DNA from: Okamejei kenojei
Lineage: Eukaryota
Assembly: GCA_035221665.1 (NCBI GenBank)
Contig: CM069134.1
Location: 25,730,001 to 25,794,000 of the forward strand
Direction: 5' to 3'
Length of the DNA stretch: 64,000 bases
Of this stretch, positions 1 through 64,000 are shown piece by piece. The notes under the pieces were generated by a model. That model worked only from the letters and a program-made list of their open reading frames with translations, had not been told where the DNA came from and made no database searches. The position numbers were made by a program, and so were the translations under genes. The first letter of the stretch is position 1, and each line of letters opens with the position of its first letter.

Positions 1-1167
1 GGCAACTTGAGGCATCTCCCATGAAACTGCTCTCTTGGTCATGGGCAGGTTGTGTTGTCTGTTTCACTGTACTTAAAAGTATCTGGTAATCATTGAAATT
101 AACTGACACAATTGTCATCTGACATTGCTCACATGCATCAGTCTGTGACCTTTTTATTGCTGGTGATGGAAAGAGGTTTGGTAAATACAGTGTTGAAAGA
201 TTAGTTGGTAGAACTAATTGGATTTTGGCCCTTTCCCCCAAAGCTTCTGAACAGATAAATATAATGTTTGCACAATTCATTTTTTGAACGCTCGTGTGTA
301 TCATCCCTCGGAGTTCTTAAAAACTCGGGATTTGATTTTGGGTTTCTGCAGAAAATGTTGAAAATGTTCAGCAGGTTAGGAAGCAGCATCACTGGTGAAA
401 AGAGCTCTATCTAAATCCTATTGGGAACCTGTTAAACATTGAAACGAGAAAAATATTGCATTTACAAAAATATGACACGGTTACCTCCTGCCTCCCGTTC
501 AGAGAGACATATTTTCGGCTAAGTGGACATTTATTAAAGATTATTTCAAAAATATTTCTGTGTGCTGTATCAGGGAATTGTTCAGGTTTTTCAGGTACAT
601 TGAGGCCTAACTGCCAAATGTACCATTTTCTCATGTGTAAGTAACCAAGAAGACTTATTCTTGTTGGTTGACCAATGTTATGCTGTTTAGTTAAGATATT
701 TTATGCACTTAATATAACAAACATGCCAGTTATAAATATGATACTTCCATGTGCATTTCCTTACCTGTATTTTGGACCTTGAGAAAGGAATTGACTCTAA
801 TGAAGTAATTGAGCATTTCACTTAATCATGGATAATTTTTTGTTCGGTTTATTATTGTCAGGTGTACTGAGATACTGTGAAAATCTTTTATGCTGTAGTG
901 GACTGAGTAGTTCCTGTCAATAGTAGGGCAGTAGACGATAGGCATACCTTCAAAGATCATTTCCTATCAAGTCCACTGCTTTCAACTGGACTAAATCATT
1001 CAAACGTATGTTTAACCCTGAAAAAACTAATTCCAATTATATTTGCATAATTAAACATTAACACGGTAGTTTACTTTAGTAGATCTGATGTTGGCTCATT
1101 TTATTTGAAGCATGTTACAACTTGGTCATAGGTTTTATTTCTGTGCTATATATCATTATTTTTCTAG

Positions 1168-1281
1168 GTGCAGTACAGTGATATGCAGAACGGCAAAGAA
1201 TGTATGACCTACCTGACACTTTCACCTGTGCAAATAACCTTTCATGGCATAGGAAGTTCCATTGAAGCTAGCCGTGATCAG
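1168..1281 (+). CDS. STAU2: Staufen homolog 2 internal exon (middle of dsRBD5), phase 0/0
   Basis: Acceptor tttttctag|GTG and donor CAG|gtaaat; 114 nt, open. Translation VQYSDMQNGKECMTYLTLSPVQITFHGIGSSIEASRDQ resembles the recalled vertebrate STAU2 segment VHYCDRQSGKECVTCLTLAPVQMTFHAIGSSIEASHDQ. Confidence 0.93.
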
Positions 1282-1553
1282 GTAAATGACCAAAAATATC
1301 ATCTATATTGAAGCTGATAACGAATGCTACATTTTTATTTGTTGTATTGTCTAATATGTGTCACTAGACCAAGAGGCAGACTGGCAATCACTAGCACATT
1401 AATTGGCTTAAGGTCGGGCTGCTTGGTTGTTAATGGTGAAATGCTGACCATGATATTTTAAAATCCTTTGCTTGGTTTATCCATGATGTGGCAACTTGTG
1501 ATCTGAGAAAAATACGGTGATTAAATATCAGCAAAGTCTGGTATTTTAGCTTA

Positions 1554-1850
1554 GGGTGGCACGGTGGCGCAGCGGTAGAGTTGCTGCTTTGCTGCGCTTG
1601 CAGCTCCGGAGACCCAGGTTCGATCCCGACTGGTGCTGTCGTTACTGTGTTTGTACGTTCTCCCCGTGACCGCATAGGGTTTCCTCCCACACTCCAAAGA
1701 CGTATAGGTATGTAGGTAAATTTGCTTGATAAATGTAAAAATTGTCCCTAGTGTGTGTAGGATAGTGTTAATATGTGGGGATCGCTGGTCGGTGTGGATC
1801 TGGGGGGCCGAAGGGCCTGTTACTGTGCTACATCTCTAAACTAAACTAAA
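1554..1850 (+). mobile_element. HE1-type tRNA-derived V-SINE, near full length
   Basis: Pol III A box TGGCGCAGCGG, B box GGTTCGATCCC, central gtacgttctccccgtgacc...cctcccacactccaaagac domain, CR1-like tail ggccgaagggcctgtt and (ctaaa)n end. Confidence 0.85.
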
Positions 1851-4261
1851 TTTGAGTCTTCTTCCAGTGCATGGCTAAATGTGAAGGGGAGGTCTCCGTT
1901 GCTTCAGGATTGCTGGCTATCTGCTCCAGGCCACACTGGTTCTTGGAGCACAGTGGTGCTTGGCAGCCCCACACTTTCGCATGTGGAGAGTGACTCATGG
2001 GACTGCTTAGTGGAGGCAACCCGCTGTACTTGGTTAATGTCTGTAACAATGAGTGTGGGCCTTCCAGCCAGGCTTTCACTGTCAAATCTGGCAGAATGGT
2101 TGTGGCCACTGAAAGTTTGTGAATGTCACAAATGTGCAATTAATATCATAGATATATGTTTTAAAAAAACAACAAAACATGAAAAAACAGAATAAATGAA
2201 TAAATAAATATTTAAATATTATGTATATTAAAATATATGCTATTAAATATTAAAGCATCTCCCTTTACATTGTAAAGCTATAAAAGACACATGACATTGA
2301 AATTTAAAGATCAATTGAAATTGTTAAAGCTGACAAATAATGAAATAAGTTTTCCTTTCCCCTTTGAGCCATTGTCTCCTGTTTATTTGAATGGGGACTG
2401 TCAGGTTTAATACCGCACAGGTGCAGGTAAATTTCCAGGCCTAAGTGCTGGGAAATCTGCAGAACATCATGTTGGCCCATTGGCCTCCAGAAGGAAACTA
2501 GAGATGGAGCACAAGCAACAGGGCAGAAATTGCAACCACCAACCTAGACAACACCATTGTTGGAAACCACCGGGTATTCTGCACAGATTCATCGTCAAAT
2601 CCTGACAAAAGCTCAAGTACAGGAGAGAAGATCTGTCCTGTGGTTTTCGACCATCTGAATATTAAATATATACTTTAATAGATACTATTCAAAAACATAA
2701 CCAGTTTAGAATTTCATAGGCATTTGCGTGAAAGTTTACCAAAGAAAAACATTGTTTTTTCAACGCAAAGGTTTAATTTCACCAGAGTTGGAAATATTAG
2801 TAGAAAATGTAACTTAATTGAAATCTTATTATTCCTGAATTAATTACAGCACCATACTACAAAGATAACATCAGTTTCATTCAAGCATTAATGTAGGAGG
2901 ACTAGATTCATTGTTGATCTTTATTGGAGCATGAAATTAACTCCACAGAAGATAGAGTCTACTATGTTCACTTGCTCTGATGCTAAAGCTTCATATACTT
3001 TTGAAGGTTTGTTCATTACCACAAATAGATTTACCATTGTATGTTGTAAATGAGTAACAATTTTCATTATGATGACAAACAATTTGTTAAATATATCTTG
3101 CTTAAGCTAGTGTTGCATGAAAAAGCTAAATTAGTATGAGAAAGAGTGGAAATTGCCCTCATAAAAGATTGCTCCGTTGGCTCCCAAATTCTGTTCCAAT
3201 AAACGAAAGTAGCCATTCATGTCCAGCCATGAGAGAGGACTATAGATTCCTAAATGGGTTCTGGCACTTTTGATTGATTTACCAGAGATCCATTTCCTTC
3301 AGTGAAGTGAATGAGGACAGTTGTTCTTAAAATAGTTGACGGGTTGCCCCTATCCCCTCCCCCAGCAGCATAGCTAACGACTAGCAAAGTTATTCATTAG
3401 TTTGAAACGTTTAAAGAACAGGTTTAAGAATTAGTCTTCTGAGATTAAATCTGTGACTACAGGGGTTGACAATTCCTATGATCGTTGGCCCACACGATCT
3501 CTTGACAGGCAGAAATACCTGCAAGGATTAGTTAAAAAATAAAAAAAATGTTATGTTGCTGTACATTTTCACCATTATTCTACACCGTTTTGTTTAAGAT
3601 AGTTAATCCAGTTTCTTATGGCAAAACATTTTTGCACAACAACTAGTGGATCCAGACATTTAGTTCAAATATAGGACTTGTTGGGGTTGATGAAGTGAAG
3701 ACAAGAAGACCAAATATCTGTAACTGGAAATACATTAATTCATCATTAATTTGTTAATAGTTTATATGGATATTCTACTTCATTATCAGTAATGACACTA
3801 ATTCATGGTAACGGGTACAGTTTATTCCTTACATTAAATGAAATGACCTTTTAAGGTTTGTAAATTTGCTCATTCATCAGATGAGAGGCAATATATTTTA
3901 AGAAATTTTGATACCAATGAATGTTTCTTTTAAATAGTACATTCCAGTTATAGATTCAATAGAAATGTAGTCTGCAAATCTTTGACCTTGTTTGTCATGG
4001 CAAAAACAAAAACCTTTTCAAACTTTCTGTTCTCCTGTTTCATTTTCCCTTTAACAAAGGTCCTTAAGAGGTGGGGTCATGTGATGTGAGCATAACCTAC
4101 TCATAAAGCCTATTATTTTCTGGAACAAAAATGAACCCGCTGTCTTTGTTGCTCTCTTCCCTCTATTTTTTTGGATGTGAGCTGCTAATGATTCTGAAAA
4201 CTGTTTGAGAGAACAGAAAGGAAACTCCTTGTACACTACAATGTCTAATTTTCTCACCTTA

Positions 4262-4430
4262 TCCTTCCTTTTCTCTGTGTCGCCCTCTCCCCAGACTCTC
4301 AGTCTGAAGAAGGGGCCTGACCCAAAACATCACCCATTCCTTGTATCCAGAGATGCGGCCTGTCCCGCTGAGTTACTCCAGCTTTTTGTGTCTATCTTTG
4401 GTATAAACCAGCTTGTGCAGTACTTTTTTA
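4262..4430 (+). mobile_element. Penelope-like element terminal fragment with degenerate hammerhead motif
   Basis: ctcagtCTGAAGAaggggcctgacccAAAACATC followed by the shared ccagagatgc...gctgagttactccagc tail. Confidence 0.7.
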
Positions 4431-6696
4431 TTACACATTCCATATGAACTCATTTGGATCCCAGTCTCCCACTAGCAAAATCACTGGGGGCAAATTTCCC
4501 TCACTCCTTAAAACTCACCTGGGTTCTATTTTCTTTTAAACTTACCAAATTTTGTTTTTTCATCTTCTCTTTGAATTCACCTGGCACTCTGAAAAAAATA
4601 TCATACAATTTGTGTGCATTTAAAAAAATGTATTACAAGTTGGCTGGGGTATTGACAGGAGTAATATACAATAGTCCAGCTCCACTAAAATCCCAAGGTT
4701 ACAGAAATATCGGAGTCTTAATGTACTCCTTTGTGAGTGACTGAAGTGTCGCAATGGTAATTGGGTTTTGTCATAATCACTGACTGCAAAACAGTGGATC
4801 CCACACACAACACTGACATTTTTCACTGTTGTTTTTACTTTAATCTATTCACTATTCACTCACAACCCCCCATCTCAAAGCTGAAATAAAATTAGGAAGC
4901 AATACCCATGTTGAACATCAGTTTACAATGAGAGTTACACAGTAATGTATATTTGCAATAACAGTCAACAGCACTTCAGTACTTTTCTCTCATCATAATA
5001 CAGTAACAAGCACTAATTTTCAAATCACAAAAAGGCATAGTTATAAAGATATCTTCAGTGGAAGCAACAGAGCAAGTTTGGTTCACGGACCATTGACACC
5101 TGTTTATTAACTGGACAGTCACTGACAGTTCTGATTCATGACTGAGTGACTGCTGGACTGGTCTTCAAATGAATCCTGTGGTGAGCTTTCTACCGCCTAC
5201 TGGATGCAGATTGTTTGAAGTTTCTTTTAAACATTTCTAAGACATTAGTGCAGCAGGACACCTCCGATGGGGTCCTTAATGTCACCAAGACAGCAGCTGT
5301 TGAAATCTTTTCACTCTGGAATGAGCTGTCTGTTGAAAAAAAGGTATATTCCAGTTAAAGAAATGCCCAGTATATTCCTTAACATTACTTTAGGAAGACA
5401 AAACCAAAACAAAGTTTGTGCAAGAGTGACAATACAAGTTATTTTTTTAAGTTGTGCACAGATCATTAGTTCCACAGTTCTCAATTATAAAATAAACTTG
5501 TGTATGCCATTTAAGGATTATCATTTGGAGGCACTGTAAACACCATTAGTATCGGAAGATCAGAAGAACTATCAGGTACTCCAGCGTTATGAACACTAAT
5601 TAATTTCAATTTTGAGGGAAGCTTGCAATTCAGAAATTTGAATCTATGCGTGCAAGTTTGGGGAAGTATTTGAAAATTCTTTAGTTTGTTAACGGTAAAT
5701 ATTTAATCGTATCATCAAAGCTGTGTCTTCTCAACAGTTTCAAACATTCAAAGCGGATGTAATTAGTTGGCAATTGAAGCAGTTTTATTCTGGATTTACA
5801 ACAAAAAGCGTTAGGAATTTGTTATTCCTAGCCGGTTCCCCTTGCCAGCAAAATGTAGTCAGTTGTGTAATTTTTACATCGCGATTAAAATTTGTTGTGA
5901 CGCTCCGTGAGTTAGCTGCTGACATTCAATGTGAATTGATATGCAATTTAGTTGAAACCAGCTTTGCTAGCTTTTTAATTCATTTTGAAGGATGTTTATG
6001 AACTTAATTTCTAAACCGTTAGTAATATCTCAATTTTAATTTTGTGTTGGATCATTTTTAAGAGTAATTACTCTCAGCTGAAGTTTCCCCACAGATTTTC
6101 TGAAGATACCACAAGTGAGCTTAAACATCATTGGTGATATTAATAAGGGAACCTGTCCAGTACTTTCCATAAGGACCTGCCAAAAGGTTAAGCATCTGCT
6201 TTTGATGGCATATGTAGTTCTGATGGTCACACTACATTTCGGCAAAAGCAATTTGGGTGAGGCATGCTCTCTTGACCGTAGAGAGCCATGCTTCTGCCCC
6301 CACAAGAGACTATGGGCCAGTCCTCCGAGAGAAAGCAATGCTCTAGTCAACTGAGTATCACAAATCGGCCAACTTTGGGATTGCTGGCATTTGTCACACA
6401 TGTTTGAACACTTGAATGCAGAGAACAAATCGCTTGGGTTATGTGTGCCACTTTTCTGAATAATTTTTACAAAGATTGCCTTGAAGTTTTCTGTGCTTTA
6501 TGGCAAGCAAGTTCATTTCCTTAAACTTTCAATATAATTTTGACTGTGTTTATATTGGAACTGAAAACAATAACAACCTAATCTATTCCAATCTGGTGGA
6601 ATGTAATTTATGGTGGCTGGAAGTTTGCATGTTGGTTTATAAGCACTTCAGAGAAGAGTTCTCTTGGTTCATGTTGGAAACACAAGACCTTTACAT

Positions 6697-6795
6697 CTGA
6701 AGAAGGGTCACGACCCGAAACATCACCTATTCCTTCTCTCCAGAGATTCTGTCTGTCCCGCTGAGTTACTCCAGTTTTTTTGTGTCTATCTTCTT
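6697..6795 (+). mobile_element. Penelope-like terminal fragment with hammerhead motif
   Basis: CTGAAGAagggtcacgacccGAAACATC plus the shared tail. Confidence 0.7.
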
Positions 6796-7329
6796 TAATG
6801 AGCTTTGTCTTGAGTTCATGAAGTTCCAACTCTGAGAGACAATTAACCAGAAAGGAATATCACTCATTGAATATTTAAGTATTGTGTGATAATAGGTAGT
6901 GAAGTTTGCAGGCCGTTGCCTGCTCTTCTTGCAGACTGCATTTAGGGAGGGAAGGCAAACAAAAGTTGGCTACTGGTCAGCCAGAAATGTAGAGTGACCG
7001 CATGGCACAAGACTTGAGTGCATGGCTTGTGCATTCTTGTGGGCTGCGTCCATCCAATAAAAGCCATGGGGTCGCATGTTTTGTTATGGAGCAAATGGTG
7101 ACGCAGTTATATAGTATTTTTGTTACCTGGATCACTGTGGAAAAGTTCCACTATACTTGGCAGAGCCATTAAGAATCATAACCGCGTGTTGTATGCTACT
7201 CAGCCTTGCCATTAGCTATCTGACAAGTAACTGCAGTTTAGGAACAGGAGGAAGAGACAAAACCATCTCAGTGATCTCTTGCTTGTTCATGCGGTCAATG
7301 AATGACTTCTCTGACTGTGATACCAGTAA

Positions 7330-8987
7330 GTTAGTTTAGTTTAGTTTATTGTCACGTGTACCGAGGTACAGTGAAAAGCTTTTGTTGCATGCTAACCAGT
7401 CAGCAGAAAGACAAAACATGATTACAATCGTGGCATCCACAGTGTGCAGATACATGATAAAGGGAATAACATGGACAACGTTTGATGCTTGATAAATTAC
7501 AGTAAAGTCCAATCAAAGATAGTCTGAGGGTCTCCAATGACGTAGATAGTAGTTCAGGACTGCTCTCCAGTTGTGATGGGATGCTTCAGTTGCCTAATAA
7601 TAGCTGGGAAGAAACTGTCCCTGAATCTGGAGGTGTGCGTTTACCTTTTACCTGATGGGAGAGGGGAAAAGAGGGAGTGGCCAGGGCGCGACTCATCCGC
7701 AATTACCCTGCTGGCCTTGCTGAGACTGCGTGAGCTATAAATGGAGTCAATAGAAGGGAGGTTGGTTTGTGTGATGGCCTGGGCTGCGTCCACGATTTTC
7801 TGCAATTTCTTCCGGTCTTAGATGGAGCTGCTCCCAAACCATGCTGCGATGCATCCCGATAAAATGCTTTTTATTGCACATCTATAGAAGTTGGTGAGCG
7901 ATGTTGGGGACATGCCGAACCTCGTAAGCCTTCTAAGGAAGTAGAGGCGTTGGTGTGCTTTCTTGGCCATTGCTTCAATATGAATGAATGAATGAATGAA
8001 TGAATGAATGAATGAATGAATGAATGAATAAGTGAATGAATGAATGGATGGTCCAGGAGAAGTTGTTGCTGACATTTACTCCTAGGAATTTTAAGCTTTC
8101 AACGTCTCAACTTTTTGTGCCGTCAATGCAAACTGGGGTATGTGTACCGCTTCACTTCCTGAAGTCGATCACTATGTCCTTTTCCTTGCTATCATTGAGA
8201 GAAAGGTTGTTGTCTCGACACTAGGACACGAGGTTCTTGATCTCCTTCCTGCACTCCGTCTCTTCATTATTTGATATCCATCCCACAATAGTGGTGTCAT
8301 CTGTGAATTTGTAAATTGCATTAAGTTTGTACATGGCTGCACTGTCGTGGATGTACAAGAAGTAAAGAAGGGGGCTGAGGACACATCCTTGCGGACCACC
8401 AGAGATGAGGATTATCGTAGAGGATGATTTGTCCTTGCAGACCACCAGAGATGAGGATTATCGTAGGGGATGATTTGTCCCCTATCCTCACTGATTGGGG
8501 TCTGTTGGTCAGGAAGTCAAGGATCCAGTTGCAGAGATGAATGCTGACCAAGTCCGGTGAGTTTGGTGATGAGCGTGGATGGTATAATGGTGATAAAGGT
8601 AGGGCTGTAGTCTATGAATAGGAGTCTGACGTAGGTGTCTCTCTTCTCTCGGCGTTCCAGGATTGAGCGTATGGCGAGGGCGATGGCATCGTCCATGGAC
8701 CTGTGGTGGTAGGCAAACTGCAGTGGGTTAGGGCTGCTTGGTAGACTGGATTTAATGGGCTCCATAACTAGCCTCTCAAATCATTTCATGGTGGTGGATG
8801 TCAAGGGCACTAGACGATAGTCGTTTAAGCATGTGATCTTGCTTTTCTTCAACACCGGGAGTATGGTGGTGTTCTTGAAGCAGGTGGGTACCTCAGAATG
8901 GAGTAGGGAGTGATTAAAGATGTCCGTGAACACTCCCACTAGCTGGTCCGTGCAGCTACGAAGGACATGGCCAGGAACTCCATCTGA
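7330..8987 (-). mobile_element. Rex1/Babar-like LINE, 5'-truncated degenerate RT plus 3' UTR
   Basis: Minus-strand ORF pieces [44 protein letters not shown]; tail gtgacaataaactaaac on the minus strand. Confidence 0.85.
7981..8046. repeat. (TGAA)n microsatellite inside the Rex1-like LINE
   Basis: Direct run of tgaa units with one interruption. Confidence 0.95.
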
Positions 8988-8989
8988 GC

Positions 8990-9092
8990 GGAAGATAGAC
9001 CTAAAATGCTGGAGAAACTCTGCCGGACAGGCAGCATCTCTGGATAGAAGGAATGGGTGACGTTTCGGGTTGAGACCCTTCTTCAGACTGAA
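8990..9092 (-). mobile_element. Penelope-like terminal fragment, hammerhead core intact (9059-9086)
   Basis: Reverse complement reads CTGAAGAagggtctcaacccGAAACGTC. Confidence 0.75.
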
Positions 9093-9434
9093 GAACTTCC
9101 TACTCCATCTGGGCCTCCTTTGGCATCCTCATTTGGCATGGACAGCAGCCAAAGACCAAAGGTGGAGATGAGTGTGCAGGAGCTGGACAATAGCTCGAGA
9201 ACTATGTATACATGCTCCATAGAACACGATCTCACCCCGTGGATGATGCCTTAGCAATACTATTGGAAGCAATACTATTACAAATCCCCAGCAAAAGCAG
9301 CTTGTGCTATCTTGCACAATGGAGAACTGGCACCGGTGCTAACGTGGCTCCTGCCGTTACTGCAGGGCATTTTTGTCCTGTCTCTCTAAGTATTTTTTGG
9401 CAATGGCATAGAATCTTATGAGCTGTGACGTGTG

Positions 9435-10015
9435 TTGTTACAAAACATTGGATAGGCCACATCTGAAGTGTTGTACGCAGTTCTGATGGTCACACTATAC
9501 AAAGATGCAATTGTGGTGGAGACAATTAAGAGGATATTCACCAGGATGTTGTCTGGATCACAGCATTTTGTTTAGATAGGGAGATACAGCGCAGAAACAG
9601 GCCCTTCGCCCCACTGAGTCTGGGCCGATCAGCAATCCCTCTACATTAACACTATCCTACACACACTACGGACAATTTACAATTTTAGCAAGCCAATTAA
9701 CCTACAAGCCTATACATCTTTGGAGTGTAGGAGGAAACTGGAGCTCCCGGGGACAACACCCACAGTCATGATCGAACCCAGGTCTCTGGCTCTTTAAGGC
9801 AGCAAATTTGCCCCAGATTCTACATTCTCTAGGGTTAATTTAAAATGCTCATTTAACCTACCAACCCACTTGTCTTTGGGATGTGGGAGGAAAATCATGT
9901 AGCCACAGAAAAAAACATACCAACTCCATACAGAGCATCGGAGGTCAGGATTGAACTTGGGTCACTCGAAGATGTGAGGCAGCAGTTCAATTAGCTGCGC
10001 CAACATGTTGCCCCT
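9435..10015. mobile_element. Short CR1 fragment (+, ~9435-9565) followed by two partial HE1-type SINEs (-, ~9570-10015)
   Basis: CR1-like aaaacattggataggccacatctg...ttcaccaggatgttg; reverse SINE tail gatacagcgcagaaacaggcccttc and B-box remnant gatcgaaccc. Confidence 0.7.
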
Positions 10016-11189
10016 GTTACAATTTATTTTGTCCTTGAACAGACCTTCTGAAAAAACTCATGGATTTGTCAACTTTTGAAAAAGAAAACATTTTAGATAT
10101 TTCAGAGAGAAAACACCACTAGGGCCCATGTCCAAAGAATGATTTTTGAAATGAAAACTTTGGTTAAAGTTGTTTAGGATTGAAAACCTTTTATTAATTA
10201 TTTTCCTTTCCTTGTGTTCTAGTGCCGAGACAAATGTACTCGTACTTCTGCTCTGGCTGTGATCAGCTAAACCTTATGAAGTTAGTATATTTGTACTGTG
10301 GACCTTTTCCTGCTGTTCTGGCTGCAACGCCCCCTTCCTTTGTTTTCCTTAGCCTTACAAAGGGGTCCTCCTGTCGGTGTTCAATCAGATCTGACAAAGG
10401 CTTTCTGTCTGAAATGTCCAACCGCTTTTTCCTTTTCAAATGTTGACAGACCTCCTGTGTATTTTCAGCATTATTTGTTTATATTCGGAAGAAAAGGTAC
10501 AATTAGATTGCAATGAGAGGATTTCTGATTTTTTTTTTTAAACTGTTAAGCTGGAAGAGAATATCAACTGTGTAAAATAAAACCTTGGTTGAATGTTGGA
10601 GGTGCACCTTAACATAATAAGGTTATTACTTCATCTGGGATTGAGTCTTTAGCTTACAAGTGGCATTCCAACCTCTCAAATCGAGGGTAGAGAAATTGAA
10701 CTAGACTCCAGGTGGTTCTTGTGACTTGTGACTGGATCTCCAACTCTTAATTCTGACATTCAGCAAGCTATTGAGTATTGGTTGATGAGAGTCGTCGTTC
10801 CCCCCTCCCCTCCCCAATTGTGTTGGCTTCAAGAGCACCAAATGTTCTCATGTTGGATGGAACTAATAATCCACTCAACTGTTATTAAAGATTATTTGAA
10901 AGTCCATCCATTTTATTCCAAGGGAAGAGTGAAAAGATACAAAGAAGAATGCTCAATAATTACATGTCATGCCAGAAATAGTTTTAACTTAACATTTTCC
11001 AATGGAAAACGTAAATAGAGAGCAATTTTTTGTGTTGACACTGTTATCGCACTCACTTATTACAATGCAAGTCTATGCGAGCAGTGTTCAAATTGTGCAT
11101 TACCGGGGAAGTCATTTTATTTGAATTTATCTGGCAGCCTTGAGTCGCATCGATATGTTGAAAGGCTGAATGAAACTCCAATTTTCTAA

Positions 11190-11370
11190 AACATAGACAT
11201 AGACATAGAAATTAGGTGCAGGAGTAGGCCATTCAGCCCTTCGAGCCTGCACCGCCATTCAATATGATCATGGCTGATCATCCAACTCAGTATCCCGTAC
11301 CTGCCTTCTCTCCATACCCTCTGATCCCCTTAGCCACAAGGGCCACATCCAACTCACTCTTAAATATAGC
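11190..11370 (-). mobile_element. CR1 LINE 3' end
   Basis: ggtgcaggagtaggccattcagcccttcgagcc is the reverse complement of the CR1 tail seen at ~51080-51115. Confidence 0.75.
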
Positions 11371-12786
11371 AAATAAAAGTCATTGAGTTAGGTGAACTTG
11401 TGAACAGAGCCCACAATTAGCATTGATCCTATGCTTGGAAACAAATTCTTGATGGCAATGTTATTTTAACCTCAGACTTACCAACAGCAAGTTGACTTGG
11501 AGGTTTCATTGAGCTGTATTCTAAAGATTTTATTTTGCTTTTAAAACTTTTAACCTCAAGACCATCACCATCAAAGAAGCACGAAGGAGAGAGAATGGAA
11601 GGGATCAGGGCAGCCAAAGGATAATATTTCAGGGAGAACCTTATCACAAAGATCAATAGAATGAAAGCTCTTAAATTAACATAATTAATATTAGAAAAGA
11701 ACTTGGGGTTACAATGGACGTTGAATAAAGAGAAAAAATAATAATTTTGCTTGATCGCTCCATTCTAAGAGACCTATAAATCTGAACTTGCTCCAATCCA
11801 TCATTACTAATAAAGGAATTCTGGCTTCACTACATTTTTGTATCATGTTAGTGGCCTGTAACTAATTAATGACCCTGAAACCATAGATCTCTTCGCATTG
11901 GACATATTTTTATTACTGGTTTGGCAAATAGAACCAGGATAAATTATTATTTTTTCCCCCATATTTTTCATTTTCAAATAAAGCAGAAATACATAATGAA
12001 TGGATTATGTTGCTAATATAGATCAGTCTGAACTCTACTCTAGAGTTAAACATTCCTTACAGGATGATTTTGTATAAATTAAGGGTCAGATTTCAGTGCG
12101 AGGCACGGCATTTCACAGCACCCATTTGTCAATTTGATGGCACCTCCAAGAGGTTGCATTAGCTTTTCTTTGAAGATGAGGGAAATTTTATGCAAGTCAT
12201 TCACTGTCATTTAGACTTGGACCCCACTCTCTTTTGCCAAGGATCTTCTAATAATACCAGGTAATGTCATGATACAATAATTCACAGAAAGCATATGACA
12301 ACTGTTTAAGCAATTGCTCCTTACATAAAATTGTTCAACACACTGAAAATAAAGGAGATTAGCACAAATTAGTCTAGAATTTCTTTTGAGCTTTTACAGC
12401 GAACAAAGATCTAAAATAATCAAGTTTCCCCCTTTGCAAATATTGTCCACTCTAAGAAAAGACTTGGTTTCATGTTTCAAATAGTGATTTAATCAGGATA
12501 TTTTCAGCTATTTGATAAAAGGAACAAAGCTTGTGTAAATTAGTGATTTTAGTAGTTAAACCAGCAAAACAGCACACCAACTTGTGCTAATTTATTTGAT
12601 GCCTTGCATGTAATTGTGTTTCTGTTAAGAAAAGAGCTATTGGCAGAATTCAAAGGTTATTACAATGTAACGCTGAAATACTTAAAAATCTATCTTCTGA
12701 TTATTGATTAGTATTTTCCTGAATTTATATAGTTTGTTGTCTTTGTATCACTGTGAAACTAACTGCACGGATGTTAATCTAAAATA

Positions 12787-13315
12787 TAGATGGATAATGG
12801 CTAATTAGGGATAGTCAGCATGGTTATGTTCGTGGGAGGTCGTGTCTCACAAATCTGATTGAGTTTTTTGAAGATGTGACCATAAAGGTGTCGATGAGGG
12901 CAGAGCTGTAGATGTTGTGTACATGGACTTTAGTAAAGCATTCAACAAGGTTCCTCATGGTAGGCTGCTCTGGAAGGTTAGATCACATGGGATCCAAGGA
13001 GAGATAGTTGAATGGATAGCAAATTGGCCTCATGGAAGGAAGAAGAGGGTGATGGTGGAAGGTTGCTTCTCGGACTGCAGGCCTGTGACTAGTGATGTGC
13101 GTCAGGGATCGGTGCTGGGCCCGTTACTGTTTGTCATCTAAATCAATGATTAGGATGAAAACATCCACGGCAAGATTAGCAAGTTTGCAGATGATACAAA
13201 AGTGGGTGATTTTGCAAATAGTGAAGATGGTTGTGCAAAATTGCAGCAGGATCTTGATCAATTGGCCGTGGGTTGAGGAATGGTTGATGGAATTTAATGC
13301 AGTAAAATGTAAGAT
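12787..13315 (+). mobile_element. CR1 LINE reverse-transcriptase fragment
   Basis: YMDFSKAFNKVPHGRLL, QGSVLGPLLF, KFADDTK motifs; frameshifts and stops. Confidence 0.9.
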
Positions 13316-13424
13316 TTTAGCTTGAGTGCCTGACAGGATGTGTGGCCAAAAAGGCACACAAATCCATCTAGTTCCTCGGCAGATTAAGAAAGTCCAGCTC
13401 TTACCAAGTCCTATAGATCCACTT

Positions 13425-13930
13425 TAGAAAACATAATATCGGGTCACATCATAGCTTGGGAAAAATAACTTCATAGGGTTGCTGATGTCACCCAGTCCGT
13501 CACTCGGACCAGCCTACCCACCATCTACTTCATCCACACTTCACACTGCCGTGGGAAAGCAAGCAGCATAATTGAGGACATTTTTCACCCTGGTCATTTT
13601 CTCTTCTCCCCTCTCCCATCGGGCAGAAGATGCAAAAGCTTGAAAGCGCACACCACCGCATTCAAGATCAGCTTCTTCTCTGTTATCAGACTATAAAACG
13701 GTCCTCCCATAAACTAGGGTGCAGTGCCGATCTTTCAATCCACCACATTGTGAACAATTATTTGTTTCTCTCTGTGTGATGCTACAATGCTGTAAACTAT
13801 ATTCTGCACTCTTTGCACTATCTTGTACTAGCGTACAGCTTGATTTTACTCAAGCATAGTATGATTTGATTTGCCCAGATAGCGTGCAAACAAAAGCTTA
13901 ACAAAGTACCTCAATACAAGTGACGGTAAT
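13425..13930 (+). mobile_element. Rex1/Babar-like LINE 3' fragment
   Basis: ttctcccctctcccatcgggcagaag...aaagcgcacaccacc 3' region shared with the other Rex-like copies. Confidence 0.65.
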
Positions 13931-14419
13931 AAGCCAATATCAATATTTGTGGGAACATCACTCTTAATAATGTGAGTGTAAGACCTTTATTTCTCCAGAG
14001 ACAAATGTATAGTAGAAGCCAGAAAATAAAGTGATCATGTGCACAAAAAATAATTACAAGAGATTTACTATGAATGGAGCAATTGGGAACGGCTCTAAAA
14101 TTACAATGAAAGTTTTCATGGGGTAACAAGTGCGGAGAACAGAACATTATGATCAGTAGAATGAAGGTGGTTCTGGGATTGTAATAAAATTGTAATAAAG
14201 TGCATTTGCAACAACTTAAAATAATTAGGAAGCAAATGCATTTTTATTTTCTAAAGATGTGAAAGAAGGCTAGTGGATTTCCGTACAATGTACATCCTAA
14301 TATATTGCAAAACATTTTGAATTGTAAATATGATTTGCTTTTTCAAATAAAATATGAAGATGTGTTGCAATTGGTAATGTGTTATACTAAGGATTGAGTG
14401 CCAAATGATTTCTGAATTT

Positions 14420-14625
14420 ATAGAGACACAAGCAACTGCAGATGCTGGAATCTTGAGCAAAAAACAAAGTACTGGGGGAAGTCAGCTGGTCAGGCAGCAT
14501 CTGTGGAGGTGTGATGAGAGGTGATATTGTGGGACTTCAGTCTGAAGAAGTGTCCCAACGCAAAACGTCATCCATCCATTTCCTGTCACACCTGGTCTGC
14601 TAGGTTACGCCAGCACTTTTTTTCT
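14420..14625. mobile_element. PLE-derived fold-back (inverted terminal fragments), diverged
   Basis: aactgcagatgctgg...ggcagcatctgtggag arm, then cagtctgaagaag...aaaacgtc and a reversed arm. Confidence 0.6.
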
Positions 14626-15507
14626 GCTCTGAATTTGTGGTGTTTTAATATCACTATTGTATGTGGTATATATGTAATCTGCAGTGAGCTGAAGAGGGAC
14701 TGTAGTTTTTGTCATGGGAAGTATATCACAAGGAAATATCCAATTTTGGGGTTCAGCAGTAATATTGGATGTTTTCTTGCATGAATTCATAATTCAAATT
14801 GGAGATTTTAAATCCAAACATTTGAATGTTTAACAAAACTAATATAGAGAGCACTTGGGTAGTTAATTACTTAGATTTAGAGGGGGGGATAAAAGAGATC
14901 TATTTGTGCAGCTCAAGCAAAGCACAAATGGATCAAGTTAACATTTTGTATGATTGTTTGATGTATCAAGTTTCAGTTGTGGTGAGCTATCATTTGTATT
15001 TGAATTTATATGATTATATGGTGTTTGTCCATTGTGATTACCAGATGAAATCCTGCTGTTTAAAAAAGAAAATCTCTAAACTTTTTTTTGAACTGAAAAT
15101 TTTTTGTGAATTTTCCACATTTGCAACATCGTCTGAAGGTACTATTCTTTATTGTGGTCTGGTTCCATAGGTTTGTTTGTGAAGCTTTGCTGGTTTTCTA
15201 AGAAATACTGGGATCACAAGGAAGGATGAAACCGATCCATGTTCTGCAGATATTAACATTTTATCCATTTACTTTTAATAATGTCACAGATAATAGTGTA
15301 ACTTGTCAAATAGTACCTGCTGACTGATTTCAATAGGTATTCAATTGCTGACTGTTTAACTAAGTTGTACCATAACAAAATCACATCTTTGTTCATGCAC
15401 AGAAGCTATTAGTCAGATATGGAAAATAAGATGATGTGTCTGAAGATTTAGCAAGTAAACTTTGAGATAATTTGACTGCTGCACACTCTGATGATATGTA
15501 GATTTGG

Positions 15508-15600
15508 AAAGGTAGACAAAAATGCTGGAGAAACTCAGCGGGTGAGGTAGCAACTATGGAGCGAAGGAATAAGGCAATGTTTCAGGTTAAGACACTTCTG
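15508..15600 (-). mobile_element. PLE terminal fragment
   Basis: gtagacaaaaatgctggagaaactcagcgggtgagg shared arm. Confidence 0.65.
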
Positions 15601-16949
15601 CTTTTCCCAATCCCATCAGCAAGGTCCATGTAGAAAATGAGTGAACATTGAGTTAAAATAAGCTATTCATATGCAAAACTGAAGTAGTTACCTGAAGAAT
15701 GTCTTTGTTATTAGTTGTAGGAATAAATCTTCTGCTGCTTTATTCAAACTGGAAATAGTGAGTGCTGTTGTGTAAAAGTTAAAACAACGTGCAGAGGTAG
15801 GGTTATTGCCTAGAAATAGAGAAAAGTATTAAAGATGCAAAATCAGTGGTCACTGCACATCATTTTTAAAGTAAAAAAAACATGTAACTTTGTGTGTATT
15901 TGATCTTTTTGCCATTGAGGCATTATGGCAATCGTCAAATATTTTATAACAGGGTTCTGATGCAGTGAACTTTGCTCTAGATCCGACCTGAAACGCAACT
16001 GAAGATGGAAAAGAATTTGAACTTTAATAAGATTAATTCATTACGCTTTTGACGATCCCTGCCGGGTTTGGCTGTAGTACCATGAAATTTAACATAGTGT
16101 TTAGAAACTCACAAACCATAGTTAAGTTAGTCTATCAGAATTAAAATCAAACACTACCTACAGTAGTTGCATGTTATTTTGAAGTACTGAAGCAGTAACA
16201 AACTACAGTTACTCTCTCCAGTAATCCAAATCAGCTGCTCCAGGATTTAATACCAGACCACCTACCTTTTTTCTCTGATAAGAACTAATTGCCATCAACA
16301 TTTTGGTATGTGTGGATTTGCTGCAGTGATTCAGATCAATCTGGATTAGTTTATTTTCACTAGTGAGGACACAGTTTTGCTAGACTGATCAAGCTTAATT
16401 TGAAAGCATTCCTTCCTACGCTGACAGAATTAGATTACCCAGGTATACATTTGCTGTTGTAACTAAACTGATGAAGTTGCATGGAAAAAGTCATTTTTCT
16501 GCATACTGTCTGCATACTGTCAGAAATATGGTCAAAACATAGAAAGCAGACAACTTAAATTTTGTGCATTGGGAAGACAACAGTTTAAGTGCATTTAACT
16601 TTTATTCCTGTAACAGTTTGATGATCATGACTAATAGCTGTAATTCCAGCCAAAATATATACGTCCATTAGATTCATGAATTTGCACGTGCTAGAACTTA
16701 ATACTTCTAAAGTATTATGATGATTAAAGTAAAATGAAGAATTTGAATGACATAATGTGTACATGTTAGATTGCATCAGTTTGCTTGAGTGCCACATTTT
16801 GCCACGTATGACCAAACTATTGGAAGTTGTGAACAACTCTGTGTTTCTTTCTCAGTAACAGTTTATTATTTAAAATATTAACCTTCTGTGAACGTCACTG
16901 AAAAAATGTTCAGGATTCTTTCTCATTTGTCAAACTAGGAAAATTAAAT

Positions 16950-17141
16950 ATGTAGGAAGGAACTGTAGATGCCGGTTTAAACCAAAGATAGACACAAAAA
17001 GCTGGGGTAACTCAGTGGGTCAGACAGCATCTCTGAAGAAAAGGAATAGGTGACTTTTCGGGTCGAGACCCTTTGTCAGACTTTTCTACAGAGATGCTGT
17101 CAGACACTCTGAGTTACTCCAGCTTTTTGTGTCTATCTTCA
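16950..17141. mobile_element. PLE-derived fold-back
   Basis: Arm 16985-17035 is largely the reverse complement of 17089-17139. Confidence 0.75.
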
Positions 17142-17454
17142 GAAAATTAAATGCTTGGCTGCTGAGGTGGTGAGAATAGAGGGAATTTTGCTGTGGGGTA
17201 CTGACATCAGTTGTGGCATAAAAATAAGTTGTTTTCTTGGGAGGGACTCCACTTAACCCACTCCAGGACAAATCTCCTGGTGAAGCAAATAATTAGGTTC
17301 ATCAATAGAACTAATATTAATGAGGTAAAGTAGAAGATTTCAGAAAGGTTAAATGAAAACAAACATGAACAAATTACTTAAGGCAGCTGAACTGAGTGGG
17401 TGAAAATTTAAAAAAATACTGCAGATGCTGGATATCTGGCATAAAACTTAATAA

Positions 17455-17645
17455 ACAATAGACAATAGGTGCAGGAGTAGGCCATTCGGCCCTTCGAGCC
17501 AGCACCACCATTCAATGTGATCATGGCTGATCATGCACACTCAGTACCTCGTTCCCGCCTATGCTCCACATCCCTTGACTCCGCTATCTTTAAGAGCTCT
17601 ATCTAACTCTCTTGAGAGCAGCCTTCACCACCCTCTGAGGCAGAG
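17455..17645 (-). mobile_element. CR1 3' end inserted into an older PLE-like fold-back (~17415-17790)
   Basis: CR1 tail motif flanked by actgcagatgctgg and gcagcatctgtgga...ttccacaactactgcctga. Confidence 0.6.
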
Positions 17646-18054
17646 AAGACTTCCAGAAATATGCTTGATGGACTCAGCATCTCAAGCAGCATCTGTGGAA
17701 AGATAAAGAAAATTAATGTTTTTGACCTGAAATGTTAAATCTGTTTCTCTTTCCACAACTACTGCCTGATCTACTGAGTGTTTCCAATATTTGCACTTGC
17801 TTAGGACCAAGTGGGCAATTTGGCTAAAAGTAGGTAGAATGTGTCAAGAGGGCGAGAGAGCTTAACAGTACTCACCAAAGAATCAACATTAAAAAGTTTA
17901 AAGCTAAAGGTACCACGTAATAATGTGTTCTCAGCAAAATAGATGATTTGAAAAGTCAAACAGGAATAAATGTGTTAATTTAGTCGATATTTAGGAAAAG
18001 TGTCTACTATGTGGTGGATATGGATGATAACATTGTAATTTGATGATTGATTGT

Positions 18055-18360
18055 GAGAGGTATAGAAGTGTGAAAACGCACACCTCCAGATTCAGGAACA
18101 GTTCCTTCCCAGCTGTTATCAGGCAACTGAACCATCCTACCACAAGTAGGGAGCAGTCCTGAACTACTATCTCGGTCCCTCAGACTGTCTTTGATCGGAC
18201 TTTGCTGGCTTTACCTTGCACTAAACCTTATTTCCCTTATGTATCTGTACATTGTAAATGGCTCGATTGTAACCATGTATTGTCTGTCTGCTGATTGGTT
18301 AGCACGCAACAAAAGCTTTTCACTGTACCTCGGTACACATGACAATAAACTACACTGAAC
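18055..18360 (+). mobile_element. Rex1/Babar-like LINE 3' UTR
   Basis: Reverse complement of ~7335-7640; ends ttcactgtacctcggtacacatgacaataaac. Confidence 0.75.
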
Positions 18361-18579
18361 AGAATGACCATGTTGATAAATTCAGCAAACTCTATAAACA
18401 AGTATTGCTACAAGCTCATCACTGTGGAATGCAAGAAGCATGTCAGGTTCACAGTTTTTCACCCAACAGTAACTGTGGTGTTCATTGGATGCTGACCTCA
18501 GCAGTGGTCATTTGTGTTTGTGATTTGAGTCACTTAAAGCTGGTTTACCCTACTTATGACCACCTCGTCCTCTTAAAGT

Positions 18580-18842
18580 CGAATAGCTTTAAAGTGAGAG
18601 GGGCAAAGTTTAAAAATGTTCAGGGCAGGTTTTTTTTTTTACACAGAGAGTGGTGAGTGCCTGGAACATGCTGCTGGGTGTGGTGGTTGAAGCAGGTACG
18701 TTAATGCCATTTAAAATAATTTTGGATAGGCATATGGATATGGAGGGAAATGGGCTATGTGCGGGTACATAAGTTATGGTTGGCATCATGTTCGGCATAG
18801 ACATAGGGCCTGATCTTGGGTTGTACTGTTCTATGTTGTATG
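18580..18842 (+). mobile_element. CR1 3' fragment
   Basis: tttaaagtgagaggggcaaagtttaaa...acacagagagtggtg...cctggaac (FKVRG / FTQRVV-like). Confidence 0.7.
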
Positions 18843-19457
18843 AATATGGATTTACTGCCATATGTTATCTGTCTGATGCTGATGTGGAAAACAGTAAAAC
18901 TAGCACTCACAGTGGAGACTGGACTTTGTTTATTTCATGCAATGCATAGGACGCTTCCGTCCAGGAGATGAAGAGATCAGGGTGTGATCTACCAGTGGGA
19001 ATAAGGGAGTCCTGCAGAAAAGATCTGGTAAGATAATGCCAGATGATAGCTGTGATAGTCAATAGGAGAAGTCAATCCTTAAAGATCTCAATGCAAGACC
19101 ACCAGATATTCAATGGGCCCACAATGTCGGTGAATGCACCTTCAGTGGCCACCACCAACTTCAGATGCTGCTTCATTCACCACTTCCTCTTATCTCATCT
19201 TCCACTATCTGTGGCAATCAATGCATAAAATTCACTGTATCTTCACACATTTGGCAATATGCAAGCTTCATACATAAATGCTGCAGCTTGCATGCATTTC
19301 CAGCCATTTAACCCTGAGAGACTCATTACGTAAAGGTTCTGTGCGATGCCCACTGATGCACTAATCCCTGCCCTTTCTGGACAAGATGGTGCATTGATAG
19401 AGACAGTAGCAATGTTGGAGAAAAGTAAAGCTTCATGGCAGCTACACAGATGAGACG

Positions 19458-20150
19458 GTATTGGTATTGGTTTATAATTGTCACATGTACTGAGATACTG
19501 TGAAAAGCTTTGTTTGCATGCTTTCCTGTCAAATCTAAGCAGGCCATACACGTTCATAAGTGATAGGAGCAGAATTAGGCCACGGCCCATCATGTCTACT
19601 CCACCATTAAATCATGGCTGATCTATCTTTCCCTCTTAACCCCATTCTCCTGTCTTCTCCCCATAATCCCCGACACCCATACTAATCAAGAATCTATCTA
19701 TCTCTGCCTTTAAAATATCCATCAACGTCCTCCACAGCCTTCTGCGATAATGAATTCCACATATTCACCACCCTCTGGCTAAAGAAATTCCTCCTCATCT
19801 CCTTCCTTTGGTAACATCCTTTTATTCTGAGGCTATGACCTCTGGTCCTACTTCCCCACTGGTAGAAACATCCTCTCCACATCCACTCTATCCAGGGAGA
19901 CCTAGGTAGCTGAAAGAGAAAAATAATTCCAGAATATAGCGCTTTAGTGTTACAATTACAGAGAAAGTACATGCAATGAAACAATGAAACAGGTTGAGAG
20001 ATCGGGACTATATTCTTGCTTTAGGAGAGGTCTGCTCAATTACCTGATAACAGCAGGGGAAAAAAATTTGAATGTGGTAGCATATGCTTTCAAGCCATTG
20101 TATCTTCTACCTGATGGGAGAGGGGATAAGAGGGTATGATCAGGGTACAA
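19458..20150 (-). mobile_element. Rex-like 3' fragment interrupted by a CR1 3' fragment (~19555-19896)
   Basis: Rex tail at ~19470-19530 resumes after ~19950; the insert encodes CR1 C-terminus SRTRGHSLRIKG...RRNFFSQRVVNMWNSL. Confidence 0.7.
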
Positions 20151-20413
20151 TTGGAGTGGGCAGTGCTTAGGCTCCAGAAGATGAAAAACAGTAAAAGATC
20201 TTTAACTCAATCTTCCATCTCACAGCCCATTTCTCCCCATTCTCGTCTGTCATCACACGATGTATTATCAAACTGATGTGGTGTTAGCGTACACATCTAT
20301 GCTGGTTATCTCACGCAGCCCTACACATGTTCCTTCGCCTATCTGAGAGACAAGATGTGCAACCTGCTCAAGGAGTGGCAGAGGATGAATAGGTTGCAGA
20401 TCGCAGTAATGTA

Positions 20414-20705
20414 ATGTGTAGGAACGAACTGCAGATGGTCCTGATTAAATTTCACTCGTTTAATTTCATTTCATTAAAATACCTCATTGTGACCTTCCCT
20501 TCAGCTAACAATGATCCATTTGACATTTCTTTCATCATCGTCCCCTTAGATCTTTCTTTTTCACACCCTACCCTTCCATATCTCTATGTCTCCCTCTCCC
20601 CTGGCTCTCAGTCTGAAGAAGGGTCTCGACCCGAAACGTCACCTATTACTTCTCTCCAGAAATTCTGCCTGTCCCGCTGTGATACTCCAGCATTATGTGT
20701 CTCAA
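20414..20705 (+). mobile_element. PLE terminal region with intact hammerhead core (20613-20640)
   Basis: ctctcagtCTGAAGAaGGGTctcgACCCGAAACGTCacc; a short inverted arm gtaggaacgaactgcagatg lies at the 5' side. Confidence 0.8.
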
Positions 20706-21559
20706 TTTGCAGTAATTATATTGATGAACAGATAATTTACTGAATACTAGATCTGATACATAACTTAAGGTTGAGTTTGGAGGTGGTATCTGCACATGTT
20801 ACAATGCTGTACACACGTGATCTGCCTCCAGCCAGCCTTGGGGAAAGAGGGCAAGTGGCACCTCAAAAGGTGAGATCACAAATGGGTTCTGCTGTAGAGG
20901 GCTCAGGTGACGACTTGAATGGGGGCAGGTCAAGAAGAATGCTGATGGGTCAGATCAATGAAAGATTTCAATGCATTGCCAGGCTTGTCAGAACTCCTGT
21001 AAACAAAGTTAAGGAGCAGAGAGGAACACGTCGCCAACCTTGCACATGGCATTGCATACACCTTGGACTCTACCCTTGGCAGTGTGAAGAGTAATGCATG
21101 AATGTGTTGAGGGATAAAACCATGCTGCTGTTTCCATTGCAGTACAAGCAGCTCAAACCTCCAGCATGCAAGCCCAGACTACCTGATATCACAGCATGGG
21201 ATAGCAAGAGCGCGTGAGCACAACCTGTCCTCCCAGAAGAATCCTGGGACTATTGAGGTGCTGACCTCGGGTTGTGGCAGAATCTGCTGTGCTCCCTCAA
21301 GCTGATAAGCACTCATTGTGCCAGCACTCATTGTGCTTTTTGCCCGCCAGCCAAACAGCTGCTTATTTTGGTCCAGATTTTACTTTTGGTTTGTAATCCA
21401 CTGGATAATGTGAGAGTCGACAGCAGACGGAAGGTAAGTTGTGGAACAATTGATGGTATTGTATTTATGGCATTGCAATGGGCGACAGTAACAGAAAAAG
21501 GCTGTGTTAGTTCACCCATCCCTTCCTGCTCCTGTTCTGCAGCTAGCGTCTGTGGTGGC

Positions 21560-21870
21560 AAGGGCTGTGAACTTACAGAAGACCTGCATAATTCTTGACA
21601 CTAGCTGGGATGCATACTGTAGGCTCCTCATGGTAACACCATTGTCTCAATGTGAGGGTTGACTGCTCTCTGTATTCTGTGCGGTGTTATGTCTCTGTGT
21701 GTACAGATTGTGCAGCAAAGTCATGGACTGTGTAATTAGCAGGTATCCTAAAAATTAAATAACTACCTTTTGGTTTACCTTGGTACTCAAGTGCTGAGAG
21801 CACAGCAGACTGCCACAAAATGAAGGCATTAAGGATGTGTTGACTTGCATGATCCACACTAGCTGGATGT
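21560..21870 (-). pseudogene. Highly decayed PIF/Harbinger (HARBI1-like) DDE nuclease remnant
   Basis: Manual minus-strand translation gives IMQVN, AFILWQSAVLSAL and GSLQYASQLVSRIMQVFC, resembling recalled Harbinger motifs HDAFILRQS and GALQYSPERVSRIV. Confidence 0.45.
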
Positions 21871-22349
21871 CAAGAGAGTGAGATGTTTTGGCTTGTGGTG
21901 CATATTGGAGTTGAGATGAGCCTTCCAGCCCCACTAAGCAATATGTTTGCTTTGCTTGCTGCCCTCTGATAAGAGAGATTATAAATCTATTCAGATATCA
22001 TTGAATAGTATCAGTAAGCTCCTTTACCCAAAAGAGGGCAGTCGGCTGCCAAATGGTGCAAATATCTATAACTCTGACCTAAATTAAAGCTTGCACCTTA
22101 ATGAATTATTTGACAATCACATTTCATGCCCTACCTGCCCTGTTCTGGGCTAGTAGCAGCTGCTGCAAATAGTGCCATATTTTTTCACGAGATCATCCTA
22201 ACTCAAACAGCTTTCAGACTATCACTGAGGTGCAAGTAGAACTGTTCCTGCCACCCCAGTTACAAATGATTTACTCAGACTATGCTGACAGCACCTTCCA
22301 AACCTACAATCACTACTACCAAGAAGGACAAAGGCAATAAGTCAAGTAA

Positions 22350-23060
22350 GGGCAAGACCTTCACAGTGAATGCTAAGGGCCTGGGAAGTTGTATTACAGT
22401 TGTGCAAGACTTTAGTGAGGCCACATGTAGAGTATTGTGTTAGATTTTGGTCATCCTGCTGTAGGAAGTATGTCATTAAGCTTGGAAGAATGCAGAGTAG
22501 ATTTAAGAGCATGTTGCCTGGACTCAAGGGCCTGAGCTATCGAGGAAGGTTGGGCAGGCTAGGCCAATTCCTTGGGGCACAGGAAGCTGAGGAATAATCT
22601 TATGGAACTGTATAAAATCATGTGGGGATAGATAGGGTGAATGCACGGAAACCTTTACCCAGAGGAATTAAGAACTAGAGCACATGGGTCTTCTAGTTCT
22701 AGGTTGGGATACAAAGCCTGTTCCCATGCTCTAGACTTTAGTCTTTGAGACTTTAGAGATACAGTGTAGAAACAGGCCTTTCGGTCCATCGCAATCTCAT
22801 CAACCAGTGGTCACCCCGCACACTTAACACTATCCTACACACTAAGGACAATTTACAATTTTACCAAAGCCAATTAACCCATAGACCTGTACGTCTTTGG
22901 AGTGTGGGAGGAAACCGAAGCATTCGGAGACAACCCACGCGGTCACAGGGAAATTGTACAAACTCCATACAGACAGCTTCCGTCGACAGGATCAAACCTG
23001 GGTCTCTGGCGCTGTTAGGCAGCAGCTCTACACCATGCGGCGGCCTGCCACCATGCCACG
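22350..23060. mobile_element. CR1 RT/3' fragment (+, ~22350-22730) and HE1-type SINE (-, ~22745-23060)
   Basis: LQLCKTLVRPHVEYCVRFWS CR1 motif; reverse HE1 body gtacgtctttggagtgtgggaggaaaccg. Confidence 0.8.
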
Positions 23061-23363
23061 CCCATGCTGTATGACTCTGACTCGAAGTGCATGGAAACAT
23101 ATGCTGTTAGTTCCTTTCATGTGAAACATCTTCCTGACTTGGAGATATATTTTGCGTTTCTTTCATCTTTACTCGGTCTGAATCCTGGAGCTCCTTTCTC
23201 TGGCTGCATTGTCAGAGCACCTTCAACAGATGGACCGCAATGGTTCAAGTAGGAGTTCGTCACTTCCTTTTCAAGGGCAGTAGGTATGCGCAAGAAATGC
23301 AGACCTTTACAGCAATGCCCAGATCCCCAAAAAATAGAATAAATAAACAAAAAGCTGTAGGAG

Positions 23364-23479
23364 CAAAATGGAAAGGCCATGCAGAGTTGGTGTTTGAAGT
23401 ATCGGGCGATTTATTAAGATTGGGGCACACCAGGAAGTCTTTACTTCGAACACCAACTCTGCAAGGCTTTTCCATTTTG
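23364..23479. repeat. 38-bp inverted repeat with 40-nt spacer
   Basis: 23364-23401 matches the reverse complement of 23442-23479 at 35 of 38 positions. Confidence 0.9.
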
Positions 23480-24419
23480 GTCGAACAAAACTATATAATG
23501 ATGGGTCTTGGGCTGGCCACACACAAGATTAACTATTGTTGTTTGTAACAAATATAACTGCAATACAAGAGTAAAGTACAATGAAGAATGCATGAAAAGT
23601 TGCATGAAAAATTGTAGATAATGCTTTCTTGAATTATTTCTTGAAATAATATTCTCTTATTCCCAAAGCATTTTAATATTTCAAAGATCAGGATGTTCTT
23701 TTTCAATGATGTCTGGACTGATCTCAAGCTTTCTCTGACTTTGATGTAACATAAAACTTTACATAAGCCTTTTATTTGAAAGGGGCTATTTTCATGTACA
23801 ATATCTAAATTATACTGATATTTGCACCTGCGCCCATTCGCATTCAATGCTTTTTAAGTAATTTGAACTGCTTTTGTTTTAAATTTGGGAAAAATCTTAT
23901 ATTCAGTCTCATGAAATAATCTTCAGCGCACTTAACATTCCTATGTTATAGCCCCAGCAATTACCATGTCCCGTTCAGACTTATTTTAGCTTGACATTAT
24001 TGATCCTGACTGCCTTCATTCATTTGTGCGTGGGATGTTGTTGTGGTGGCTTCATTTAATAAGAAATGTTAAGCTGTGCTATGCCTGCTGCAGGGCACAC
24101 CTATAATAAGCTCATAATCTTTGGCTTTAAAAATTCCAGCAATGTGAGCAATCTTTCCATGTTTGATAGCTTGGCCCAAGACGATTTTTAAATTACTGTA
24201 CAATTTGGTGTATTTATCAATCTCTTTGAATTTAAAACAAAAATTAGGGCTAAATGTTTATGAATTTATATGAATTATATGACAGTAAATCTTTCCAATA
24301 TGTGGGTTGTGATATAAGCTGTGATCATGTTCCACCTCTTTGTTACTTTGCCTTCTGGACACCCTGCCAACAGTTATCACACAACCCTATCTCCCACTGT
24401 GGGACTGACGTTTATATCC

Positions 24420-24516
24420 AGGATAGACAAAAGTGCTGGAGAAACTCAGTGGGTGAGGCAGCATCTATGGTGCGAAGGAAATAGGCAACGTTTCGGGCCG
24501 AAACGCTTCTTCAGAT
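24420..24516 (-). mobile_element. PLE terminal fragment with hammerhead-like core
   Basis: Reverse complement CTGAAGAagcgtttcggcccGAAACGTT; stem II is weakened. Confidence 0.65.
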
Positions 24517-24560
24517 CGGACAACATGTTTTCCCATACAAGAATGCTTTATTGTCATATG

Positions 24561-26910
24561 AACCTTCTTAACATAGAGAGCAAGATCTTTTTCAGTGTGG
24601 TGGCAAAAAGACTTACAAAGTATCTGAAACAAAACCATTTCATTGATACGTCAATCCAAAAGGCTTCTCGGGATGCCTTGAACATACCAGCATCATATGG
24701 CATCAAACCCAGACTGCTAAGAAAGAACGAAATAATCTGCATGTCTTGTTCCTCGATCTGGCCAACGCCTATGGATCAGTTCCTCATTCGCTACTGTGGA
24801 CTGCTTTTGAATTCTTTCAGGTGCTGGCAATAATAACAAATCTGGTAAAAAACTACTTCCAGGATCTGCAATTTTGTCTCACAACATCAGACTTTACCAC
24901 AGCATGGCAACCACTGGAAGTCGGCATCATGGCGGGGTGCACCATCTCCCCATTGACCTTCACTATGTCAATGGAGCTCATTATCAAAGCATCAAAATGG
25001 GTTGTGGGAGGAAAGCGGTTACAGTGTGGTCAGCGATTGTCACCGGTACAAGCCTATATGGACGATATAACAACACTAACAACAACTATCCCCTGCACCA
25101 AGAGATTTCTGGAAAAAGGTCATCAAAACATCACATGGGCAAGGATGAAGATTAAACCCAGCAAGTGCAGAAGTAACTCCATTGTCAAAGGTGAAGTCAA
25201 GGATCAAAGATTTCATATTAACGGAATACCTGTTCCAACTGTTTCAGAAATGCCAGTGGAGAGGTTGGGCCGATGGTATGATGCAAAGCTCAAGGACACC
25301 GAGCAGTTTGAACAACTGAAAAAGGATACCATCATGCACATAGCTCGCATCAACAAGACCTTGCTACCAGGAAAACTCAAGCTGTGGTGCTTCCAATTTG
25401 GCATACTACCAAGAATCATGTGGCCTTTAACTATGTATGAAATCCCCATCAACAAAGTGGAGAAGCTGGAAAGAATGATCAGCACACATGTGAAACAGTG
25501 GCTTGGATTTCCACGATGCTTAAGTGCTGTATGAAAGTGGCAAATTGGAATTACCCATTACAGGGCTTGTGGAAGAGTTCAAATGCACTAAAGCAAGGTT
25601 GGTCAGACCCTCACTGAATCTGAAAATATTGTTATTCAAACAGCGGCTCCCCGTGTGGCAACGGGGAGGAAGTGGACCCCATCAGAGTGCTAAGACTGCT
25701 CTTCATTTCCGGAATATGGTTGGCCAAGTCCAACACGGGAGAGCTGGGCTCGGGCTCGTCCCAAAAGCTCCTCAATGGCACAAGGCAACATCAGTGCAGA
25801 AAAGACGGCTCGTGGTGGAGGAGGTGAGAAGACGGGAGGAGGCAGAGCGACACGCCAAGGCTGTCTCAATGGCCAAGCAAGGCCAATGGGCTAACTAGGA
25901 GAGCCTGGAAAAGAGGAAACTCAGCTGGCGTGAAATCTGGCAAATGGAAGGATCTCGGCTAAGTTTTGTCATCAGAGCCACTTATGATATTCTACCATCA
26001 ACGCAGAACCTGAAGCAGTGGTTCGGAGAAGACCCAACTTGCTCCCTTTGCCAAATGCCTGGATCACTAAGGCACATTTTAACAGGATGCACTATGAGCC
26101 TCGGCCAAGGGCGTTACACTTGGCGGCATAACCAAGTTCTCAGACAGCTGTCATCAATCCTTGAACAGAGGCGAACGATCACAAATGCTTCCCCACCAAC
26201 ATCGGCAGGAAATGTCCACTTCACAACGTTTGTACCAGCAGGCCAACCTCCAGAGCACCAAATAACATCAATGGATGCAAGCATTCTGCAGCCTGCTCGG
26301 GATTGGAAAATGGAAGTGGACTTAGAAAAAAGGCTTGTGTTTGTGGTTACAACACTCCGGCCAGACATGGTCCTGTGGTCCACAACAGCCACATTGGCAT
26401 ATGTTGTGGAATTGACAGTTCCATGGGAAGATGGTGTTGAAGAAGCTTATGAGAGGAAAAAGACCAAGTACTGGCAACTGAAGCCCAGAATGGCTGGAAG
26501 ACCACGATTTTCCCTGTCGAAGTGGGATGCAGGGGATTTGTTGCTACATCTATGACCAGGCTATTAAAGAAAATGGGGGTGAGGGGTCGCTCCCTCCAAC
26601 AAGCAATCAAATCATTATCAAATTCTGCAGAAAAAAGCAGCAATTGGATTTGGATCAAAAGGAGTGACAACAATTGGGCTGCAAATTGAATACAGGAGGG
26701 TATGGAAATGAAGGGGGTGTTACTGGGACACCAGGTATCACCGTTGAGCCCTCTGGAGATGTTGTGAGCTTATCAATGAAACGTCAAATAAGGAGGATGC
26801 CCACCTGATGACCCGATGACGTACCTACCCTACCTTTCACCACTCCAATCCCACTGCAAATAGCAAGAGTGCCGACCTATTACAGGGATTGAAACATCAA
26901 GTCCTATTAG
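24561..26910 (+). mobile_element. HERO-type (R2-group, restriction-like endonuclease) non-LTR retrotransposon, 5'-truncated and frameshifted
   Basis: RT motifs FLDLANAYGSVPH, GIMAGCTISPL, AYMDD; CCHC knuckle CSLC...LRHILTGC; RHNQVL; RLE motifs RPDMVLWS...VELTVPWED...KKTKY; ~220-nt 3' UTR. Confidence 0.85.
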
Positions 26911-27777
26911 CTCTACTGTACCGAAACAGAGCAATGACATTTTTACTGGGAGCAGCACAACAGATGTGCAACCATGTGCAACTTGCAACTATTTGCACAG
27001 AGAAGTTTGCAAAGAAAAGCATGTCTAATGTTTTTAATGTTAGCTTTTTTTCACCCGCAATATATCACAATTACACAATTATGTGAGGGTGGAAGGGAAA
27101 TAACTTATGCACCAGTGTAGCTTATATACCAGATACCCCCCATCCTTTTTTTCCAGAGATGCGGCCTGACCCGCTGAGTGACTCCAGCACTTTGTGTCTA
27201 TTTTTGGTATAAACCACCATCTGCAATTCTTTCCTTCTCCATTTTTTACATACCAGATTGTATGATGCCCATTTACCTATAAAGAACAAACAGCACCAAG
27301 TCCGACAGCATCCTATCTATATACACTGTAAATGGCTCGATTGTAATCATGTATTGCCTTTCCACTGACTGACAAAAGCTTTTCACTGTACCTTGGTACA
27401 CCTGACAATAAACTAAACTGAACTGAAGTCTGTATCCTTAATGCTTTTCTCCTGCTTGTGATTATGTGCTATTTTAATTTTAACTCCCCTCAAATTATCG
27501 TTGGAAATCCTGTAAATGTATAAACTAAATAATTGGCAGGCTAGTGGAAGTTTATGTTTCTCAGCATTGTTTCAAAACATTGCTATGAGTTTTGGTTCCC
27601 AATTCCTTCCAAGTTTATATCAGGGGATAGAATTTATTTCAAATATAAACCTAATGTTACATAAAATATGTTATAAAATGCCACCAGGAAGCAAATGACG
27701 TAAAATAAACACAAAATAATTATTGTACATTTATGTACTTTCTACTTTACTTCTCATCCAACTGCTTATGGTTTCTA

Positions 27778-27985
27778 AGGTAGACAAAATTGCTGGAGAA
27801 ACTCAGAGGGTGCAGCAGCATCTATGGAGGGAAGGAAATAGGCTATGTTTCGGGCCAAAACCCTTCTTCAGACTGATGCAGGGTGGGGGGGGCGGGAAGA
27901 AGAAAGGAAGAGGAGGAGCCAGAGGGCTGAGGGAGAGCCGAGAAGGGCAGGAGACAGCAAGGGCTACCAGAAATTGGAGAATTCA
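27778..27985 (-). mobile_element. PLE 3' end (last GIY-YIG codons, purine-rich spacer, degenerate hammerhead)
   Basis: Closely similar to the copy at ~60985-61200; agaaattggagaattca encodes EFSNF on the minus strand. Confidence 0.75.
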
Positions 27986-28769
27986 CTGCTTATGGTTTCT
28001 TTTGTCTACATATTGATACCCAGCCTTGATGATGCTGGTCCTGTTTGTCTGACCCTTTCATTTACAATTAACATTTATTTTCACGAACTCCTTCACTAAA
28101 TCACAGCTCGATTTTCTTTCCAGCTATTTCCCATTTGCGCACAGCTAGTAAATCATTCTTGCAAATTGAGAGCAATATCAAGTATTTACCAACTGATCTG
28201 AATCATCGTGGTATTGGCCAATCCTTATCAAATCATTTATCCAAATATAAGTTATTACTGTTCAAGAGTTAGAAAATGAATTGTCTGCAGTTGAGGGGAA
28301 CTAAACATAGCACAAACCGACCAAAAGCTACTCCATAATTTTTCTTATAGCGTGGATCACTTGACAATGCTGAGTTTAGCACAAAATCAGAATCTGGCAA
28401 AATTAAAAGGGCATCTTATAGAGTGATTATTAAGTTGAGGTCAGAGAGAAAAATGTATGGGAGTTTGAGCAGGAATATCATTTACCTTTTAGATTCATAA
28501 ATAACAAGGTTAACAGTTTCTCAATTAAGAAATGGTGGTAACCTGAGGTAGAAGAGGGCTCTGGGTCAAATGTACATTGTGGTTGATTATGCTGATTCTC
28601 GTTCAAATCTTGGTGATCTGAAATGGTAGACTTTATTAACTTGCAATAGCAGATCAGAAATAATTTTCCTTTAAAAGGCTGTATGTATGTATTCTTGCAA
28701 AGAGGGAATTGATAACTGCAAGTCCTCTTCCTCCCAGTTTGTCAGGGAGATCCTGCAATGTACTTTGTG

Positions 28770-28915
28770 CCGAAGATAAACACAACAGGCTGGAGTAACT
28801 CAGCAGGACAGGCAACATCTCTGGAGAGAAGAAATGGGTGGCGTTTTAGGTCGAGACCCTTCTTCAGAGTCTGAAGCATTTTATGTCTATCTTCAGTGTA
28901 AACCAGCATCCTTCC
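28770..28915. mobile_element. PLE-derived fold-back
   Basis: ccgaagataaacac...gctggagtaactcagc arm and reverse gcattttatgtctatcttcagtgtaaaccagcatc. Confidence 0.65.
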
Positions 28916-28954
28916 CACACTGTACTTCATGCCACTTGCTGCTCATCGGCATAT

Positions 28955-29745
28955 ATCCAGTTGAGTTTTTGTTTTTCGGAGCTCTAGTCTTTTTTATGTG
29001 GGGGGTGGGGGGGGGGGGAAGGGGGAACCTACTTTTCAGGGTCCCTACCTGGCCGGAGAGGCAGCTTTTCTCCAGGCTGCACCTTCGACCCGTCCTCGCG
29101 GCCTACCAGCGGGCCTGGAGCGGCGTTTCCTGAGGGGACCGCCCAGAACCTCGGCTTCGGCGGCGGCGCAGCACTGGGGCGCTAACACGGAGCGGAGCGG
29201 GTGATGCCTTGCCTGGGTCGCCGCGCTGGAGCTCCGGAATGCTGAGCCCGCAGGTGAACATCGCGGAGCTACGGGACTGTGGAGCGGCCAGCCGCGGGCG
29301 GCGGCGCTGAACTTTGGCATCGGGAGCCTCGGATCTCTTGGCGAGATCGCCAGTGGTGGAGCTCCATCCGGCGTGGCCTGTCGGCTTCGGAAGCCGCGGT
29401 CTCGAGTAAGGAAGCGGCTGCTCCAGGTGTCCCAAGCCGCTGTGAGGATTCTCCCGACGCCGGAGCACCACCATCGGAGAACGGCCTGTAACATCGGGCT
29501 GCCGTAGCGGCGACTGCGAAAGGCCTCAATAGGCCCGACTATGGGTGGACAAGGGGATGGGGACTGGACTTTGTGCCTTCCCTCACAGTGGGAACCATTG
29601 TGGGGGAATGTTTTTATGTTTATTGTTAAATTCTTTAGTATTGTGTCTTATCTTTATTTGTGTGCTGCATGGCAAGTCAAATTTCACTACACCAATTGGT
29701 GTATGTGACAATAAATGTCCTTGTCCTTTGTCCTTTGTCCTTTGA
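28955..29745 (+). mobile_element. GC/CpG-rich non-autonomous retroposon-like repeat with Rex-like tail
   Basis: Abrupt CpG-rich block ending aatttcactacaccaattggtgtatgtgacaataaa plus (tgtcctt)n; overlapping ORFs have no recognisable motifs. Confidence 0.55.
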
Positions 29746-30319
29746 ACGGAAACCTCTGGAGACTTTGCGCCCCACCCAAGGTTTCCGTGCGGTTCCCGGA
29801 GGTTTATGTCAGTCTTATGCTCCCTGTCCCGCTGAGTTACTCCAGCTTTTTGTGTCTACCTTCATCATAAATGATAGGACCTGTCTTTGCTTATCAAGGT
29901 TTGTCGCCTTAAGATGTTTAGGACTTATTTTCACTCTTAGCCACAGTTATAAAACATAGAACAGGACTACACAAGGACAAACAGTGATGCCTGTGCCGAA
30001 CATGATGCCAAATTGAACTAATCCTATCTGCCTGCACATAGTCAATATCCCTCCATTCCCTGTCGCTTCATCTGCATGTCTAAATGCCTCTTCAGCATTG
30101 CTATCATACCAGCTTCCAGTCTAAATGTCTTTTAAACTATTATATCTGTTTCCACTTTGTGTCATAAATCTCCTTGAAACTTTCTCTCTCACCTTAAATA
30201 AATGCCTTCTGGTATTTGACATTTCCACCCTGATGAAAAATACATGATTTGCCACCCAATCAGGATCATGTTTATTGGTCACTCTGTGAGCTTCTTGTGA
30301 AGAAGGAATTTGATTACAC

Positions 30320-30518
30320 CCTTGAGGGGAGAACTGATAGAAGTATATAAAATTGTGAGAGGCATAGACAGAGTAGACCTTCACAACTTTTTTTCCAGGG
30401 TGGAAATGTCAAAGACTAGAGGCCATAGCTTTAAGTTAAGAGGAACAACACTTAAAAGAGATGTGCAGGGCAGGTGTTTTGTCCAGAGAGTGGTGGGTGC
30501 CAGGAACGCGCTGCCAGT
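30320..30518 (+). mobile_element. CR1 C-terminal fragment
   Basis: LRGELIEVYKIVRGIDRVD...SKTRGHSFKLRG...QRVVGARNALP. Confidence 0.85.
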
Positions 30519-32065
30519 TACCCCTCTGATTCTTATTAAATATTTTCCCCTTCACCTTGAACCTATGTCCTCTGGTCCTCGATTCACCTACTCTGGAATA
30601 GACTCTGTGCATTTACCCGATATATTCCTCTCATGATTTTGTACACCTTTATAAGATCACCCCTCATCCTCTGCGCACCATGCAATAGAGACCCAGCCTA
30701 CTCAACCTCTCCCTATTGCTCACACCCTCTAGTCCTGGCAACATCCTTGTAAATCTTTTCTGCACCCATTCAAGCTTGACAATATCTTTCCTATAACTCG
30801 GTGCCCAGAACTGAACACAATATCCTAAATGCGGTTTCATCAACGTCTTATACAACTGCAACATGACCTCACAACTTCTATACTCAATATTCTGACTGAT
30901 GAAGGCCAAAGTGCCAAAAGCCTTCTTGACCACCTCATCCACCTGTGACTCGACCTTCAAGGAACCATTCACCTGTCCTCCTACATGTCTCTGCTCTACA
31001 ACACCACCCAAAGGCCTACTATTTATTGTGTAGGTCCAGCCCTTGTCCGACGTCCCAAAGTACAACACCTCACACTTCTCTGTATTAAATTCCATCGACC
31101 ATTCATCAGCCCACGTGGCCAATCGATCCAGATCCTGCTGCAATCTTTCACAACTATCTTCACTGTCTGCAAAACCACTCACTTTTGTAACATCAGCAAA
31201 CCCTGCATTTTCTCATCTAAATCATTGATGTAGATGACAAACAGTAACGGACCCAGCACCGAACCCTGAGGTTATAACCATTCAGCTATATTTCCTTTGA
31301 TCCCATGCGATCTAACCTTCCAGAGCAGCCTACCATGCAGAACCTTATCGAATGCCTTACTGAAATCCATATATACAACATCTGCAGCTCTGCCCTCATC
31401 AACCATTTTGGTCACGTCTTCAAAAAAATCAATCAGATTTGTGAGACGTGACCTCTCACGTACAAAACCATGCTGACTATCCCTAATCAGCCCTTGCCCA
31501 TCCAAATGCCTGTATAACTTATCCCTCAGAATACTTTCTAGTAACTTTCCAGCTACAGACGTTAAGCTCACCGGCCATAGTTCCCAGCATTTTTCCTGCA
31601 GCCCTTCTTGAAAAGAGGCACAACATTTGCCACCCTCCAGTCTTCCGGTACCTCTCCTGTATTTAAAGATGACTCGTAAATTTCAACCAGGGCTCCCGCA
31701 ATGTCCTCGGATATATCTGATCAGGCCCTGGAGATTTGTCTACCTTCACACAAGACAGCACCTTCAGTACTTCTTCGACGGTAACACTGACTGCTCTCAA
31801 GAAACTTCCATTTACTGCCCCATGTTCCTCCGTCCTACTGTCTTTCTCCTCGGTAAATACAGAGGAGAAATACTCATTGAGGGACCTCGCCCATCTCCTG
31901 TGGCTCCACACAGAGGTGACCGCTTTGATTCCTGAGAGGTCCCACTCCCTCTCTAGTTACTCTTTTCCCCCTTATGTATTTATAATATATGTTTGGATCG
32001 CCCGTAATGCTACCTGCCAGAGCTGTGTCTTGGCCCCTTGGTGCCCTTCTGATCTCCTTTTTCAG
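30519..32065 (-). mobile_element. CR1 LINE ORF2 fragment (linker plus RT), with deletions
   Basis: LNEYFSSVFT, DKSPGPD, SLTSVAGKLLE, YMDFSKAFDKV, LYKTLMKPHLGYCVQFWAP. Confidence 0.92.
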
Positions 32066-32071
32066 TTTAGT

Positions 32072-32188
32072 CCTGGTCACAATGAGAACGTACGAACTCC
32101 GTACAGACAGTGCCCGCAGTCAGGATCAAACCTGGGTGTCTGGCGCAGTAGGGCACCAACTCTACCGCTGCGCCACCGTGCCGCCCCA
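32072..32188 (-). mobile_element. HE1-type SINE 5' part
   Basis: Reverse ggggcggcacggtggcgcagcggtagagttg tRNA-like head. Confidence 0.75.
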
Positions 32189-33789
32189 AATGTTTCACAT
32201 TGACTTGTACTTGTCATTCATGTCTCATCTGAAAGAGTGCTCCCCTGAGGTGCAGCCTACTCACACAATCTTCACTGAAATGTTCATCTGTCCTTTTATT
32301 TTTTGCAACCTACTGGAATACTGGGTAACCTTTTGATGAGACATGAGGTTGCTGTGTCTGAGTCATGGTAACTCAGTTGAAGACGAGTCCATGGGAAAAG
32401 GGCACATTTGCTTTGATGTCCTCGTTTCCTGGCAGGCTGTAGGATTTTACCGGTCAACAGGCCAAATTAATTGGCAAGCTTGGCACCCAGTCAGCTGAAT
32501 GAGCTTGAAGGCCTGGAGCAGTTATAGATCACCACCGGCAATTTCAAGTGGGTGTGTGTGGAAGTGGGGTTATTTTAATTGAACTTAAACATTAGTGTTG
32601 AATCTAAGTGAGGGTCTGATTCATGAGTCAGATTCTGACAGAGAATGGAGGACAGACTGTGGAAGGGATTCATTCCAATGTTCGACTAGCTGGACGGGGA
32701 GGAGAATAGAGCAAGTGTCGGATAGTAGAGAAAGTAAAGTAGCTGGACTTACTGTATGTAGGCTTGTAGACAGTCAGTGAAGGCATTTAACTTTGCAGGA
32801 GCTACTCCTCTGCTTTTTTTATTCACTGGTCTCGGGAATCCAGCTGGCCAATGTCAAACTTAAAAGATATTAAATCTAAGGCATATCTCTGTCATAATAT
32901 AATATATGCTCTGACCACCCCAGTTCCAGCAGCCTCCCTTACTGAGAATGGATGGGCAGCCCATCCCCCTCTGCAACCCTTTCTCCAAACTGGAAGGGTT
33001 TAAGATTTTTAAACATTCACATTCTTCAATTTTTCTTATGGTTTTAATTACTCTTCCCTTCCCCACATCCTTGCATTTCCTCCCCTCTCTCCCCCTGCCA
33101 CATATTTCATTTTCATCTTGATTACCTCAAATATTTACTAAATAATAATATCAGAAGCAGATGATTTTTATGATAAAATTTTACAGTCGCCTATAATTGT
33201 ATAATCACATACAAAATCTGTATCCTGCAAAAGTCATGACTGATTTTTGCATTGAGATTTTGGATGTAGAGGGCTCTAATATTGTTTTGAAGATATATAT
33301 GTTCATTTTTTTAAATTTTAGTTACTCAACTTTATTATTAATGAAAATATTTAAAATATATTTGTACAAAATACTTGGTTTCATCTACTTTTCCTGTTTA
33401 GTCTCTCTACGCTATTCTTGGCTTAGTTGCTATCTAGCCGAAATGTGCCTGATGAACAATAAATTAACTGATCTTTTATTTCATTACTGTTCATGTAATA
33501 TTCCCTAGTTACTGCTCATATTTACCCATTCTGTTTCAATTTCCCTTCATCTTCTTTTGTACTTTTTCCACTTATTAAATCTAAATTGAATGTTGACCAA
33601 CATTCTCCCTGTTATTTTGAAGTTAATTCCAACACTTCATAGCCTCATAACTTTGAATTTAGAAATTTCTACTGTTTCCAGTTTTAAAGGGCTAACATTT
33701 AATCTCCTAACTATTCATGGGAGAAATTGTGTGTTTTATTACTCTATCCATACTTATTTTAAACTTTATGTAAGTTATTACAGCCGCAT

Positions 33790-34270
33790 CTGATAGATAA
33801 TTAAAACCTCCTGTTTCGTTCCACAAGTCCGCTGCCAACATACAGCTGTGCATCACCAACTTCTATCTTAGCCTCTCCATTGTCAATGCATTGGCAAACA
33901 GATTGAACTCCAGCGGCATCTTGAGCAGAAATTTCCTCCAGTTAGAAGACTGAAGCTGGTAAAAAAAAAAACATTCCCCTAGACATTCACTCACTCCATC
34001 TCTGTGACGATTGTTTGAGTCTATACCAGACCATTAATGTAGTGTTTGAAATTGAGGTGAACCTTTCAGTGCCTGAGCACCTGCAGGTACATCTGTGTCC
34101 ATAACACTTGCTGGAGAAATTCTCATGCAAGCCGTTGTCTCTAGAGTTGGCTATCCCAATGCTCTTCTGATGGGTTTCCCATCAGCCAACATCCTGGAAG
34201 CTTGAATTCATATAATACTGTGGTGCGTCCATTCTAACTCACCAATTCCCATTCATCCATCATCTATGTT
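33790..34270 (+). mobile_element. Old L2-clade LINE fragment
   Basis: gaaattctcatgcaagccgttgtctctagagttggctatcccaatgctcttctg resembles the L2 motif EILIHAFVTSRLDYSNALL. Confidence 0.5.
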
Positions 34271-34438
34271 GGCTCACAGCCTGCCCATTCCACAGAATAA
34301 CTGTTTTCCAGCTCAGCTAACCTTGCAGATGATGGAGCTGTCCAACACAGACTAGTCAAATGACAGCTGACAATGTAACTTAAAATGTGTCATGCTCCTC
34401 CATCATAGGTTATTGAATAGACCTACTGATATTGCTGG

Positions 34439-34690
34439 AGATAGACTCAAAATGCTGGAGTAACTCAGTGGGCAGGCAGCATCTCTGGATAGAAGGAATG
34501 GGTGACGTTTCAGGTCAAGACTGAAGAAGGGTCTCCTCTGCTTCCATGTGGTCCATATCTCTCCATTTAGAAGCAGGGTCTCGGTGAAACTTCACCAATT
34601 CCTTCTCTCCAGAGATGCTGCCGGCCTGCTGAGTTACTCCAGCATTTTGTGTCTATCTTCGGTGTAAACCAGCATCTGCAGTTCCTTCCT
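34439..34690. mobile_element. PLE-derived fold-back with ~73-nt arms
   Basis: 34439-34512 is largely the reverse complement of 34585-34658. Confidence 0.8.
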
Positions 34691-34782
34691 AATGATGTTG
34701 CTGGAGTGGATGTGACAGCTTGCACTGGTGGGAAAGGGTAGCCTTGGGTGCCCTCAACATTGACTTCAGACCGTATCACGTA

Positions 34783-35010
34783 TAGTTTAGTTTAGAGATA
34801 CAGCGCAGAAACAGGCCCTTCGGTCCACTGAATCCGTGCCGACCAGCGATCCCCTTACACTAGCACTATTCTATGCACAGGACAATTTACAATTTTTTAT
34901 CAAAGCCAATTAACCTACGAAACAGCATGTCTTTGGAGTGTGGGAGGAAACCGGAGCATCTTGGTCCGCGTGGGAACGTTGGGCTGAAGGGCCTGTTACC
35001 ATGCTGTATG
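34783..35010 (-). mobile_element. HE1-type SINE 3' part plus short inverted CR1-type tail
   Basis: tttagtttagagatacagcgcagaaacaggcccttcgg. Confidence 0.7.
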
Positions 35011-35976
35011 ACTCTAATTCTAACACCTGCAGAGAACAATCCACAAAAAGCACTGTGGTTACTTACTCAGATCCTTTTCAATTTATAATTTCTACCACAA
35101 AGAAAGGGAAGGACCAGATGCATGCAAATCACCTTCTAATTTCCATACTGTATTGCTGAGTATATTTTGTCTTGGAGCATAAAAACTGTGCTTTAATATA
35201 ACCTAAATAATGAACAATGACTCCAAATGATGCAACAGGATTACTCATCGGCACTTCTTCTCAACAGCATGGATTTGTGTACCAAATTTAATGAAGAAAA
35301 ACACAAATCATAGTGCATAGTTGCAAACTAAGGAAGGTTATAATAAAAATCTAACCTCATTTTTACTCAGTAAATGGTTTCAAAGGACACGGATTGGCAA
35401 TTCTGGAACTTGGGGACCATGTGATTGAGCATATGGGCAGTAATGATGAAATGAAGAAAGGGGCATTGATTAAGAACTTAAAATTAAGGAATTAAGAGGG
35501 TTCATAGCAATGCTGGAGGTCGTGAAACTTAAAATGTAAATAAAAGTATGGGAATTTTTAAACTGTTAACTTGGCCAACATTGAGAATTCTAGTGTGGAG
35601 CTGCCAAATCTAATCAAATTGGGGTTTTTTTAACCTATACTTTCAAAAGATTTATAATTTGAGGAATAATTCGTAAACGTTTCTTAGCACTTTCAAAACT
35701 ATCCTACTTTATAAAGCTGTTGAATACTTGACACATGTATGCATGTAAAATTTGTCCTCTGCAATAGATCCACTTGATCAACAGTTTAGATATCGTCAGA
35801 ACTAAAAGTTCTATAATTTATTTTTGGTATTTGACTTCCAACTAATATCTTTTTTTTTGTCCTGTAAGTTATTTCTTACTACTTAATGTTGGGACTTCAA
35901 TGTTTAAGGATGTGTAAAAAGTGAACATTTTTGTTTTATTACTTAATCTATTTCACTATTTCATCAATCAGAGATG

Positions 35977-36830
35977 CAGTAAACCATCGTTTTGATGGAC
36001 CCCTTTATAATGGATTTTGGATATAGAGGTCGGACTTACTGACCCACCCCTGTTTGTATCATCTCCCCAGCCGCTTAGAGCCCCGGCTTCCTAAACCAAC
36101 CTCGACTCGCGAAGTGTACCATTGAGCCCTACTTCACCCACCGCATGGTCCGTCAACATGGCTGTTGTTGCGGCTCACATTGTAGCTCTTGAGGACAGGG
36201 CTTTCTTCAGGCAGCCGCCAGCGACAGGACACCCTTGGTCACCGTGGCGCTCCCTTCCCTCCCATCTGCAGATGCTTCCTGCCTGCCATTGCTTTGTCTG
36301 CTCTATGCTCGACTGTCACCACTTCTTCCTTCTCCGTCGCTCTGTCTAATCAACCTCTTATCCCCTCCCTCCACCATCGCCTCCTCCTCCCTCTCCCCTA
36401 GAGTCGCCGACATACTCCACCTTAAAAGCAGCAACAGGTGAGAGGGGAGGAAGCGCTGCCCCCATGGGCTACTATGTTAGCTGCAACAACAGCCATGTCT
36501 CCAGACCATACTGATGGTGAAGAAGAGCTCGCTGGTGGCATTGGCACTAGTTGAAGGGTGAAACGACACAAAATGCTGGAGTAACTCAGTAGACTGAATC
36601 AGTCCGAAGAAGGGGCCCGGCAATCCCTATTCATGTTCTCCAGAGATGCTGCCTGGCCCGCTGAGTTACTCCAGCACTTGGTGTCCTTTTGTGTATTAAC
36701 ATCGTCTGCAGTTTCAACTACATACAATGATAGTACTTTACTCGGTTATAGCGGATAATCGGCAATATTGAACGCCATTCTCCCCCTCCCCTGCCCTCCC
36801 TGCATGGTCCATTATAATGAGGGATTACTC
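35977..36830. mobile_element. pogo/Tigger-like non-autonomous DNA element containing a PLE fold-back (~36565-36720)
   Basis: TIRs CAGTAAACCATCGTTTTGATGGACC and GGTCCATTATAATGAGGGATTACTC; flanks tg and ta; sub-terminal ggttatagcggataatcgg. Confidence 0.6.
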
Positions 36831-37113
36831 TATTTCGAACTGGTTGACTGTTATATTTACTAGAATAGATGTTGATATTTTACACAAGACACATTATTCT
36901 CTGAGATTTGTGATTCACAGCAACAGAACATGCCAGTGCCACATTCATGTGTAGGGAGGAACTGCAGATGCTGGTTTAAACCGAAGATAGACACAAAAAG
37001 CTGGAGCAACTCAGCAGGTCAGACAGCATCTCTGGAGCAAAGGAATAGGTGACGTTTCGGGTCGAGACCCTTCTTCAGGCGGAAAGTCAGGGAAGAGGGA
37101 AACGAGAGATATA

Positions 37114-38693
37114 CAGTGGCTTGCAAAAGTTTTCATACTCCTTGAACTTTTCCACATTTTGTCACGTTACAACCACAAACGTAAATGTATTTTATTGGGA
37201 TTTTATGTGATAGACCAACACAAAGTGGTGCATAATTGTAAAGTGGAAGGAAAATGATACATGGTTTTCAATTTTTTTTACAAATAAAAAACTGAAAAGT
37301 GTGGCGTGCAAATGTATTAAGCCCCCTTTACTCTGATACCCTAAATAAAATCCAGTGCAGCCAATTGCCTTCAGAAGTCACTTAATTAGTAAATAGAGTC
37401 CACTAGTGTGTAATCTAATCTCAGTATAAATGCAGCTGTTCTGTGAAGGCCTCAGAGGTTTGTTAAAGAATATTAGTGAACAAAGAGCATCATGAAGCCC
37501 AAGGAACACACCAGACAGGTCAGGGATAAAGTTGTGGAGAAGTTTAAAGCAGGGTTAGGTTATAAAAAAAAATCCCAAGTTTTGAACATCTCATGGAGCA
37601 TTGTTCAATCCATCATCCGAAAATGGAAAGAGTATGGCACAACTGCAAACCTACCAAGACATGGCCGTCCATCTAAACTGACAGGCCGGGCAAGGAGAAC
37701 ATTGATCAGAGAAGCAGCCAAGAGGCCCATGGTAACTCTGGAGGAGCTGCAGAGAACCACAGCTCAGGTGGGAGATTCTGTCCACAGGACAACTATTAGT
37801 CGTGCACTCCACAAATCGGGCCTTTATGGAAGAGTGGTAAGAAGAAAGCTATTGTTGAAACAAAGCCATAAGAAGTCCCGTTTGCAGTTTGCCACAAGCC
37901 ATGTGGGGGACACAGCAAACATGTGGAGGAAGGTGCTCTGGTCTGATGAGACCAAAATTGAAATTTTTGGCCTAAATGCAAAACGCTATGTGGGGCAGAA
38001 AACTAACACTGCACATCACCCTGAACACACCATTCCCACTGTGAAACATGGTGGTGGTAGCATCATGCTGTGGGGATGCTTTTCTTCAGCAGGGACAGGG
38101 AAGCTGGTCAGAGTTGGGACGATGGATGGAGCCCAATACAGGGCAATCTTGGAAGAAAACCTGTTAGAGTCATCTTCCAGCAGGACAACGACCCTAAGCA
38201 TACAGCCAGGGCTACATGGAATGGTTTAGATCAAAGCATATTCATGTGTTAGAATGGCCCAGTCAAAGTCCAGACCTCAATCCAAGTGAGAATCTCTGGC
38301 AAGACTTGAAAATTGCTGTTAACAGATGCTCTCCATCCAATCTGACTGCGCTTGAGCTATTTTGCAAAGAAGAATGGGCAAATATTTCAGTCTCTAGATG
38401 TGCAAAGCTGGTAGAGACATACCCCAAAAGACTTGCAGCTGTAATTGCAGCGAAAGGTGGTTCTACAAAGTATTGACTCAGGGGCCCGAATACTTTTGCA
38501 CGCCACACTTTTCAGTTTTTTATTTGTAATAAAATTTGGAAACCATGTATCATTTTCCTTCCACTTCACAATTATGCACCACTTTGTGTTGGTCTATCAC
38601 ATAACATCCCAATAAAATACATTTACGTTTGTGGTTGGAACGTGACAAAATGTGGAAAAGTTCAAGGGGTATGAAAACTTTTGCAAGCCACTG
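37114..38693 (+). mobile_element. Tc1 (DD34E) DNA transposon, Passport-like, full span 1580 bp
   Basis: TA duplication (37112-13 and 38694-95); ~210-bp TIRs beginning CAGTGGCTTGCAAAAGT; internal transposase. Confidence 0.95.
37492..38476 (+). pseudogene. Tc1 transposase, frameshifted
   Basis: MKPKEHTRQVRDKVVEKFK, GRPSK, WSDETK, VKHGGGSIMLWGCF, FQQDNDPKH, WPSQSPDLNPSENLW, AAKGGSTKY; deletion near 38170 and 1-nt loss near 38215. Confidence 0.93.
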
Positions 38694-39947
38694 TAGACGT
38701 GATATAGAGAGATATAGAACAAATGAATGAAAGCTATGCAAAAAAGAAACAATGATAATGGAAATGGTTCGTTGTTAGCTGGTGGGCTCGTTGAAAACGA
38801 GCCACATTTATGATGAGTTTGTAGAGTATGCATATTTGCCGTTTGTACTGATATTGCCAACAGCATCACAATGATATGTGTGACTGCAGAATTGCATTTG
38901 ATATTCCTTTGGCATTTCATGAGAAATACAATTCTCATGAAATAGCGGTTTTAAATGAAGTCTTTATACGCCTTTGAATGAAATATCTCTATCTCTGTTA
39001 GAAGAGTTTGGTATAGGTAAAATCAGACTTAGGGGGGTGGCTGATCAACTTTTGTACTGGAAAATGTCACTTCTGCAGAACCATGATGCTGAACCCTGCA
39101 CCCTCTGCCCTCTTCACCGACTTGCACACTGACATCCAAGTCTCACACTCATAAATAACATATTTATTCCCAGTCAGGCTTTGCACTCAGATTTGCAAAT
39201 ACTCATCTACACTCACAGTCAAGGCCTGCACATAAATAACGGCCATTTCTGAGAGACACTACAGGGTACTTTGTGTCTGTGGAGCTCTTCTCAGTATTTT
39301 AATACAGTGAAGATTATAGAAAGCACAAGCAAAAAACACTGTACGTTCTACAGCGTCACAGAATTAATCAAAAACTGCAAGCCATATTTCTCCACAGAAA
39401 ATGCTGTTCAATACATTAATTATTTAGAAAAGTATCTGTCAAATGAAAGTTTTTTGTAAAGGAGATTGTTCAGGTGTGACATGTTCCAGTTGGAGATTGT
39501 TAGCTGAAGTATTCTCTCTCCACCATTCATAAAGCTGTGGTATTCAAGCAGTCCATTATTTCTTAAGCACAATTGGGTTTATTCCCAGAGTATGATGTTG
39601 ACATTTCTTTGAGTAATAGATACTGTCTAATGATTATACTGGTAGAGCAGGAACTGAAACCCTAATTCTGAACCTGTGCCCTGTTTTAGATGTGCCTTCA
39701 GCTGACGTTGTAAAGTTGCAACCTGCATTAGAACAGAAATTACATTTTTTATTGTGTTCTGATATTCAACTGGGTAGATAATCTCATGAAATATAAATTG
39801 CATATCAGTGCTGTAAACGTGTACCAATAAAAAATAGGATCAATTAAATATTCTAATGATTTAAATCTAAACAGTTTTTTGCACTTTATGGTATGTATGG
39901 GACTTTATGGGACTTATTTATAACCAAGATGTGGTTGGCCAATTTAA

Positions 39948-40297
39948 GGGCGGCAATGTGGAGCAGCATTACAGTTGCTGCCTTATAGCACTTGCAGCGT
40001 CAGAGACCCGGGTTCGATCCTGACCATGGGTGCTGTCTGTACGGAGTTTGTACGTTCTCCCCTTGACCGTGTGGGTTTTCTCCGAGATCTTCGGTTTCCT
40101 CCCACACTCCAAAGACGTACAAGTTTGTAGGTTAATTGGCTTGGGTTTGTATACTTGGTACAAGTGTAAGTTGGCCCCAATGTGTGTAGGCTTGTGTTAA
40201 TGTGCAGGGATCGATGGTCGGTGCGGACTTGGTGGGCTGAAGGGCCTGTTTCCGCATTATCCACAGCGTTTCCACGCTGTATCTCTAAACTATACTA
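39948..40297 (+). mobile_element. HE1-type V-SINE, near full length
   Basis: B box GGTTCGATCC, V-domain, CR1-like tail gggctgaagggcctgtttcc...tatctctaaac. Confidence 0.85.
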
Positions 40298-40469
40298 ATT
40301 TAGTGAAATGGTTGTAGACGTTTATGTAAGTGAAATTCAGGTGAAAATTATTTTGCACTTTCCTGTCCTGTGACTCATAAAATTTAATTAAAGAGGGTTG
40401 ACAGATTGAACTAATATTACGAACTGAGAACTAGAATTAATTGAGAACATGCTCCATTTGAATAGATAT

Positions 40470-40612
40470 TAATTGGTAAGCATGTCAAGGGTTATGGGGA
40501 GAAGTCAGGAGAATGGGGTTGAGAACGAAAGTTAGTTCAGCCATGATTGAATGGCAGAGTAAACTGCCATGGACCGAATGGCCTAATTCTGTGCCTATGA
40601 GTTATGAACTTA
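40470..40612 (+). mobile_element. CR1 3' tail
   Basis: tcaagggttatggggagaag...cagccatgattgaatggc...gaatggcctaattctg. Confidence 0.65.
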
Positions 40613-41997
40613 CAACTTATGAAATCAGAAATCAGATTCCAAACTCAGTTTCAAGTGATTTTAAATTCACTTAGCAATTTCATTAATTTGCTATGAGAAA
40701 TTATCATAATATCCTTCCTGACAAAAATACTGAAATAATATTGAAAACGACGTATTTCAGACCTTCAGTTTCACTTTCTTCTGCTGGGAAAGAAGAATCT
40801 CAAAATGCCTAAAAAATGTTCATCCAATCAATTGATAGCCATGTAATGGTACGTTTCCATGCTGCAATCAAAGAAAATGTTAATTCTCTTCAGATTGGTT
40901 TTGTAATAAGTAAACATTGCTAGGAACACACTCCTAATGCGGGAAATAGGATTGTGTTGTAATGCTTACTGTTGGAGTTTCCAGTGCTAATTTTAGCATG
41001 ATATTCAATTTCAAGGAAATGGCCATGTAGGGAATCATAGTGATGTGCCAATTCACTGTTTCTCCATCCCACGGAAGTTTGCAGCGACGTTGTAGTACAA
41101 TGTTTGATGCCCAATTCTCTTATCAAATACCTAAAATGGAATAGTTTCCTCTGTAGGTAAAAATAACTTTTCCTTCACAACGTGGCAGAGATATTCTTGA
41201 ATGTTGCCACATCCTGCCTAATAGTTCATAAAACAAGATTTTGGAAAAAGAATTAAATCAAAAAGTGGATAATCAGTAATCACATTAATGTTTTCCCAGA
41301 CTAATCTCTGAGACATTTTGGCTTTCTATTTCCCATTTGTTTTGAGTGCTTGAAAACCCCTGTGTGATGGTACTGCTAAGATCAGAAGCTATCACAAGAA
41401 AAGTCTATTTCCTGTGACTTTATAGCACCTTTCAGTGTTCAGAACCCATAAATGCCTTTAATTTTATACAAATGCCTTTAAATTTAATTCCATAGAATAA
41501 AATGAAGCTACAGGCCTTCCCCGGGTAATAAATGGGTTCTGCTTTTACAGACACCCACACATCGATTTTGACTGTAAGTCAGCAATGCATAAAAATCGCT
41601 CAATATGGTAGCCATACCTCAACAGTCTAAAGCACATCGTTTGATAAGAAAGAACAATTACTAAAAGCAGAGACTGAGTGAGAACTAGTTCTGCCATTTG
41701 TGGGAACGGACATCGTATGTACATCAGACTTAATAATAGTATGAGACCTCCATTGGTAGGAGTGTAGCAGCCTTCATAAGTTGCAACTCCAGGGCAGCCT
41801 ATATCTGTGAAAGAATAAATAATTTGTAAATATGCTTTTGCAATCTCAAAATATCTCAAATCTTTTTACAGCAATGGAATACGCTTGCAGTATTTTGTAG
41901 TGTAGGAAGCTCAACGCACTCCCACGGACAGCAATGTCTCATTGGCCAGAAAATGTTTTTTTTTTAGTTTTAATGAGATATTTGATTGACTGGTGCA

Positions 41998-42275
41998 TGT
42001 TTCAGCTTTAGTGTATTGTCACATGTACCAAGGTACAGTGAAAAGCTTTTGTTGTGTGGGAACCAGTCAGCGGAAAGACAATACATGATTACAATCGAGC
42101 CATTCACAGTGTACAGATACATTATAAAGATAATAATGTTTAGTGCAGGGTAAAGCCAGTAAAGTCCAATCAAGGATAGTCCAAGGGTCATGCACGAAAT
42201 GGATAGTAGATAGGACTGCTTTCTAGTTGCAGTAGGGTGGCTCAGTTGTCTGATAAAGCTGGGAACAAACTGTCA
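41998..42275 (-). mobile_element. Rex1/Babar-like 3' UTR
   Basis: Matches ~7345-7620. Confidence 0.75.
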
Positions 42276-45200
42276 AGGACAGGATTTTGTTGGCCCGGTC
42301 TCATGTTTTTTATTGAAATAGTGAAATCTAGTCGAGAAAGCAGACAAGCCTTTGTTTAACTTCCAATCCGAAAGGAAGCACTTCTGATTTTGCTGCGTTC
42401 TGCACTGACGTTTCCTTTTGGATTTTCAATCACAGTCAAGAGACTCTGATCCACGGTACCAGTGGTGTTTGTTCTGCAAACAAATACATATACATGCGAC
42501 CCAAAATAACACCAATAGCTTTTTGCTTAATTTCTGCAAGAGCAATGCAGCAAACACCGCAACACCACTCTTTCCAGCAATCATGCATGTTTTTTTTTAA
42601 TGTGCTGACTTCATTCACTTTTTTAAAGTCATTATTGATTCCACCCCCACCACCATGTCAGGTAGAGTGCCCCAGATGCTAACCATTTATGAAAGAAGAT
42701 TTTCCCTCCTCTCATGTTAATTTCTTTTGCTATTCACTTTAAGTCTGTATCCAGGGTTCTTGTTTTTCAGCCAGTAGGAACTGTTTATCTCTCTATCTTT
42801 GTCTCGTCATTTATTACTTTGCACTCGCACATCTCTGCTAGATTTTGTGTACAGATACAACCAATCTCACTGTTCCTGGATCCGTTTTAGATCCATACTC
42901 TTTACATATTTTGCTACGTGTGTTCCTGCCAAAATTTTATGTTCCCCTTTCAGCGTTCTGTGCTCTCTTTCAGTCCGTCACAGTCTTCCGCTTTATTTAT
43001 AATACCTTCAGGTTTTCTGTTCATCTACATCTTTTGAAACTGCCACCTGTAAAACCAAAAGCATGCCATTAACGTATAAAGAGAAGCAATAGCAGTGAGT
43101 TCCATTCCCAGCGAATAGTACTGTCTGCTTTCTTATGACCTGGAAAAGTAGCGTTCACCACAACTGTTTTTTGTCATTAAACTAAATTCTTATCAATGCT
43201 TCCATTATCCTGTCCATTCCACCAGTTTCAGTCTTACTCATAAGTTTATTATATGGCTCTTTATGAACACTCTTTGAAAGTCCATACCACTTGAACTGCA
43301 CTGACCTCATCAATCCTCTGTTACCTGTGTCAAACTACTGGTTAATCACCATTTGTCTTTTAGAAATGCATGCAGGCTTCCATTAATTAATCAATTCTCT
43401 ACCGAATGACTGTTAATTTTACCCTGATTATTGTTTCCACAAGCTTCAACACTGCCGAGGTTAAAATAACAAGTCCACGGTTGCAAGGTTTAACCTGACT
43501 CTCCTTTTACACCAGGGCTATAAATTCGTCCTCTGGTCCTCTGACAACGCCCCTATTTCTTAACTAAGGCTAATGTCTCTGCAATTTTATTTTCGCTCCA
43601 CTTGGCATCTCCCCTTAGTAGAATGCCATCCAGACCTGATGGCTTATTTACTTTAGGTACACCGGGGACAGATGCATTTTTCGTAATAAAGGCAGATGTA
43701 AAGCATTAATTTAAAACTAAAGGCATGTCCCAGCCTCCATTATGTAGAAACAAAGAACTGCAAGTGCTGGTCCTTTCTCAACCCAAAACGTCACCTATCC
43801 ATGTTCTCCAGAGATGCTGCCTGACCTGTTGAGTTACTCCAGCGCTTCATGTCCTTTTCTGCCTCCATTAGTCATCCCTTCTGTGCATCTCTCCATCTAC
43901 TACCATTTTACTATCTTTATGGTGCAGAAGAATTCTGCAATTGCTTTTTAGGTCAAATAGTGGTCTAGTCTCCTAATCATATTTTACCATCCTCTGTGCT
44001 TCTCTTGCCTTTAAAAAAATCTATTTACTCTATCTTTTCTATCATCCAGGGAACTCTAACATGGTTATTCTAACTTGCAACCTGGTGTGAAGTTACCAAA
44101 ACCATGCACCATTAAAGGTTGCCCCTTGTTTTATTCCGCTTTCACTGCAAGTCATGGATTTGGGCCCAATCCGTGCAAGTGATTGTCACCCAACAATCTT
44201 TATACCAGCGTAACTAGGATTGGGTGACTACAGATAGAAGGGGCTGGCGGTAGAGATAAGTTTGGCATATAGACAAGTTTAATTAATCAGAAATATGGTT
44301 GAAAAGAGTGAAAAATAATAATTGGGACAGATTAAATGACAGAAAATAAATATTTAAATACTAAAGTACTTAAATGAGACGGTAACATTTCTATTTAATC
44401 CTTTATTTAGTAAGACTAAAATCTTTTAGTACTAACTACTTTTTTGTAGTAAGTAATCCATTTGTTGTTTTCTCACTCAAGCTTTGCAAACAAAGATATT
44501 CGTTTTTCTGTAACTCAAGTCAGATGAGCCTTGGATTAGGAGGCAGGCATAAGAGGGGCCTTTTAGAGGGAAGGGAAAATGGAGAGTATGGAACATTAAC
44601 TCATTTTCATTAGTTGTACCAAGAACAAAACCTTGAAAAGCCTCTGTGTACAAAAACTGTTATGCTAACTACGTTAAATAAATATTAGGTCTGAAATCCT
44701 GACGTGCAAGGCAAGATAAAGGCAAGTGTTTAAGGTTTAACAATTAAACTTCACAATCTGTACAACGCTTGTGCTGTGTATTATACATTTTATACATTGC
44801 ATTACTGAAGGTCCTACTCTGGAAAAGTATTATCTACTAATGCTTTTACATTTGATTTAAATTAATGGAGTAGTAAAGTTTCATCGTATTTGCTGTTTTA
44901 GTTAATGATCAACTCAGCACTAAGATAATTTTCCATTTAGCTGATAACTTTAGAATATTTGAACTACTTTAGATTATTAAAAAAGAGATATGTAGGCATT
45001 TAAAAAAAAACGGTTTTGAAAGTCTCCCATTTCTAGCTAGTAATTGTTTTGCAACTTATCTGAAGGCACTCAGGGTAAAGGGAATTTAGATATGCACATC
45101 TGTCTTTGTGCCCATCAGGTATCTTGGCCCTCTTACTTTTTCCAAGAGCTTCCTCAAATGAGCACAGCGGGATTTCTGTCAGTTGTAAGATTTATGTTAG

Positions 45201-45904
45201 TTCCTTCTTTTCTGAGAACAGTACTTTCAGCTCCTGACATCTGGATTCAATTGAGCAGACATTTAGTGGTTTGGAAAAGTTATCTCACAGAGAATAACAG
45301 TGCAGACAGGTCTGTGAGAAGACCAGGTGCCTTTTGGTTAAATAAGATGTACTGAGACAGGGTTACCCCAAGCACATTTTTGGAAAAAATACTATTTAGG
45401 AGATGAGAGTTGTAATTTGCAGCTTTTCGGAAAATCTGTCTTTCAAACAATCTTAAGATCTCTTTCTTGAAACTGGATGAAAAATACTTTAGCATTGTCA
45501 GACTTACTACAGTTGGCAGCGCATCTGTCTTTCTGTGCCAAAATCAATGTACAAAAGAGAAATTGATGGAATAAAGTCAGCACATGCATGTCACAGAGTG
45601 GAGTAATTATGTCACCCTCTAACTACCAGCCCTCTGACTCTGAGAAGGATCTAGATTTACTGTTTATGCCCAGAGGGTCCTCGTCCATGAACTTTACAAA
45701 CATCTCACTCATCCTGCAAACCTTTCACTCTTTCTTGTTTTGTTCAGCGTTGTCCTATAAAGAGAAGATAGATGGGCCCATTCTTCCAATGGAAGCAGCA
45801 CTTTGGATTAGGGTTTGTACTGTTTTAAAAACATGAGACATGTTCCTCACTTACCAACCCCTTCCAATAATATCACGCCAAGTGGTCAACGTTGTTTCAA
45901 TCGG

Positions 45905-46258
45905 TTCATAAGTTATAAGTTATAGGAGCAGAATTAGGCCATCAAGTCTACTCCACCATTCAATCATAGCTGATCTATCTTTCCCTCTCAACCCCATTCA
46001 CCTGCCTTCTCCCCATAACCCCTGACAGCCTTATTAATAAAGAATCTGTCAATCTTCACCTTAAAAATATCCATTGACAGCCTCCACAGTCTTCCATGAC
46101 AATGAATTCCACAGATTCATCGCCCTCTGATTAAAGAAATTCCTCCTCATCTCCTTTCTAAAAGTATGTGCTTTTATTCTGAGGCTATCTCTAGTCCGAG
46201 ACTCTCCACAAGGGAAACATCCTCTCCACGTTCACTCTATCCAGGCCTTTCACTATTC
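45905..46258 (-). mobile_element. CR1 3' fragment
   Basis: Matches ~19555-19895. Confidence 0.8.
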
Positions 46259-46261
46259 AGT

Positions 46262-46762
46262 AATGCTGGAGTAACTCAGCGGGGAGGCAGTATCTCTGGA
46301 GAAAAGGATTAGGTGACATTTCGGGTCGAGTCCCTTCTTCAGACTGAGAGTCAGGGGAGAGGGAAACTGCATTTGAACCTCTTCTTTACTGAGCTCCCCC
46401 CTTCTGGTGGGCGGTGGGCGGCGCGACTCTCGTCGCAGCGGCCTCTGCAGCCCGTCTGCCTTTTTTTATTTTTTGTCTTGTTTGAGTGTAGTTAGTGGGT
46501 TTTTTAGCGGGGGTTGGGGGGGGGGGGGGGCGGGGTGGGGGAAAGTTTTAAAATATTGGCTGCGGGACATTTACCATCGCCCGCCGGGGGCTTTGACTCT
46601 GACGTTGGGAGGAGAATGGGGAGAGCAGGGGAGAGATAAGACTTTGCCTTCCATCACAGTGAGGAGGAGATTCACTGTGATGGATATTTGTGTAAAATGT
46701 GTTGTGTCTTGGTTCTTTTCTTGTTTGTATGACTGCAGAAACTAAATTTCGTTTGAACCTCA
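46262..46762. mobile_element. PLE terminus (-, ~46262-46368) joined to a GC-rich repeat (~46372-46762)
   Basis: Reverse CTGAAGAagggactcgacccGAAATGTC; GC-rich block bracketed by tttgaacctc at both ends. Confidence 0.55.
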
Positions 46763-47029
46763 ATGTATTGTTCTGACTTTGTCAACATCCCCTGTCCAGC
46801 TTCCAATGTCAATCCTTTTGAACATCAGCATCATCAATGAAGTGAACTAACTTTTTGTTCAAAGTTTTAATCGATTTGCTCCTTGCAAGCTGGAAATTCT
46901 TGCTATTCTTAACACAGCTACAAACCCAGAAGTCTCAATGCAAATCCTTGTTCCTTGATGAACAACCTGGAACAATGCAAGGTACAGCAGAAGACCAGGC
47001 CTTTCAGCCCACAATGATGAGGGATGATT

Positions 47030-47330
47030 CGGGAGGTACTTGGAGAAATTAATATTCATACCTCTGGGTTGTAAGCTGCCCAAGCGAAATATGAGCTGTG
47101 TTTAGCCTCACTCTAACAGTGGAGGAGGCCCAGGACAGAAAGGTCAGAATGGGAATGGGAAGGGGAGTTATAGTGGTTGACAACCAGGAGGTGACATAGG
47201 CCGAGGCAGACTGAGCGAAGGTGTTCAGCAAAACGATCGCCGCGACTGCCTGCACTTGGTCTCGCCGATATATAGGAGTCTACACCTGGAACAGCGGATA
47301 CAGTAGATGAGGTTGGAGAGGGTGCAAATA
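47030..47330 (-). mobile_element. Penelope-like GIY-YIG endonuclease fragment
   Basis: Minus strand LIYCIRCSRCRLLYIGETK...LGSLQPRGMNINFS. Confidence 0.8.
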
Positions 47331-47854
47331 AAAAGAACTGTCGGGATCCCTAGTTTCAGCAATCTGCCCCAATCTGCCCTAACTCTTCATCATCCAAAGC
47401 CCTATCCCAAAGTGCCAATCCACACTTCATTTCAGTACGTTAAACATCTGTGCCTCTCACTCTGGTGTCACTTTGCTAGTCTGAAATTGGCATCTGAAAT
47501 ATATTTGACTGTAAAAGCATTGGAGGATTTACACCCCCAAGAAGTACTGGCCTTTACAGAATATTCTGGCGATTTTTGGGGGGATGAAGTTCAAAACCTC
47601 CACCATGCTTCAGAATAAAAATTAATTATTATAGTTTTCCAGAACAGAAACCTTGCTGTCAGCAGTTCTAACCTGCACATTAAGCAAATATGGAGGTGGC
47701 TACACTGACATTAAAGTAAAGCAACCAGGAACAAAGGGGAATTATAGATAGTTCTGGGCGTAGCCCAGACCATCACTTCTTCTTGCGTATGGTGTGCACA
47801 GCCTAAAGTTGTAGGACAACTTGTTCTATTTGATCTTATTTGAATGTGCACGCC

Positions 47855-47988
47855 AGCGCCTGGAGAAAACCCACGCAGTCACTGAGAGAATGTGCAAACT
47901 CCATACAGACAACACCAGTAGTCAGGATCGAACCCGGGTCTCTGGCACTGTAAGGCAGCAACTCTACTGCTGCGCCACCGTGCAGCCC
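47855..47988 (-). mobile_element. HE1-type SINE 5' part
   Basis: ORF-track signature HGGAAVELLPYSARDPGSILT corresponds to the tRNA head with A/B boxes. Confidence 0.75.
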
Positions 47989-48009
47989 CTCACAGACAGA
48001 ACCAAACAT

Positions 48010-49125
48010 CCTTGTGAACAATCAGAGGCATGCAGTGGTGAACAATGTTTGTAAACCTTGGCAGCACTCTCTCAAGATCATTCAGTGCAGTTTACCCTCA
48101 TAATAGCGGCCCTCTATGTAGCGGACTACGGTTACAGCAGACTGACACTCCTGTTGCATCCCCCCCACACCTTTCGCCAGGTTACCCATTGAGATGGCGA
48201 CACGTGACGTACTTCCAGTTGCGGGATGTGGAGAGCGAGCAGCATGAAGGCGGCGTGAGTAACGGACCCATCCCTGACGCACTGCGCGTGGGTCTGAGGG
48301 CTCTGCGATCCCCAGCCTGTGAATTCCCCCTTGTTTAAACTGCCAATGCCACGTTTCTTCCCTCCCGGCCTTGGGTTAAACTTTACCCCCCCGCACTCGG
48401 TTATAACGGACAATCGGCAATAACGGACACCGTCATCCTCCCCCCCCCCCCCGTGGTTGTTATTGCGAGGGTTTATTCTATTGATGATGAAGCCAACAAT
48501 AGGCTGTGCTTTCAGAAGACTGAGAAGTGAAGTGTGGGAACAAAGAGGAACCAGTCTAAAGACCAAGCTGAAAGTGTATTGTGTCTTGTCATTCCCATCT
48601 CACTCTATGCTTGTGAGACTTGGACATTGTACACAGACATGCCAGAGAGTTTCACCGCTTCCACATGACCTGTCTATGCAGAATATATCACATAGACCAG
48701 CCTGACGCGATCCCAGATGCATGGATTCTTCCCCAGTAAACCTCCGCAGCATCTACACATTGTTGAAAGAATCACAGATCAGATGGGTGGGACATGTCAG
48801 AAGAATGTCTGCTGACAGAATACCAAAGCCGCTACTTTATGGAGCGCTGACTGAGGGCAAACGATCACGTGGTGGACGGAAAAAGAGATTTTTAGAACAT
48901 TACTGAAGAGTTTCAACACTGACGCACGGCAGTGGGAATAACATCCTGCTTGGTGACTAGTGCCCTTCACACAAGGACACTAGCATGGAGGAAGCACTGC
49001 GATAAATAGTACCTCAAAATTCAAGAACCACTGATGCTACTACACCCCTGCACCTCTGCATGTTTTTGGAAGGAATTTTCAAACCCAGGTTGGTTTAATC
49101 AGCCTTCTCCGGAATCAATGCAGCC
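48010..49125 (+). mobile_element. RTE-clade LINE 3' fragment, interrupted by a MITE
   Basis: FVNLGSTLSR...IDDE, AFRRLRSEVW...TKLKVY, QIRWVGHVRRMSADRIPKPLLYG...GKRSRGGRKKRF. Confidence 0.8.
48088..48478. mobile_element. pogo/Tigger-like MITE
   Basis: Ends CAGTTTACCCTCATAATAGCGGCC and GGTTGTTATTGCGAGGGTTTATTC; flanks tg and ta; removing it restores the RTE coding context S-I-D-D-E. Confidence 0.65.
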
Positions 49126-49734
49126 AATCCAATGCACGATCAAAGCAGTATATCCACTCTGAAGGTGGCATAAGAAATTGCTGTCGAAAGGATCGGGAAG
49201 GTGTCCTGATTATATCTTCTGTTGACCATTGAGGTACTAACTATCTTCCCAGCTATGCAGCACAATGATCGGCTACTCTATGCCTATTCATGGTCCTCCT
49301 TCATTTATTTCATATATTGGAAATTAGAATGTGAAGTTAAGATGACAAGCTTCCTGCAGATAGTAAGAATGCTTAGTCTATGAACCCTGGTTACCCATTT
49401 ACCCCCTGGAGATAATGACTCTTCACCCACAGTAATGACCCCAGGCATCTTCCCACCAATTGCTCCTCTATCAGGACAGCTCCCACCCACATTACTCATG
49501 CTGTCGCTTCTGGCTCAGCACAAAATATTGAGCAGCATTCGCACCCAGCTGGTAAAGTTACCGTATTTGCATTTCAAAAATAAGGGGCAGTTTTCTCAGT
49601 ACGTTACTGCCAAAAGTAGTGTTTGACAACCTGCTAGTCAGGAGGTGTGGCTTAGCCAGCTGTCAAAATATTTTGTGGGTCACTGTGAATAGTATTCATC
49701 CCGGCTGGCAGCAGATGTCTCCACTTGAATGTTC

Positions 49735-51130
49735 TAGAGATTCAGGATCAGTTCTTGTCAATTGGAGGGTAGATAATGTTATCCCACTTTTTAAAAAAAG
49801 GCAGGTGAGAGAGAAGACAGGGAATTATAGACAGTTAGCCTGACATCGGTGGTGGGGAAGATGCTGGAGTCAATTATAAAAGATGAAATAGCGGCACATT
49901 TGGATAGCAGTAGCAGGATCAGTCCGGGTCAGGTTACAAAGGGGAAATCATGCTTGACTAATCTTCTGGAATCTTTTGAGGATGTAACTAGGAAAATGGA
50001 CAAGGGAGAGCCAGTGGATGTAGTGTACCTGGACTTTCAGAAACCATTTGATAAAGTCACACATAGGAGATTAGTGGTCACAATTAGAGCACATGGTATT
50101 GGGAGTAGAGTGCTGACATGGATAGAAAATTGGTTGGCAGACAGGAAACAAAGAGTAGGGATTAACGGGTCTTTTCCAGAATGGCAGGCAAAGACTAGTG
50201 GGGTAGTGCAAGGCTCGGTGCTGGTTCCGCATCTATTTACAATATAGATCAATGATTTGGATGAAGGGATTCAAAGTAACATTAGCAAATTTGCAGGTGA
50301 CACAAAGCTGGGTTGCAGTGTGAACTGTGAAGAGGATGCTTTGAGGATGCAGGGTGACTTAGACAGGTTGTGTGAAATGGGCAGATTCATGGCAGATGCA
50401 GTTTAATGTGGATATATATATCCACTTTGGTGGCAAAAACAGGAAGGCAGATTATTATCGAAATGGTGCCAAATTGGGAAAAGGGGAAGTACAGTGGGAT
50501 CTGTGGGTTCTTTTTTTATCAGTCACTGAAAGTAAGCATGCAGGTACAACAGGCAGTGAAGAAAGCAAAGTTGGCCTTCATAACAAAAGGAGTTGAGTAT
50601 AGGAACAAAGAGGCCCTTCTGCAGTTGTACAGGGCCCTAGCATAGGTTCACCAGGTTAAATCCCAGGATGGTGGGACTGTCATATGTTGATAGAATGGAG
50701 CGGCTGGGCTTGTATGCTCTGGAATTTAGAAGGATGAGAGGAGATCTTATTGATACATATGATTATTATGGGTTTGGACACTCTAGATGCAAGAAACATG
50801 TTCCCGATGTTGGGGGAGTCCAGAACCAGGGGCCACAGTTTAAGAATAAGCAGTAAGCCATTTAGAACAGAGATGAGGAAAAACATTATCACACAGAGAG
50901 TTGTGAGTCTGTGGAATTCTCTGCCTCAGAAGGCGGTGGAGGCCGGTTCTCTGGATGCTTTCAAGAGAGAGTTCGATAGAACTCTTAAAGATAACGGAAT
51001 CAAGGGATACGGGGAGAAGGCAGGAACGGGGTACTGATTGTGGATGATCAGCCATGATCACATTGAATGCCGGTGCAGACTCGAAGGCCCAAATGGCCTA
51101 CTCCTGCACCTATTGTCTATTGTCTATTGT
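49735..51130 (+). mobile_element. CR1 LINE, RT to 3' end, degenerate
   Basis: PLFKK, NYR, YLDFQKPFDKV, QGSVL, SRTRGHSLRI, QRVVSLWNSLP; tail ggcctactcctgcacc plus (tattgtc)n. Confidence 0.92.
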
Positions 51131-51239
51131 CTAAGCCTTTATTTTCCTGCCCAATGGATCATCGGTTGTTTGTCTGCCATTTGCAACAATGTTCCACCAT
51201 CTCAAACATTGTTTCATCACCACATGTACATTTCTCTTC

Positions 51240-52265
51240 CCTCTCAGTGGTTCTCGGTATCACTCCCTTTGCAACTTCCTGGTCTGCTCTGTCCCCACCA
51301 ACCACTCACCTGTCTTACAGCACTGACCTATGAAACAGCAGGAGGTGTAACATCTGTTCTTCCATCTCTTCTCTTCCCATTGTTCAAGGACCAGGACGGT
51401 GTACCAGGTAAAGCAGTAATTGGCTTCCAATCTCGTGTACTGTGTTCAGTATTCACGCTGTGGCCTCCTATACATCAGAGAAATCAAATGCAGATGGGGT
51501 GATCCCATCTGCTGAGATCTTCAACCTCTCGCTACTAAGGTCCAAGGTCACGCACGCTTTAAAAGGACATCCATAATACCAGTGCCCAAGAAGAGCAAGG
51601 TGACAGGCCTCAATGACTACCGACCAGTGGCACCAACGTCCATGGTGATGGTGTCCTTTGAGAGGTTGGTTTTGATGCATATCAGCTCCTTAGCAAGGAT
51701 CTGGACCCACTACAATTCACCAACACTATCGACACAACAGATCAAAAGAGGGTGTGATCTTGCTGGCTCTGCACTCTGCACTGGACCACTTGGACAACAA
51801 GAACATGTATGCCAGCCTGTTTTTTATCAACTACGAGTTCAACATCACCGTCATCTCAAAACATATCATCAAACTCAGAGAACTGGGTCTCAGTTTGTTC
51901 CTTAGTAACTGGAACCTGGACTTCCTCATTGGCAGTCCACAATCAGTACAAAATGACAATATAACTTCCTCCTCCATGCCATCAATACAGCAACACTTCA
52001 AGGCTGTGTGTTCAGTCCCCCGCAGTACTCTCTCTATACACATGACTGTGTAGCCAGGCACAGTTCCAACACCATCTTTAAATTCGCCAATGATTGTTGG
52101 ACATATAATGGGTAACACTGAGACAGGGTACAGGAGGGAGACTGATAAGCTGATTGAATGTTGCCAGAACAACAATCTTGCTCTCAATATTAGCAAGAAC
52201 AAAATATTAATTGTTGACTTCAGAAGGGGAAAGTCAGGCATTCATGAATCTGTCTTCATCGAGGA
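51240..52265 (+). mobile_element. Old PLE GIY-YIG fragment (~51240-51505) followed by a Rex1/Babar RT fragment (~51505-52265)
   Basis: YCVQYSRCGLLYIRE (YIG-like); [46 protein letters not shown]. Confidence 0.75.
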
Positions 52266-53394
52266 GTCCAGGACAGATCTGTACCAGAGAGAGATAGTCT
52301 AAATCCTTTATTCTGACCAGCTGGCGGTCTCATCTCACAAACTCTATAAAGTAGATTGAATCTATTCACACTGCAGCTTGTATTCCAACTACTTGTTTTG
52401 TTTCACAGTTCTTATCGAACTTTCCTTCTAATTTGGACTGAACAAGACTCAAACATGCCTGGAGTCTTCTGCCCACGAGGAGCTTATCTTGTGGAGAGTG
52501 GTGGTGTTCTGTAACGTGGAAGAAATGCTGCAACTCTGTGTTTCTGACTGATGCTTGATTACTGATTGATACTGCTCCTTGTGGAAAATGTTGCGTGGAA
52601 AAGTTAGATCTTAATTCCTTGGTCCACAGCGCATATCAATTTGACTTACAATTCCTGAAATGTGGGCTGGGAATATTGCTGATCATCCACCACTCTTTTA
52701 AAGGTCACTTTTAAGATTTCTACAGAGCCAAATGGTCTCTAGTACCTGTAATTCACCATAATGTCACCATTCACTTCGGACCACTTTCACCAATACTCCG
52801 TATCATGTAGATTGTTTAACTCTTCTGTGCTCCACGTCTTGCTCGTCTATCCTAATGTTATGTGGATCTCCCTTCTGTGTGGTTATTTATTTCCGTTGGG
52901 ACATTGCTAGATTGCCATTATTTAGTTGGGTATATTCCAGTTGGAATTACGTACAGCCACTATATACCCTTGAGTTCTGCACTAAAGTAATGCATTTTTG
53001 CTGAATTTTTCTCATTGCGATGGTTGTAGTTACCTCACAGATCTGGCATTGACATATTGATATGCGCAAGACTCAGACTTCATATCAGATGTCTTATCAT
53101 TGCTCCTGTCGTTAGCTTACCAATGTTAGTACTAAGGTAACGTATGAGGCCAGATTCATTTTTAGAGGCCATTTCCTTATTTAACTGTTTGTACATTAAC
53201 TCCTATGTGTTTAGTAACTTGGAATTGGTATGCTGATTATTTATTGCACCATTTATGAATGCACGCACTGAAGTTGCAATGCTGCAACAAATATTTCCGA
53301 ATAATTATGAAATTGGTTATCTTTCCTGACCTTTGATTTGTGTTCTAAACAATGGCCTTCATTTCTGACAAAATAAAAGTGAATTTAATGTATT

Positions 53395-53700
53395 TAGCCT
53401 AGTTTAAAGATACTATGCAGTAACAGGCCCTTCAGTTCACCGAGTTGGTGCTGACCAGCGATCCCCTTACACCAGCACCATCCTACACTGTAGGGACAAT
53501 TTACATCGTTTACTGAAACCAATTAACCTACAAAGCTGTTTGTCCTTGGACTATGAGAGAAATCTGAGCACTCAGAGAAAACCAACGCAGTCATGGAGAG
53601 AACGTATAAACTCCGTACAGACAGCACCCATAGTCAGGATCGAACCGGGTCTCGGGTGCTGTCAGGCAGCAACTTTACTGCTGCGCAACCATGCCGCCCC
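53395..53700 (-). mobile_element. HE1-type SINE, near full length
   Basis: Reverse tRNA head ggggcggcatggttgcgcagcag and B box ggttcgatcc. Confidence 0.8.
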
Positions 53701-54795
53701 TAAAAATATTGATATTAATACATAAAAAAGCCAGCTACATGAACCTCATTAGAAGGTTAAAGAAGGTTAAACAAAGTGAAAACAGAGGGCCCAGAAGTTA
53801 CAAAGTTGAAACAGGTTGATGCATAGCTTTTACTGATCCTTAAAAAAAAAATTCTAATTATGATGATAATAACTCTCCCTCACCCTTTTCATGAGGTTCA
53901 TGAAGTTGCCATAAGTGTGCATTCATAATAAATTAAATCTGTCACGGAAATACAAGGTTTATAATGTTACAGTTTCATTACTATTTTGCTCAAGATTTCT
54001 ACAAAACCAACTAACATTTCTAGCACAGACACTTAGACTAGAGCCTCAATCTTACAAAATCCTATTTTGTTTTCATTGTTAAATATAATTTATTGATTTC
54101 TTCCTTTTGTTTTCCTCTGGTCCATTCATTCTGATTGAATTAATTCACCCTTCTCCAACGTTCATCTCTCCAGCTTCTCCTATGTTTTTTTTTCCTCAAT
54201 CCTTAAATATTGCTGACTGAAGCACACTGTTGGTTGTGCTATTTACAAGGGGGGATCCATCCATTGCTCCTATTGTGGAAGAATCAGCTCAAATCTTCAG
54301 CAATTAGATGGCAAAAAACAAATGAAGATTGAGTGAATAACTCTAGCTAATAGGATACACCATGTGATGCCAGCTGCGGCAAAATCAATGCCCCTGTAAT
54401 GTGGATTAAAAAATAATATATTTAACGAACAGTGATTATCCGGCCCTTCCATTTCTAAGCTTTTGTACAGCTTTTAAAAAATATTAATTAACAATGACAA
54501 TTTTTTTTTTCATTTAATTGCTTAAGTTAATACTTGCTGAATCCTTAGTTGAAGAATGATTGCAAAGTACATTGGATTTGGAAACTGTTATTAACTTTTA
54601 TCAAATTAAAAAAATTTGGAATAAAGTTTAAAAAAAAACTTGGGATACAAGTTAGATCTGCGGAGAGAGTAAAAATATTAACATTTAGCTCATACTTCAT
54701 CAGAGCTTTCTTTCTCTACTGGTTCCGCAAGATTTAACGAGCATTTGCAATCATTTTTGTTTCTGTTTCAAGTGTAGAACTCTTGCAGTAGCTGG

Positions 54796-54881
54796 CTTTT
54801 GGATGGTGGTAATTGAAAATCTTGACAATAAACTCTTTTGACTTTGACTTTGACTTTTGGATGGTGGTAATTGAAAATCTT
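54796..54881 (+). repeat. 28-bp direct repeat flanking a 30-nt retro-tail insert
   Basis: cttttggatggtggtaattgaaaatctt at 54796-54823 and 54854-54881 around gacaataaactcttttgactttgactttga. Confidence 0.85.
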
Positions 54882-55959
54882 TTCAAAAGGACAACCTTTG
54901 AATTGGCTGTCAAACCTTAAGAGGTTTTATGTTCAAGTCTTTGAGCTGTTTGTAGCTCCAAAATATATCTTGGTTTGATGTGTTTGTTGGTTCTTGAATG
55001 GGTATCCAGGTGGGGATCAAAAACAGAGCATTCTTATGCTACCCCACTCGAGTTGCGTTTCTGCTGACTCATCATGGACTAATATCAGTAGTGATTTGTG
55101 GCACAACATTCTTTCAGTGTCTGAAAGAACCTTTGTTTTTAGGTTTGCCTGAAGTAGTGACAGTATAAGAAGAATGGAGTTGATGACTTCATTGATTTAT
55201 CTGCAAAGAAACCATTCACAAAAGATTGTATTGTAAAACTCCTCAAAAGGACCCACATTAAAACGCTCTTGCTCACTAACCTCCTCTGTTCCATAGAGCT
55301 TAGTATATTTAGAAATCCCTTTATGTGGTATCTATTGTAAATTGCAAAGGAAATGTTTGTTAACAATAGATTCTGTCAACGAATGATGAGCTCTATTTAC
55401 AAATACTTTTCCTATCCCTGTGGCTTTGTTTTTCTTACACCATAAAAGGAGAGTATCGTGCATTGGTATTGTCCAGTTCTCCCTTCGTTCATTTGATGGG
55501 CAGAGTCTAGGTTTCTGTGAGACAACACCTGGTGAAACTGCGCCCATTTATTAGCGAAATTTATTTCTGTCTCACCCACTAACCTTTCACTTACACCATA
55601 AATGATAGGACACCCTGCTTCATAGGGCTAATCAGGGCAAAGAGACATAAATGAACGTTGAGTACTGCACAGATAGCCAACTACTCTCGTAAGGAAACAG
55701 CCAAGGGGCTTTTGGAATGAGATTTTATAAATCTGGAAAGTGGTGAAAATATGCAGGTTGAGAAAATTTCAGCCATGTCATGCGGGCATGAGGAAATGGA
55801 AAGATGACTGGAACATTTCCAGGACAGAAGGGAGTGTAGAGCGTGGGAAACAAAGAAGGCACGCCACAACTTCCAGTTGTACATGTTGACCAAGGTGTTT
55901 GAAAAGTTGACCCTCCATCAGAGAGTCATACAGTGTGGAAACACCCTACTGCACTTCAA

Positions 55960-56348
55960 AAAATAGAGTCCTGGTCTGCTCAACCTCTCCCTGTAACTCA
56001 GACCATCAAGTCCTGGCAACATCCTCGTAAATCTTCTTTGTACCCTTTCCAACTTGACAACATCTTTCTTGTAACATGGTACCTAGAACTGAACACAATA
56101 CTCTAAATGCAGCCTCGTCAATGTCTTATATAACTGCAACATGACCTCAATACTCCGATGAAGGCCAATGTGCCAAAAGCCTTTTTAACCACCCTATCTA
56201 CCTGTGACACTACCTTCAAGGAACTATGTTCCTGCACTCTCAGATCCCTCTGCTCTACAACACTCACCAGAGGCCTACTATTCACTGCATAAGTCCTGCC
56301 CATGTCAAACTTTCCAAAATGCAACATCTCACATTTCTCTGTATTAGA
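55960..56348 (-). mobile_element. CR1 RT C-terminal fragment
   Basis: LHFGK...QVDRVVKKAFGTLAFI; similar to ~30690-31090. Confidence 0.85.
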
Positions 56349-56359
56349 ATTTACACTGT

Positions 56360-57540
56360 GTGTGAAGGAACTGCAGATGTTGGTTTAAACCAGAGATAGA
56401 CACAAAATGCTGGAGTAACTCAGCGGGTCAGGCAGCATCTCTGGAGAGAAGGAATGGGTGACGTTTTGGGTCGAGACCCTTCTTCACTTTTTTCACTTCA
56501 CCTCCTAATTTCATACAACAGTGTGCTATGTTGTAAAGCGAACTGTTCTGTCATGAACATAGAAAGGAAAGTTACTATTTTCCATACATTTTATAAACAC
56601 AATGGCAACAAATTGTATTTATTTGGAAGATGGACACAAAATGCTGGAGTAACTTATCGGAACAGGCAGCATCTCTGGAGAAAAGAATGGGTGACGTTTC
56701 GGGTTGAACCCCCTCAGACTGAGAGGCAGGGGAGAAGGAGACTAGAGATATGGAAGGATAAGGTGAAAATGACAGATCAAAGCAGACGATGATCAAGGAA
56801 ATGTTGAATGGTTCATTGTTAGTTGAGGGGAAGGTGACGACGAAGCATAAAATCAGTAAAATATCAGTAAAATTAATCAGGAGGACAGTGAAACTAGTCG
56901 GATAATTAGGGTGGGAGAAGGACAGAGAGAGAGGGAAAGCAAATGTTACTTCAAGTTAGTGAAATTAATATTCATACCGCTGGGTTGTAAACTGCCCAAG
57001 CAAAATATGAAGTACTGTTCCTCCAATTTGCATGGAGCCTCTCTCTGACAATGGAGGAGGCCCAGGACAGAAATGTCAGTGTGCGAATGGAAGAGGGAGT
57101 CAAAGTGTTTAGCAACCGTGAGATTGCGTAGACCTAGGCGACTGAGCAAAGGAAATGATTGCCGAAGCTGCACTTGGTCTCGCCGATATATAGGGAGTCC
57201 ACACCTGGAACAGCGGATACAGTAGATGAAGTTGGAGGAGGTGCAAGTAAACCGCTGCCTAACCTGAAAGGACTATCGAGGTCCTTGGACGGAGTCGAGG
57301 GAGGAGGTATAGGGACAGGTGTTGCATCTCCTGCGGTTGTAGGGGAAAGTACCTGGGGAGGGATTGGTTTGGGTGGGAAGGGATGAATTAACCAGAGAGT
57401 TGGTAAGGCAACGGTCTCTGCAGAAAGTGGAAAGTGGTGGAGATGGGAAGATGTGGCTAGTGGTGGGATCCCATTGGAGGTGGTGAAAATGTCAGAGGAT
57501 TATGTGCTCTATGTGACTGCTGAGGCGGGTGAAAGGTATT
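56360..57540 (-). mobile_element. Penelope-like element: GIY-YIG region, 3' UTR and hammerhead terminus (~56625-57540), plus a second same-orientation terminus (~56360-56488)
   Basis: Minus strand QVRQRFTCTSSNFIYCIRCSRCG...YIGETK, VAKHFDS..HSHTDISVLGLLHC..KLEEQYFIFCLGSLQPSGMNINF; downstream CTGAGGgggttcaacccGAAACGTC. Confidence 0.85.
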
Positions 57541-57639
57541 TGTATGGCATCTTTAACATGGCATAACATCTACGTCAGTACACGTGACAATAAACTAAAC
57601 TAAACTAAAATATTTGAGACTGATCCACACATTCGGGTA

Positions 57640-58020
57640 GAAGACTATAAGCTTAGCCAATGAGGTAGTTTTCAACATTACCTTGAATGAGGAAAGAGAG
57701 CACGACAGATTCAGCAAAAAAAATCCAGTGGCTCAGTCCTTTAGAGCTAAACGTATAGTTGTTAATGGTGAGGTGATTAAAGTTTGGAATGAAAAGGTCA
57801 AGATTGGAGAACGTTATGGAACTTGGAAGTGGTGGGACCTACAAGAGATTTGAACAGGTAGAAGACAGAGATATTACATAATTAAATGCCATGACAGCGC
57901 AGTTAGCACTGAGCTGGCGAATTGACTGCACTGGTTGTGAGTTTGGACATGGCCTGACAGTTTTGGATGCCTTGAAGTTTATAAGGGGCAGAAGGGGAGG
58001 GTTGCTAAGTGCATTAGTCA
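57640..58020 (-). mobile_element. Old L2-like fragment
   Basis: gttttcaacattaccttgaatgagg...aatccag and gagttt...gatgccttgaagttt resemble L2 3' coding region; heavily diverged. Confidence 0.4.
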
Positions 58021-58434
58021 ATTATATTTGAGTGATACGTGAGTTGAGGTATTTATTGTTCTTTCCCATTCAGACACATATTCCAAAATAGTTCTTGCAC
58101 AAACATTGGTCTAAACAGCTTTCTCACTCAACGTAATACTGTTTTAAGTAATCTATTGAGGACTGGATTCCACAGAAGGAAATGCTCAGTTCTTTTAATG
58201 GCTCACAGCTTTAAAGGTTATATTAATTCCAATTAGTACAACAATCCCGAATTTTAACTTTACTTAGAATGAATGGATATCTATTTAATATAATTAGTTG
58301 AGGTGTATTCCAAATTATATATTAATTATAAGATCTGTGGCTTTTAAGAAATTAATGAGAAAAAACGTGACTGGCATTATATGAACCTTGAAACTGCCCG
58401 TGAAACTTAAAGAGATTTGCTTGTGCTTCCTCAG

Positions 58435-58523
58435 GCAGCTTTAAATGCCCTGAAACAGCTGTCTGAACGGGGACTTGACCCAGTGGAAGGTGCAATCAAG
58501 ATAGAAAATGGATCCATTGAAAT
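58435..58523 (+). CDS. STAU2: Staufen homolog 2 exon (dsRBD5 final helix and start of C-terminal tail)
   Basis: Acceptor ttgtgcttcctcag|GCA and donor GAAAT|gtaagt; 89 nt. Translation AALNALKQLSERGLDPVEGAIKIENGSIE resembles recalled STAU2 AALSALKQFSEQGLDPIDGAMNIEKGSLE; in frame with the 1168-1281 exon. Confidence 0.93.
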
Positions 58524-59189
58524 GTAAGTACATTAAATCTCAGTTACACCCTTCTTTTTTTGGACAGAATAAGGCTATAAAAAATAGATAATATAAACAT
58601 GGGATGCAGATCGATTAAACTATATGAATGCAGCCTAATTAGAAGTGAATTTAGATAACTAAGTACTTAGCAGATTCAATCTGTACAATTATATGATAGC
58701 ACTAAACAAACCTTGCAGTTTCTCAGATAGTACTTTGATGATGGTGTTGGTGTCAGCTGTGTTTCATTCAATTGCATCCTTTGCCTAAGTCAGAAGGTGA
58801 AGACTCTTAAAAACAAAAATCACTATTAGCAGTCGCGGCTTAATCTGCTGAGGTCCTTTCCTCTGAAATTGCTGCAACTAATCTTTCCATTTCCCAATCT
58901 GTACAATAACCCCTAAAACCTTATCCTCTGGCCAAGCTTGTGGTTATCCTGTGTCAAAATATGACTTTGTGTAGCTCAGTGAATATGAACACAGAAATTC
59001 TAAACTTTAACTGGAATCATACCACGGCTCCAACTCAATTGCATTCTGATATTGGGCTCATCATAGGGGTTCCCAGCACTGATCTTGTGTAAGTTTAGCA
59101 ACGCTCGTCTTGGAGAGAACCAACTCCAAGGGACTCTGGTATGTTCCCAGTAATAATCTATTTTTATGGTATTATTTTTAAATGTTTTA

Positions 59190-60158
59190 TAGTCTAAAGA
59201 AGGGTCCCAACCAAAAAATATCACCTGCCCAGGTTTTCCAGAGATGCTGCCCGGCCCGCTGAGTTACTCCAGTACTTGTGTTCTTTTGTATAAACCAGCA
59301 TCTGCAGATCCTTGTTTGTACGTCCAGGCTTTATGTCTTTTTATTTAAAAATTACACTTTTAATAAATCCACTCTTTAATGGTTTTTGAACACTTTTTCA
59401 GTGTTTGAATATGTCATTCACAGATATGCGGAGACTTGCGTCAGTTCCGACAGTCAGTTAACCTGGGCAGGTGGTTCAGGCACTGTCAAAGCACATCTGG
59501 GGTGCATTTGCCAATTTCAACAAAAAAAAAACCCAAGCACAATGGGGCAGGAGCTAGTTTAGGACCAAATTGATACTGCTGGTATCGCTAGTGAGGGAAA
59601 CATGCACAGCTTGCTGCTTTCTGTGGCCGCCTGGCCTTGTGTTGGACTATTCTGGAGAAGAGTCTCGACCCGAAACGTCACCTATTCCATTTCTCCAGAG
59701 ATGCTGTCTGACCTGTTGAGTTACTCCAGCTTTTTGTGTCTATATTTGGATTACTCTCAAGTGGATATGAGTAATCCCATGGTAGTATTCCAAAGAAAAG
59801 CAGTGGCATTTTCTCTGGTGTCCTCGCAATATTCATCCCTCATTAGCATCAACAAAAACAAATCGTATGGTCATCTGTACATTGCTTTATTTGGCATATC
59901 TGTGCGCAACCTGTCTACCATTTTTCATGCAACTCTGGCTGCACTTCATAAAATGCCTCATTGTCATTTTGAGACATCTGAGGTCGTGAAGTTCAGCACG
60001 GATCAGACTGGAGGATAGCTAGTTTATTTAAGATCGGCAATAGTGATAAGCCTGGATTAGTCTGAAGAAGGAGCTCAACCCGAATCGTCATCCATTCCTT
60101 CTCTCCAGAGAAGATGCCTGTCCCGCTGAGTTATTCCAGCTTTTTGTATCGATCTTCA
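59190..60158 (+). mobile_element. Three separate PLE termini (~59190-59320, ~59645-59745, ~60057-60158) with mutated hammerhead cores
   Basis: CTAAAGA...AAAAA, CTGGAGA...GAAACGTC and CTGAAGA...GAATCGTC, each followed by the shared tail. Confidence 0.7.
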
Positions 60159-60159
60159 A

Positions 60160-61830
60160 GGATAGGCCAGGTAACTACAGGCTGGTTAGCCTTATTCAGT
60201 GGTAGGGGCATTTTTGTACAAAATCCTTTGGGACTAGATTTATGTATATTTCGAAAGATGGATTGATCAGGACGATAGCTTTGTGCTTGGGTAAATCCTG
60301 CCTCCCTAATTTGATTGAGTTTTTTGAGGGAGTAACTAAGAAGATTGATGAGGGCAGGATTGTAGATTTTATAGTATGACTATAGTAAGGCATTTGTGAT
60401 GGTCCTGCATGATAGGCTTGTTCAGAAGGGTTTGGCATATGAATCCGAGGTGACTAACTTGCATCCAATATAGTGATTGAAGACTGAAAGTAGTGGTAGA
60501 AAGACGATTTTCTGATTGGAAATCTGTGACCAGTGGCATACATCAGGGATCAGTGCTGTGATCCTTGTTTATGATGCATATTAAGGACCTGGATGTGAAG
60601 ATAGGAGGAATAATTAAGTTTGCTGATGACGCAAAAGTGGGTGAAGTTGTGGATAGCAAAGAGAGTTGTCTAATGCTACAGCAGGTTATAGATTAAATGG
60701 AAAGCATGGTGAAGCATAGGCAGATTGAATTTAATCCTGACTAGTTAGTGCACATGACTCACTTTGAGAAGTCAAATAGGAGTAGAAAATATGCAGTAAA
60801 TGGTGGGATGCTAAGAAATGCTTACAAGCAGAGGGGTCTTGGGGTTCAACTCTGTAGTTCCTTGAAAGTGGCACCATAGATAGGATTGTGAAGAAGGCAT
60901 ATGGCTTGCTTGGTTTCATAGATCAGGCCATAGAATGTAAAAGTTCTTAAGTGTTTAAGAAGGAACTGCAGATGCTGGAAAATCAAAGGTAGACAAAAGT
61001 GCTGGAGTAACTCAGCAGGTGCAGCAGCATCTATGGAGCAAAGGAGATAGGCAACGTTTCGGGCCGAACCCCTTCTTCAGACCGATGCAGGGTTGGGGGG
61101 GGGGGAGGGGCGAGAAGAAGAAAGGAAGAGGAGGAGCCAGAGGGAAGAGGGAGAGCTGAGAAGGGGAGGAGACAGCAAGGGCTACCGGAAATTGGAGAAG
61201 TCAATGTTCAGGCTATTGGGATGCAGATTGCCCAAGCGGAATATGAGGTGCTGCTCCTCCAATTTATCATGGTGCTCACTCTGACAACGGAGGAGGACCA
61301 GGACAGATCACCAGGTTGCAACTTTATGAAACATTGATTCGACCGCATGCGGAGTATTGTGTGTAATTCTGATCACCATTCTATAGGAAGTATTTTGTTG
61401 CATTGAAGTGAGTGCAGAGGAGATTCACCAGGCCATTGCTTGGATTAGAGGAGTTCCATTATGGAGAGAGATTAGATAGACTGGATGTGATTACCCGGAA
61501 GTGAAGGCGGCTGGAGAGGTATAAAACGATGTAGGAAACACAGATAGGGTTGATGGTCAGAACTATTTTCCCATAGTAGGGACAACAAAAACAAGAGGGT
61601 GTGGATTTAAAGCGAAATGAAGAGATTTGATGAGAAATGTGTTTGTACAGAGAGCTTCATACCTGGGATTCACTGCCAGAGGAGTTGGTGGTCAGAGACA
61701 ATCACCACCTATGAGAAGTAGAAGGATATGGATCTAATTGTAAGTGTATGGGAGTAATGTAGAAGGTCAAAAAGGTCAGTGTGGACACAGTGGGCAGAAA
61801 GGTTTATATCTGTACTGTACAACTCTACTA
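60160..61830 (+). mobile_element. Old CR1 RT fragment split by a PLE insertion
   Basis: aactacaggctggttagcctt (NYR.VSL), gagttttttgag, cagggatcagtgctg, aagtttgctgatgac; resumes at ~61310 with gttgcaactttatgaaacattg. Confidence 0.7.
60950..61308 (-). mobile_element. PLE 3' end with GIY-YIG C-terminus and hammerhead core
   Basis: Minus strand KLEEQHLIFRLGNLHPNSLNIDFSNFR; reverse CTGAAGAaggggttcggcccGAAACGTT. Confidence 0.8.
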
Positions 61831-64000
61831 AATTTCTTCCTTTATGTTAGCAGACCAAACAAATGTCTCGCTTCTTTGAGCACTAATTGTCAATTTAAAA
61901 AGTAGACAAATAAATGTATAATGTTAATAATTTTCCATCCAGAAACAGCCTCAACAACAATTTATAGCCAAATAAATTATGGTAATGTTTATTTATCATG
62001 ATATTATAATTTATTTTAACAAGTAATTAAAACCATTCATCTATAATCAAGGCTCAGTTTTATGACTTACATCCTCCATTTACTTGCCTAGGTTATTTCA
62101 GTGGCTTCTTCCAAATCCATGACTTCTATCACCAAGGAAAACAAAGGGAACAAGTGTATGGGAACACCACTAACTGTACATTCCACTCCAAGTCACACCC
62201 TTCAGGAAATATATTGTTGTTTCTTTACCATTTTGAGATTTAATGTCTGCAACTTTCTACCTAACATCAGTCTGGGAATGTCTTCCACAGAAGAACTGCA
62301 GCAACTTTAGAAGGCAGTTTCTCACCACCTTCTCAAGAGCAATTAGAATTGAACAGTAACTGCTTGGCTTTACTAACGGAATGTGAACATCTAATCTAAT
62401 GTGACAATTCATTGCAGTTCTTTGAACTGTTACGCTGTGGAAGGGGCCATCTTTTAAATGAGTCATTAAATTGAGGCCCTGTTCACCATATGTAACCATA
62501 CATATTTAAAAGATCTCATAACACAATAACGAGCCATGGAATTCTCTTTGTGTCCTTGGCAACATTTAACTTTTGTCAAATACAACACAAAACAAAACAG
62601 ATTATATTGTTACCTATCTCATTGCTGTTTTTGAATAAACTGTGCTTAGCACAACTACCACCATTGCCAGAATTAAAGAAGTTACTGTATATTAAATATA
62701 TTTAATGGCTTTAATTTTTGGGCCTCTACTGGTGCCATACACATCCTAACATACCCATTTCAAAAATATGTTTCTAAGATTGCATTAGAAGAGAGAAGGA
62801 ACAAATGTAAAAAGTCAAAAGGAACTGATCATTTTGCATCTGAAATGCCGGTAGCCGTTATGGAAAGATTTGAATTAGAAATATAAAGATAACCAAGATT
62901 TTTTTTTTTTTAAAGTATCTAAGCAAATTGTTTACTGTGATAAACAATTGACATGCTAGGGATTATGTTAAAAATTAGTATCCTAAGGTAGTAAGTTACC
63001 AGTCCGTGCATATTTAATGCATTTATTTGAAGTTAAAAACTTCCCGTATTTAAAGATAAAGAGATAACAACTTCACCAGTGAAGAAAGGAATATCAGGAA
63101 AACCATACATCATTTCAGGGCTTTAAAAATTAAGAATAAGAAACATTTTGTAATGTTATTGTTAAATGGAAGGGCTTAGTTTAGGTAAATAAGCATTAGC
63201 TGTTTTCAGTAGCTAGAGGGATAGCAACTGAAGGAAGTCGCTGTGAGCTGATTTACAAAAAACTAGAAGTGAGATAGATATTACGATCTGGAAAGCAAGG
63301 CTGTATTTAACAGTAACGTGCAAATGAGGACGAATAAATACTGAGGGCAAAGATCAGGGAAAGATCAAGTATGAATGGTTCTATCAAAGAGCTAAGGCAA
63401 GTTGTATGTCTCCAATGCTGTATCATTCTATGATATTATGAGCACCATTGAGTTTCTGGAAAAAGGAGATTGAAGGAAATGGTGAAAAGCTGTTATCCAT
63501 TTCAGTTTCTCCAGGTTACCCATTTTAGAAAGTCTTGACATCTTTTTGAGGATGGCACCATTTGAAGGAGAGAATCTTTAATTCCGTTATACCTTTTTTA
63601 TGATTGCTTGATATCAAAGATTACGGTCATATTTCAAATGTAAATATGTGAAAGCTATAATAATATAACTGGTTGCTGAGGGCCACACTAATGGAAACAC
63701 TAATATTAGGTAGATATTTGAAACACTGATGCGTACAAGGCACTTTGAGGTTGTTTAGGTTGTCCAACACTTCCATTCAGTCGACATGTAGTTCATGTGC
63801 AAACACAAGATGTTGCTTCTGATTTATTGCATAAGATACCCAGGCAGTTACCATGTTGTCTTCATCCAGTGGCAATCTACCTTCAATGCCTTTGTATCTC
63901 AAAGGCGACATAACATCTTGTTGGTTGGAGACAGTTGGTACTCCTTAAAACATGACCAATGCACCCCAGGAATGATACTGCCAAAAATGTGGTTGGCATG

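Follow-up and report, generated by a model that had tools for sequence, protein, structure and literature searches.

What becomes of a gene when a potentially self-cleaving RNA motif comes to lie, in sense orientation, within one of its introns? The question is raised by a stretch of 64,000 nucleotides of the skate Okamejei kenojei (the window), in which a first-pass annotation had recognized a family of hammerhead-like repeats, one of them in the STAU2 gene. The analysis presented here indicates that this copy, at position 20613, is very probably a minimal hammerhead that rides as a passenger on a 5'-truncated terminal fragment of a Penelope-like element (PLE) of skates, and that it is likely inert in the STAU2 intron. 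The features on which the argument is built are collected in Table 1.

Table 1 Features of the window relevant to the hammerhead motif in STAU2
Feature	Coordinates	Strand	Evidence or remark
STAU2 exon, Staufen C-terminal domain, upstream intron border	1168..1281	+	Pfam PF16482, E 4.8e-11
STAU2 intron, GT..AG, phase 0, 57,153 nt; 26 repeat copies	1282..58434	+	
STAU2 exon past the intron	58435..58523	+	same translation as STAU2 of Leucoraja and Amblyraja
Tail copy, C15.2.A16.2 mismatch, 1-bp stem I; broken	6696..6787	+	
Tail copy antisense to STAU2; motif intact, 2-bp stem I, C3 at 9086	8997..9091	-	
5'-truncated pseudo-LTR/tail fragment of Penelope-like element, 263 nt	20439..20701	+	alignment to 56.6-57.5 kb copy
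Putative acceptor-like stretch, 22/26 pyrimidines then CAG	20583..20611	+	ends in stem I 5' arm
Minimal type I hammerhead motif	20611..20642	+	pattern and descriptor match
Tail copy, intact core (C3 at 37078), stem I absent	36989..37112	-	
Tail copy, tandem, 230 nt behind the 56.7 kb motif; core broken at C3 and G12	56398..56487	-	
Longest fragment: broken C-terminal coding part, cysteine linker, GIY-YIG, spacer, motif, tail	56633..57540	-	
Second-subfamily copy: GIY-YIG end, spacer, motif	60950..61308	-	

The hammerhead motif

Positions 20613-20640 (+) read CUGAAGA-A-GGGU(CUCG)ACCC-GAAA-C-GUC, a complete minimal hammerhead motif and letter for letter the core that had been proposed; the flanking window letters are ctcagt (from 20607) and acctat (to 20646). 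CUGAAGA (20613-20619) and an extra A are followed by a stem II of 4 bp (GGGU/ACCC) with a CUCG loop, GAAA, the C15.2-G16.2 pair and the GUC triplet, and cleavage is predicted after 20640. The ACGU at 20636-20639 is palindromic, and there is no monomeric helix III. Stem I is indeed as short as had been noted: it consists of two pairs, U-A and G-C, formed by 20611-20612 and 20641-20642.

The loose pattern CTGANGA..GAAAC occurs eight times in the window versus a mean of 1.32 in shuffled sequences, none of 100 shuffles reaching eight. A strict descriptor, requiring the core, a stem II of at least 3 bp, a Watson-Crick 15.2-16.2 pair and UH, gave four matches versus a mean of 0.015 and a maximum of 1 in 200 first-order Markov controls. 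These are 20613 (+), 9086 (-), 37078 (-) and 61080 (-), with stems I of 2, 2, 0 and 3 bp, respectively. The core at 9086 is exact, as had been reported, and the copy at 61080 does carry the GUU triplet that had made it near-intact, with a stem II of 3 bp. The core at 37078 is exact as well, but this copy, which lacks stem I, had been overrated. At 6697 (+), the AUC triplet is present; this copy is nevertheless not near-intact because 15.2 and 16.2 form a C.A mismatch and stem I is reduced to 1 bp. Some ten further copies had been described as decayed; decayed they are, but they number 16 beyond the five named, among 21 copies with both core and tail.

A search with the Rfam hammerhead families, the covariance-model check suggested earlier, returned no match at E<=10, either in the whole window or in 20560-20720 (161 nt). 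Short minimal motifs may fall outside the reach of these models.

The repeat family and its source element

With an nhmmer profile made from 15 copies, 31 copies were retrieved from the 64-kb window at E<=0.05, 15 on the plus and 16 on the minus strand, while the reversed window, used as a control, gave a single match (E=8). Core and tail are both spanned by 21 of the 31. The copies share a 3' end about 60 nt past the motif, in some of them extended by an extra tail of about 35 nt, while their 5' starts differ, and head-to-head inverted copies occur at five places. The fragment at 20439-20701 aligns locally to the sequence past the GIY-YIG stop of the 56.6-57.5 kb copy (83% over 213 nt in blastn). 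A search for target-site duplications at this fragment gave none of more than 6 nt. A tandem array of the motif-bearing unit was not found in the window, in which the closest same-strand pairs lie 230 and 410 nt apart and have broken cores.

A second subfamily is formed by the copies at 61080, 27871 and 24514, in which the U-A of the main family in stems I and II has given way to U.G; two of these copies also carry U in place of C17. The A>G changes, at 1.1 and in stem II, preserve pairing as U.G; these substitutions are compatible with a hammerhead fold, but they are one-sided.

The two copies with coding sequence were said to have the motif directly 3' of a GIY-YIG coding end. Both coding ends are there, but the adjacency is not: from the stop at 56946-48 a spacer of 228 nt leads to a motif with a 3-nt core deletion, and from the stop at 61182-84 one of 101 nt leads to the motif with C3 at 61080. 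In a full HMMER search, the GIY-YIG piece has 348 relatives at E<=0.001. Seven of these were looked up, and the four with names are all skate or ray proteins; of ten examined in Pfam, five combine RVT_1 with a C-terminal GIY-YIG domain, three have GIY-YIG alone and two have neither. The top match of an Atlas search was a GIY-YIG cluster (0.94), and the frameshifted piece used as query found nothing by word-index protein search or in PDB.

In the window copy, the nuclease is preceded by a cysteine linker, YNRRRCNTC, of which the first C is changed (tblastn); its relatives have CX4CX2C. A CX2-5CxxC linker between reverse transcriptase (RT) and endonuclease (EN) is given for Neptune, and Nematis is also described as having a linker motif (PMC8557442). 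Because of the linker before GIY-YIG, the source is likely a skate or ray PLE of Neptune type, an assignment that rests on motifs in fragments without RT, which cannot be placed on a tree; Nematis is a possible clade beside it. Poseidon, the initial guess, was dropped once the linker had been seen. Like EN+ PLEs of the Neptune type, the skate element has a C-terminal GIY-YIG domain after a cysteine linker, 5' truncation and inverted copies, and 5' truncation, inverted neighbours and a tail of 30-40 bp are typical of PLEs (PMC8557442). It differs in that the window holds fragments only, with the first linker C changed: neither an RT piece of the hammerhead-bearing element nor an intact coding copy was found in it. 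Both the anatomy of the motif and its position in the pLTR agree with the earlier designation as a minimal type I hammerhead on PLE termini.

A third GIY-YIG fragment of the element, at 47036-47332 (-), stops at the C-terminus of the nuclease with no pLTR or motif behind it, and a further piece lies at about 51334-51503 (+). The model of the skate neuromedin-U receptor 1 (P0016) ends in the GIY-YIG C-terminus of the element, by exonisation or through a gene-model error. The tail copy at 24425-24515 adjoins a long, lightly broken non-LTR retrotransposon coding region (24318-26555, +) with a Pfam RVT_1 match in 24647-25531 (E 9.7e-17). Elsewhere in the window, a Tc1/Sleeping Beauty-like transposase frame of 249 aa occupies 37480-38229 (+; Pfam HTH_Tnp_Tc3_2, E 2.5e-22, and HTH_SB). 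Fragments resembling reverse transcriptase at 30664-31682 (-), 49831-50247 (+) and 19694-20020 (-) are presumably akin to CR1-type LINEs.

The STAU2 intron

The STAU2 exons were located by an exon-scoring script; the 38-aa exon, used as a query against the Atlas, returned nothing usable. Exon 1168-1281 is 93-97% identical to shark and ray STAU2, and 18 of 19 shark and ray STAU2 entries join it directly to exon 58435-58523, the remaining one having an unrelated insert. As the flanking exons are those of STAU2 on the plus strand, the motif lies in sense orientation inside the intron, and the earlier placement of a sense-strand copy within a STAU2 intron holds. Reading past the donor (1282-1311, +), nine open codons are followed by a stop, so that retention of the intron might yield a short alternative C-terminus. 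The 1281 junction is a point of divergence in several STAU2 entries from animals other than sharks.

Immediately 5' of the motif, the pyrimidine tract and its CAG end place an acceptor-like site within stem I. Such a tract (20-23 pyrimidines of 26) precedes the motif in all seven copies examined and ends in CAG in five of them. The frame after 20611 is in phase with the STAU2 donor and open to the stop at 20741-43. It is absent from all 58 STAU2 proteins retrieved, and exonisation of the motif into STAU2 was rejected for this reason. In principle, splicing at the acceptor-like site could supply a better 5' arm for stem I. Neither any of the 31 GT sites of the longest copy nor the STAU2 donor would extend stem I past 2 bp, and such a splicing switch was set aside, although the test with GT sites is weak because the longest copy is decayed.

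Positions 1100-21000 were also compared with three sequencing runs, which are contigs of one study, of guessed RNA status, and cannot show RNA ends. The joint 1281 to 20612 is not among the 15 joints listed, and with 1847 others unlisted this carries no weight either way. For 18500-22500, no RNA run was listed as a match. Two runs include contigs of 230 nt whose match is confined to the STAU2 exon (1166-1282) and which continue in other letters on both sides, like a spliced transcript. One contig in each of the three runs leads from 4393 back to 4296, possibly as a head-to-tail repeat. This joint could reflect a motif-bearing, retrozyme-like unit of about 98 nt elsewhere in the organism, a weak lead from contigs that were placed at 90% likeness and in which the letters between the two points are unknown.

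Decay of the copies

Of the copies in the intron, 12 are sense and 14 antisense, without preference for either strand (p=0.85). Conservation was assessed in the 13 main-family copies among the 21 with core and tail, the eight copies of other subfamilies being excluded and columns 5' of truncations being skipped. Mismatches amount to 9/152 in the core versus 80/777 in the tail over all sites (p=0.10), and to 6/139 versus 74/751 at non-CpG sites (p=0.036), where the core is the more conserved. The latter contrast leans against an inert passenger. Tail columns with four to seven changes look like differences between source elements, not like decay, and after removal of these subfamily-variable columns the figures are 6/139 and 44/686 (p=0.44). 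The excess of core conservation that had been put forward as a check is seen in one of three comparisons, and conservation of the core is not clearly above that of the tail.

The 20613 copy itself has no changes in the 28 positions of the motif and 7 in 60 positions of its tail, for which a naive P of 0.03 is uncorrected for its choice as the best of 13. Intact motifs are found in 2 of the 13 main-family copies, where a rough model of neutral decay predicts 0.8-1.6. The other check suggested earlier, covariation in a family consensus, was run for helices I and II on 15 ungapped copies: the observed score was equalled or exceeded in 65 of 500 shuffles and there is one two-sided change, so that the score is not above shuffles. 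G10.1-C11.1 is kept in 14 of 15 aligned copies. With only 13 to 15 copies, the power of the conservation and covariation tests is low.

Predicted folding

In a folding model, the 40-nt motif alone forms stem II with a probability of about 0.7 and stem I with one of 0.03. In contexts of 160 and 210 nt, the values fall to 0.04 for stem II, because GAAGAAGGGU pairs with the downstream tail, and to about 0 for stem I. The first-pass annotation had proposed that the pre-mRNA could be cut if two copies pair. A double hammerhead, held together by ACGU/ACGU and two 2-bp stems, is predicted at -6.1 kcal/mol and is thereby less stable than two free monomers (-11.0, i.e., 2 x -5.5) or a non-catalytic duplex (-21.1), which forms through the near-palindromic stem II; these models omit tertiary contacts and proteins. 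In addition, the strict descriptor finds no second intact sense copy in the window to serve as partner. Of the other sense cores, the closest on either side of 20613 (6.1 kb upstream, 14 kb downstream) are broken. Both the folding energies and the lack of a partner thus count against the proposal.

Comparison with known hammerheads

Minimal hammerheads have been described in the pLTRs of PLEs and as scattered single copies (Cervera and De la Pena 2014, PMC4209133). The consensus given there comprises CUGANGAH, G10.1-C11.1, GAAAN, a palindromic 15.2-16.2 and NUH. The skate motif shares CUGANGA with an extra base, G10.1-C11.1, GAAA, the palindromic 15.2-16.2, the lack of a loop III and NUH, as well as the position 3' of a GIY-YIG end and the occurrence mostly as single, scattered, truncated copies. 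In the experiments reported in that paper, a monomer did not cleave and dimers and trimers showed low cleavage. Helix I ranges from 2 to 6 bp in its alignment of 56 motifs, the five 2-bp cases all having G-C pairs. The skate stem I, with its U-A pair and a predicted pairing probability of at most 0.03, is within this range but at its weak end, below the published 2-bp cases. This alignment lists no shark, skate or chimaera, and no paper on PLE hammerheads of cartilaginous fish was found in the literature searched.

Penelope of D. virilis also has a 2-bp helix I, and an intron ends at its 5' arm, where the skate motif has an acceptor-like site only; it differs by the presence of a helix III, albeit a short one, and by its two G-C pairs (PMC4209133). 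The PAc element of Anolis carolinensis resembles that of the skate in the hammerhead of its pLTR, which is followed by a defined tail end, but it is a member of the Penelope/Poseidon clade with a start codon that overlaps its ribozyme, whereas the skate CUGAAGA has no ATG there (PMC11167929). According to the same report, the PAc ribozyme cleaves only with the protein of the element, insertion in vitro does not require it, and RNA-seq showed no ends at the ribozyme site. Tandem non-LTR retrozymes have been reported in one chondrichthyan genome (bioRxiv 10.64898/2026.07.22.740005). They are likewise derived from PLEs, hammerhead-bearing and non-coding, but are defined there by tandem units that each have a complete ribozyme, an arrangement that the window lacks.

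Fate of the copy in STAU2

The passive carriage that is favoured here may be pictured as follows. The reverse transcriptase of the source element would start near the tail and usually stop early, and short motif-bearing tail pieces would therefore be dispersed in both orientations. In that element itself, the motif would act as a dimer in the processing of tandem precursor RNA, probably with assistance from the element's protein as in Anolis. Inserted copies would decay neutrally, that at 20613 being among the few still unmutated by chance. In the STAU2 transcript, misfolding is predicted for the motif, and no partner lies nearby; the motif would therefore be removed with the intron uncut, or be cut too rarely to matter. 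Nothing suggests a role of the motif for its host.

An occasional cut of the nascent STAU2 intron, made by pairing in trans with the aid of the protein of an active element and with little effect on the mRNA, is considered unlikely. All core letters are present at 20613, and the Anolis PLE hammerhead is assisted by a protein (PMC11167929). Bins bearing the repeat have summed depths of 1e4-1e5 versus 0-11 in several others in the contigs of the three runs, and partner RNAs may be plentiful if these runs, whose status is guessed, are RNA. On the other hand, pairing between copies would comprise 4+2+2 bp and is predicted to be unfavourable, the U-A and G-C pairs of stem I are weaker than the all-G-C published cases (PMC4209133), and none of the coding copies seen in the window is intact. 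Moreover, earlier work cited in PMC2995048 is reported to have found that a hammerhead cutting within an intron does not stop splicing, in contrast to a faster ribozyme.

A wider reading is very unlikely: that skates carry a very abundant, sub-minimal hammerhead, kept off by its 2-bp stem I and switched on only by the protein of the element, by a partner RNA in trans or by splicing at the acceptor-like site within stem I, so that intronic sense copies are conditional cleavage sites. If it were true, such copies, that at 20613 in STAU2 included, could shift isoforms when the element is active.

Still less credence is given to domestication of the 20613 copy as a regulator of STAU2, either by a cut in the intron leading to short isoforms or by a cryptic acceptor leading to an in-frame alternative last exon. 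Its sense orientation and unmutated motif would fit such a role, as would the tract and CAG at 20583-20611 in the phase of the STAU2 donor and the divergence that annotated STAU2 proteins of other vertebrates often show at the 1281 junction. Against it stand the absence of the frame from the 58 proteins and the direct exon joint in 18 of 19 shark and ray entries. The tract, moreover, is a feature of the family, neither strand is favoured, and ordinary decay is seen in the tail of the 20613 copy.

That the hammerhead resemblance arose by chance in an unrelated short repeat is already largely refuted and has next to no probability left: the missing Rfam match and a covariation no higher than in shuffles would agree with it, but descriptor matches far above controls, a pLTR position past GIY-YIG that is the usual place of PLE hammerheads (PMC4209133) and subfamily changes that still pair as U.G speak against it.

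Implications

In conclusion, the skate family joins the known class of minimal hammerheads of PLEs, which in itself says nothing about STAU2. It touches on the question of whether the minimal hammerheads of PLEs cleave in vivo at all, and a family so rich in copies, with a stem I of unusual weakness, lends itself fairly well to testing it. Were the sense copies in introns to cleave, the repeats would give rise to conditional breaks in pre-mRNAs throughout the genome.
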